Source of the DNA: Ranitomeya imitator
Taxonomy: Eukaryota
Direction of reading: 5' to 3'
Assembly: GCF_032444005.1 (NCBI RefSeq)
Contig: NC_091288.1
Coordinates: 8,804,001-8,868,000 of the forward strand
DNA length: 64,000 nucleotides
This document shows, piece after piece, positions 1-64,000 of this stretch (position 1 is the stretch's first letter; each line of letters opens with the position of its first letter). Made by a program: the position numbers and the translations under genes. The notes under the pieces were generated by a model. The model worked only from the letters and a program-made list of their open reading frames with translations. It was not told the origin of the DNA and searched no databases.

Positions 1-994
1 TCGGACGTATTTCTTGCATGTGTGATCCCGGCCATAGTTCCATGTGCGGCATCTTCCTCTACCTGGGAAGGGTCTATAGTTCTGTTCATCCAGAGCCTGC
101 TGATTCCTGAACAGAACTGCAGCGATGTCTGACCCAGACAGGAGGAGAGGCGGCTCTGTGTGTTCTCATAGTGAACCACAACAGTCCATTGGAGACGAAG
201 CGGAGCGTCTCAGGTCCGATATTGAGCGTTACCTTTCTGTCATCTGAAGATTTTCCTGAACGTCCTTCATATACGAGACCCCGAGGCGACGTTAATATTT
301 CTTGCTGAGCTGTGGAGATGACGTCTCTAAATATAGCAGATTAATGTGTGTTATAGGACATTGCCGCCCCGGGCGAGGCGTCCGAGTGATGGAATCCGGC
401 CTTACCGGCTGCCGTGTTAACCCCGCCACTGCTGCACTCTATAGAGCAACTGGTGGTGTAAGGGTTAAGATTGAAATGCCGATAAATGAAGAGGCAGAAA
501 TGACCCACACTGTATAGGGGGACGTCAGCACCACTTATTGTCCATGGTTGTGCCGCAGGTGTAATGCCACACATGACCTGTGGACAGTGGTGGCGCTGTG
601 CTTAGGAGAAAGCAGCCTTGTTTGTCTTATTCTGAATGAACCCTTTACGGGGGTGAGATATGATCTGATACATGAACATCTGAACTGGGCCGTAGTGGTG
701 GTCCCAGAACGAAGGGGGCGTCTGAACGGGCCCCAATCTTAGCACCACTGAGAACGTGATCTACAGCGCGGGGTCTCAAAACCAGGGACTTCTGGCAATC
801 CTGCACTGGGGCCGCCACATTGTCATGGATTATCTCCAAAGACCCAGCGGCGGACACAGAAGGGCCCCTGAGCAAAACAATATTTGGGCCCTGTGCAGCT
901 CAATAATGTGTATGTGACAGAAGCTGCTTACTAATTGGGAGGCGGACGTGGCCCCTCACCTCTTGGGCCCCTGTGCACCGATGCTATGTCCCCT

Positions 995-1694
995 CCTGCA
1001 CAGACCCCACCTCTTGGGCCCCTGCACAGACCCCACCTCTTGGGCCCCTGCACAGACCCCACCTCTTGGGCCCCTGCACAGACCCCACCTCTTGGGCCCC
1101 TGCACAGACCCCACCTCTTGGGCCCCTGCACAGACCCCACCTCTTGGGCCCCTGCACAGACCCCACCTCTTGGGCCCCTGCACAGACCCCACCTCTTGGG
1201 CCCCTGCACAGACCCCACCTCTTGGGCCCCTGCACAGACCCCACCTCTTGGGTCCCTGCACAGACCCCACCTCTTGGGCCCCTGCACAGACCCCACCTCT
1301 TGGGCCCCTGCACAGACCCCACCTCTTGGGTCCCTGCACAGACCCCACCTCTTGGGCCCCTGCACAGACCCCACCTCTTGGGCCCCTGCACAGACCCCAA
1401 CTCTTGGGCCCCTGCACAGACCCCACCTCTTGGGCCCCTGCACAGACCCCACCTCTTGGGCCCCTGCACAGACCCCACCTCTTGGGTCCCTGCACAGACC
1501 CCAACTCTTGGGCCCCTGCACAGACCCCACCTCTTGGGCCCCTGCACAGACCCCACCTCTTGGGCCCCTGCACAGACCCCACCTCTTGGGCCCCTGCACA
1601 GACCCCACCTCTTGGGCCCCTGCACAGACCCCACCTCTTGGGCCCCTGCACAGACCCCACCTCTTGGGCCCCTGCACAGACCCCACCTCTTGGG
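995..1694. repeat. Minisatellite, 26-bp unit (cctgcacagaccccacctcttgggcc), ~27 copies
   Basis: Unit read directly. It explains the six overlapping ORFs with 26-aa periodicity. Confidence 0.97.
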
Positions 1695-1867
1695 TGACAG
1701 TCCTGACATCTCCCTCCTGTCTGGACAGTTTGTTAGTCCCCGTCACATGTCCGTGTTTCCAGTATTTATTTTTTTCATAGATGCCTCACGTACCCATTAT
1801 AACCTATGGTGACCTTCTTATGTCTGTGCGAACCACATGGATACGTCCATTTTTTCCAGCAGCCTTA

Positions 1868-2060
1868 GGCTGCGGTCACACGATCAGTATTTGGTCAGGA
1901 TTTTTCATCAGTATTTGTAGCCAAAACCAGGAGTGGGTGATAAATGCAGAAGTGGTGAATATGTTTCTATTATACTTTTCCTCTAATTGTTCCACTCCTG
2001 GTTTTGGCTACAAATACTGATGTAAAATACTGACCACATACTGAACGTGTGATGGCAGCC
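1868..2060. mobile_element. PIF/Harbinger-type MITE (~190 bp)
   Basis: TIRs GGCTGCGGTCACACG / GGCTGCCATCACACG (reverse complement), with TTA on both flanks (1865-1867 and 2061-2063), the 3-bp TWA duplication typical of Harbinger. Confidence 0.75.
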
Positions 2061-2233
2061 TTACTGACAAGGGCCAATACAAGTCTATGGGTCCATGTAA
2101 AACACGCACAGCACGGGGGCGACATCCGTGTACGATCCATGAGCTGCACACATTCAACATTGGAAAGTATAGGAGAAGCTTTGTTATTTTGGTTTTTTTT
2201 TTTATCCATACTGAAAAACACCGGTGACAGACA

Positions 2234-3575
2234 GGTGGGAAACACGGGTGGGAGACACAGATGGGAGACACTGGTGGGAGACGCTGGTAGGAAACACTGG
2301 TGGGAGACACAGATGGGAGACGCTGGTGGGAGACGCTGGTGGGAGACGCTGGTAGGAAACACTGGTGGGAGACACAGATGGGAGACACTGGTGGGAGACG
2401 CTGGTAGGAAACACTGGTGGGAGACACAGATGGGAGACGCTGGTGGGAGACGCTGGTAGGAAACACTGGTGGGAGACACAGATGGGAGACACTGGTGGGA
2501 GACGCTGGTAGGAAACAGTGGTGGGAGACACAGATGGGAGACACTGGTGGGAGACGCTGGTAGGAAACACTGGTGGGAGACACAGATGGGAGACACTGGT
2601 GGGAGACGCTGGTAGGAAACACTGGTGGGAGACACAGATGGGAGACACTGGTGGGAGACGCTGGTAGGAAACACTGGTGGGAGACACAGATGGGAGACGC
2701 TGGTGGGAGACGCTGGTAGGAAACAGTGGTGGGAGACACAGATGGGAGACACTGGTGGGAGACGCTGGTAGGAAACAGTGGTGGGAGACGCTGGTAGGAA
2801 ACACTGGTGGGAGACACAGATGGGAGACGCTGGTGGGAGACGCTGGTGGGAGACGCTGGTAGGAAACACTGGTGGGAGACACAGATGGGAGACGCTGGTG
2901 GGAGACGCTGGTAGGAAACAGTGGTGGGAGACACTGGTGGGAGACACTGGTGGGAGACGCTGGTAGGAAACACTGGTGGGAGACACTGGTGGGAGACACA
3001 GATGGGAGACGCTGGTAGGAAACACTGGTAGGAAACACTGGTGGGAGACACTGGTGGGAGACGCTGGTAGGAAACACTGGTGGGAGACACAGATGGGAGA
3101 CGCTGGTGGGAGACGCTGGTAGGAAACAGTGGTGGGAGACACTGGTGGGAGACGCTGGTAGGAAACACTGGTGGGAGACACAGATGGGAGACGCTGGTGG
3201 GAGACGCTGGTGGGAGACGCTGGTAGGAAACACTGGTGGGAGACACAGATGGGAGACACAGATGGGAGACGCTGGTAGGAAACACTGGTGGGAGACACAG
3301 ATGGGAGACGCTGGTGGGAGACGCTGGTGGGAGACGCTGGTAGGAAACACTGGTGGGAGACACAGATGGGAGACACAGATGGGAGACGCTGGTAGGAAAC
3401 ACTGGTGGGAGACACAGATGGGAGACACTGGTGGGAGACGCTGGTAGGAAACAGTGGTGGGAGACACAGATGGGAGACACTGGTGGGAGACGCTGGTGGG
3501 AGACACAGATGGGAGACGCTGGTGGGAGACGCTGGTAGGAAACACTGGTGGGAGACACAGATGGGAGACGCTGGT
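2234..3575. repeat. Minisatellite of 13-bp variant subunits (ggtgggagacaca / gatgggagacrct / ggtgggagacgct / ggtaggaaacact), ~100 subunits
   Basis: Read directly. The subunits often form a 52-bp tetramer. Confidence 0.95.
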
Positions 3576-3841
3576 GACACGGCATCGTTTTTTCACATTC
3601 GTGTCTTACATGGATGTGTGAAGACGGCCTTTCAGAGTATCTGAGGAATGGATGTAATTGTAGCAGCCCCTCTGCTGTGAGCAGGACTGGGCATACAGCA
3701 GACACTGTCCTCAGTGAGCTGAGATCTTCCAGATGATAAGAAATTAAAACAAAGTATATTTGACATTTCTATAACTTCTCCTACCAGGAAGCCGCACTAA
3801 GAAAACCAGAGCGGCCGATGGCGACATTGTGAAACTGCCGA

Positions 3842-3847
3842 TTTATT
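3842..3847 (-). promoter_or_regulatory. Polyadenylation signal AATAAA of FReD-A
   Basis: tttatt on the + strand, ~86 nt past the stop. A second AATAAA overlaps the stop codon (3933-3928). Confidence 0.6.
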
Positions 3848-3932
3848 GTTACATTGCTGTGATCACATGGAATCAGGGGAGATCCGGGGCGACATTTCTG
3901 CCGTGGGGGCTCATACGTGGGGGCAGATTTAT

Positions 3933-4606
3933 TTAGTTCTGGCTGTAGTGATTGGGGTAGTACTCCCCTGCTCCGGGCAGCGGTTCGGGGGAGCAGTTCT
4001 TCCTGCTCCGGCTCTTGTCACACAGACCCCCCCAGTATATGGCGCCGTCAGTATTGAGCAGAGCGGAGTGGCAGCTGTCGAACCACCACCCTCCTCCATA
4101 GGCCTCTGCGCAGTTCTTGCTCCAGCGGTCGTGGTCTCTGTCTGTGGTGGAGAACTTCATGTTGTCATGGGTCCCCGTCTCATTCATGGTGGTCATGGCG
4201 TCCCCCGCGGTCCCAGAGTAGTCCCCCAACCTCAGGCTGTAGTCGTTCCCCTCACTGTCCACCCTGAAGCTAGAATAGTCTGCATGATATTTGTTACCCT
4301 GACCGTCGACCAGCAGGATCCTGACCGTGAAGGGGCTGTGCTTGGTAAGGTGGTGGATCAGGTCATTGCCCAACCAGTGGTCCCCAGTCAGATCACCAAA
4401 GCCATTTCTGTACTGGCCCCAGTTATGAGACCCAAAAGACATGGAGTCCTGCAGTGAGTTCCTCTGCAGGAAGGTCCAGCCAGCCCCCTCCGGACTCAGG
4501 TCACAGTACGCCACCATTGGAGGGGAGGCCTTAGGCCACAGCACATACAGCCCACTGGTCCTTCTCATGTTCAGATAAGCCGCTCTGCAATCTTTGGCCA
4601 CAAGTT
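3933..4606 (-). CDS. FReD-A terminal coding exon: complete fibrinogen C-terminal (FReD) domain of a secreted fibrinogen-related protein
   Basis: Acceptor ttttttttag at 4608-4607. The phase-1 join G+AA gives ..FRG-E-LVAKDC. FReD motifs present: KDC, GWTFLQR, YRNGFG, HWLGND, AGDAM, MKFSTTDRDHD, NCA..GGGWWFDSCH..LN. Stop TAA at 3935-3933. Confidence 0.93.
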
Positions 4607-5746
4607 CTAAAAAAAGATTAAAGATAAGTTATAAAGGGTTAAATACACAAAAATCAGTCACTTTATGCTCCATTCACACAACCACGTGAGGCTACGGTCA
4701 CACCGCCATGTTTTCAATTCGAGCGGTGACCGTGAAAAATGGGTCTATATGTGCAGAAACCGAGGATCGCCCCTCGTACGGACCACCCGCCCAGCATGCG
4801 ATATTGACAGATAGGCCGGGGTCCTATGAGTGTATGGCACGGGATGAGAGAGGTGATGACCCCCGGCTCCGCTGCGAGCGTCCGCGCTCCGTTATCTCAC
4901 GTGACAGGATCGGAGGAGACAAGGTCATGTCTCCATCGCCGGCGGCCATTGCACTGCACTGAGGTGATATCACACGGATCCATAGACTTACATGGGTGCG
5001 TGCTGCCGAATAATGGCCGATTAGAGAAACACTGGGGCGAGTGCAGTCCGACCTGTCACCTGATTGCAGCGCACAGGACTGAGCCGGACGAGAAAACTGG
5101 AGGAAAACAAGCAGCTTGTACTCGCTCCAGCCCAAAGGCAATGAATCCGTTTTTCGTCCTTGTTGTTTCCGTTCTTTCTCCCCAGAGCACGACGCGTCTT
5201 CAGTGCGTCATTTATGTGGATCGCCATAGACTTTAATGGCCAAGTCTGAACAGCAAAATGGATGAGACCAGGACGAGCTGCGAGTCTCACGGAGCCGATG
5301 TGTGTATGAATCCATGAAGCCCTGTGGGTCCGAGAAGAAAACGGACAGTGCCGGGACGTGCCAGCGCGGCCTCGGGGAGTGTTCACACATGGCGGTTTTC
5401 ACGCATTCTATGTGGTCAGTAAATAGTCATCGCTCTGCAGAATCACCGTAATAATAGTGGCATTTCTGAACTCATGTACACACACTGCGTTTTTTTCCAT
5501 GTGTATTTTCAGTCCGCATGTATTGCAGAGCTTTTAACCCTTTAAAAATGAATAAGTGAAAAATGCAAAAAAATAACTAAAAACACCATTTGTATTGTGC
5601 GCAGCAGCTTTTCCAGCTGCTCCTAGATGCAGTGGGAGCTCAGTGGACAGTTGTGTGGTCAGAGCGGAGCTGTTACATCATGCTGTCAAGTTGGTGACTG
5701 CAGCTTTGGAGGTGACTGGAGCATCAGACACAATCAGTCCACATAA

Positions 5747-6378
5747 GGCTGCGTGCCCGCGATCAGGAGAAGCAGTGTCTTGGACGCAGCGTCTTTGCGC
5801 TTTCTAATCGCGCAGTTAATTCTGCATGTTCTTAGTGACCTGCGCGGCGTCACCGCATGTAATGAACGGCTCTGGGGGACTCTACAGAAATGCTGCGGCT
5901 TGTAGTCCGCCCCGCGGGGGGGTGTACGCAGCGCAAAACACAAGCACAGCGGGCCGGAGATTCCTACACGTCCCATCCACTGAGCTTGTAATGTAGAACG
6001 CAGCGTTTGGAAGCAGCGCAAATGTTTCTCTGCAACTTTTCAGCTGGTTTTTACAGTACAGCAAAGTCTGAGATTTCAGGAATCTCCAGCACGTTGGGGT
6101 TTTGTGCTTTGCATTGAAAGTGATGGATGGTGAAAAAGGTGGATCAGGTTTTGCTGCGTTTTTTGAAGTAGAAGATGATTTTTTTTTCACTAAACTTTAT
6201 CAGCATGCAGGATAGACAAATGTAGCATGGCAAAAATGCAGCAAAAAATGCACAAAAATTCAGCAAAAAAAAAATGCAAGAAAAACGAAGCAAAACCTGC
6301 TTTTTTCTGCAGCTTCTTTTTACTCTCAAGAAAGTAGGTTTTACTGCAAAAAAAAAACCACCACATGCGAACATAGCC
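5747..6378. mobile_element. Degenerate Harbinger-type MITE in FReD-A intron
   Basis: Ends GGCTGCGTGCCCGCG / GGCTATGTTCGCATG (rc). Flanks are TAA and TGA (one mismatch). Internal tgc/aaaa-rich tracts resemble the other MITEs in the window. Confidence 0.5.
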
Positions 6379-6739
6379 TGAGGGTAAGTGTTTTAGAAGT
6401 GCACACACCCCTTAAGACATGCCGCCGCCGCCTCTTTATCGTCTTCTTTTTCGCTTTTTGCATTTTCCGGCATTTTTTTACTTTACGTATAATATAAACT
6501 GGGTCCAAGCAGAAGACGCCTGAAGAGCGGACCGGTCACGTCTTTAACCATTTAACGTCTTGGAAATCTGAGGTGGTGAAAAGAAGCTCCAAAGCCTGAC
6601 CGTGTGAACAGCGAGTCGTTTCTATAGAAATTCTTTGCAGCATTTATTCCTGCCGGTTATGGACCGTGTGTCGGCACGTACCGCTCTCCCATCACCCTGT
6701 ATATGGCCCTACTGTCAATGGCGACAGGATGGGACTCAC

Positions 6740-6917
6740 CTCGGAACACCCCGGCCGCCGGCACATTGTGCAGCTGCTGCAGCTGTGCGTGGCTCAGCAC
6801 GTGTCTGTTAGCGAGCTGGGAATATAAATCTGCCCGGGACACGAAGGTGAAAGCTTCACATCTCACAAGGGTCCAGGTGAAGAGGACGCACAGGACAAAG
6901 GGCCACCGAGGAGTCAT
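6740..6917 (-). CDS. FReD-A signal-peptide exon (MTPRWPFVLCVLFTWTLVRCEA-FTF...GVFR)
   Basis: Hydrophobic signal peptide with a C-E-A cleavage site. Donor G|GTGAGT at 6739. Phase 1 matches the acceptor at 4606. Preceded by the acceptor gttttgtgtttcctcag|G at 6920-6919. Confidence 0.88.
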
Positions 6918-7003
6918 CCTGAGGAAACACAAAACAGGGAATCATTGGAACATCCTTGTTCACACCCAGAGGCTGAAAACCTATCCAGACCCAATGACTA
7001 CAA

Positions 7004-7171
7004 CAGCTGAGGGTTTGCTACAATTATATCCAGTGTGGATAATGTGCAGCACAACTGGCCCTGTGCTAATAGAGTGTTACAATGTATCCATGGTGGTGAA
7101 ATGGAGCAGCTTGGAGTGGAGCTCACAGAGCATTGCCGAAAGTGGATACAACTGTAGCAAACGCCCAGCTG
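7004..7171. mobile_element. Small inverted-repeat (MITE-like) element
   Basis: 29-bp arms at 7004-7032 and 7143-7171 are complementary with 4 mismatches. Related cagctgagggtttg sequence occurs near 14133. Confidence 0.55.
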
Positions 7172-7187
7172 TAAGCTATGATAGTCT

Positions 7188-8738
7188 GTTTCTAGACCCC
7201 GACCACGGTGCGTTTCTAGACCCCGACCACGGTGCGTTTCTAGACCCTGACCACTGTGCGTTTCTAGACTCCGACCACTGTGCGTTTCTAGACCCCGACC
7301 ACGGTGCGTTTCTAGACCCTGACCACTGTGCGTTTCTAGACCCCGACCACGGTGCGTTTCTAGACCCTGACCACTGTGCGTTTCTAGACTCCGACCACTG
7401 TGCGTTTCTAGACCCCGACCACGGTGCGTTTCTAGACCCTGACCACTGTGCGTTTCTAGACCCCGACCACGGTGCGTTTCTAGACTCCGACCACTGTGCG
7501 TTTCTAGACCCCGACCACTGTGCGTTTCTAGACCCCGACCACTGTGCGTTTCTAGACCCCGACCACTGTGCGTTTCTAGACCCCGACCACTGTGCGTTTC
7601 TAGACCCCGACCACTGTGCGTTTCTAGACCCCGACCACGGTGCGTTTCTAGACCCCGACCACGGTGCGTTTCTAGACCCCGACCACGGTGCGTTTCTAGA
7701 CCCCGACCACGGTGCGTTTCTAGACCCCGACCACGGTGCGTTTCTAGACCCCGACCACGGTGCGTTTCTAGACCCCGACCACGGTGCGTTTCTAGACCCC
7801 GACCACGGTGCGTTTCTAGACCCCGACCACGGTGCGTTTCTAGACCCCGACCACGGTGCGTTTCTAGACCCCGACCACGGTGCGTTTCTAGACCCCGACC
7901 ACTGTGCATTTCTAGACTCCGAGCACTGTGCTTTTCTAGACTCCGATCATGGTGCGTTTCTAGACCCCGACCACTGTGTGTTTCTAGACCCCGATCATGG
8001 TGTGTTTCTAGACCCCGACCACTGTGCGTTTGTAGACCCCGATCATGGTGTGTTTCTAGACCCCGACCACTGTGCGTTTCTAGACCCCGATCATGGTGTG
8101 TTTCTAGACCCCGACCACTGTGCGTTTCTAGACCCCGACCACTGCGTGATTCTAGACCCCGACCACTACGTTTCTAGACCCCCGACCGCTGTGCGTTTCT
8201 AGACCCCGACCATGGTGCGTTTCTAGACCCCGACCATGGTGCGTTTCTAGACCCCGACCACGGTGCGTTTCTAGACCCCGACCGCTGTGCGTTTCTAGAC
8301 CCCGACCGCTGTGCGTTTCTAGACCCTGACCACTGCGTTTCTAGACCCTGACCACTGCGTTTCTAGACCCTGACCACTGCGTTTCTAGACCCTGACCACT
8401 GCGTTTCTAGACCCTGACCACTGCGTTTCTAGACCCCGACCACGGTGCGTTTCTAGACCCCGACCACTGTGCGTTTCTAGACCCTGACCACTGCGTTTCT
8501 AGACCCCGACCACTGCGTTTCTAGACCCTGACCACTGCGTTTCTAGACCCTGACCACTGCGTTTCTAGACCCCGACCACGGTGCGTTTCTAGACCCCGAC
8601 CACTGTGCGTTTCTAGACCCCGACCACTGTGCGTTTCTAGACCCCGACCACGGTGCGTTTCTAGACCCCGACCACTGTGCGTTTCTAGACCCTGACCACT
8701 GCGTTTCTAGACCCTGACCACTACGTTTCTAGACCCCC
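7188..8738. repeat. Minisatellite, 24-bp unit (gaccacggtgcgtttctagacccc), ~65 copies, in FReD-A intron 1
   Basis: Read directly. 22-23 bp deletion variants accumulate after ~8150. Confidence 0.97.
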
Positions 8739-9127
8739 CTTACCCGCGCAGTTTTGTCCTACAACATTTGTGTTATTATGTTTGAAACTTCAATATTTTT
8801 GCACTTAAAAATTATGAATGAAATCTTCACTAAAAATGTGTTAATAAATAAAACCGCAATAATCAGAGCAGATTGGTGTTTGCAGAAAACCATAGGGGAA
8901 AAACAGCATTTTCGCTCCTGGAGAATTTTTGAAGTCGGCGTTGTTTGTTGCTGCTATTTGCCGCACGATTAACTTTTCTCCAGTTCTACTGAGTTTACGA
9001 GTTTTTAAAAAGTTCTAATTCCTAAATGTGGCCCAGACGTCTGTCCGCAGCTCACCGGGCCACATTGCCATATATCGTACATCTACCCCACCAATGCCCA
9101 TGGATCTCCTCCCTGGGGGGCACTTAC

Positions 9128-9175
9128 ATTGGGACCACAGGCACCTGCTCCTCGCAGCGTCTCCGGGGCCGCACT
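9128..9175 (-). other. Probable first (5') exon of FReD-A
   Basis: TATAAAA at 9207-9201 on the - strand, then ~48 nt, then the canonical donor AAT|GTAAGT at 9127. Splicing to 6918 creates an in-frame ATG-ATG. The start coordinate is estimated from TATA spacing. Confidence 0.6.
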
Positions 9176-9200
9176 GCGCTCATATGAAGCTCCTGGGATA

Positions 9201-9207
9201 TTTTATA
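9201..9207 (-). promoter_or_regulatory. TATA box of FReD-A (TATAAAA)
   Basis: ttttata on the + strand, ~75 nt upstream of a consensus donor. Confidence 0.55.
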
Positions 9208-9694
9208 GGTCAGTAAAATCCCGGAGATGTTTGTGAGCAGAGTTTATGATAAATGAAATATATCAAATTCTCCCCACGTGCCCGGGCGACCGGACTCCAG
9301 CTGGCATCATAAAGCGGGCACTGGCAATAAAGGAAGCGGCTTCCTCCTCGTCAGATCATCGGGAAGACTAGTTAACCTTTTCAGATCTGTCCAGAATAAG
9401 GGGATGTTCAAGCCCCGAAAACCCTGAAATATCTGCACCCCTGGCATCTTATAAGAAACTGATACAAAGTAGCAATTCAGAACGTGTGCCCCATCCCCCA
9501 CAACACAGGCGGACTTACTATCGGTGCAATCTGTGCAGCCACACGGGGCCCAAAGGGTAAAGGGGCCACTAGCACCTCCAAAGCAGGTGGGATTGTGCAT
9601 TATGGGCTGTCTGTCATATATTATTCTGCACAGGGGCCCTGCTGTCTGTGCACCAAGGAAACATCAAGTGCAAGTTGTAATGTAGTACGAAAAT

Positions 9695-10300
9695 GGATCG
9701 GCACAGACGTAAAAAACGGACACATGGATCGTGCACAGACGTAAACAACAGACACAGATCGCACACAGACGAAAAAACGGACACACGGATCACACGCAGA
9801 TATAAAAACCGGACACATGGATCACACACAGATATAAAAAACGGACACATGGATCGAGCACAGACGTAAACAACAGACACGGATCGCACACAGATGAAAA
9901 AACGGACACATGTATCATGCACAGATGTAAAAAAATGGACACAGATCACGTACAGACGTAAAAAAAATGGACACATGGATCGAGCACAGACGTAAAAAAC
10001 GGACACATGTATCACGCACAGATATAAAAAACGGACGCATGGATCGCGCACATACGTAAAAAACGGACACATGTATCACGCACAGACGTAAAAAAATGGA
10101 CACATGGATCGAGCACAGACGTAAAAAACGGACACATGGATCACGCACAGATATAAAAAACGGACACATGGATCACACACAGATATAAAAAACAGACACA
10201 TGGATCACGCACAGACGTAAAAAATGGACACATGGATCGAGCACAGACGTAAAAAACGGACACATGGATCACGCACAGATATAAAAAACAGACACATGGA
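9695..10300. repeat. Minisatellite, ~32-bp unit (gcacagacgtaaaaaacggacacatggatcga), ~19 copies
   Basis: Read directly. Confidence 0.93.
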
Positions 10301-10789
10301 TACCAATCTGATGAAATTAGGAAAATAGTGGTCCCAGTTTTCTGAAGACGATTTTTCATTCGCTTGTCTGCAGGCGCCCGTCTACTCAGACACCAATCTG
10401 CATCAGCAGAGCTGCAGTGTAAAGTATAGAAGTGCGGGGCGACCAGTAGTCTGAGCAACTGGTGAAACAGATTAATTCCAGGCAGCAGAGACTCCAGCCA
10501 ATAATGCAGCTAAGCTGGAGTCACTGGACGTAACATGGGTGAGCATTACAGAGCAGAGCTGCAGTGTAAAGCATTAGGGTGCAACAGAATAGAAGGTTTT
10601 ACCTCCAACTATACAAAAGACAGATTCAAACTGAGACTCCAATAGATAATGCAGCTAAGTTCCATGTCACAGAGCAAAACTGCAGTGTAAAGTATGGAAA
10701 AGAAACAGAACAAGTGTCTGAGCCTCTGATGAAACAGCAGACACATTTTATGCTTCCTCAGACTCTGGCGTCTGACAGCTGAAGTTACT

Positions 10790-13310
10790 GAGATAGGCAG
10801 CAGGTAGGGGTCAGCATTGGGGATGATGATGAAGGGGAAGAAGGTAGGAGTCAGCAGTGGGGATGATGATGATGATGAAGGGGCAGCAGGTAGGGGTCAG
10901 CATTGGGGATGATGATGATGAAGGGGCAGCAGGTAGGGGTCAGCATTGGGGATGATGATGAAGGGGCAGCAGGTAGGGGTCAGCATTGGGGATGATGATG
11001 AAGGGGCAGCAGGTAGTGGTCAGCACTGGGGATGATGATGAAGGGGCAGCAGGTAGTGGTTAGCATTGGGGATGATGATGAAGGGGCAGCAGGTAGGGGT
11101 CAGCACTGGAGATGATGAAGGGGCAGCAGGTAGTGGTCAGCTTTGGGGATGATTATGGGGCAGCAGGTAGGGGTCAGCATTGGGGATGATGATTATGGGG
11201 CAGCAGGTAGGGGTCAGCATTGTGGATGATGATGAAGGGGCAGCAGGTTGGGGTCAGCATTGGGGATGATGAAGGGGCAGCAGGTAGGGGTCAGCACTGG
11301 GGATAATTATGATGGAACAGCAGGTAGGAGTCAGCATTGTGGATGATGATTAAGAGGCAGCAGGTAGGGGTCAGCATTGGGGATGATGAAGGGGCAGCAG
11401 GTAGGAGTCAGCACTGGGAATGATTATGACGGAACAGCAGGTAGGGGTCAGCATTGTGGATGATGATTAAGGGGCAGCAGGTAGGGGTCAGCACTGGGGA
11501 TGATGATTAAGGGGCAGCAGGTAGGGGTCAGCACTGGGGATGATTATGACGGAGCAGCAGGTAGGGGTCAGCATTGTGGATGATGAAGGGGCAGCAGTAG
11601 GGGTCAGCATTAAAGATGAAGGGGCAGCAGGTTGGGGTCAGCATTGGGGATGATGATTAAGGGGCGGCAGGTAGGGGTCAGCATTGTGGATGATGATGAG
11701 GGGGCAGCAGGTAGGGGTCAGCACTGCGGATGATGAAGGGGCAGCAGGTAGGGGTCAGCTTTGGGGATGATGATTAAGGGGCAGCAGGTAGGGGTCAGCA
11801 CTGGGGATGATGAAGGGGCAAGCAGGTAAGGGTCAGCATTAGGAATGATGAAGGGGCAGCAGGTAGGGGTCAGCATTAGGAATGATGATGAAGGGGCAGC
11901 AGGTAGGGGTCAGCATTAGGAATGATGAAGGGGCAGCAGGTAGGGGTCAGCATTGTGGATGATGATTAAGGGGCAGCAGAAAGGGGTCAGCAATGGGGAT
12001 GATTATGACAGAGCCGCAGGTAGGGGTCAGCTTTGGGGATGATGATTAAGGGGCAGCAGGTAGGGGTCAGCACTGGGGATGATGAAGGGGCAAGCAGGTA
12101 AGGGTCAGCATTAGGAATGATGAAGGGGCAGCAGGTAGGGGTCAGCATTAGGAATGATGATGAAGGGGCAGCAGGTAGGGGTCAGCATTAGGAATGATGA
12201 AGGGGCAGCAGGTAGGGGTCAGCATTGGGGACGATGATGAAGGGGCAGCAGGAATGGGTCAGCACTGGGGATAATGAAGGGGCAGCAGGTAGGGGTCAGC
12301 ATTGGGGATGATGATTATGGGGCAGCAGGTAGGGGTCAGCATTGTGGATGATGATTAAGGGGCAGCAGAAAGGGGTCAGCAATGGGGATGATTATGACAG
12401 AGCCGCAGGTAGGGGGTCAGCTTTGGGGATGATGATTAAGGGGCAGCAGGTAGGGGTCAGCACTGGGGATGATGAAGGGGCAAGCAGGTAAGGGTCAGCA
12501 TTAGGAATGATGAAGGGGCAGCAGGTAGGGGTCAGCATTAGGAATGATGATGAAGGGGCAGCAGGTAGGGGTCAGCATTAGGAATGATGAAGGGGCAGCA
12601 GGTAGGGGTCAGCATTGGGGACGATGATGAAGGGGCAGCAGGAATGGGTCAGCACTGGGGATAATGAAGGGGCAGCAGGTAGGGGTCAGCATTGGGGATG
12701 ATGATTATGGGGCAGCAGGTAGGGGTCAGCATTGTGGATGATGATTAAGGGGCAGCAGAAAGGGGTCAGCAATGGGGATGATTATGACAGAGCCGCAGGT
12801 AGGGGTCAGCTTTGGGGATGATGATTAAGGGGCAGCAGGTAGGGGTCAGCACTGGGGATGATGAAGGGGCAAGCAGGTAAGGGTCAGCATTAGGAATGAT
12901 GAAGGGGCAGCAGGTAGGGGTCAGCATTAGGAATGATGATGAAGGGGCAGCAGGTAGGGGTCAGCATTAGGAATGATGAAGGGGCAGCAGGTAGGGGTCA
13001 GCATTGGGGACGATGATGAAGGGGCAGCAGGAATGGGTCAGCACTGGGGATAATGAAGGGGCAGCAGGTAGGGGTCAGCATTGGGGATGATGATTATGGG
13101 GCAGCAGGTAGGGGTCAGCATTGTGGATGATGATGAAGGGGCAGCAGGTTGGGGTCAGCATTGGGGATGAAGGGGCAGCAGGTAGGGGTCAGCACTGGGG
13201 ATGATGAATGGGCAGCAGGTAAGGGTCAGCATTGGGGATGATGATGAAGGGGCAGCAGGTAAGGGACAGCATTGGGGATGATGATGAGGGGGCAGCAGGT
13301 AGGGGAAGGA
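10790..13310. repeat. G-rich minisatellite, 37-40 bp unit (gcaggtaggggtcagcattggggatgatgatgaaggggca), containing a 390-bp higher-order repeat
   Basis: Read directly. The diagnostic variant cagaaagggg recurs at ~11980, 12369 and 12759. Confidence 0.95.
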
Positions 13311-13670
13311 GATGACTCGTAGTTTAGGGAAATACTTCATTGTTCTTTAGCTCTTTGGTGTCAGCAGCAGATGGATGAGGCCAAATGTCTTGTAAATCTG
13401 TATAATGAACCAATAAACTTTTACCAGCTCCTCAGATAATAAATGTCCCCCCACCCGACAGGTGTCAGATACGGCACCCACCCATCAGCCACGTCCGATC
13501 TGCGGATCCGCACAGGTCTGATCCCGGAGCGGCCCTGGCGCCCACACAGGGATATTTTATTATTTGTTCTGGCGTTACAGGACTTTTATTCCTGGTTGGG
13601 TCCCACATTACAGCTGGAGACTCGAACAGTAAAGTTGATGACGGCCCCTTATTCACCAGATATAAAAGGC

Positions 13671-13677
13671 TTTAGTT
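13671..13677 (+). promoter_or_regulatory. TATA box of FReD-B (TATAAAA)
   Basis: Consensus TATA starting 49 nt upstream of the signal-peptide ATG. Confidence 0.65.
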
Positions 13678-13719
13678 GTACATGTCTGAGTGTTTGGGCC
13701 CGGACGTCCCAGTGCCAGG

Positions 13720-13894
13720 ATGCTGCCGGTAAAGCTGTGGACCTGCTGCTGCTTGATGCTGTCCGGTGTCTCCGTCTCCTGGACGGATGAGGCGAATGAT
13801 CCCAAACAAAAGGCAAATCGGCTGATTGCGAATATCAAAATGATCGATGATGTGGGCGCCATTATCAACTACAAAGAGCTACAACAGCGGAAAG
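13720..13894 (+). CDS. FReD-B signal-peptide exon (MLPVKLWTCCCLMLSGVSVS-WTDEA...LQQRK)
   Basis: Hydrophobic N-terminus. Donor AAAG|GTAAGA at 13895. Phase 1 matches the acceptor at 15034. Confidence 0.88.
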
Positions 13895-14169
13895 GTAAGA
13901 CCCCCAACATCTTCACAAGTCAGGACCCCCAACATCCTCATGAGTCAGACGGGGCAATAGTCCTCCATCAATCATAGGCAGACATACCGCTGGGCCGGAT
14001 CATCACCCCCAGGACTGTACCAGCCCCCATGTTAATGAATCAGCCTTTTTATGTCCTCACTGTTTTTAAGATCTCTGATTGCCGACAGTGAGAGGAACAT
14101 TCGTTGATTCTGTCCAAACCGAATACTACTCACAGCTGAGGGTTTGTTACCGGCGAGCTCTCTCCTTAA

Positions 14170-14530
14170 GGCTACTTTCACACTAGCGTCGGACTCGGCC
14201 TGTCGCAGTGCGTCGGGCCGAGGTTCCGATGCTAGCGGTGAATGCGCCGCACAACAGGGGCAGCGGATGCATTTTTCCTGCACATCCGCTGCCCCATTGT
14301 AAGGTGCGGGGAGGTGGGGGCGGAGTTCCGGCCGCGCATGCGCGGTCGGAAAAAGCGGTCCGTCGGCAGCAAAAAACGTTACATGTACGACGGTTGCGAC
14401 GTGTGTCAATGCGTCGCTAATGTTAATCTATGGGGCAAAAACGCATCCTGCAAACTACTTTGCAGGATGCGTTTTTTCCCATAAACGACGCATTGCGACG
14501 TATTGCAAAAAACGCTAGTGTGAAAGTAGC
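14170..14530. mobile_element. Harbinger-type MITE in FReD-B intron
   Basis: TIRs GGCTACTTTCACACTAGCGT / ACGCTAGTGTGAAAGTAGC. Left flank is TAA; the right terminal base and TSD are lost. Confidence 0.7.
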
Positions 14531-15034
14531 AGAGTTCAGGCAGCGGACACGGACGATTCGTTTTTATAAACTGACAGCTAGCAGAGATCTTACCCCCAAA
14601 GATTTACATAGAAAATCAGAACAGGCCCTATAACATTAGTAAATACTACACGTTGTTTCTCCAGAATTGTTGTGTTGGGTTTATAGACGTGAGAGCGACT
14701 TATGGCGACAATGATTAATATGATGGTACCCTAAGGAGGGTCCGATGCCCGCCCCATTACTGGCTTCTCCTACATAGGTGATAGCAATGGAGCAATTCCC
14801 ACCGTCCTCCAGTATAGAGCGCCCCCTATAGCTCATTGGGGCCCTCTGAGGTGCTTCTAAGCTCTTCTCCATGATGGACCCTCTAGAACCCTGACCTCCG
14901 GGTGTTGCAGACGTGGGGTGTAACTTCAGGCATCCTGAGGGGTCTTTGGACGCACGGTCACCCACCTGCACACAACGTCCATATAACTGAGCTGTGAACG
15001 TCCTGATGGTGTCATTAGCTTTGGTCTCTTTCAG

Positions 15035-15684
15035 TCTTTTTCACCAGGGACTGTGATGACCTCTACCTCCTGGGGCACAGGAAGAGCGGGGTCTACGTGA
15101 TCCAGCCGGTGGGCTCCCCTTACCTCGTGGTCCAGTGCTACATGTATGACTGCGGGGGCTGGACCGTCATCCAAAGGAACAGCCTGGGCACAACCATCAC
15201 CTGGAGCGAACCGTGGACGGGGTATGAGTACGGCTTCGGGAACATCGAGCTGGATCATTACCTCGGCAATCACTATATCAATCTGTTATCGGAGCAGAAG
15301 TGGAACAAAGTCCGATTCCTCCTGGTGGATTCTGAGAACAGGACTAAGACGGCGGACTACGACAGCTTCTACCTGACCAACGCTGCGGACAAGTACCGCC
15401 TGAGGCTGGGCTCGTACGAGGGAGACGCCGGGGACGCCATGTCATCGGGGACCCACAAAAACCTACACGACAACATGAGGTTCTCGACCCACGATGACGA
15501 CAATGACCGGCTCTACAATACAAACTGCGCCAATAAGCACGGTGGCGGCTGGTGGTACGACTCCTGCTACGATGCCCACCTCAACAATAAGGGGCTTCTG
15601 CACTGGAAAACGCTCTGCGACCATAACTGCAGGGGCTCGCTGATCCTCATCAAACCCGTCCACATGTATTGTCACCGGGTGTGA
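15035..15684 (+). CDS. FReD-B terminal coding exon: complete fibrinogen C-terminal domain
   Basis: Acceptor ttggtctctttcag at 15034. G+TC gives V-FFTRDC. Motifs present: RDC, GWTVIQR, YEYGFG, YLGN, AGDAM, MRFSTHDDDND, NCA..GGGWWYDSC..LN, ILIKP. Stop TGA at 15682-15684. Confidence 0.95.
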
Positions 15685-15769
15685 GACAGCGCCAGCTGAG
15701 CCCCAATCCGCTACATGCCCTCTGTGTATATAAAATCCGCACAGTCAGTAATAGTGTGATCATCCGATT

Positions 15770-15775
15770 AATAAA
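15770..15775 (+). promoter_or_regulatory. Polyadenylation signal AATAAA of FReD-B
   Basis: ~86 nt past the stop codon. Confidence 0.7.
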
Positions 15776-16984
15776 GAGCAGCACGTGAGCGGAGTCTGGA
15801 AGCATCACTTCGGCCGCCATGATCGGCCATGGCTGGAGATGTAAGGGGGGCACTCAGCCATCATGGGGGGGATGTATGAAAGGGGTCCTCCTCTGCGCCA
15901 AACTGCCATTATGCCATACTGCCATAGTCAGTTACCAGTCCGGCCACAGATCTTGTAATTGTGCCCCCATGGCCACAACTGACGGCCTCCTAACGTCACT
16001 GCCAGCACTGTCGGGGAGGAGGCCATGGATCGTAGCCACGGGGGCTCAATTATAGTCGGAGGCCGGACTGTTCTGGTAGAAGAGACAGGCGAGTGAGAGG
16101 AGTCACCGGCGTACGCTGACCAGATGGCGTTCTGCACCAGGGACCGATGCACCATCATTTGTGCCTTTTTTGAGCCATTTTCTCATTTCTTTCTTTGCCT
16201 AATTTTTCCATTTTGCATTTTTTTAAGCTTTCCACCACCACCGTGTGCATGGAGAACAACCAGAATTACAGATGTTCTCAACTAATTCATTTGTAACTTT
16301 CCAAAAAGTTGTTTTGGAGAAATGTAATTATTACACCCATTGTGCTTTTTGGTTATTTCTTTGTGCAGATTAACGTGCGAGATTTTAAAGCATCAGGCGA
16401 CTTTCAACTCAACTTCAAGGGCACAAAACACATAAAAGATACAAAAAAAAGCATTTAAAACCAAACCTGCAGTGACCTCATGTTCAGATCAACGCTGCAG
16501 CCAATCACCGGCCACAATAGTCCCTTTATATAAGTAAACACTACCACTGAAGCCAGGGATTGGCTGCAACCATCACATTATGAACATGACGCCATATTAA
16601 GAACTTCCATACTACCCGCCCTCCTGGCTGCGCCATTTAACATAAGTGTGGTGCATTTGGTTGCATTTCACTTTTCGGTAATAAGACCGTTAACTATGTA
16701 AAAAGGACCAGAGTTTAATTCAGTTTCCATTACCTGACAGCAAGCAGAGGTGTTGGAAATTGTATGTTTTCCTTATTAGCTTCTGACTTTTTTCACTTTT
16801 GTTTAAGCAGATGAGATGAAACCCCAGCGGTGTTACATAATATCTGTGCAACGTATCCATAATTTGCCGGATTCTCCGCTTGCTGTCAGGGTCACGCTTG
16901 GTGCAGGGAATGGACTTAGCCTCAATTTTAAACGTAATCCCCATCCTCCTGATAGAGCAGGATTGACATGCTACCGTCACATAT

Positions 16985-18850
16985 ATCCACACCGCACCGC
17001 CTACTGCGACCACACGTATCCACACCGCACGCTGCGAGCACACGTATCCACACCGCACCGCCTGCGGCGACCACACGTATCCACACCGCACAGCCTGCTG
17101 CGACCACACGTATCAACACCGCACAGCCTGCTGCGACCACACGTATCCGCACCACACAGCCTGCTGCGACCACACGTATCAACACCGCACAGCCTGCTGT
17201 GACCACACGTATCCGCACCACACAGCCTGCTGCGACCACACGTATCCACACCGCACAGCCTGCTGCGACCACACGTATCAACACCGCACAGCCTGCTGTG
17301 ACCACACGTATCCGCACCACAGCCTGCTGCAACCACATGCATCCACACCACACAGCCTGCTGCGAGCACATGCATCCACACCGCACAGCCTGCTGCGAGC
17401 ACACGTATCCATACCGCACAGCCTGCTGCGACCACATGCATCCACACCGCACAGCCTGCTGCGAGCACACGTATCCATACCGCACAGCCTGCTGCGACCA
17501 CATGCATCCACACCGCACAGCCTGCTGCGAGCACACGTATCCATACCGCACAGCCTGCTGCGACCACATGCATCCACACCGCACAGCCTGCTGCGAGCAC
17601 ACGTATCCATACCGCACAGCCTGCTGCGACCACACGTATCAACACCGCACAGCCTGCTGCGACCACATGTATCCGCACCACACAGCCTGCTGCGACCACA
17701 TGCATCCACACCACACAGGCTGCTGCGACCACATGCATCCACACCACACAGCCTGCTGCGACCACACGTATCCGCACCACACAGCCTGCTGCGACCACAT
17801 GCATCCACACCGCACAGCCTGCTGCGAGCACACGTATCCATACCGCACAGCCTGCTGCGACCACACGTATCAACACCGCACAGCCTGCTGCGACCACACG
17901 TATCCGCACCACAGCCTGCTGCGACCACATGCATCCACACCACACAGCCTGCTGCGACCACACGTATCCGCACCGCACAGCCTGCTGCAACCACATGCAT
18001 CCACACCGCACAGCCTGCTGCGAGCACACGTATCCGCACCGCACAGCCTGCTGCAACCACATGCATCCACACCGCACAGCCTGCTGCGACCACATGTATC
18101 CGCACCACACAGCCTGCTGCGACCACATGCATCCACACCACACAGCCTGCTGCGACCACATGCATCCACACCACACAGCCTGCTGCGACCACACGTATCC
18201 GCACCACAGCCTGCTGCGACCACATGCATCCACACCACACAGCCTGCTGCGACCACACGTATCCGCACCACACAGCCTGCTGCGACCACACGTATAGACA
18301 TCGCACAGCCTGCTGCGACCACATGCATCCACACCGCACAGCCTGCTGCGACCACATGCATCCACACCGCACAGCCTGCTGCGACCACACGTATCCACAC
18401 CCCACAGCCTGCTGCGACCACATGCATCCACACCGCACAGCCTGCTGCGACCACATGCATCCACACCGCACAGCCTGCTGCGAGCACACGCATCCACACC
18501 GCACAGCCTGCTGCGACCACATGCATCCACACCACACAGCCTGCTGCGACCACACGTATCCACACCCCACAGCCTGCTGCGACCACATGCATCCACACCG
18601 CACAGCCTGCTGCGACCACACGTATAGACATCGCACAGCCTGCTGCGACCACATGCATCCACACCGCACAGCCTGCTGCGACCACACGTATAGACATCGC
18701 ACAGCCTGCTGCGACCACATGCATCCACACCGCACAGCCTGCTGCGACCACACGTATAGACATCGCACAGCCTGCTGCGACCACACGTATCCACACCCCA
18801 CAGCCTGCTGCGAGACCACATATATCCCCACTGCACGTTGCGAGCACACG
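16985..18850. repeat. Minisatellite, 33-bp unit (cacagcctgctgcgaccacacgtatccacaccg), ~56 copies
   Basis: Read directly. The 11-aa periodic ORFs shift frame at 31-bp variants. Confidence 0.96.
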
Positions 18851-19702
18851 TATCCCTGATGTGTCTGCAATAATGAGGTCACACAGCCACCGAGGAATAG
18901 ACCAGAAACGTGGACGGATCGAGCAACATTCTTTATAAGTGGAGTAATCTGTTATGTAACATCCAATATTCAGTATGTCAGACTCCTCACTATCACATGA
19001 GCACCACTGGGGTGGGTGGTTGACTAGTATGGGAATAAGCCGCGCTGTATGAGTTTACGGACAGACTGCAGACCCATTATTGTCTATGGGGCTGTCCACA
19101 TTGTATCTGCCCAGATCCTCTATTGGAGAGCGGGTCAGAGCAGCAGCTGAGAATGCGACAGGAGGGAGATTTCATGAGGAAGGTTGATTTCAGACTACTG
19201 TAAACTACAATAGACAGTGGCGCTAAACTGAAGTCACTGAACACAGTTACGCCTTAAAGGGATCATCTGGTTTTGCTCACGTCCACATCAGGGGGTGTCG
19301 TCATGACTTCAGATATCTGCCGGTTTGCATGCAAGAGCAGCAGGTGTCTCAGACCCGAGCCAAACAAGGTATCAGAAGACGTGACGTTACCACCCGATGC
19401 ACAAGTGAGCAGAGCCACATTACCCCTTTAATAGAGCAGAGCTGCTTTGTTAAGCACGGGGAAGTAGCAGATTTATGACTACCTTAGCCTCCAGACGATG
19501 TGTCTAAGGCCGAGTTCACACATACAGAACTCTCCACTGAGATCTGTGTCAGGTTTATGCCATAGCACCCACAACACAGGAATTCAATGAATTACGATGA
19601 GGCTGTGGACGCTCTCGGGTCTCTGTCGTCTTTTTCCAACATGCACAAAAATGATGGATTTATGAGAACAATATATGAATGATGAATTGTAATAAGTAAC
19701 GG

Positions 19703-19708
19703 TTTATT
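19703..19708 (-). promoter_or_regulatory. Probable polyadenylation signal of TMEM177
   Basis: First tttatt on the + strand downstream of the TMEM177 stop (~500 nt). Confidence 0.5.
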
Positions 19709-19929
19709 GTGTCGGATCAGGTGATGCCACAACGCACCTCAGGTCACACAACACTGCACCCGCACCGTAGGAGCGCAGGTTAACCGTCTCCAGGAGGCCG
19801 AGTGCTCGGGAGCAAATAAGAGCATGATGGATCTCAGAGAAAGCGGAGCCATGGGTGCTACTCACAGACAACGAGAAGAGCAGGTTCAACCTCTAGATCC
19901 TGCCCAGGACGGACGGAAAACTCGTGGGC

Positions 19930-20132
19930 GGTCACACCGAGGACCACCCCGGGGGAGGTCACACCGAGGACCACCCCGGGGGAGGTCACACCGAGGACCA
20001 CCCCGGGGGAGGTCACACCGAGGACCACCCCGGGGGAGGTCACACCGAGGACCACCCCGGGGGAGGTCACACCGAGGACCACCCCGGGGGAGGTCACACC
20101 GAGGACCACCCCGGGGGAGGTCACACCGAGGA
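19930..20132. repeat. Minisatellite, 27-bp unit (ggtcacaccgaggaccaccccggggga), 7.5 copies, in TMEM177 3' UTR
   Basis: Read directly. It lies between the TMEM177 stop and the first AATAAA. Confidence 0.95.
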
Positions 20133-20204
20133 TATTGGGAATGGCACCAATGAGGTGTGTGAACATTTAGGGCCCCCTATAAGGGTGCACGTGATTGGGC
20201 CCGA

Positions 20205-21140
20205 TCACTCCGGACGATGCTTCTCCAGGGCGTGCAGGATCCGGTCTCTCCGGCACGTGTACGGGGCGTTCTTCAGTCTCAGTTTATGTTTGGGGAACAG
20301 GTTCCCACTGGGCGCGTACATGGCCTCCCCCTGTTTACCCATAATCCCCCGGAGCAGCCTATTACGTGCCAGTATCTTCTCATAGAACTCCAGCCCACCC
20401 TGGGCGTAGTCCGCAGACACCGCGGCCGCCTTCCTGTCTGACCTGTAGTCCAACCAGTGACTGACTGCATCGTAGCACAGACAGTAGGCCGTAAATCCCA
20501 GTAGAACGGCCAGAACATTGAAGACCCCCCGCAATATCAGGGGTCCGGAGTACAGACCGAGGAGCTGCTTGATGGCCACACTGGAGACACAGACGCTGGT
20601 CAGGCAGAGCGCCGCCACCGACGCCTGCAGGATGGGGCCACTGGTCTGGGCGTGAAGAGCTTCCCGGGCCACGGAGAATTTCTGGGCCTTTAAGGATAAG
20701 GTCAAGGAGTCTCGTAGCCGGATCCCGGGTTCACTCGCCCAGTCCACCTCCTGGCCGTTAACCACCAGCAGACGGTCCGTGGTGCCGGCTCCATCCGCCT
20801 CTGTACTGTTATAATTGGCGGGAATTCCAATCAAGCAGCCGCTGGGAAACCACGGGACCCCGGCACTGACGGGCTGGAAGCCGTACGCCGCAAATGGGGT
20901 GAAACCTGAGGGGGGCAGGTGGGCGTCATCCAGGACCCCACGGAGCAGGGTCTGCAGGCGCTCGCTGAGCGGAGCCGGCTCGCCTCTCGTCCATGCCTGG
21001 TACAACGTCCTGAACGTCTGCTCCGGGAACACGTGGTACGACAGGTTCACAGCAAGCAGAGCTAGAGACGACGTCCCGAGAAGCCTCCCCCGGTGCTGCC
21101 GACTGAAGACGCAGAGCTTCCAGAACAGCGCGGACGCCAT
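20205..21140 (-). CDS. TMEM177: Transmembrane protein 177 (mitochondrial COX2 assembly factor), single coding exon, 311 aa
   Basis: Recognisable motifs SYHVFP, FQPVSAG, IGIPA, VDWASEPG, LTLS..AQKF..ARE, GGLEFYEKIL..N..LR, YAPSGN, PYT.RRD match human TMEM177 as recalled. ATG at 21140 has G at +4. Acceptor tcttgtcag|G with the exon starting at 21151. Confidence 0.95.
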   Translation of the reverse strand: MASALFWKLCVFSRQHRGRLLGTSSLALLAVNLSYHVFPEQTFRTLYQAWTRGEPAPLSERLQTLLRGVLDDAHLPPSGFTPFAAYGFQPVSAGVPWFPSGCLIGIPANYNSTEADGAGTTDRLLVVNGQEVDWASEPGIRLRDSLTLSLKAQKFSVAREALHAQTSGPILQASVAALCLTSVCVSSVAIKQLLGLYSGPLILRGVFNVLAVLLGFTAYCLCYDAVSHWLDYRSDRKAAAVSADYAQGGLEFYEKILARNRLLRGIMGKQGEAMYAPSGNLFPKHKLRLKNAPYTCRRDRILHALEKHRPE

Positions 21141-21199
21141 GCTCCGACAACCTGACAAGAGAACAGACAAGAGTCAGAAATCAGAGGATGTGACAGGAG

Positions 21200-22412
21200 G
21201 ACACGACAGCGAGTAACTACAGGGGCAGCCAAGGACAGGGGTCACTGACAGCGAGTAACTACAGGGGCAGCCAAGGACAGGGGTCACTGACAGCGAGTAA
21301 CTACAGGGGCAGCCCAGGACAGGGGTCACTGACAGCGAGTAACTACAGGGGCAGCCCAGGACAGGGGTCACTGACAGCGAGTATCTACAGGGGCAGCCCA
21401 GGACAGGGGTCACTGACAGCGAGTAACTACAGGGGCAGCCAAGGACAGGGGTCACTGACAGCGAGTAACTACAGGGGCAGCCCAGGACAGGGGTCACTGA
21501 CAGCGAGTATCTACAGGGGCAGCCCAGGACAGGGGTCACTGACAGCGAGTAACTACAGGGGCAGCCAAGGACAGGGGTCACTGACAGCGAGTAACTACAG
21601 GGGCAGCCCAGGACAGGGGTCACTGACAGCGAGTATCTACAGGGGCAGCCCAGGACAGGGGTCACTGACAGCGAGTAACTACAGGGGCAGCCCAGGACAG
21701 GGGTCACTGACAGCGAGTAACTACAGGGGCAGCCCAGGACAGGGGTCACTGACAGCGAGTAACTACAGGGGCAGCCCAGGACAGGGGTCACTGACAGCGA
21801 GTAACTACAGGGGCAGCCCAGGACAGGGGTCACTGACAGCGAGTAACTACAGGGGCAGCCCAGGACAGGGGTCACTGACAGCGAGTAACTACAGGGGCAG
21901 CCAAGGACAGGGGTCACTGACAGCAAGTAACTACAGGGGCAGCCAAGGACAGGGGTCACTGACAGCGAGTAACTACAGGGGCAGCCCAGGACAGGGGTCA
22001 CTGACAGCGAGTAACTACAGGGGCAGCCCAGGACAGGGGTCACTGACAGCAAGTAACTACAGGGGCAGCCAAGGACAGGGGTCACTGACAGCGAGTAACT
22101 ACAGGGGCAGCCAAGGACAGGGGTCACTGACAGCGAGTAACTACAGGGGCAGCCCAGGACAGGGGTCACTGACAGCGAGTATCTACAGGGGCAGCCCAGG
22201 ACAGGGGTCACTGACAGCGAGTATCTACAGGGGTCACTGACAGCGAGTAACTACAGGGGCAGCCCAGGACAGGGGTCACTGACAGCGAGTTTCTACAGGG
22301 GCAGCCCAGGAGAGGGGTCACTGACAGCAAGTAACTACAGGGGCAGCCCAGGACAGGGGTCACTGACAGCGAGTATCTACAGGGGCAGCCCAGGACAGGG
22401 GTCACTGACAGC
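21200..22412. repeat. Minisatellite, 42-bp unit (gacagcgagtaactacaggggcagcccaggacaggggtcact), ~29 copies, in TMEM177 intron
   Basis: Read directly. It gives a 14-aa periodic ORF. Confidence 0.96.
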
Positions 22413-22599
22413 AGGCAGCCAACAATGGGGACACAGGGGACTACGGAGCGGCAGCACCTCACTGCACAGCACCCTCAGGAAACGAAGGCCAAGACCCCAA
22501 TAATCATCAGCCTGGAGCCCCCCGGACACGGAACCCGCAAACAACCACAATACGTGCAGGATACTATATATGTCCCGACACTGTAAGCCGCTATCGCGA

Positions 22600-22800
22600 T
22601 AAATGCCAGCAGCTGCCCCGACTCCGGCTCTGACCTCCAACACGTGCAGCTTCTGCGACCGTAAAGCGCGACCGGAAGAACTCGTGCAGATGACGCTGCG
22701 TTCCAGTGACGCGGGCGCAGTGACGTCACGCAATGGACACGTTGTATCAGTTCAGTTGTGTAACAACAGAGAGCGCTGTAGACGGCGACGACAGAAGATG
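22600..22800. promoter_or_regulatory. CpG-rich promoter region of TMEM177 with an ETS/GABP-like site (CCGGAAG, 22672-22678) and a full CRE (TGACGTCA, 22721-22728)
   Basis: Local CpG density plus the motifs, plus half-CREs TGACG at 22691 and 22707. It lies upstream of the TMEM177 acceptor. Exon 1 boundaries were not resolved. Confidence 0.6.
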
Positions 22801-22824
22801 TCGAGATCCCCCAGATTGTTTGTG

Positions 22825-23718
22825 ATCCCACCTGACCCTGTGTGAGCCCTCTGGACCCTGGCCTGAATGATCGCCCCGGCCCCTGTGTAATCCCTTCGGA
22901 TCCTCTGTGATCTTCCCAGACCCTGTGTGATCGCCCTGGACCCTGTGTGATCCTATGTGATCGTCCCAGACCCTGTATGATCCCTCCAAACCCTGTGTGA
23001 TCACCTCAGACCCCGTGCGATCCCTCTGGACCCCGTGTGATTGCCCCTGAACCTGTGTAATCCCTCTGGACCCCGTGCGATCCCTCTGGACCCCGTGTGA
23101 TTGCCCCTGACCCTGTGCGATCCCTCTTGACCCCGTGTTATTGCCCCTGACCCCGTGCGATCCCTCTGGACCCCGTGCGATCCCTCTGGACCCTGTGCGA
23201 TTGACCCTGACCCTGTGATCCCTACGGATCCCATGCGATCTCTTCGGACCCCGTGCGATCTCTCCGGACCCCGTGCGATCCCTCTGGACCCTGTGCGATT
23301 GCCCCTGACCCTGTGTGATCTCTCCGGACCCTGTGCGATCTCTCCGGACCCCGTGCGATCTCTCCGGACCCCGTGCGATCCCTCTGGACCCTGTGCGATT
23401 GCCCCTGACCCTGTGCGATTGCCCCTGACCCTGTGCGATTGCCCCTGACCCTGTGTGATCTCTCCGGACCCCGTGCGATCTCTCCGGACCCCGTGCGATC
23501 CCTCTGGACCCTGTGCGATTGCCCCTGACCCTGTGCGATTGCCCCTGACCCTGTGCGATTGCCCCTGACCCTGTGTGATCTCTCCGGACCCCGTGCGATC
23601 TCTCCGGACCCCGTGCGATCTCTCCGGACCCCGTGCGATCTCTCCGGACCCCGTGCGATCCCTCTGGACCCTGTGCGATTGCCCCTGACCCTGTGCGATC
23701 TTTCCGGACCCCGTGTGA
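22825..23718. repeat. Minisatellite, 20-bp unit (gaccccgtgcgatctctccg and variants), ~44 copies
   Basis: Read directly. Confidence 0.94.
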
Positions 23719-24556
23719 GCTCTCGTCAGATCAGATGTGTAATCTGGAGGATGGATGTTTTCTGCTTTTCTCCCTGTGATTACTGATAATTGTGATGGAT
23801 TTGAGCCCCGGTGGGGACAGAGACGTTGGTGTCTGTACAGCGCTGTGGAATGTGCTGGCGCTATATCAATAAGAACAATGAATGATATCTTAATTTCTCT
23901 GTTATTAGGAGGCGCTGTACGCGCTGGTGATGTTTTCTGACCAGTGAGGACAGCGTCCGTCAGATATGGCAGAAACAAATAGAAAACCTGACAGAAGCCA
24001 TTATGAATCCTGAGGACCAATTAGTGCTGATTGGGATCCATGGTAAAATAGATCCGTTCTAGGCGGCCGGACGCTGCTGTGAATGAAGACCCCGGTGTTA
24101 ATAGACACTTAGGTGGGTCCTTCGTGGTGGTCTGTCGGCGGCGCCCCCATCGGCTGGCACAGCGTATTACTGTCAGTAATCTATGGGTAAAGGAGCCGGG
24201 CTGTGGGGTCAGCGAGCCAAACCTCCGACTCCGCACCTTCCCTGACTCCATCGCCCGGTCACCACTGACCCCCACATAAAGAGCAGCAGAGTCCGGGAAA
24301 AGCCGAGATCAGGAACAGAACTGACATTTCCGAACTTCCCAGATTACTATGGAACCAGCACGTCCTGCACTGAACTACTGCACCCAGCGTGTTATATATG
24401 ATAGGAGTCCGAGTCGCTCACGTTTATACCGACTCCACCAAGCTGGACCCGACTCCACAGCCCTGAGCAGCAGTGCAGTGGTTCTGCCGCTTTTGTGACC
24501 TGACGTGATATTCTGACAACGCACATGTGACCGCTGCAGCCAATCACTGGCCCTAA

Positions 24557-24953
24557 GGCTGTGTGCACACGTTGTGGAATTACTGCGGATCCGCAGCGTT
24601 TTTTTTCCCGCGCAGAAACGCTGCAGATCCGCAAAGTGACTTACAGTACAATGTAAATCAATAGGAAAAAAAAAATGCTGTGCTAATGGTCTGGAAAATT
24701 CCGCATGGAAAACACAGCGGGTTGAAAGAAGGAGCATGTGAGTTATTTGTGCGGATCTGCAGCGTTTTTGTACCCATTCCATTATTGAAACCCGCAGGGG
24801 TAAAAAATGCATGAAATCCACACAAAATCCGCAACAAAAACGCACAAAATCCGCATAAAAAGCGCATCAAATCTGCACCTGCGTTTTCTGCCAGGAGATG
24901 CAGATTGTTTGCAGAAAATTCTGCACCCCAATCTGCAATGTGTGCACATCGCC
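24557..24953. mobile_element. Harbinger-type MITE inserted into an older palindromic MITE
   Basis: TIRs GGCTGTGTGCACACGTTG / GGCGATGTGCACACATTG (rc). Flanks TAA and TCA. Host arms gtgaccgctgcagccaatc and gattggctgcagtggtcac lie on either side. Confidence 0.7.
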
Positions 24954-25227
24954 TCACAGTGAAGTGTGCAGGACAGTATGTGACTATTGAGGCCTGCGAT
25001 TGGCTGCAGTGGTCACGTGTATGGTTGCAATGCTATCACTCGTGGACTGTCGGGACCTCTGGACTGGTTGATACATTTGCAGGTGAAGTTTTGTGGCATT
25101 TTCATGCTTCCTCTACTTTGTCCTAACTTTATAAAAAGCGAGCACAGATCAGAGGAGTCGGCCAACCCTGCTGTACTGGGTTGAATCGGATGACTCTTTA
25201 AAGGGGCTGAGTCGGATGACTCCTTAA

Positions 25228-25570
25228 AGGGGTTGGCCATGACTTTTTATTGTAGTTGTATCTTTAGGATAAATCCTCCATTTCTGATCAGTGGGGTGGG
25301 ATTCTGGGCACCCCGCCAATCAGCTGTTAGCACCATCAGCCGCAGATTTTCGAATTCTGTCGTTGCTCAGTGGCGCCATCATTTATATAGTGGTTGCGGC
25401 TCGGCACTGCAGATAAACTCCTTATTCCAATGACTATGTGGTGGATCTCTAACACTGTAGCTCTGGGCTCCGGCAGCATCTGACAACCTGGCTCTGGTAA
25501 CAGCTGATGGGGTGCTGGGGGTCCCATCCCCACCAATCAGATATTAATGGCAGTGGCCAGGCGGAAGGGT
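25228..25570. mobile_element. Degenerate TTAA-AGGGG (T2/Kolobok-like) MITE fragment
   Basis: Begins TTAA|AGGGGTTGGCC. Internal inverted cagctg..ggg/ccc..ccaatcag arms. Right terminus not clear. Confidence 0.4.
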
Positions 25571-26167
25571 TGTGCATGTTGAATGTCAGCATGCTCCATC
25601 CTTTGTCCCCATGGAAGATGAACCACATGTTCATGTGTGTGCGGGGGAGAGGAGCAGATGACTGAGGCCGTTCTCAGCCCTTATTCACATTATGTCAGGT
25701 GACTTATTAATGCTGTGGGTTAGGACCGTCCCGAGTAGGGTCACCGTGACGCGGTTGGACAGCGAATACGTAATGTTAACCCAGCACCCAATATTATTTT
25801 CATGATCTGTTGCCGTTTATTTACTGCAGGGCACTTGCTCTTTTTGTCTCGGGTTTTGTACTTGTTTGGGCAGCTTTTTTGGGGTGTCTTGATTTTTTTG
25901 GGGTGATTTAGGGTTGGAGTCTTCATTCTCAAGGTAGAAAACATAACATTGTATCACATTATCGTGTAATCTCTCACGAAGGTTCCGCAAATGTCAATCA
26001 TCCTATGATCGTCCTCGAGATGAGCCGCAGCAGCCGTCCTATGTCGTGAAGACCAGCAGAGGACGCTCATTGCCCAGGGAACATTCCAGAAAACTGGTGC
26101 AGGAGGCTTGGGGACTCATCATTCATCCTTTTGCCACTTCTGCACGTTCTCTGAGGAAGGGACCTAA

Positions 26168-28285
26168 GGGTATGTGCCCACCATCAGGAGTAGCTCAGGA
26201 TTTGGGAGTTTAGGCGACTTTCACACTTCTGTTTTCTGGGGTCCGTCGTGGTGCAGTAAAATGACGTTTCGACGTACGTCATGAAAATAGGTAAAACCGT
26301 GTGCGACGGATCCATCGTACAGAAATTCAGAGAGAGATCCCCCTCTAGATTTGGAAATCCTCCTTCTGGTCCTGTGTGTGACGGTCAGCGACGGATCCTG
26401 CTCCCATAGGCTTCCATTGTAGCCGACGACGGGCAGCACAGGATGCGTCGCTGAGCGATTTTCCGACGTGCACAAAAAACGTTACAATGAACGTTCTCTG
26501 CACAACGGACCGCTATTTTACGACGGATCCAGTGCACAACGGATGAAACGGATCGCCATCCGCCGTTAATACAAGTCTATGGGAAAATGCAGGATCCTGC
26601 AAATCACAGGAATCCAGTTTTCCCCTTCTGAGCATGCCCGGAAGGAGGATTTTCAAGTCTGGGGGATCTCCCTCCCTCTCCCGGAATTTCTGTACGACGG
26701 ATCCGTCATTACACTGGATCCGTCGCACACGTTTTTACCTATTTTAATGACGTACGTCGATATGTCATTTTACTGCACCACGACGGACCCCAGAAAACGG
26801 AAGTGTGAAAGTCGCCTAATACAAGTCTATGGGAAAATGCAGGATCCTGCATTCTCAAAAATCGACGGATTGTGACGGATCTGAAAAGACAGAAGTGTGA
26901 AAGAATCCGTCACAATGCGTCGGCGTAAATAGTGAAAAACGGATGCAACGCATTCAGTATTTTGACGGATCTGCTAGACGGTTCTGTCGAAAAACTGGGT
27001 CCGTTTCATCCGTTTTTTTGATGGATCCATTTTCCATCCATTTTTGGGAGTCTCCAAAATGTGATTGGCTACTGGAAAATAGGGAAACCAATATATTAGC
27101 TGGCCGGCTGTCTTCAGGCTGGATGCTTTGTTCAGGCTGGCGGGAGTCTTGTTGGCACATTTGGGGGTGACGCCCCAGGCCAGGTTTATATAGATTGGGG
27201 GCCTGTCTGGCCTATTGGCTACAAATTCCTGATTCTGAGCATGCTCAGTGTAAAAAAACGGATTCCAGCGCTGGATTCCGTCATACGACGTGTCACGACA
27301 GATCCTATGTCCATAGACTTCCATTCTAGTCAACGACATATGCTGCAGGATCCGTCGCGACACGTTTTCCCGACGCAGACAAAAAACGTTACATTGAACG
27401 CTTCTTCCAGACGACGGCCCACCAAAACACGACGGATGTGACGTGTGGCCATCCGCCGCGATCTGTCGCTAATACAAGTCTATGGGAAAAAAACGGATCC
27501 TGCGGGCACATTTGCATGATCCGTTTTTTTCCCAAAACGACGCGTTGCAACAGATCTGAAAAGACGGAAGCGTGAAAGAGGCCTTAGGCTGCTTTTATTT
27601 TTGGCAGAAAAACCTGGTTTCTTGGCAGGAAAGAAGCTGCAGCAAAAACAGGTTTAGGCTCTGTGCACACGTTGCAGATCAGGCTTAGGAATTTCTGGTG
27701 CGGATTCTGCTCTCCTGGCAGAAAACGCACCTGCGGACTTTGTGCGTTTTTGCTGTGGTTTTCTTGCGGATTTGCTGCGTTTTTTACCCCTGCGGTTTTC
27801 TATAATGGAATGGGTACAAAAACGCTGCAGATTCACAAAAAAGAAGGGACATGCTACTTCTTTTAAACCGCAGCGTTTCCGCAGTGGATTTTCCACAAAG
27901 TGTGCACAGCATTTTTTTTCTCATTGATCTGCAGCGGTTCTGCACCGCAAAAAATGCTGCGGATCCGCAGAGAATCCGCAACGTGTGCACATACCCTTAG
28001 GCGCATTTTGTGCATTTTTTTGTCTAACTTGCGTCTCTTTGTCCATGACATTTCTGCAGAAAAAAGCTGCAAATAATGATCCCACTTATTCAAGCCAATG
28101 GGTGAAAAACGCAGCAAAAACGCGGAAAGAAGTGACATCTATGTGCCAAAAAGCAGCAAAGCACAAGGTCCGGATGACCAGAACCCACTGTGTGCAGGAG
28201 ATTTCTGAGATCTCATTGGTTTTGCTGGAACTGTAAAAAGCAGCTGAAAATCAGCATCAAAAGCGCCAGTGTGAACACGCACAGA
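26168..28285. mobile_element. Nested cluster of Harbinger-type MITEs (outer element carrying two inserts)
   Basis: Outer left end TAA|GGGTATGTGCCCAC. Insert 26213-27583 is flanked by TTA/TTA. Insert 27657-27996 is flanked by TTA/TTA. The outer right end near 28285 is degenerate. Confidence 0.7.
27657..27996. mobile_element. Harbinger-type MITE, 340 bp
   Basis: TIRs GGCTCTGTGCACACGTTGC / GGGTATGTGCACACGTTGC (rc). TTA TSD at 27654-27656 and 27997-27999. Same family as 24557-24953. Confidence 0.82.
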
Positions 28286-28491
28286 TCTGCCTCTGAGCTC
28301 GCTGGCAGCTCAGCTGCGGTTTTAATGTGAGTTTTCATTGCATGCGATTTTTTTGTCACTTGAAATAAAGCTAATTGAAAGTTGGCTTCTGGGAAGGAAA
28401 AAAAAGTGATTTCCAGTTTGCAGATATATTGGGGTTTGTTCCCACGGTCAGTGGACGCTGCGTGCATCTGTTACAGCAAGAAATATGGTCC

Positions 28492-29933
28492 TTACATGAA
28501 TTTCTGGGGGCGTGTCTTATTTATTTCTGGGGGCGTGTCTTACTTATTTCTGGGGGCGTGTCTTACATTTATTTCTGGGGACGTGTCTTACATGAATCTC
28601 TGGGGGCGTGTCTTATTTATTTCTGGGGGCGTGTCTTACATGAATTTATGGGGGCGTATCTTTATTTCTGGGGGCGTGTCTTACATGAATTTATGGGGGC
28701 ATGTCTTACATGAATTTATGGGGGCGTGTCTTACATGAATTTATGGGGGCGTGTCTTTATTTCTGGGGGCGTGTCTTACATGAATTTATGGGGGCGTGTC
28801 TTACATGAATTTATGGGGGCGTGTCTTACATTAATTTATGGGGGCGTGTCTTACATGAATTTATGGGGGCGTGTCTTACATGAATTTATGGGGGCGTGTC
28901 TTACATGAATTTATGGGGGCGTGTCTTACATGAATTTATGGGGGCGTGTCTTTATTTCTGGGGGCGTGTCTTACATAAATTTATGGGGGCGTGTCTTACA
29001 TGAATTTCTGGGGGCGTGTCTTACATGAATTTATGGGGGCGTGTCTTACATGAATTTATGGGGGCATGTCTTACATGAATTTATGGGGGCATGTCTTACA
29101 TGAATTTATGGGAGCATGTCTTGCATGAATTTCTGGGGGTGTATCTTATTTATTTCTGGGGGCGTGTCTTAGATGTATTTTTCTGGGGGCGTGTCTTAGA
29201 TGTATTTTTCTGGGGGCGTGTCTTACATTTATGGGGGCGTGTCTTACATAAATTTATGTGGGCATGTCTTACGTTTATTTATGGGGCGAGTCTTACATAA
29301 ATTTATGGGGGCGTGCCTTACCTGAATTTATGGGTGTATCTTATTTCTTTCTGGGGGCGTGTCTTACATGAATTTCTGGGGCATGTCTTACATTTATTTA
29401 TGGGGCGTGTCTTACATATATTTCTGGGGGCGTGCCTTACATTTATTTATGGGGGTGTGTCTTTACAGGAATTTATGGGTGTGTCTTACATCAATTCCTG
29501 GGCCTTGTCTTACACGAATGTATGGGGGCGTGTCTTACATTAACACCTGGGGGTGTGCCTTGCATGGATTTCTGGGGGCGTGTCTTACATTAACACCTGG
29601 GGGTGTGCCTTGCATGGATTTCTGGGGGTGTGTCTTGCATGGATTTCTGGGGGTGTGTCTTGCATGGATTTCTGGGGGTGTGTCTTTACAGGAATTTATG
29701 GGTGTGTCTTACATTAATTCCTGGGCCTTGTCTTACACGAATGTATGGGGGCGTGTCTTACATTAACACCTGGGGGTGTGCCTTGCATGGATTTCTGGGG
29801 GTGTGTCTTGCATGGATTTCTGGGGGTGTGTCTTGCATGGATTTCTGGGGGTGTGTCTTGCATGGATTTCTGGGGGTGTGCCTTGCATGGATTTCTGGGC
29901 GTGTGTCTTGCATGGATTTCTGGGGGCGTGTCT
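28492..29933. repeat. Minisatellite, 25-bp unit (gggggcgtgtcttacatgaatttat drifting to gggggtgtgtcttgcatggatttct), ~58 copies
   Basis: Read directly. Confidence 0.94.
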
Positions 29934-30573
29934 TCAACCTTCTTTGCAGTGACCCTGTGAACAATGCCCCCTTAATAAAGACCATACAAATTAGCGCTGA
30001 ATATAAACGCCCATAACTCGGGAGTTGTATGGCGGAATTTAAAAACAAAGAAAGCTGAATACTGGGGAAGCGATAGGAATAATGACAGAGGAAACCTCCG
30101 CTCCTCTCCGGGGACAGATCCTTCGCTCCACGTCTCTAATGGCGATTCCTGCGCAGATTGCGGCGCCGTCCGTCCTCCACATGAGTCTTGTGCCGGTCCT
30201 TGTTCTGCCCGATACATCGTGTTCTCAGTGATTCCAGCTGTTTATCACACATTATTGTTTGGCTTTCGCAGCTGCTGCCTGGCATTGAGTGTCGTTGTCC
30301 AGGGTTTTGGGCAGTGATGATGTCACCTCTATAAGATATAATGGCCGCGTTACTGTAGATGACATCACGGCGATTCCTGGTGAATACGGGAGATCACAGG
30401 ACGGCTCATTCACAGCTCTGCTACATGTCACAGCGATCTACTACATCTGAAATCATCAGCATCAATGTAATGATCAAAAGTCATAGAAAGCCGGATCCTG
30501 CAAAACGGTGAAGAAGAATCGAATAAAGACTGCGACTAACAGACGAGCGGAGACCTAAAATTAACCGTACTGA

Positions 30574-33500
30574 GTATCTAATCCTAACATATGTGATACT
30601 GTCTGCTGAGCCGTGTATCTAATCCTCTCCTGTGTGATACTGACTGCTGAGCCGTGTATCTAATCCTCTCCTGTGTGATACTGTCTGCTGAGCCGTGTAT
30701 CTAATCCTCTCCTGTGTGATACTGACTGCTGAGCCGTGTATCTAATCCTCTCCTGTGTGATACTGTCTGCTGAGCCGTGTATCTAATCCTCTCCTGTGTG
30801 ATACTGACTGCTGAGCCGTGTATCTAATCCTCTCCTGTGTGATACTGTCGTCTGAGCCGTGTATCTAATCCTCTCCTGTGTGATACTGTCTGCTGAGCCG
30901 TGTATCTAATTCTCTCCTGTGTGATACTGTCTGCTGAGCCGTGTATCTAATCCTCTCCTGTGTGATACTGACTGCTGAGCCGTGTATCTAATCCTCTCCT
31001 GTGTGATACTGTCTGCTGAGCCGTGTATCTAATCCTCTCCTGTGTGATACTGTCTGCTGAGCCGTGTATCTAATCCTATCATGTGTGATACTGACTGCTG
31101 AGCAGTGTATCTAATCCTCTCCTGTGTGATACTGTCTGCTGAGCCGTGTATCTAATCCTCTCCTGTGTGATACTGTCTGCTGAGCCGTGTATCTAATCCT
31201 GTCCTGTGTGATACTGTCTGCTGAGCTGTGTATCTAATCCTCTCCTGTGTGATACTGTCTGCTGAGCCGTGAATCTAATCCTCTCCTGTGTGATACTGTC
31301 TGCTGAGCCGTGTATCTAATCCTCTCCTGTGTGATACTGTCTGCTGAGCCGTGTATCTAATCCGTGATACTGACTGCTGAGCAGTGTATCTAATCCTCTC
31401 CTGTGTGATACTGTCTGCTGAGCCGTGTATCTAATCCTCTCCTGTGTGATACTGTCTGCTGAGCCGTGTATCTAATCCTATCCTGTGTGATACTGTCTGC
31501 TGAGCCGTGTATCTAATCCTCTCCTGTGTGATACTGTCTGCTGAGCCGTGTATCTAATCCTATCCTGTGTGATACGGTCTGCTGAGCCGTGTATCTAATC
31601 CGCTCCTGTGTGATACTGTCTGCTGAGCCGTGTATCTAATCCTATCCTGTGTGATACTGTCTGCTGAGCCGTGTATCTAATCCTATCTTGTGTGATACGG
31701 TCTGCTGAGCCGTGTATCTAATCCTCTCCTGTGTGATACTGTCTGCTGAGCCGTGTATCTAATCCGCTCCTGTGTGATACTGTCTGCTGAGCCGTGTATC
31801 TAATCCTATCCTGTGTGATACTGTCTGCTGAGCCGTGTATCTAATCCTATCCTGTGTGATACGGTCTGCTGAGCCGTGTATCTAATCCTCTCCGGTGTGA
31901 TACTGTCTGCTGAGCCGTGTATCTAATCCTATCCTGTGTGATACTGTCTGCTGAGCTGTGTATCTAATCCTATGCTGTGTGATACTGTCTGCTGAGTTGT
32001 GTATCTAATCCTATCCTGTGTGATACTGACTGCTGAGCCGTGTATCTAATCCTATGCTGTGTGATACTGTCTGCTGAGTTGTGTATCTAATCCTATACTG
32101 TGTGATACTGATTGCTGAGCCGTGTATCTAATCCTATCCTGTGTGATACTGTCTGCTGAGCCGTGTATCTAATCCTATCCTGTGTGATACTGACTGCTGA
32201 GCTGTGTATCTAATCCTATCCTGTGTGATACTGTCTGCTGAGCCGTGTATCTAATCCTCTCCTGTGTGATACTGTCTGCTGAGCCGTGTATCTAATCCGC
32301 TCCTGTGTGATACAGTCTGCTGAACCGTGTATCTAATCCTCTCCTGTGTGATACTGACTGCTGAGCCGTGTATCTAATCCTCTCCTGTGTGATACTGACT
32401 GCTGAGCCGTGTATCTAATCCTCTCCTGTGTGATACTGACTGCTGAGCCATGTATCTAATCATCTCCTGTGTGATACTGACTGCTGAGATGTGTATCTAA
32501 TCCTCTCCTGTGTGATACTATCTGCTGAGATGTGTATCTAATCCTCTCCTGTGTGATACTGACTGCTGAGCCGTGTATCTAATACTATCCTGTGTGATAC
32601 TGTCTGCTGAGATGTGTATCTAATCCTCTCCTGTGTGATACTGTCTGCTGAGCTGTGTATCTAATCCTATCCTGTGTGATACTGACTGCTGAGCCGTGTA
32701 TCTAATCCTCTCCTGTGTGATACTGTCTGCTGAGCCGTGTATCTAATCCTCTCCTGTGTGATACTGTCTGCTGAGCCGTGTATCTAATCCTCTCCTGTGT
32801 GATACTGACTGCTGAGCCGTGTATCTAATCCTCTCCTGTGTGATACTGACTGCTGAGCCGTGTATCTAATCCTCTCCTGTGTGATACTGACTGCTGAGCC
32901 GTGTATCTAATCCTCTCCTGTGTGATACTGACTGCTGAGCCGTGTATCTAATCCTCTCCTGTGTGATACTGACTGCTGAGCCGTGTATCTAATCCTATCC
33001 TGTGTGATACTGACTGCTGAGCCGTGTATCTAATCCTATCCTGTGTGATACTGACTGCTGAGCCGTGTATCTAATCCTCTCCTGTGTGATACTGACTGCT
33101 GAGCCGTGTATCTAATCCTATCCTGTGTGATACTGTCTGCTGAGATGTGTATCTAATCCTCTCCTGTGTGATACTGACTGCTGAGCCGTGTATCTAATCC
33201 TCTCCTGTGTGATACTGACTGCTGAGCCGTGTATCTAATCCTCTCCTGTGTGATACTGACTGCTGAGCCGTGTATCTAATCCTATCCTGTGTGATACTGA
33301 CTGCTGAGCCGTGTATCTAATCCTCTCCTGTGTGATACTGTCTGCTGAGCCGTGTATCTAATCCTCTCCTGTGTGATACTGTCTGCTGAGCCGTGTATCT
33401 AATCCTCTCCTGTGTGATACTGCCTGCTGAGCCGTGTATCTAATTCTCTCCTGTGTGATACTGACTGCTGAGCCGTGTATCTAATCCTATCCTGTGTGAT

Positions 33501-34593
33501 ACTGACTGCTGAGCCGTGTATCTAATCCTATCCTGTGTGATACTGACTGCTGAGCCGTGTATCTAATCCTCTCCTGTGTGATACTGTCTGCTGAGCCGTG
33601 TATCTAATCCTCTCCTGTGTGATACTGACTGCTGAGCCGTGTATCTAATCCTCTCCTGTGTGATACTGACTGCTGAGCCGTGTATCTAATCCTCTCCTGT
33701 GTGATACTGACTGCTGAGCCGTGTATCTAATCCTCTCCTGTGTGATACTGACTGCTGAGCCGTGTATCTAATCCTATCCTGTGTGATACTGACTGCTGAG
33801 CCGTGTATCTAATCCTATCCTGTGTGATACTGACTGCTGAGCCGTGTATCTAATCCTCTCCTGTGTGATACTGACTGCTGAGCCGTGTATCTAATCCTAT
33901 CCTGTGTGATACTGTCTGCTGAGATGTGTATCTAATCCTCTCCTGTGTGATACTGACTGCTGAGCCGTGTATCTAATCCTCTCCTGTGTGATACTGACTG
34001 CTGAGCCGTGTATCTAATCCTCTCCTGTGTGATACTGACTGCTGAGCCGTGTATCTAATCCTATCCTGTGTGATACTGACTGCTGAGCCGTGTATCTAAT
34101 CCTCTCCTGTGTGATACTGTCTGCTGAGCCGTGTATCTAATCCTCTCCTGTGTGATACTGTCTGCTGAGCCGTGTATCTAATCCTCTCCTGTGTGATACT
34201 GCCTGCTGAGCCGTGTATCTAATTCTCTCCTGTGTGATACTGACTGCTGAGCCGTGTATCTAATCCTATCCTGTGTGATACTGACTGCTGAGCCGTGTAT
34301 CTAATCCTATCCTGTGTGATACTGACTGCTGAGCCGTGTATCTAATCCTCTCCTGTGTGATACTGTCTGCTGAGCCGTGTATCTAATCCTCTCCTGTGTG
34401 ATACTGTCTGCTGAGCCGTGTATCTAATCCTCTCCTGTGTGATACTGCCTGCTGAGCCGTGTATCTAATCCTCTCCTGTGTGATACTGACTGCTGAGCCG
34501 TGTATCTAATCCTCTCCTGTGTGATACTGACTGCTGAGCCGTGTATCTAATCCTCTCCTGTGTGATACTGACTGCTGAGCTGTGTATCTAATC
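30574..34593. repeat. Minisatellite, 41-bp unit (gtgtatctaatcctctcctgtgtgatactgtctgctgagcc), ~98 copies
   Basis: Read directly. Confidence 0.97.
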
Positions 34594-34995
34594 GTTCCCA
34601 GAGAGCACCGCTCTTTTGCTCCAGGGATCCGGTGTTGAGAACATCACGTTGCAGCAGTCGGAGCATTGATTATTTGTAACAGGATCAAGTTCAGAAGCTG
34701 CAACTATCTTCCATGTGGAGCTCTGCAGACAGAACAGCTCCTCAGAGGCTGCAAATAACATCACCCATGGATTTCACTGATCATCCTTCATTATTACCGT
34801 ATATATGGTCTCAGTCAGTGACTGAAAAATGAAATAGGATCTGAAAGCATTAACTACCCCACTAGACTTCCCAGGACCACCCTGCACATCAACCACCCCA
34901 AATCTACGTGATGCAAATTAAATACGAACATGAAAACAAGACCCAAGTTATTACTTATCTTAGACAAGCTTTATATACACTCCTTTTTTTTTTTT

Positions 34996-36126
34996 TACTG
35001 CTCCTATGTACAAGAATATAACTACTATAACACTGCTCCTATGTACAAGAATATAACTACTATAACACTGCCCCTATGTACAAGAATATAACTACTATAA
35101 TACTGCTCCTATGTACAAGAATATAACTACTATAATACTGCCCCCTATGTACAGGAATATAACTACTATAATACTGCCCCTATGTACAAGAATATAACTA
35201 CTATAATACTGCTCCTATGTACAAGACTATAACTACTATAATACTGCCCCCTATGTACAGGAATATAACTACTATAATACTGCTCCTATGTACAAGAATA
35301 TAACTACTATAATACTGCCCCCTATGTACAAGAATATAACTACTATAATACTGCTCCTATGTACAAGACTATAACTACTATAATACTGCCCCCTATGTAC
35401 AGGAATATAACTACTATAATACTGCTCCTATGTACAAGAATATAACTACTATAATACTGCCCCCTATGTACAGGAATATAACTACTATAATACTGCTCCT
35501 ATGTACAAGACTATAACTACTATAATACTGCCCCCTATGTACAGGAATATAACTACTATAATACTGCTCCTATGTACAAGAATATAACTACTATAATACT
35601 GCCCCTATGTACAAGAATATAACTACTATAATACTGCCCCTATGTACAAGAATATAACTACTATAATACTGCTCCTATGTACAAGAATATAACTACTATA
35701 ATACTGCTCCTATGTACAAGAATATAACTACTATAATACTGCTCCTATGTACAAGAATATAACCACTATAATACTGTCCCTGTGTACAAGAATATAACTA
35801 TTATAATACTGCCCCTATGTACAAGAATATAACTACTATAATACTGCTCCTATGTACAAGAATATAACCACTATAATACTGTCCCCTATGTACAAGAATA
35901 TAACTACTATAATACTGCTCCTATGTACAAGAATATAACCACTATAATACTGTTCCTGTGTACAAGAATATAACTACTATAATACTGCCCCTGTGTACAG
36001 GAATATAACCAGTATAATACTGCCCCTGTGTACAGGAATATAACCAGTATAATACTGCCCCTGTGTACAGGAATATAACCAGTATAATACTGCCCCTGTG
36101 TACAGGAATATAACCAGTATAATACT
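34996..36126 (+). repeat. Minisatellite, 35/36-bp unit (tatgtacaagaatataactactataatactgcccc)
   Basis: Read directly. Confidence 0.96.
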
Positions 36127-36424
36127 GTGATTTTAATTACATCCAAACACAGTTGGTTCTGAGCTTCCTATATAAGCAGGCTTTACCACGTTATTAGCCA
36201 TAGGTAAGTGTTCACACTAGGCAGTCAGCTCAGGTACCCATCCGTTCTGAGATTACCTTGACGATTGGTGGATGGGCTCACAACTTTTGGCCAAATCTTG
36301 TGCTAAGAATCTCATGTGTTTTTTCATATATTTCACAACCCATTATGCTATTCCCATTTCATGTATCGCACATTTCCTTGCTCTAGCACAGATTAATTTT
36401 GAGTGCAGCCATTAATCTATTTGC

Positions 36425-37316
36425 AGTATAATACTGCCCCTATGTACAGGAATATAACTACTATAATACTGCCCCTATGTACGGGAATATAACCAGTATA
36501 ATACTGCCCCTATGCACGGGAATATAACCAGTATAATACTGCCCCTATGCACGGGAATATAACCAGTATAATCCTCCCCTATGCACGGGAATATAACCAG
36601 TATAATACTGCCCCTATGCACAGGAATATAACCAGTATAATACTGCCCCTATGCACAGGAATATAACCAGTATAATACTGCCCCTATGTACAGGAATATC
36701 ACCAGTATAATACTGCCCCTATGTACAGGAATATAACCGCTATAATACTGCTCCTATGTACAGGAATATAACTACTATAATGCTGCTCCTATGTACGGGA
36801 ATATAACCAGTATAATACTGCCCCTATGTACGGGAATATCACCAGTATAATACTGCCCCTATGCACGGGAATATAACCAGTATAATACTGCCCCTATGTA
36901 CAGGAATATAACCAGTATAATACTGCCCCTAGGTACAGGAATATCACCAGTATAATACTGCCCCTATGTACAGGAATATAACCAGTATAATACTGCCCCT
37001 ATGTACAGGAATATAACCACTATAATACTGTCCCTGTGTACAAGAATATAACTATTATAATACTGCCCCTATGTACAAGAATATAACTACTATAATAATG
37101 CCCCCTATGTACAAGAATATAACTACTATAATACTGCTCCTATGTACAGGAATATAACTACTATAATACTGCCCCTATGTACAGGAATATAACTACTATA
37201 ATACTGCCCCCTATGTACAAGAATATAACTACTATAATACTGCTCCTATGTACAGGAATATAACCAGTATAATACTGCCCCTATGTACAGGAATATCACC
37301 GCTATAATACTGCCCC
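36425..37316 (+). repeat. Second block of the 35-bp minisatellite
   Basis: Same unit family, separated from the first block by ~300 bp of unique sequence. Confidence 0.95.
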
Positions 37317-38726
37317 ATGCAGAGACGTATATGAAGTGCTGCGTCTTCCTTGATCAGAGTTGCTGCCTCTTTCCTGGTTACACAGGACTCCGGAGTCTTG
37401 AAGTTGATGTTTTCTTTCTCTGCTTCAGATTCTTTTTTATTATCAGATTCGTGCTATAAATAGTGGATTCCTTTAACCTCTTGGATTTGGAATAAGCGGC
37501 GACACTTTCCCCCGCTGCAGACCCTTTTTCTGTTTTATTCCCTAGAAATAAGTTAATACATTCACATGGAAAAAAAAAAGCGTAAACCACCAGTCAGCGG
37601 AATTACATCTGTGTCCATTTTTCCCACCGTCTCGTAACTCTCATCGGATTTTGTGTCTCACTGACGCTACTGGACAAGTCCTCATACAAATTAAAATACG
37701 CATGGAAGAAAAGGGCCTTTTCATTCCTTGTGGCCTGGCTTGGCCCGGTGCCAGGGTTTGACACATTGTCTGGGGTTCCCCGCCAACTGGAATGTATTCT
37801 CCCTCCCAAAATTCCTATTCATTTCAGATGGGCTGGTTAACCCTTGAAGCACTGGCCGATGGCTTGCAGAACATTGGGTAAGCACCAGAGAGACGGAGTC
37901 ACAGGATAAGCAGTTTCTATTAAAAAAAAAAAAATTAAAAAAAGTTATTTATGGCTGATTCATTGGAAAATGCCGATTAAAAAAAAAAGATATAAAAACA
38001 AATCCTCCAGTGGTCCAAGGTCCCTAGGAAAGAAACTAAGTTTGTAATCGCGGCTGAGACCATGTAACAAAGCACCGGGATGGGCGGCTCGCTCTAGAGG
38101 GTTTCTGGTGGGCACAGACGTCCTGCCTCTCCTGGGGGGCTGTGGGTCTGCAGTGAGCAGCAGGGTGTCTTCCAGCGCTGTTTCTTACATATATTGAAGT
38201 TTGTATGATCCTATTCATTGTTACGTTTTTCCCCATGGTAGGGGGGGGGGGTGTTCATGATCATAAGTACCAAATAATTAAAAAGTGCAACATATTTTTT
38301 TGTGTGTGTGTTGTGGCACTAAGACCAGCGCGGTGTGCGCTCTGGCCATGCAGTGGTTAATGCCGGGATCTCAGACCTTCTCCCCATTCAGCAGCCAAAT
38401 GGCTCAAAGCCTCAAGTGTCCAACTCCTTCCTTCTTCCAATGTGAGAAGAAAAAACAAAAAAAAAGTTCATTCCTGCCACAAAAACTTCAAAGAAATGTA
38501 CCACATGATAGAGGAATAACTACATCCACACTCCAAGAAGTGGACGAGGGGGTCTCAGTCGGTCCAGTTGGGGGGCATTGTCCACCACCTCTGGTCGTGA
38601 GCGCTGACCTGCCCAGACATCGTGGGCGCAGCCCCAGCATCAAGTATTGGATCTGGCAGCCCCCAGGTCACTGCGGGTACAGGACGGGCAGTGCTCATGC
38701 TCGGCAGTTCTGGCAATGCCCAGGTG

Positions 38727-38826
38727 TCACAAGATCACGCAGAACGGCCGGTGCGTGCCCGTCCCGCGGTCGCCTCGCCACTTGGTGTTCCTCTTCTGCT
38801 TGTGATTCTTCTCTGGAAGCTGCTGC
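38727..38826 (-). CDS. MRAS: MRAS last coding exon ([33 protein letters not shown])
   Basis: Acceptor tttcacag. CaaX box CVIL. 100 nt including the stop; phase 2 matches the previous exon. Confidence 0.95.
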
Positions 38827-39094
38827 CTGTGAAACATTGTAAAAAAAAAACGAAAGTTTAACATTCTACCACATTGATACAATAAAGTATCACTAACTTC
38901 TGACAATGTGATCACGTCAATATTGTGGCTGTGCTGCTGCAGTGATGGAACATTGTAGCCATCATACAGTAAAATGCTGCAGTATAAAGCATGGAGGAAG
39001 CAGAAACCATCAGATGTCTCATGGGAAGAAGTACGGTAGCAAAGATGGGGAATGTGGCGATGAGAACAGGGCTGAAATCATCATACGCATCTTA

Positions 39095-39202
<108 letters not shown>

Positions 39203-39484
39203 CTAAGCGACAGACATTGAAAATAGAAAACAAGCAACTTTACAAATTGTTTACGTCTAAGTCTTTTCTTGTTTGGAACACAATCCATCCCCCGGGTAGA
39301 TCCTGCATCCATCTACGACATAATTCTTGCTCGCATTGCAAATGTATGTATTTTAGCAAGAAAAAGGTAATGCACCATCTACTTCACAAGTTTAGGATCT
39401 CTGCTTGTTGTCATGCAATGGAAAGAGATCAACAAAGCTCTTGAAAAGTGGTCTGCAGCGGCTTCCAATTTTATGTGGCAGAGT

Positions 39485-40458
39485 TTGAGGGGGCTTGTTC
39501 TGCAGACAGTAATCGCACAGCCAAACACAGGATTGTGGAGGGGGCCTGTGCTGCAGACAGTAGTCTCACAGCCAGACAGAGGATTGTGGAGGGGGCTTGT
39601 GCTGCAGACAGTAATCGCACAGCCAGAGAGAATTGTGGAGGGGGCTTGTGCTGCAGACAGTAATCGCACAGCCAGACAGAGGATTGTGGAGGGGGCTTGT
39701 TCTGCAGACAGTAATCGCACAGCCAAACACAGGATTGTGGAGGGGGCTTGTGCTGCAGACAGTAATCGCACAGCCAGACAGAGGATTGTGGAGGGGGCTT
39801 GTGCTGCAGACAGTAATCGCACAGCCAGACAGAGGATTGTGGAGGGGGCTTGTGCTGCAGACAGTAGTCTCACAGCCAGACAGAGGATTGTGGAGGGGGC
39901 TGGTGCTGCAGACAGTAATCGCACAGCCAGACAGAGGATTGTGGAGGGGGCTTGTGCTGCAGACAGTAGTCTCACAGCCAGACAGAGGATTGTGGAGGGG
40001 GCTTGTGCTGCAGACAGTAATCGCACAGCCAGACAGAGGATTGTGGAGGGGGCTTGTGCTGCGGACAGTAATCGCACAGCCAGACAGAGGATTGTGGAGG
40101 GGGCTTGTGCTGCGGACAGTAATCGCACAGCCAGACAGAGGATTGTGGAGGGGGCTTGTGCTGCGGACAGTAATCGCACAGCCAGACAGAGGATTGTGGA
40201 GGGGGCTTGTGCTGCGGACAGTAATCGCACAGCCAGACAGAGGATTGTGGAGGGGGCTTGTGCTGCGGACAGTAATCGCACAGCCAGACAGAGGATTGTG
40301 GAGGGGGCTTGTGCTGTAGACAGTAATCGCACAGCCAGACAGAGGATTGTGGAGGGGGCTTGTGCTGTAGACAGTAATCGCACAGCCAGACAGAGGATTG
40401 TGGAGGGGGCTTGTGCTGCAGACAGTAATCTCACAGCCAGACACAGGATTGTGGGGGG
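39485..40458. repeat. Minisatellite, 51-bp unit (gagggggcttgtgctgcagacagtaatcgcacagccagacagaggattgtg), ~19 copies, in MRAS intron
   Basis: Read directly. It gives 17-aa periodic ORFs. Confidence 0.96.
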
Positions 40459-40491
40459 GCTGCCCCTGCATTTGTTTCGTCCTGCACTTAC

Positions 40492-40591
40492 GTTGTGTTT
40501 TACTGCCATCTCTTTTCCTTGCTCACTTGATATTTTCCTTAAGTGCATCAGATCAACTTTGTTTGCAACTAAAATCATTGGGAAAGATTCT
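40492..40591 (-). CDS. MRAS: MRAS coding exon 3 ([33 protein letters not shown])
   Basis: Acceptor tttctttcag, donor AAC|GTAAGT, 100 nt, G4 NKVD motif. Confidence 0.96.
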
Positions 40592-40787
40592 CTGAAAGAA
40601 ATAAAGACAAAATAACATCCAAATCCTGACTGACAGCCTATATGTGCAGTTGTACCATCCCTTTACATCTACAGAACTCCTATAGAACTCCATCCCTTAC
40701 ATCATAACGTTTGACAGATAAAAGGGATTTCTCGGGATGGAACAATTCTCCCTGCCCCCAACATCCGGCTGCCGCTCTCCGTTCTTA

Positions 40788-40970
<183 letters not shown>

Positions 40971-42000
40971 TTACATCCAGTCTAAAAATATTTGTCATTT
41001 GATTTTTTGTATTTGTTATTATTTTTCCACAATTTAGGATTATTATTTATTTACAGAAACTCTAATAAGATTCTCACGACTTTAGATTATTCCTCCCCCA
41101 GGACCGGGCCCAACCTCCACGTGCACCGCCACTAGCCGCCAACTACGCCACTGCTGTGACGTGATGACAAATACTATGGAGTGTCAGCATTTCATGAAGG
41201 GGTTTGATACATTGTCTATGAGATAGAAATCAGTTCTTCCCCCATGCTTTACCCTGCAGCTTTACACCATTTAAGCACAGTTATTTCTAGTGACTCCAGC
41301 TCTTCTCATTGACAAATGGAGTCTGAAGTAGCCAGAATTCTACATGTTCATATTGTCTCAGCAGAGGCCCAGATTGCTGCATTATCTCCTCTCCACCCTT
41401 CACACAATTAGTGCACAGTTATTATTGTAGCTGCATTGTCTAGTAGAGACTGAAGCAGCCTAAATACGGTCTCATCCGTGGCCCAGATTGCGGCTCTATC
41501 CCCCCCATGCTTTACATTGCAGCTTGGCTTGATCAGATTGGCTGCTGTGATCTTCTGCTTATACACAGGAGGTCAGTGCGTGAAGATGTCATATAAGAGC
41601 AAAGACAAAAAGGTCACAGACCCCAAGAAATATGCTGAAAAATGAGGTGTTGTCAGGAAGGTCGGAGCACTGGTGCAGCCTAAGCTCCATTATTCGGAGG
41701 TTATAATGTGGGATTCTGCGCCTTATTTTACCCTTTAGATCACGTTAGACTCTGGCCTGCAGGGTGAGTATATTTGGCCCATAGCACCAGACAGGACCCA
41801 CACCTGGTATCACACTCAACTATATTCATTAAATAATGGAGAAAGAAGCGCCAGCTGACTCTTCCTCCTCCATCATTTGCCTCGGTGTCTGACGTGTCAC
41901 CGCAACGAGACGTCATTGCAGATGTGCAGAGAATCTGAAGCCACCATGAAGAGAGCGGACTACAGGGGGAACAGGCAGAGTTTTTTTTTTTTTTTTAATT

Positions 42001-42170
42001 GTGGGGCCCATTCTGTATGGAGGACTGTGTGGGGCCATTATACTGTACGGAGGACTATGTGGGGCCATTATACTGTACGGAGGACTATGTGGGGCCCATT
42101 ATACTGTACGGAGGACTATGTGGGGCCCATTATACTGTACGGAGAACTATGCAGGGCCATTATACTGTAT
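42001..42170. repeat. 30/31-bp minisatellite (ggggcccattatactgtacggaggactatgt), left part
   Basis: Same family as 44807-45635; the array is split by the CR1 insertion. Confidence 0.9.
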
Positions 42171-44806
42171 GTTACATATATAGTTACATAGTTATTAAGG
42201 TTGAAGGAAGACTTTAAGTCCATCTAGTTCAACCCATAGCCTAACCTAACTTGCCCTAACATGTTGATCCAGAGGAAGGCAAAAAAAAAACATGTGGCAA
42301 AGAGTAAGCTCCACCTTGGGGAAAAAAATTCCTTCCCGACTCCACATATGGCAATCAGACTAGTTCCCTGGATCAACGCCCTATCAAGGAATCTAGTGTA
42401 TATACCCTGTAACATTATACTTTTCCAGAAATGTATCCAGTCCCCTCTTAAATTTAAGTAACGAATCACTCATTACAACATCATACGGCAGAGAGTTCCA
42501 TAGTCTCACTGCTCTTACAGTAAAGAATCCGCGTCTGTTATTATGCTTAAACCTTTTTTCCTCCAAACGTAGAGAATGCCCCCTTGTCCCTGTTTCAGGT
42601 CTATGATTAAAAAGATCATCAGAAAGGTCTTTGTACTGTCCCCTCATATATTTATACATTAACATAAGATCACCCCTTAGTCTTCGTTTTTCCAAACTAA
42701 ATAGCCCCAAGTGTAATAACCTATCTTGGTATTCCAGACCCCCCAGTCCTCTAATAACCTTGGTCGCTCTTCTCTGCACCCGCTCCAGTTCAGCTATGTC
42801 TTTCTTATACACCGGAGACCAGAACTGTGCACAGTATTCTAAGTGTGGTCGAACTAGTGCCTTGTATAGAGGTAAAATTATGTTCTCCTCATGAGCATCT
42901 ATGCCTCTTTTAATGCATCCCATTATTTTATTTGCCTTTGTAGCAGCTGCCTGACACTGGCCCCTGAATATGAGTTTGTCATCCACCCATACACCCAGGT
43001 CTTTTTCATTGACGGTTTTGCCCAGAGTTTTAGAATTAAGCACATAATTATACATCTTATTACTTCTACCCAAGTGCATGACCTTACATTTATCCCCATT
43101 AAAGCTCATTTGCCATTTATCAGCCCAAGCTTCTAGTTTACATAAATCATCCTGTAATATAAAATTGTCCTCCTCTGTATTGATTACCCTGCAGAGATTA
43201 GTGTCATCTGCAAATATTGAAATTCTACTCTGAATGCCCCCTACAAGGTCATTAATAAATATGTTAAAAAGAAGAGGGCCCAATACTGACCCCTGTGGTA
43301 CCCCACTGCTAACCGCGACCCAGTCCGAGTGTGCTCCATTAATAACCACCCTTTGTTTCCTATCCCTGAGCCAGCTCTCAACCCACTTACACATATTTTC
43401 CCCTATCCCCATTATTCTCATTTTATGTATCAACCTTTTGTGTGGCACCGTATCAAAAGCTTTTGAAAAGTCCATATACACTACATCCACTGGGTTCCCT
43501 TGGTCCAATCCGGAACTTACCTCTTCATAGAAACTGATCAAATTAGTCTGACATGAACGGTCCCTAGTAAACCCGTGCTGATACTGGGTCATGAGGTTAT
43601 TCCTCTTCAGATACTCCAGTATAGCGTCCCTTAGAATGCCCTCCAGGATTTTACCCACAGTAGAGGTGAAGCTTACTGGCCGATAATTTCCGAGTTCAGT
43701 TTTTGTTCCCTTTTTGAATATTGGCACCACATTTGCTATACGCCAGTCCTGTGGCACAGACCCTGTTATTATGGAGTCTTTAAAGATTAAAAATAATGGT
43801 CTATCAATGACTGTACTTAATTCCTGCAGTACTCGAGGGTGTATCCCATCCGGGCCCGGAGATTTCTCAATTTTAGTGATTTTTAGACGCCGCCGCACTT
43901 CCTGCTGGGTTAAGCAGGTGACATTTAATGGGGAATTTTTATCACTAGACATTTTGTCGCCATGGGATTTTCTTGTGTAAATACTGATGAAAAAAAAGTC
44001 ATTTAGCATATTGGCTTTTTCCTCATCCTCATCCACCATCTCACCCAGACTATTTTTAAGGGGGCCAACACTATCATTTTTTAGTTTCTTACTATTTATG
44101 TAGTTAAAGAATATTTTGGGATTATTTTTACTCTCTCTGGCAATGAGTCTCTCTGTCTCAATCTTTGCTGCCTTGATTTGCTTTTTACAGAATTTATTTA
44201 ATTTTTTGTATTTATTTAATGCCTCCTCACTACCTACTTCCTTTAATTCTCTAAATGCTTTCTTTTTGTCACTTATTGCGCCCCTTACAGCTCTATTTAG
44301 CCATATCGGTTTCCTCCTATTTCTAGTATGTTTATTCCCATACGGTATATACTGTGCACAGGTCCTATCCAGGATGCTAATAAATGTCTCCCATTTTCTT
44401 TGTGTATTTTTGTGTCTCAGGATATCGTCCCATTTAATTGCACCAAGATTCTCTCTCATCCGTTGGAAATTTGCCCTCCTGAAGTTTAGTGTCCTTGTAA
44501 CCCCTCTATTACACATCTTTTTAAAGGATACATGAAAGCTTATTATTTTGTGATCGCTATTTCCCAAGTAACCCCCAACCCTTATATTTGCTATGCGGTC
44601 TGGCCTGTTGGTTAATATTAGGTCTAGCAGTGCCCCCCTTCTTGTTGGGTCCTGAACCAGTTGTGAAAGGTAATTATCTCTCACAGTTGTCAAAAACCGA
44701 TTACCTTTGCTGGAACTGCAGGTTTCTGTTCCCCAATCTATTTCAGGGTAGTTGAATTCCCCCATAATGACTTCTCCTTGAGTCGCAGCTTCATCTATTT
44801 GCTTCG
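42171..44806 (-). mobile_element. 5'-truncated CR1 LINE (part of ORF2: C-terminal half of the APE endonuclease, RT domain, 3' UTR, short repeat tail)
   Basis: 790-aa ORF at 44765-42393 with IMGEFNYPEIDW, LGNSDH, SPGPDG, NYRPVS, DFSKAFD, GVPQGSVLGPLLF, FADD and CR1-type C-terminal KDLGV, LVRPHLEYC, LFSLEKRRLRGD. Tail (ATGTAACT-like)n at 42171-42195. Confidence 0.95.
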
Positions 44807-45635
44807 TGGAGGGCTACGTGGGGCCATTATACTGTATGGAGGGCTATGTGGGGCCCATTATACTGTACGGAGAACTATACAGGGCCATTATACTGTATGG
44901 AGGGCTATGTGGGGCCCATTATATTGTACGGAGAACTATGCAGGGCCATTATACTGTATGGAGGGCTATGTGGGGCCCATTATACTGTACGGAGAACTAT
45001 ACAGGGCCATTATACTGTATAGAGGGCTATGTGAGGCCCATTATACTGTACGGAGAACTATGCAGGGCCATTATACTGAATGGAGAGCTATGCAGTGCCG
45101 TTATATTGTATAGAGCATGATGCAGGGTCATTATAATGTATGAAGGGCTATGTGGGGCTCTTTATACTGTATGGAGAAATATGCAGGGCCATTTTGCTAT
45201 ACGGAGAGCTATACAGGGCCATTATATTGTATAGAGCATGATGCAGGGCCATTATAGTGTATGAAGGGCTATGTGGGGCCCATTATACTGTACGGAGAAC
45301 TATGCAGGGCCATTATACTGTATGGAGGACTATGCAGGGTCATTGTACTATATGGAGAACTATACAGGGCCATTATACTGTATAGAGCATGATGTAGGGC
45401 CATTATACTGTATGGAGGGCTATGTGAGGCCCATTATACTGTACAGATGACTGTGGTGCCATTATACTGTACGGAGGGCTATGCGGGGCCATTACACAGT
45501 ATGGAGAACTATACAGGGCCATTACACTGTATGGATGGAGAGCTATACTTCCCATTATACTGTACAGAGAACTATACAGGGCCATTATACTGTATGGAGG
45601 GCTATGCGGGGCCATTACACTGTATGGAGGGCTAC
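44807..45635. repeat. 30/31-bp minisatellite, right part
   Basis: Read directly. Confidence 0.92.
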
Positions 45636-47832
45636 CTTGATTTATAGTTGGAGGATCATACTGTGATGGGGTCACCATAGGGTCATTATACCATGAGTGT
45701 GGAGGTTACTGGGGGGGGGGGGAGGGGATACTTGTGTTTTCATCACAATATTATCTGTGTTATTCAAGGTTTTTTATCCTTTGTCATTACATATTTACAT
45801 TAGGCCATCTGCTTCTTACTGCTGTGGCATAACATACTATACTGTTCCAATATTTTATTCTAAGATCTATTAATATGCACTTTGTTCGTGGGACAAACAT
45901 TTTAAGTTTGTTTCCTTATGAGAAACTTCATATTTATATGTGATCAGGAAAAACCTCCTGAATTGTGGACATTCTTTAAATAAATATCAAGATTAAGAGC
46001 TTGGACTAAGTGGCGGCCAATTTCGGCCCCTGTGTATTTGTTATGTCCCTGCTGCAGATGGATCAGATCCTTCCGCTCGTCTCTGGATGTTACACAATCT
46101 GCAGCACAGGCGGCTCTTTACTTGCCAGCACAGGTCACCGCAGGGTGCGGCCGGACTTGTGATGACGTATTAAGGAGCGGTTGTGATAAAAAGGAGAACT
46201 TAAAAATGTGAAACTGACGGCATCTTGGCATGTTCACCTTATAACGAACAGCAGACTTAACCCTCTCAACCCTGAGCTGGTCTCCCCATCAATGCGGAAC
46301 ACCCTGCGGTCAGCGTCATCCCAAGGGCAAACTCACATGGGAGTCAGGATTGAAGTGTTTCACATAGATTAGTGAAAAATTGAGAAAGTTCTTACCCTGA
46401 AGTCTCTTAACTGTAGGATTGTTGGTTGTGGTCAAGTTAACAACGAACACACGCAGGTTTAGCTGCAATGTATCCAGTCCACAGCAGAATTCGCTCTCCG
46501 GTTCTGATAGTTTGTTACAATGTATCAGGCCGGGGTCAGAGGTGTGTAACTCACAGAAGATCGCATGGACTGAATAAAACGATAGCAAACCTTCATCTAG
46601 GAGGGTCTTTCCCCCCTGTATATAAATAACATTGTTCCCGTCCATTCCAAGCAGCGTTCTCTAAAATGGGGAATCAGAACACAACGTGCACTCGGTATTC
46701 CAAGATAATTCGGCTGGCAAATCAGAAAACCCATCTGCCAGCATTACACGCTCAGCTACATATTTTACAATGTATAGTTAGATCATTTTCCATCTACAGG
46801 TGAAGTTCTGGTACAATAGTATGGAGTAGAGCTGCCTGGATAGCAGACTGATACAATGTAACAAACTTTCAGGACAGGAGCAGGGTTTGTACTGATGTGT
46901 TTACCTCCCAGGATGTAACAAAAAAATGCTCCATGGTACTGACAACAAGCAGAGATCTTGTAAATGAGACACTAAAGCCGTTTATTAGTTATTTGCAGAA
47001 CTTCTATAGTAACTCTGCTTTATAAAAGTATCACAGGGGTGGGGAGAATAAAAACACAAAACATAGCAGATTTGTGTCAGCGTTACCCCAGGTCTTATCG
47101 TCGGGGGCTCGGATCCCGCAGGTAGTGAGCGGCGACATGGAAGCGATGATAAGTGGGGGAATGTGAGCAGAGTTGTCAGGTGGTGATGAGCGGCAGACTG
47201 GCAGGGGGAGGAAAGCGACAGCCACACTGACAGCCTGTCAATCACCGCCCCTGCCACAGGGCTCTCACTGAAGCTCTGTACATATGTTCAGAAATGCAGA
47301 GATCTTATACTCCAGTCCCTCCCAAAGCTGTCACCATTGCAATACTCCCTGGTTCAGGGTCAGGACGCACTTCTGGGCTGCGGAGAGTTCCACATTGGGC
47401 TCCAGTCTTGCAGAAAGCATCGTTTCTGTAAAGTGCTGATGGATTCTGGGTGACTGCCAGCAGAATGGAGAACGCAGCTTTGGGTGTGACTAGAGTACAA
47501 AACATGACGCAACTCAAAGTCAGCACAAAACATGTAAAGAGCAAGTGAAACTCCATGCTGCCGACTGCTGTACACCCCGTGGACCATGTTCTTCTCTGCA
47601 CACACACAAATCTGCAAATGATTTCAGGACACTTTGGGATTGAAGCTTGGAAGGCGCTAATATCGTCCCTTGTACCGATCACGTAATGGATCTGACTTTG
47701 TTGGAAAACCCTATGACAACCCTTCCAGACCCATCACATTCTAACAACTATCCATCTTCAAAGGCAAATCCCCCCGAATTATCAGTTCCCCTCTAGGACG
47801 CCCGCCTTGTGATTTGGGGTCACTTCTCTCAC

Positions 47833-48025
47833 CGTCCAGAATGGCCCACTGTCCGTCGATCTCCGTGTGCTTCAGGTAGGAGTCCTCTATGGTGGGGTCA
47901 TAGTCCGGCACAAATATCTTCTGGAAGAACTGGATGGTGAGCGCGCTCTTCCCCACGCCCCCGTCGCCCACCACCACCAGCTTGTAGGTGGGCAGGTTGT
48001 CGCTCAGGACAGCGCTGGTGGCCAT
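47833..48025 (-). CDS. MRAS: MRAS first coding exon ([64 protein letters not shown])
   Basis: Near-identical to the human M-Ras N-terminus. Acceptor ctctgcag with the exon starting at 48044, donor G|GTGAGA. Coding exons sum to 627 nt = 208 aa plus stop. Confidence 0.97.
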
Positions 48026-48421
48026 CTTGTCCTCAGTACGGTTCCTGCAGAGACCGAGACGATTAGTCACAGTGTTAGCAGCCGGATGCAGATGGCGGAA
48101 AGGGTTAAAGGAAAATTACACAACGCGACTACGAGAGACCAGCGAGAAACGGCACAAAGACGATGAGATCCGCGGCTCCTGGTGAAGGCCGGACCCTGCC
48201 CGATGGCCGATTACCGAGGCAATACCGTAGCATGAGGACACATTAATAATGTGAGGTTCTCACAGCGCAGCAACGGTGCCAAAAAACCGCCATCTGCCTG
48301 CGCCGTGTGAACACGTCCTATTTCTATTGTGGTCGAGATCTTTACAGAGTCAGGAAAACCTGCAAAAGAGAAAATTCATGGTGAAAAGTAAAGGATCGAC
48401 GGAGGTTCACAAATAAAGCAA

Positions 48422-51400
48422 AGTTATTGGATATCATATACCTCCCTATACCGCTATAAAGCTATTGGATATCATATGCCTCCTATACCGCTATAAAGCT
48501 ATTGGATATCATATGCCTCCTATACCGCTATAAAGCTATTGGATATCATATACCTCCCTATACCGCTATAAAGCTATTGGATATCATATGCCTCCTATAC
48601 CGCTATAAAGCTATTGGATATCATATGCCTCCTATACCGCTATAAAGCTATTGGATATCATATGCCTCCTATACCGCTATAAAGCAATTGGATATCATAT
48701 GCCTCCTATACCGCTATAAAGTTATTGGATATCATATGCCTCCTATACCGCTATAAAGTTATTGGATATCATATGCCTCCCTATACCGCTATAAAGTTAT
48801 TGGATATCATATGCCTCCTATACCGCTATAAAGTTATTGGATATCATATACCTCCCTATACCGCTATAAAGCTATTGGATATCATATGCCTCCTATACCG
48901 CTATAAAGCTATTGGATATCATATGCCTCCCTATACCGCTATAAAGCTATTAGATATCATATGCCTCCTATACCTCTATAAAGTTATTGGATATCATATG
49001 CCTCCCTATACCTCTATAAAGTTATTGGATATCATATGCCTCCTATACCGCTATAAAGCTATTGGATATCATATGCCTCCCTATACCGCTATAAAGCTAT
49101 TGGATATCATATGCCTCCCTATACCGCTATAAAGCTATTAGATATCATATGCCTCCTATACCTCTATAAAGTTATTGGATATCATATGCCTCCCTATACC
49201 GCTATAAAGTTATTGGATATCATATGCCTCCTATACCGCTATAAAGCTATTGGATATCATATACCTCCCTATACCGCTATAAAGCTATTGGATATCATAT
49301 GCCTCCCTATACCGCTATAAAGTTATTGGATATCATATGCCTCCTATACCGCTATAAAGCTATTGGATATCATATACCTCCTATACCGCTATAAAGCTAT
49401 TGGATATCATATGCCTCCCTATACCGCTATAAAGCTATTGGATATCATATACCTCCCTATACCGCTATAAAGCTATTGGATATCATATACCTCCCTATAC
49501 CGCTATAAAGCTATTGGATATCATATGCCTCCTATACCTCTATAAAGCTATTGGATATCATATGCCTCCTATACCGCTATAAAGCTATTGGATATCATAT
49601 GCCTCCTATACCGCTATAAGGTTATTGGATATCATATACCTCCCTATACCGCTATAAGGTTATTGGATATCATATGCCTCCTATACCGCTATAAAGCTAT
49701 TGGATATCATATGCCTCCCTATACCGCTATAAAGCTATTGGATATCATGCCTCCCTATACCACTATAAGGTTATTGGATATCATATGCCTCCTATACCGC
49801 TATAAAGCTATTGGATATCATGCCTCCCTATACCGCTATAAAGCTATTGGATATCATATGCCTCCTATACCGCTATAAAGCTATTAGATATCATATGCCT
49901 CCTATACCGCTATAAAGCTATTGGATATCATATACCTCCCTATACCGCTATAAGGTTATTGGATATCATATGCCTCCCTATACCGCTATAAAGTTATTGG
50001 ATATCATATGCCTCCTATACCGCTATAAGGTTATTGGATATCATATGCCTCCCTATAAAGCTATTGGATATCATATGCCTCCTATACCGCTATAAAGCTA
50101 TTGGATATCATATGCCTCCTATACCGCTATAAAGCTATTGGATATCATGCCTCCCTATACCGCTATAAGGTTATTGGATATCATATGCCTCCTATACCGC
50201 TATAAAGCTATTAGATATCATATGCCTCCTATACCGCTATAAAGCTATTGGATATCATATACCTCCCTATACCGCTATAAAGCTATTGGATATCATATGC
50301 CTCCCTATACCGCTATAAAGTTATTGGATATCATATGCCTCCTATACCGCTATAAAGTTATTGGATATCATATGCCTCCCTATACCGCTATAAGGTTATT
50401 GGATATCATATGCCTCCTATACCGCTATAAAGCTATTGGATATCATGCCTCCCTATACCGCTATAAGGTTATTGGATATCATATGCCTCCTATACCGCTA
50501 TAAAGCTATTAGATATCATATGCCTCCTATACCGCTATAAAGCTATTGGATATCATATACCTCCCTATACCGCTATAAAGCTATTGGATATCATATGCCT
50601 CCTATACCGCTATAAAGCTATTAGATATCATATGCCTCCTATACCGCTATAAAGCTATTGGATATCATATACCTCCCTATACCGCTATAAAGCTATTGGA
50701 TATCATATGCCTCCCTATACCGCTATAAAGTTATTGGATATCATATGCCTCCTATACCGCTATAAAGTTATTGGATATCATATGCCTCCTATACCGCTAT
50801 AAAGCTATTAGATATCATATGCCTCCTATACCGCTATAAAGCTATTGGATATCATATGCCTCCCTATACCGCTATAAAGTTATTGGATATCATATGCCTC
50901 CCTATACCGCTATAAAGTTATTGGATATCATATGCCTCCTATACCGCTATAAGGTTATTGGATATCATATGCCTCCCTATACCGCTATAAAGCTATTGGA
51001 TATCATATGCCTCCTATACCGCTATAAAGCTATTGGATATCATATACCTCCCTATACCGCTATAAAGCTATTGGATATCATATGCCTCCCTATACCGCTA
51101 TAAAGCTATTGGATATCATATGCCTCCTATACCGCTATAAAGCTATTGGATATCATATACCTCCTATACCGCTATAAAGCTATTGGATATCATATACCTC
51201 CTATACCGCTATAAAGCTATTGGATATCATATACCTCCTATACCGCTATAAAGCTATTGGATATCATATACCTCCCTATACCGCTATAAAGCTATTGGAT
51301 ATCATATGCCTCCTATACCGCTATAAAGCTATTGGATATCATATACCTCCTATACCGCTATAAAGCTATTGGATATCATATACCTCCCTATAACGCTATA

Positions 51401-54400
51401 AAGCTATTGGATATCATATGCCTCCCTATACCGCTATAAAGTTATTGGATATCATATGCCTCCTATACCGCTATAAAGCTATTGGATATCATATACCTCC
51501 CTATACCGCTATAAAGCTATTGGATATCATATGCCTCCTATACCGCTATAAAGCTATTGGATATCATATACCTCCTATACCGCTATAAAGCTATTGGATA
51601 TCATATACCTCCCTATAACGCTATAAAGCTATTGGATATCATATGCCTCCCTATACCGCTATAAAGTTATTGGATATCATATGCCTCCTATACCGCTATA
51701 AAGCTATTGGATATCATATACCTCCTATACCGCTATAAAGCTATTGGATATCATATACCTCCTATACCGCTATAAAGCTATTGGATATCATATACCTCCT
51801 ATACCGCTATAAAGCTATTGGATATCATATACCTCCCTATACCGCTATAAAGCTATTGGATATCATATGCCTCCTATACCGCTATAAAGCTATTGGATAT
51901 CATATGCCTCCTATACCGCTATAAAGTTATTGGATATCATGCCTCCCTATACCGCTATAAAGCTATTGGATATCATATGCCTCCTATACCGCTATAAAGT
52001 TATTGGATATCATATGCCTCCCTATACCGCTATAAAGCTATTGGATATCATATACCTCCTATACCGCTATAAAGTTATTGGATATCATATGCCTCCCTAT
52101 ACCGCTATAAAGCTATTGGATATCATATGCCTCCTATACCGCTATAAAGCTATTAGATATCATATGCCTCCCTATACCGCTATAAAGCTATTGGATATCA
52201 TATACCTCCTATACCGCTATAAAGTTATTGGATATCATATACCTCCCTATACTGCTATAAAGCTATTGGATATCATATGCCTCCTATACCGCTATAAAGT
52301 TATTGGATATCATATGCCTCCCTATACCGCTATAAAGCTATTGGATATCATATGCCTCCTATACCGCTATAAAGTTATTGGATATCATATGCCTCCCTAT
52401 ACTGCTATAAAGCTATTGGATATCATATGCCTCCTATACCGCTATAAAGTTATTGGATATCATATGCCTCCCTATACCGCTATAAAGCTATTGGATATCA
52501 TATACCTCCCTATACCGCTATAAAGCTATTGGATATCATATGCCTCCCTATACCGCTATAAAGCTATTGGATATCATATGCCTCCTATACCTCTATAAAG
52601 TTATTGGATATCATATGCCTCCTATACCGCTATAAAGCTATTGGATATCATATGCCTCCTATACCGCTATAAGGTTATTGGATATCATATGCCTCCTATA
52701 CCGCTATAAAGCTATTGGATATCATATGCCTCCCTATACCGCTATAAAGCTATTAGATATCATATGCCTCCTATACCTCTATAAAGTTATTGGATATATG
52801 CCTCCTATACCGCTATAAAGCTATTGGATATCATATGCCTCCTATACCGCTATAAAGCTATTGGATATCATATGCCTCCTATACCGCTATAAAGCTATTG
52901 GATATCATATGCCACCCTATACCGCTATAAAGCTATTGGATATCATATGCCTCCCTATACCGCTATAAGGTTATTGGATATCATATGCCTCCTATACCGC
53001 TATAAAGCTATTGGATATCATATACCTCCCTATACCGCTATAAAGCTATTGGATATCATATGCCTCCTATACCGCTATAAAGCTATTGGATATCATATGC
53101 CACCCTATACCGCTATAAAGCTATTGGATATCATGCCTCCCTATACCGCTATAAGGTTATTGGATATCATATGCCTCCTATACCGCTATAAAGCTATTGG
53201 ATATCATATGCCTCCTATACCGCTATAAAGCTATTGGATATCATATGCCTCCTATACCGCTATAAAGCTATTGGATATCATATGCCTCCCTATACCGCTA
53301 TAAGGTTATTGGATATCATATGCCTCCTATACCGCTATAAAGCTATTGGATATCATATACCTCCCTATACCGCTATAAAGCTATTGGATATCATATGCCT
53401 CCCTATACCGCTATAAAGTTATTGGATATCATATGCCTCCTATACCGCTATAAAGCTATTGGATATCATATACCTCCTATACCTCTATAAAGTTATTGGA
53501 TATCATATACCTCCTATACCGCTATAAAGCTATTGGATATCATATACCTCCCTATACCGCTATAAAGCTATTGGATATCATATGCCTCCTATACCGCTAT
53601 AAAGTTATTGGATATCATATGCCTCCTATACCGCTATAAGGTTATTGGATATCATATGCCTCCTATACCGCTATAAAGCTATTGGATATCATATACCTCC
53701 CTATACCGCTATAAAGCTATTGGATATCATATGCCTCCCTATACCGCTATAAGGTTATTGGATATCATATGCCTCCTATACCGCTATAAAGCTATTGGAT
53801 ATCATATACCTCCCTATACCGCTATAAAGCTATTGGATATCATATGCCTCCCTATACCGCTATAAAGCTATTGGATATCATATGCCTCCTATACCGCTAT
53901 AAAGCTATTGGATATCATATACCTCCTATACCTCTATAAAGTTATTGGATATCATATACCTCCTATACCGCTATAAAGCTATTGGATATCATATACCTCC
54001 CTATACCGCTATAAAGCTATTGGATATCATATGCCTCCTATACCGCTATAAAGCTATTGGATATCATATACCTCCTATACCGCTATAAAGCTATTAGATA
54101 TCATATGCCTCCTATACCGCTATAAAGTTATTGGATATCATATGCCTCCTATACCGCTATAAAGCTATTGGATATCATGCCTCCCTATACCGCTATAAAG
54201 CTATTGGATATCATATACCTCCCTATACCGCTATAAAGCTATTGGATATCATATACCTCCTATACCGCTATAAAGCTATTGGATATCATATACCTCCCTA
54301 TACCGCTATAAAGCTATTGGATATCATATGCCTCCTATACCGCTATAAAGCTATTGGATATCATATACCTCCTATACCGCTATAAAGTTATTGGATATCA

Positions 54401-54647
54401 TATGCCTCCTATACCGCTATAAGGTTATTGGATATCATATGCCTCCCTATAAAGCTATAAAGCTATTAGATATCATATGCCTCCTATACCGCTATAAGGT
54501 TATTGGATATCATATGCCTCCTATACCGCTATAAAGTTATTGGATATCATATGCCTCCTATACCGCTATAAAGCTATTGGATATCATGCGCCTCCCTATA
54601 CCGCTATAAAGCTATTGGATATCATGCGCCTCCCTATACCGCTATAA
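48422..54647. repeat. Minisatellite, 37/38-bp unit (ggatatcatatgcctcc(c)tataccgctataaagctatt), ~165 copies, in the MRAS 5' intron
   Basis: Read directly. Confidence 0.97.
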
Positions 54648-55164
54648 CCTAGAGACAGGAGAATGGAGGGTCCGCGCCACAATCACCATCTGGAGAGACC
54701 ACCAATCCCCTAGTGGTCCTCACAGTAAGTTCTGCTTCCCTGCAGCGCCCCCACAGGCATAATGAGGCATTACACCATGCTCAGTCACATCAATGCTTGT
54801 CTGGGTAAAGCAGGAAAGGAAAAGTCCTCCAGAGAAAAATCAGCGTCGTCCTCATTCTCCACTCAATGCTGGAACCCATCAATTAACTCAGAAATCCTAA
54901 AAGGAAATTGTCCCCAATTCTAGAACTTCTGATATCTGGGAGTGCGGACACCCGAAACTCTCAGGAATCCCAAGAGCTCAGCAGAGCGGAGGAACCGTAC
55001 GAATGCTCGACCTCCGCTCCTTCCCTGACCATAAGTGCTGGAGAAAGCCGAGTACAGCGTCCCATGGTGGAGGATACACAGCACCGCTCCATCCATTGTC
55101 TATGGGACCAATGGAGATCGCAGAGAGCTGCACTTGGCTTTCTCCAGCCATCCCATAGACAGAT

Positions 55165-55395
55165 GCCCAAACCTCTGATATCCTGGGATAACCGGACCCA
55201 TCGCCCCACAGCCTGGCCGACCTCCCAGTCACCAGGTGCCCAAACCTCTGATATCATAGGATGACCGGACCCATCGCCCTACAGCCTGGCCGACCTCCCA
55301 GTCACCAGGTGCCCAAACCTCTGATACCATAGGATGAGAGGAACCAGACCCATCACCCCACAGCCTGCCCGACCTCCCAGTCACCAGGTGCCCAT
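55165..55395. repeat. Three ~73-bp tandem copies (ggacccatcgccccacagcctggccgacctcccagtcaccaggtgcccaaacctctgata...)
   Basis: Copies start at ~55194, 55267 and ~55346. Confidence 0.85.
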
Positions 55396-55914
55396 AGGCT
55401 AATGCTCCATCTATGAGCGAGCCGCGCCGAATTCCACAAGGACCATCAGAAATTCTTCAGACGCTCATTCCCAGAGAAGCAATTCTTGTATCTGTGGCAA
55501 CGTGTGATGTCTAAATGGCTTAATCCCATTACACCCCCTCTACAGAGGGAAAATCACAGCTGCAGAATCTCCGAGATCTGAACATCTCACCCCAGAAAGA
55601 TAAGAATATTCTGATACAAGATCGACGAGACCCCCGAGGTGAAGAAACGCCACGGCCCCCCATGTGTCATATCATAATCCCTCACAGAAGTCACAAGTTC
55701 TACTCTTGTCTCTAGAATATCAGAATGAACAATTAGGAAAACACCTGATCAACAAGATGGAAGATGACGCATCTCAGAGAAAGGTGAAGCTGCAAAACCT
55801 GTGGTCAATCCGATAGAATACAGGAGCAGTAACGAGCCGATACTACGAGAGCGGGAAACGCCCAAGTCACAGGTCAGACATCCCTGTACCAAGACAATGC
55901 AGGAAACTGCAACA

Positions 55915-57053
55915 GTATTATAGTAGTTATATTATTGTACATAGAGGGCAGTATTATAGTAGTTATATTCTTGTACATAGGGGGCAGTATTATAGTAGTT
56001 ATATTATTGTACATAGGAGCAGTATTATAGTAGTTATATTATACATAGAGGGCAGTATTATAGTAGTTATATTCCTGTACATAGGGGGCAGTATTATAGT
56101 AGTTATATTCCTGTACATAGGGGGCAGTATTATAGTAGTTATATTCCTGTACATAGGGGGCAGTATTATAGTAGTTATATTCCTGTACATAGGTGGCAGT
56201 ATTATAGTAGTTATATTCCTGTACATAGGGGGCAGTATTATAGTAGTTATATTCTTGTACATAGGAGCAGTATTATAGTAGTTATATTCCTGTACATAGG
56301 GGGCAGTATTATAGTAGTTATATTCTTGTACATAGGGGGCAGTATTATAGTAGTTATATTCTTGTATATAGGGGCAGTATTATAGTAGTTATATTCTTGT
56401 ACATAGGAGCAGTATTATAGTAGTTATATTCTTGTACATAGGAGCAGTATTATAGTAGATATATTCTTGTACATAGGGGGCAGTATTATAGTAGTTATAT
56501 TCTTGTACATAGGGGCAGTATTATAGTAGTTATATTCTTGTACATAGGGGCAGTATTATAGTAGTTATATTCTTGTACATAGGAGCAGTATTACAGTAGT
56601 TATATTCTTGTACATAGGGGCAGTATTATAGTAGTTATATTCTTGTACATAGGAGCAGTATTACAGTAGTTATATTCTTGTACATAGGGGCAGTATTATA
56701 GTAGTTATATTCTTGTACATAGGAGCAGTATTACAGTAGTTATATTCTTGTACATAGGGGCAGTATTATAGTAGTTATATTCTTGTACATAGGAGCAGTA
56801 TTACAGTAGTTATATTCTTGTACATAGGGGCAGTATTATAGTAGTTATATTCTTGTACATAGGAGCAGTATTACAGTAGTTATATTCTTGTACATAGGGG
56901 CAGTATTATAGTAGTTATATTCTTGTACATAGGAGCAGTATTACAGTAGTTATATTCTTGTACATAGGGGCAGTATTATAGTAGTTATATTCTTGTACAT
57001 AGGAGCAGTATTACAGTAGTTATATTCTTGTACATAGGGGCAGTATTATAGTA
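55915..57053 (-). repeat. 35-bp minisatellite in the opposite orientation to 34996-37316
   Basis: aggggcagtattatagtagttatattcttgtacat is the reverse complement of that unit. Confidence 0.96.
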
Positions 57054-57619
57054 CTAAAGTGGCCTCTGACAGTTTTCTGGAGAATATGCTGTACGAATCA
57101 CAGGGTACACGTTATGATGTTTAACACCAGGTATTGTTGATAATGCTCCTGCATTTTCCTACTGTATGGATCGGTGTCTCCTTCCCGTTACTTTCTTTGC
57201 TTGCAGGCTCCGCTCTCTGTATTGGAGTGGTACTTTATGCCGCTCAGCAGCTGTCAGCATGAAATGGCCTAATTCACTTCCGAATCACGATCTAAGAATG
57301 AAATAGCTAAAAAGCCGAAAGTGTGAGTGAAAGATGCTGAAGGATCAGCCGGGGGAAGGAGGAAGAAAAATAAAAAGTATGAATTGTTAATGAACCGTTT
57401 ACACCACCTCCTCCATCCATTAACCACTGACACTGCTGATAGGGTTTCACGCCAATAATTCATATTAATGTTACTGGAGATGGACCACAACTGACAGATA
57501 CCACAACCAGTTCTACTCCATATTCTATGCCTCATAACACAGACTGGAATACCAAAGTGTCTGTGAAAGGTGGGTCCAATCTAGGGGGAAAGGGTAAGGG
57601 GGTGTGTAACCAACACTGC

Positions 57620-58272
57620 TGTATTATCCTCCAGAGCTGCACTCACTATTCTGCTGGTGCAGTCACTGTGCACATACATTACATTACTGATCCTGAGTTA
57701 CATCCTGTATTATACCCCAGAGCTGCACTCACGATTCTGCTGGTGCAGTCACTGTGTACATACATTACATTACTGATCCTGAGTTACCTCCTGTATTATA
57801 CTCCAGAGCTGCACTCACTATTCTGCTGGTGGAGTCACTGTGTACGTACATTACATTACTGATCCTGAGTTACATCCTGTATTACACTCCAGAGCTGCAC
57901 TCACGATTCTGTGTACATTACATTACTGATCCTGTATTATACTCCAGAGCTGCACTCACTATTCTGCTGGTGCAGTCACTGTGTACATACATTACATTAC
58001 TGATCCTGAGTTACATCCTTTATTATACTCCAGAGCTGCACTCACTATTCTGCTGGTGCAGTCACTGTGTACATACATTACATTACTGATCCTGAGTTAC
58101 ATCCTGTATTATACTCCAGAGCTGCACTCACGATTCTGCTGGTGCAGTCACTGTGTACATACATTACATTACTGATCCTGAGTTACATCCTGTATTACAC
58201 TCCAGAGCTGCACTCACGATTCTGCTGGTGCAGTCACTGTGTACATTACATTACTGATCCTGTATTATATTC
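57620..58272. repeat. Tandem repeat, 86-bp unit (cctgtattatactccagagctgcactcactattctgctggtgcagtcactgtgtacatacattacattactgatcctgagttacat), ~7-8 copies
   Basis: Period 86 (58103 to 58189), with internal deletion variants. Confidence 0.93.
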
Positions 58273-59124
58273 CAGAACGCCTTTAAATTGTTAATGACAT
58301 CTGTCCTCAAACTTGATAACCAGCAGAATGGTGACTGCAGCTCTGGAGCACAATGCAGGATCATGTTAAGTGATGTATTGAACAGAAGTCATCCGCTCAA
58401 TGAGGGTCTCCATCACTATATTATGCTGCTCTCAGATGGGGGAGACAAATATATGGTGAAATGTAACGGGGGACACAGATTTATAAGATTCTTCCGTGGG
58501 ATTTATAGCACTGGGTGCGTTTTTAGTGAGGGTGAATCTCGCACTCGTTATTTTTGCCCCTCTCCCTCCTTAGATCCCAGTCTCGCCCTCGGTTCTCGCA
58601 GATATTCGGCCCAGATCTGATCGCTTCTTTCCAGCCGCCCGAGATCCTTTCAACAATCAACTGGCACAAATGTTAATTAGATCTCAGGGAGCTGGATGTT
58701 CTGATGGATCGTGAAGAGAATGGCGCTAATTGCTGTCTGCCAGCGAGATGCGGAACGTTAACCCTCTCCTGGCCTGTAGAGGAGGCCTCATGGCAGCACC
58801 GCCTCGGAACCAGCTGGCGACATTTGCTCAGTGTTCTTCATGGGAACCAATGTATCACGCTGCAGCCATCACAGCGCAGGTCGTTACATCTTCAGATAAC
58901 TCGTCTTACATTGCATCACGTTTGCTCCAGTCACATCCAGAGCTGCTGCACAATTTACATGTATATGTATTTGCTTGATCACTGGGCGGAGGGTGCTCAG
59001 CGGTGGGACAGGTCATTTCTCTTGTGACTACAGATCTAGAAGGGACTAGAGGATGCGACTTTTTACACTCCGTCCACCTAATATCATATACAGACCTTAC
59101 ATCATTTTTAAAAGGCACATTTAA

Positions 59125-59470
59125 AGGGAATCAGCCACTCTGTCTCTGCTGTTGTGAGCAGCAGGATGTAGGGGCAGAGACCCTGATGTCATCATTGTGT
59201 CACTTACTGGGCTCCTTGCTGCAGTTTGCATAAATCCTTGTGTTCTCCCGCTGCAGATCTAGCAAATTATTGAATGCTGAGTGGTGTATAACCCCACCCC
59301 CACCTCTGACAGCTCTTGTACACAGTGCATAGGCAGAAAGCAGCCAATCAGTGTTAAGGAAGGGGTTATACAGAGGTCATAAAATCAAACTGCAGCAAGC
59401 AGCCCAGTAAGTCATACATCGCTGGAATCAGGGTCTCAGTCTCTACATTATGCTGCTCTGAGATGTTAGG
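59125..59470. mobile_element. Degenerate TTAA-AGGG (T2/Kolobok-like) MITE fragment
   Basis: Begins TTAA|AGGGAATC. Shares attatgctgctct(c/g)agatg with 58420-58440. Confidence 0.35.
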
Positions 59471-60544
59471 GGGCACAGCCGGCGAGGGGGGGCAGCACGC
59501 TGTTCAGCCGCCTGGCGGTCCTACCTGGACTCTCTGCTGGATTTGCATTTGTGGTTTATGTACACTGGACATTTCATGTGTGGACGCAGAAGAGTTAACA
59601 GTGTAAGAGGTTATTACCGGGTGGGCAACGTATTCCCCATCCGCAGGATTGATAGCCTGCAGTTCCTGGGGGAGAGACTGCCGGGACCCCCACTGATCAT
59701 GGGAACAGATCTCTGACATGCACTGCTACAATGGAGCGGTGGTCGCACACATGCGCCAAATCTATAGGGCTGGGCTGCATGTGGGGGTCCCAGTAATCGG
59801 ACCCCCAGGAATCAACAATTTATTGCCTATCCGGAGGCCATGTGCTCACTTGCCTCTTTGCAATAACCCTTTCAGGATGAGTTCTGCCAAGTAGATTGTC
59901 TATTCTAGTGGTCTCCAACCTAGGGCCTTCCAGCTGTGGAGAAACTACAACCCCCAGCATGCTCTGAGATCTTGAATGGCCGAGTTACCCAATAAGACTT
60001 TGGGCGACGACCAAAAAACAAATGATCATTAGGATCTTCCTGTGTCAGTCTTTACTGTTGTATAAGAATTCTAGTCGGGAACCAGGAGGCCCAGGATGAG
60101 CAGAATCCACCACACAGAACAGTTGTGCAGAGCTTGGACTCCTGTTCATAGAAACGGGACTATGAAAACATCACATAAACCAGAGATTTCTATGTAAGGA
60201 ATGGCGAGGATGTGCCGGCAGCGCCAACGGTCAGCTCCCCGCCCAGCACTGGGCTCCGGCCTAAAAGGGACTAATTATAGCGGCTCCCTAATAAAAAGAT
60301 GGAAGGTATTCACTAAAAATAATGGCGTCTGCTGAGCGCAGGACAAAGCAGGTGATAAATATGGCAAGCGGTTATAGGACCCTAAACACTATAATCGGCC
60401 ATCCGCAAATCATGGCAGCCACCGACAGCTCCGTGTCCTTATACCGGGGGCTGCGGGGTTAATATAAAACTGGCCACACAACAGGAAGAAAACTACAGAA
60501 CGATCAGAAGGCAGCGGCAAGGGCAAAAGTACGGTATACTGTAC

Positions 60545-61785
60545 TGCCATCAGCCCCTCTTATAACGCTCCAGTACTGATATAACCTCCAGACATTACAT
60601 CATATGTGAGTGATATCAGCCCCTCTTATAACGCTCCAGTACTGATATAACCCCAGACATTACACCATATGTGAGTGATATCAGCCTCTTATAACGCTCC
60701 AGTACTGATATAACCTCCAGACATTACACCATATGTGACTGATATCAGCCCCTCTTATAACCCTCCAGTACTGATATAACCCCAGACATTACACCATATG
60801 TGACTGCCATCAGCCCCTCTTATAACGCTCCAGTACTGATATAACCCCAGACATTACACCATATGTGACTGATATCAGCCCCTCTTATAACGCTCCAGTA
60901 CTGATATAACCCCAGACATTACACCATATGTGACTGATATCAGCCCCTCTTATAATGCTCCAGTACTGATATAACCCCAGACATTACATCATATGTGACT
61001 GATATCAGCCCCTCTTATAACGCTCCAGTACTGATATAACCCCCAGACATTACACCATATGTGACTGATATCAGCCCCTCTTATAATGCTCCAGTACTGA
61101 TATAACCCCAGACATTACAGCATATGTGACTGATATCAGCCCCTCTTATAACGCTCCAGTACTGATATAACCTCCAGACATTACATCATATGTGACTGAT
61201 ATCAGCCCCTCCTATAACGCTCCAGTACTGATATAACCTCCAGACATTACATCATATGTGACTGATATCAGCCCCTCCTATAACGCTCCAGTACTGATAT
61301 AACCCCCAGACATTACACCATATGTGACTGATATCAGCCTCTTATAACGCTCCAGTACTGATATAACCCCCAGACATTACACCATATGTGACTGATATCA
61401 GCCCCTCTTATAACGCTCCAGTACTGATATAACCCCAGACATTACATCATATGTGACTGATATCAGCCCCTCCTATAACGCTCCAGTACTGATATAACCC
61501 CCAGACATTACACCATATGTGACTGATATCAGCCCCTCTTATAACGCTCCAGTACTGATATAACCCCAGACATTACATCATATGTGACTGATATCAGCCC
61601 CTCCTATAACGCTCCAGTACTGATATAACCCCCAGACATTACATCATATGTGACTGATATCAGCCCCTCTTATAACGCTCCAGTACTGATATAACCTCCA
61701 GACATTACACCATATGTGACTGATATCAGCCTCTTACAACGCTCCAGTACTGATATCAGCCCCTATTATAATGCTCCAGCACTAT
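60545..61785. repeat. Minisatellite, ~65-bp unit (gatatcagcccctcttataacgctccagtactgatataaccccagacattacaccatatgtgact), ~19 copies
   Basis: Read directly. Confidence 0.95.
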
Positions 61786-62042
61786 TAGGGGCTTCTCCTA
61801 TGTTGCGGAGCTGAAGGTTTCTCGGATTGCACACAATATATTGATTATATATTTATATATAAACCCCTTGGTTTTGGCCGGGGTCCTATCTTGTCTGAGG
61901 AAGAAGAAGACCAGGAATCCCCCCTTGTGTGATAATGATGGGATCACCATGGAGACCCCGATCACCGCTTCCGCATCACAGTGAAAACAGAATAAAAAAA
62001 AGAAATGAGATGGAGAGGAGGCGAAGAGGAGGACGGGGGTGG

Positions 62043-62072
62043 ATGATGATGGATGATGATGATGATGATGAT
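62043..62072. repeat. (GAT)n microsatellite
   Basis: gatgatgatggatgatgatgatgatgatgatg. Confidence 0.85.
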
Positions 62073-62621
62073 GCCTCTCCTTCCATCCCTCACTGTATAA
62101 AGTAATGGGTACATAGTAACCTCTGACCAGGGGGCACAGCCACAGACCCGGATGGATGTAATGGGGTCCACAGGGTTCTGGAATGTCTCAGGAGGAATAA
62201 CACTGATACATTGTAGCACAGGATCAGGACAGGAGGAGATTTTGGCTTCCCCAAGTTTATGTCACATCAGATGATCCCGGCTGATGTATTGTAACGAACC
62301 TTCAGCTGTGAGATTACGTCAGATGTGAACCTTCTCATTCACTGACATCAGAGTGATCACAAATGGAAACGTGAAGAACAGAACTTGTCACAATTCAGAA
62401 TTATACGGAGATTCAGAGACCGGAGGGGTAAATCAGGCAGAAGAGTCCGGGCTCAGACAAGGATTCTTCTTCTACACAACGATCCAAGTGTCAGTATGTG
62501 CTCACATTGCCACCTTCGGAGTTTCAGAACTTTATTTTATGCAAAAAAAACCCTACCCCAAATTACTGGAGAACGCTCGACTTTCTCCCGTGAGTCAGTG
62601 AAAAACAGACAATACGGACAG

Positions 62622-63012
62622 CAGCCCCACAGACCGGCCAGCCAGCCCCACAGACCGACCAGCCAGCCCCACAGACCGGCCAGCCAGCCCCACAGACCGG
62701 CCAGCCAGCCCCACAGACCGGCCAGCCAGCCCCACAGACCGGCCAGCCAGCCCCACAGACCGGCCAGCCAGCCCCACAGACCGGCCACCCAGCCCCACAG
62801 ACCGACCAGCCAGCCCCACAGACCGACCAGCCAGCCCCACAGACCGGCCAGCCAGCCCCACAGACCGGCCAGCCAGCCCCACAGACCGGCCAGCCAGCCC
62901 CACAGACCGGCCAGCCAGCCCCACAGACCGGCCAGCCAGCCCCACAGACCGGCCAGCCAGCCCCACAGACCGGCCAGCCAGCCCCACAGACCGGCCAGCC
63001 AGCCCCACAGAG
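62622..63012. repeat. Minisatellite, 21-bp unit (cagccccacagaccggccagc), ~18 copies
   Basis: Read directly. It gives 7-aa periodic ORFs. Confidence 0.96.
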
Positions 63013-64000
63013 CCATAGACTTGCATTGGTGACAGATCTGTGACTTATCCATACTGGAGACATCCAATTCCAGGCTTTTGTGTTTTTTTTGTCGCAGGAC
63101 CCTTGGCGGCCACAACTGACCCCTCTCCCTTGTGTAGGGCTGCGATGTAGAAGCGTCCCATAGGGAACAGCGTGTAGGTAAAGTATTAGGGCAGTTTCAC
63201 CAGTGCAACATTCATGGTCTCAGTCCCTGGAGCACTAGACTGGAGGGATTATGGCGGCCTGTACCCGATACCCGCACACATACCGCACACATACCGCACA
63301 CATGCCCTGGAGTGTAGCAGTGGGGTTTATCCTTTAGGCTCCAGTGTTGGGACTCATTATGTCACACGTTAGGGAATTGCTAGTAATAATCATAATATAT
63401 CTTCCAAAATCAATCCTTGTTGGAGTGAAAACAATTTAGCGAGAGGTATCAATATTTCTTAAATTTCTGCTGGCGCCATCTCCGTCATACGACGCCCCGC
63501 AGAGCAGCGGATGATGACGCCGTGCCCCTGCGGCCGTATGACAGGCACTTCATGTAGTGTCATCACCTGCTCACAGCTCTGCAATAAATGGGCCTGCAGT
63601 CATACGCCGCCGACACATTTTCTATCAGTTTTCTTCTGATACAAATTAACAGAATCTTAAATCAATTATTTTACCTTTTTTTTTTACATAATATGTATCA
63701 AAAACAACTAAACTTCAGGTGCGATTGCCGCCTTACAACCCATTAAAAGTTTTTAAGCTTCGTATAAAAGATACCAATGACCCCCATTATCCTTTGTAAT
63801 AGGATTTGTCATTTTTACTTATCAGATTTAAGGCAAAGTGTGGAAAAGCAAAGATGGCAAAGTGTAGGGAGCGTTCCCACATCGCTGCATGAAAGACGCA
63901 GTCTGTGGTCTGTAAAATGTAATGTAAAAAACTCATCTTTGATGCTTTTTTTCACCTCATTGGGGAACAACTGAAGTAAAAATTCAGAAAGAATTTACTT

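What the first reader, a model, noticed from the sequence alone, without database searches (positions are those of the whole stretch)
3933..15684. Head-to-head pair of secreted, fibrinogen-domain-only paralogues
Seen: two divergently transcribed genes, each encoding a signal peptide, a ~35-40 aa linker and one FReD, joined by a phase-1 intron just before the xDC motif. Their TATA boxes (9201 and 13671) face away from each other ~4.5 kb apart. Manual alignment gives roughly 45% domain identity, so the duplication is old. Established: fibrinogen chains, angiopoietins, FGL2 and ficolins carry coiled-coil or collagen oligomerisation segments N-terminal to the FReD; these two proteins do not. Inference: a co-regulated pair of stand-alone lectin-like or pattern-recognition proteins, possibly acting as a hetero-oligomer in secretions such as gut, skin or oviduct. 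I cannot assign an orthologue; a generic 'fibrinogen-like protein 1-like' label is plausible.
Basis: partly seen in the sequence, partly recalled or inferred. Interest (0 to 1): 0.7.

Follow-up and report, generated by a model that had tools for sequence, protein, structure and literature searches.

The report
Conserved frog fibrinogen-like gene pair
Two neighbouring, back-to-back genes for small secreted fibrinogen-domain proteins are really there, but they are the frog copies of two ancient gene lineages already catalogued in many vertebrates (function still untested), so the locus is ordinary apart from a 33-base omission in the assembly.

Summary
Gene A (- strand, exons 9183-9128, 6918-6740, 4606-3933) and gene B (+ strand, exons 13720-13894, 15035-15684) each encode a signal peptide, a ~40-residue N-terminal segment and one fibrinogen-related domain (FReD). 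Both have a phase-1 intron five codons before the DC motif. The FReD exons are 45% identical and the TATAAAA boxes lie 4.45 kb apart.

[quoted passage not shown] A tree gives three old clades: A (amphibians, squamates, turtles, crocodile), B (amphibians, squamates, coelacanth, elephant shark) and C (birds plus two frogs). Accession order suggests that TMEM177, B and A are neighbours in frogs, a salamander and a gecko.

The family has a shortened P subdomain, seven conserved cysteines (an eighth only in clade B) and a conserved N-terminal segment that folds against the domain without a coiled coil.

The window's gene A lacks 33 bases encoding the last core β-strand. Read-derived contigs from three runs, one of them spliced RNA, carry those bases, so this is an assembly omission or a private allele.

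Co-regulation and hetero-oligomerisation remain untested. The promoters are separate, with 3.1 kb of minisatellite between them.

The parts
9201..9207 (-). TATAAAA box of gene A
   Evidence: read directly
9128..9183 (-). Gene A exon 1. It is short and has an ATG at 9183-9181 only 24 nt after the TATA start, so it is probably 5'UTR. The donor AT|gtaagt at 9128/9127 splices in frame to exon 2.
   Evidence: the same N-terminal extension MSAVRPRRRCEEQV.. is present in NCBI isoform X1 of R. variabilis, P0001
7188..8737 (.). 24-nt tandem repeat, about 65 copies, inside intron 1 of gene A
6740..6918 (-). Gene A exon 2: ATG at 6917, signal peptide plus conserved N-terminal segment (59 codons + 1 nt, phase 1)
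   Evidence: matches orthologues P0001/P0002; covered by RNA contig X15 record 9
3933..4606 (-). Gene A exon 3: whole FReD plus Cys/Pro-rich tail; stop at 3935-3933; AATAAA at 3933-3928 overlaps the stop
   Evidence: splice 4606|6740 in X15
4005..4006 (-). Site where the window lacks 33 nt (encoding ..CRASSIMVKPG.., the last core β-strand and a family-invariant Cys) that read-derived contigs contain
   Evidence: tables 5c and 8 (X1 record 1, X15 record 8, X3 record 14); orthologue sequences; the strand is E262-271 at pLDDT ~96 in the P0002 model
9693..10301 (.). 32-nt tandem repeat (19 copies) in the intergenic region
10796..13305 (.). 40/77-nt tandem repeat (about 64 copies) filling most of the intergenic region
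13661..13668 (+). TATAAAAG box of gene B
   Evidence: read directly
13720..13894 (+). Gene B exon 1 (coding part): signal peptide plus N-terminal segment, 58 codons + 1 nt, donor G|gtaag
   Evidence: same length and 95% identity to the D. tinctorius orthologue P0121
15035..15684 (+). Gene B exon 2: whole FReD, acceptor tttcag at 15029-15034, stop at 15682-15684
15770..15775 (+). AATAAA poly(A) signal of gene B
20205..21170 (-). TMEM177, single coding exon (flanking gene, context)
   Evidence: 89% identical to TMEM177 of Anomaloglossus and Phyllobates; the window's own protein is P0227

Best explanation

Shown:
- Each gene makes a ~275-295-residue secreted protein with a cleavable signal peptide, a conserved ~40-residue N-terminal segment and a single-exon FReD.
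- In the models the N-terminal segment forms short helices and β-bridges, not a coiled coil.
- The FReD keeps the two canonical disulfides and the D-x-D-x-D calcium-loop residues.
- The distal P subdomain is 12-14 residues shorter than in FGL1 and carries three extra family-invariant cysteines.
- The two genes have separate TATA promoters.
- The gene order TMEM177-B-A appears to have been inherited since before the amphibian-amniote split (inferred from accession order only).

Inferred:
- They act as soluble, calcium-stabilised recognition or ligand proteins of blood or other body fluids. Proteins with this NCBI name were measured in turtle plasma and in infected trout liver.
- Because the loop that forms the classical ligand pocket is missing, their ligand differs from the acetyl groups bound by ficolins, FIBCD1 and tachylectin 5A.
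- Clade A, with seven cysteines and the last one in a disordered tail, could form disulfide-linked homodimers.
- Clade B has an eighth cysteine that would cap the odd one.

The 11-residue gap in the window's gene A is an assembly omission or a private allele, not a feature of the gene.
For: Identity:
- Pfam PF00147 on both FReD exons.
- Best hits are named FGL1L: A is 98% identical over aligned columns to R. variabilis, B is 95% identical to D. tinctorius.
- The careful ML tree gives clade A 100/99, B 100/98 and C 97/87, with the window genes nested inside the neobatrachian A and B groups.

Linkage:
- Consecutive RefSeq accessions or locus tags: Dendropsophus TMEM177/B/A = XP_069840912/913/914; Rana temporaria XP_040211572-574; X. 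tropicalis XENTR_v10024867/868; Pleurodeles XP_069080711/712; Paroedura XP_077176674-680.
- A, B and TMEM177 lie on one 521-kb Nanorana scaffold.

Expression: a spliced exon 2-exon 3 contig in run X15.

Structure:
- AF2 models of orthologues P0121 (pLDDT 83.6) and P0002 (86.3) show only short helices in the N-terminal segment, with pLDDT above 90 there in A.
- Foldseek gives a generic FReD fold, TM 0.84-0.87 to ANGPTL6, FGL1, ficolins and TL5A.
- Alignments to Pfam and to all PDB FReDs stop at the LN(N/G) motif.
- The stretch from the P-domain Cys to the final [KR]P is 30-33 residues, against 44 in FGL1.
- Cysteines: seven family-wide columns; Cys98 is present in 31/31 clade-B sequences and 0/34 others.
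- D212/D214/D216 are invariant or nearly so.

Assembly omission: 33 extra nt in contigs of X1, X15 and X3.

Body fluids: two FGL1L-named proteins in green-turtle plasma (PMC8084024); one in trout liver after infection (PMC6167799).
Against: - No functional study of any FGL1L protein was found, so every functional statement is inference.
- Gene B's transcription was not examined, because the single read-laying run went to gene A.
- The tissue of run X15 is coded and unknown.
- The turtle and trout proteins were not matched to clades A, B or C.
- Gene order in other species rests on accession order, an indirect proxy. Orientation there is unknown. Numbering is not adjacent in Anolis sagrei, Bombina or Lithobates pipiens.
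- Placement of the long Callorhinchus branch in clade B may be unreliable.
Confidence: 0.8

Rival explanations
1. The two genes are a co-regulated unit whose products assemble into an A/B hetero-oligomeric lectin in mucosal or glandular secretions.
For: The A/B neighbourhood appears to be conserved across amphibians and a gecko, which is compatible with shared regulation. Both proteins share a conserved N-terminal segment with two near-invariant Asn that could mediate association.
Against: The promoters are 4.45 kb apart, each has its own TATA box, and 3.1 kb of minisatellite lies between them, so this is not a classical bidirectional promoter. A has an odd number of cysteines and B an even number, so a covalent A/B dimer is unlikely. 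The pair is not adjacent by accession numbering in Anolis sagrei. No expression data for B and no interaction prediction were obtained.
Confidence: 0.12
2. Gene A in this species is decaying. An in-frame 33-nt deletion has removed the last core β-strand and a conserved cysteine, leaving B as the only functional member.
For: The window sequence itself lacks the segment, while every orthologue has it. In the model the segment is a confident core strand.
Against: Contigs of a DNA run of the same organism (X1), of a spliced RNA run of the same organism (X15) and of a related organism (X3) all contain the 33 nt. None of the laid contigs shows the deleted form. The rest of the reading frame is intact and 98% identical to R. 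variabilis.
Confidence: 0.04
3. Same genes, different mode of action. They are cytokine-like ligands for cell-surface receptors, as FGL1 and FGL2 are, rather than pattern-recognition lectins.
For: In the sampled tree the FGL1L clade sits next to FGL2 (SH-aLRT 87). The two-coding-exon layout with the whole FReD in one exon resembles FGL2 as I recall it (memory, not tested). The classical carbohydrate/acetyl pocket loop is missing.
Against: No receptor is known. FGL2's long coiled coil is absent. The sister position is weakly supported and outgroup sampling is thin.
Confidence: 0.3

Closest known systems
[quoted passage not shown] Ranitomeya variabilis P0001, Dendrobates tinctorius P0121, Xenopus tropicalis XENTR_v10024867/868
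   Same: They are orthologues: 95-98% identity to dendrobatid models, the same length (B is 274 aa), the same exon layout implied by the upstream-exon isoform, the same cysteine pattern, and the same neighbours by accession order.
   Different: Nothing biological. The window's copy of A lacks 33 nt that the reads restore.
FGL2 (fibroleukin)
   Same: Secreted FReD protein. It is the nearest sampled outgroup to the FGL1L clade.
   Different: FGL2 has a long N-terminal coiled coil and a full-length P subdomain. FGL1L has a 40-residue compact N-terminal segment and a P tail of 30-33 residues.
FGL1 (hepassocin)
   Same: Small secreted FReD protein and source of the automated name. PDB 7tz2 is among the best sequence and fold matches.
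   Different: The window genes are not in the FGL1 clade (FGL1 100/98 separate). FGL1 has 44 residues from the P-domain Cys to the final RP and lacks the three extra cysteines.
Tachylectin 5A / ficolins / FIBCD1 (acetyl-group-binding FReD lectins)
   Same: FReD fold, calcium-loop aspartates and the P-domain disulfide. TL5A (1jc9) is the best PDB sequence hit at 2.2e-32.
   Different: Alignment stops at the NLNG motif. The following loop and aromatic-rich segment, which by my recollection of the TL5A and FIBCD1 structures supply the pocket tyrosines, is deleted or replaced by a Cys-x3-5-Cys motif. There is no collagen-like region.
MFAP4
   Same: About 255-aa secreted protein consisting of a signal peptide, a short N-terminal piece and one FReD, so it is also 'FReD-only'.
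   Different: It is only a distant sequence match (E 9e-25). It has a full-length P subdomain, and its N-terminal Cys/RGD region (from memory) is unrelated to the FGL1L N-terminal segment.

Membership tests
Fibrinogen-related domain (Pfam PF00147) | Profile match above the gathering threshold | tested here: met
   185.5 and 162.4 bits against a cutoff of 22
Fibrinogen-related domain (Pfam PF00147) | Two canonical disulfides (A-domain pair, P-domain pair) and the calcium-loop aspartates | tested here: met
   C65, C93, C223, C236, D214 and D216 are invariant, and D212 is conserved in at least 90%, in the 65-sequence alignment. All are present in both window exons. Pairing is inferred by homology only.
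Fibrinogen-related domain (Pfam PF00147) | Full-length P subdomain (profile positions ~187-221) | tested here: not met
   Matches end at profile position 195 (A) and 186 (B) of 221. PDB alignments end at query residues 184-190. The tail is 30-33 residues against 44 in FGL1. AF2 still places a final β-strand.
[quoted passage not shown] | Falls inside the FGL1L clade in a tree, as 1:1 orthologue of clade A or clade B | tested here: met
   Clades A 100/99 and B 100/98; the window genes are nested with dendrobatid orthologues
[quoted passage not shown] | Three extra conserved cysteines after the P-domain disulfide, plus Cys98 in clade B | tested here: met
   Window B has all eight. Window A shows six in exon 3, and the seventh lies in the 33 nt supplied by the reads.
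FGL1 proper | Groups with FGL1 orthologues | tested here: not met
   FGL1 (lamprey and teleosts) forms its own 100/98 group outside FGL1L
Ficolin / tachylectin-5A-type acetyl-binding lectins | Collagen-like stalk (ficolins) and the pocket-forming loop after NLNG | tested here: not met
   No collagen repeats in exon 1/2 translations. The loop is absent. The identity of the pocket residues is from memory.
Bidirectional-promoter gene pair | Divergent transcription starts less than about 1 kb apart sharing one promoter region | tested here: not met
   The TATA boxes are 4454 bp apart, with 3.1 kb of tandem repeats between them
Secreted protein | N-terminal signal peptide | tested here: inconclusive
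   Both have a basic n-region, a 13-14-residue hydrophobic core and small residues at -1/-3 by eye. No signal-peptide predictor was available. Same-named proteins were found in turtle plasma.

The most novel reading that the evidence does not exclude
FGL1L is an essentially undescribed vertebrate FReD subfamily. It is present from elephant shark to birds, and no mammalian member appeared in these searches. Its ligand pocket has been rebuilt: a 12-14-residue loop is deleted and a Cys-x3-5-Cys motif takes the place of the aromatic-rich segment. It also carries its own conserved N-terminal module. On this reading, the long-conserved A-B adjacency next to TMEM177 reflects a functional partnership between a covalently dimerising A and a non-covalent B.
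Probability: 0.2. Interest if true: 0.45.

Novelty: new member of a known kind. Interest (0 to 1): 0.25.

Why it matters
For genome annotation, both genes can be named as FGL1L orthologues. Gene A's model in this assembly needs correcting, because the sequence as it stands predicts a protein without its last core strand.

For biology the value is modest. The analysis documents that FGL1L comprises three ancient clades with a remodelled P subdomain and a clade-specific cysteine parity. No experimental work on the family was found, although proteins carrying this name appear in reptile plasma and in infected fish liver. It could therefore be a neglected humoral recognition family in non-mammalian vertebrates.

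Tried and rejected
Gene orientation and exact spacing in other species could not be read, so accession order and shared contig lengths were used as proxies.
- The promoter/terminator scan uses bacterial consensus sequences and says nothing about this eukaryotic locus. It was disregarded.
- The search of earlier findings returned nothing by place or by the word 'fibrinogen'.
- Pfam gave no hit for the TMEM177 ORF. The word search identified it instead.
- The pseudogene reading for gene A was considered and rejected on read evidence.
- A third FReD copy in the window was looked for and not found.
- The full-length spliced proteins of the window were never joined or submitted to any tool. All searches were exon by exon, by reference. 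Full-length folds used database orthologues P0121 and P0002.
- Disulfide geometry and the packing of the N-terminal segment could not be measured because model coordinates are not exposed.
- Absence from mammals is not claimed. The word search scored only 190-205 candidates, and the large exhaustive search was not run.
Full report
**What is in the sequence**

Two exons match the Pfam fibrinogen C-terminal domain. One is at 4601-3936 on the minus strand (E 1.6e-54). The other is at 15037-15681 on the plus strand (E 1.9e-47). They are 45% identical over 196 residues. tblastn finds no further copy in the 64-kb window.

Gene B was read directly from the sequence:
- TATAAAAG at 13661-13668.
- ATG at 13720; exon 1 runs to 13894 (58 codons plus one base, donor G|gtaag).
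- An 1140-nt intron, acceptor tttcag, exon 2 from 15035, stop at 15682-15684.
- AATAAA at 15770.
- The implied protein is 274 residues, the same length as the Dendrobates tinctorius and Phyllobates orthologues.

Gene A has three exons:
- TATAAAA at 9207-9201, followed by a short first exon ending AT|gtaagt at 9128.
- Exon 2 at 6918-6740. The junction base plus the ATG at 6917 gives Met-Met, followed by a signal peptide and a ~40-residue segment. The exon ends in phase 1.
- Exon 3 at 4606-3933, holding the whole domain and a Cys/Pro-rich tail. An AATAAA overlaps the stop codon.

The ATG in exon 1 lies only 24 nt after the start of the TATA box, so it probably sits at or before the transcription start. 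NCBI's isoform X1 of the Ranitomeya variabilis orthologue nevertheless begins there (P0001).

In both genes the phase-1 intron sits five codons before the D-C motif. This is the same position in each, so the intron predates the duplication.

**Read evidence**

Runs are coded. X1 is a DNA run of the same organism as most of the listed holders, X3 is a related organism, and X15 behaves as RNA.
- An X15 contig joins 4606 to 6740, skipping 2133 nt with GT..AG on the minus strand. This confirms that gene A is transcribed and that exons 2 and 3 splice as modelled.
- Another X15 contig ends near 3922, consistent with the poly(A) signal at the stop codon.
- Contigs of X1, X15 and X3 all carry 33 extra bases between window positions 4006 and 4005. 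Translated on the minus strand, they encode ..CRASSIMVKPG...
- The window lacks exactly this segment relative to every orthologue. In the AlphaFold model of orthologue P0002 it is the last β-strand (E262-271, pLDDT about 96), and it contains a family-invariant cysteine.
- No laid contig shows the deleted form.

The window therefore carries an assembly omission, or at most a private allele. The real gene A encodes about 294 residues.

**Identity**

- A is 98% identical over aligned columns to R. variabilis.
- B is 95% identical to D. tinctorius.
- TMEM177 at 20205-21170 is 89% identical to that of Anomaloglossus and Phyllobates.
- The source is therefore a dendrobatid frog close to Ranitomeya.

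A careful maximum-likelihood tree of 60 rows resolves three groups:
- Clade A (100/99): anurans, salamanders, a caecilian, squamates, turtles and a crocodile.
- Clade B (100/98): anurans, salamanders, a caecilian, squamates, coelacanth and elephant shark.
- Clade C (97/87): birds plus one Anomaloglossus and one Spea protein.

FGL1 and FGL2 lie outside these groups. The A/B duplication therefore predates the amphibian-amniote split. It may predate crown gnathostomes, but the elephant shark branch is long, so that is less secure. In the quick tree FGL2, not FGL1, was the nearer outgroup (SH-aLRT 87), so the automated name may be a misnomer.

**Neighbourhood**

| Species | Accessions or locus tags |
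|---|---|
| Dendropsophus ebraccatus | TMEM177, B, A = XP_069840912, 913, 914 |
| Rana temporaria | B, A = XP_040211572-573, 574 |
| Xenopus tropicalis | B, A = XENTR_v10024867, 868 |
| Pleurodeles waltl | B, A = XP_069080711, 712 |
| Anomaloglossus baeobatrachus | the three genes share XP_075174872-875 |
| Paroedura picta (gecko) | A-like XP_077176674-678, B XP_077176680 |
| Spea bombifrons | A and B differ by four |

- In Nanorana, A, B and TMEM177 share a 521-kb scaffold.
- The numbering is not adjacent in Anolis sagrei, Bombina or Lithobates pipiens.
- Orientation in other species is unknown.

Within the window, the 4454 bp between the two TATA boxes is mostly minisatellite: a 32-mer ×19 at 9693-10301 and a 40-mer ×64 at 10796-13305. 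This is two promoters back to back, not a shared bidirectional promoter.

**Protein anatomy**

A 65-sequence alignment and a column count show:
- Seven cysteine columns conserved across all three clades. In P0121 numbering these are 65, 93, 223, 236, 253, 257 and 271.
- An eighth cysteine, Cys98, present in 31 of 31 clade-B proteins and in none of the 34 others.
- Calcium-loop aspartates D214 and D216 invariant, and D212 nearly so.
- Two near-invariant Asn residues in the N-terminal segment, so this segment is a conserved family module rather than a loose linker.

AlphaFold models of full-length orthologues were used because the window's spliced proteins were deliberately not joined. P0121 stands for B (mean pLDDT 83.6) and P0002 for A (86.3).
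- Both models give the N-terminal segment only short helices and β-bridges. Confidence there is above 90 in A. Neither has a long helix.
- The A tail after residue 276, which starts at the last conserved Cys, is disordered.
- Foldseek finds the generic FReD fold, with TM 0.84-0.87 to ANGPTL6, FGL1, ficolins, tachylectin 5A and FIBCD1, and no specially close structure.

Sequence alignments to Pfam and to every solved FReD stop at the LN(N/G) motif. From the P-domain cysteine to the terminal [KR]P there are 30-33 residues in FGL1L against 44 in FGL1. The missing part is the loop after NLNG. The following aromatic-rich stretch is replaced by Cys-x3-5-Cys. From memory of the TL5A, ficolin and FIBCD1 structures, those segments supply the tyrosines of the acetyl-binding pocket. 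I therefore infer that the ligand is different.

**Function**

I found no functional study. The family name occurs in two papers and the symbol FGL1L in three, one of which uses it for a mouse genotype.
- Two proteins of this name were quantified in green-turtle plasma (PMC8084024).
- One is listed among infection-responsive proteins of trout liver, alongside complement components (PMC6167799).
- Chicken FGL1L sits at a different locus, next to THSD1 and TPTE2 (PMC10976558). That fits clade C being unlinked to the A/B pair.

I did not match these proteins to my clades.

My best reading is that these are secreted, calcium-stabilised humoral recognition or ligand proteins. A may dimerise through its unpaired tail cysteine, while in B the extra Cys98 caps it. 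These last points are inference.

**Verdict**

The interpretation overstates novelty:
- The genes are catalogued orthologues.
- FReD-only proteins are a known kind.
- The co-regulation and hetero-oligomer ideas have no support yet.

The practically useful new result is the 33-nt omission in this assembly's gene A.

Noticed in passing
window 4005-4006: The assembly lacks 33 nt of coding sequence that contigs from three public runs contain. Any gene model built on this assembly will predict an FGL1L-A protein without its last β-strand.
   Followed up: yes
window 995-1694, 2234-3576, 7188-8737, 9693-10301, 10796-13305, 16984-18836, 19926-20150, 21174-22211, 23100-24000, 39400-40600, 62500-63100: There is an unusually dense series of long minisatellite arrays (units of 24-104 nt, up to 65 copies) in introns and intergenic DNA. 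They create long spurious ORFs on both strands.
   Followed up: partly
window 20205-21170 (-): This is a single-exon TMEM177 gene, the conserved neighbour of FGL1L-B. The window's own protein is in the database as P0227, on a 226.8-Mb contig.
   Followed up: yes
window 42393-44765 (-): This is a 790-aa uninterrupted ORF of a LINE-type retrotransposon, with reverse transcriptase and part of the endonuclease domain.
   Followed up: partly
window ~40490-40590 (-): An exon-like stretch encodes ..[30 protein letters not shown].., which looks like the NKxD region of a Ras-superfamily GTPase. It runs straight into a tandem repeat. It was not identified.
   Followed up: no
window 6245-7100, run X7: A run of unknown type has a 973-nt unspliced contig (depth 82) across gene A exon 2 and both flanking introns, but nothing over exon 3. 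It could be capture DNA, an unspliced or alternative transcript, or repeat-driven.
   Followed up: no
clade C proteins P0050 (Anomaloglossus) and P0048 (Spea): Frogs have a third FGL1L paralogue that groups with the bird proteins and lies on a different chromosome-sized contig. This genome probably has one elsewhere too. Some bird models fuse an SRCR domain (PF00530) to it.
   Followed up: partly
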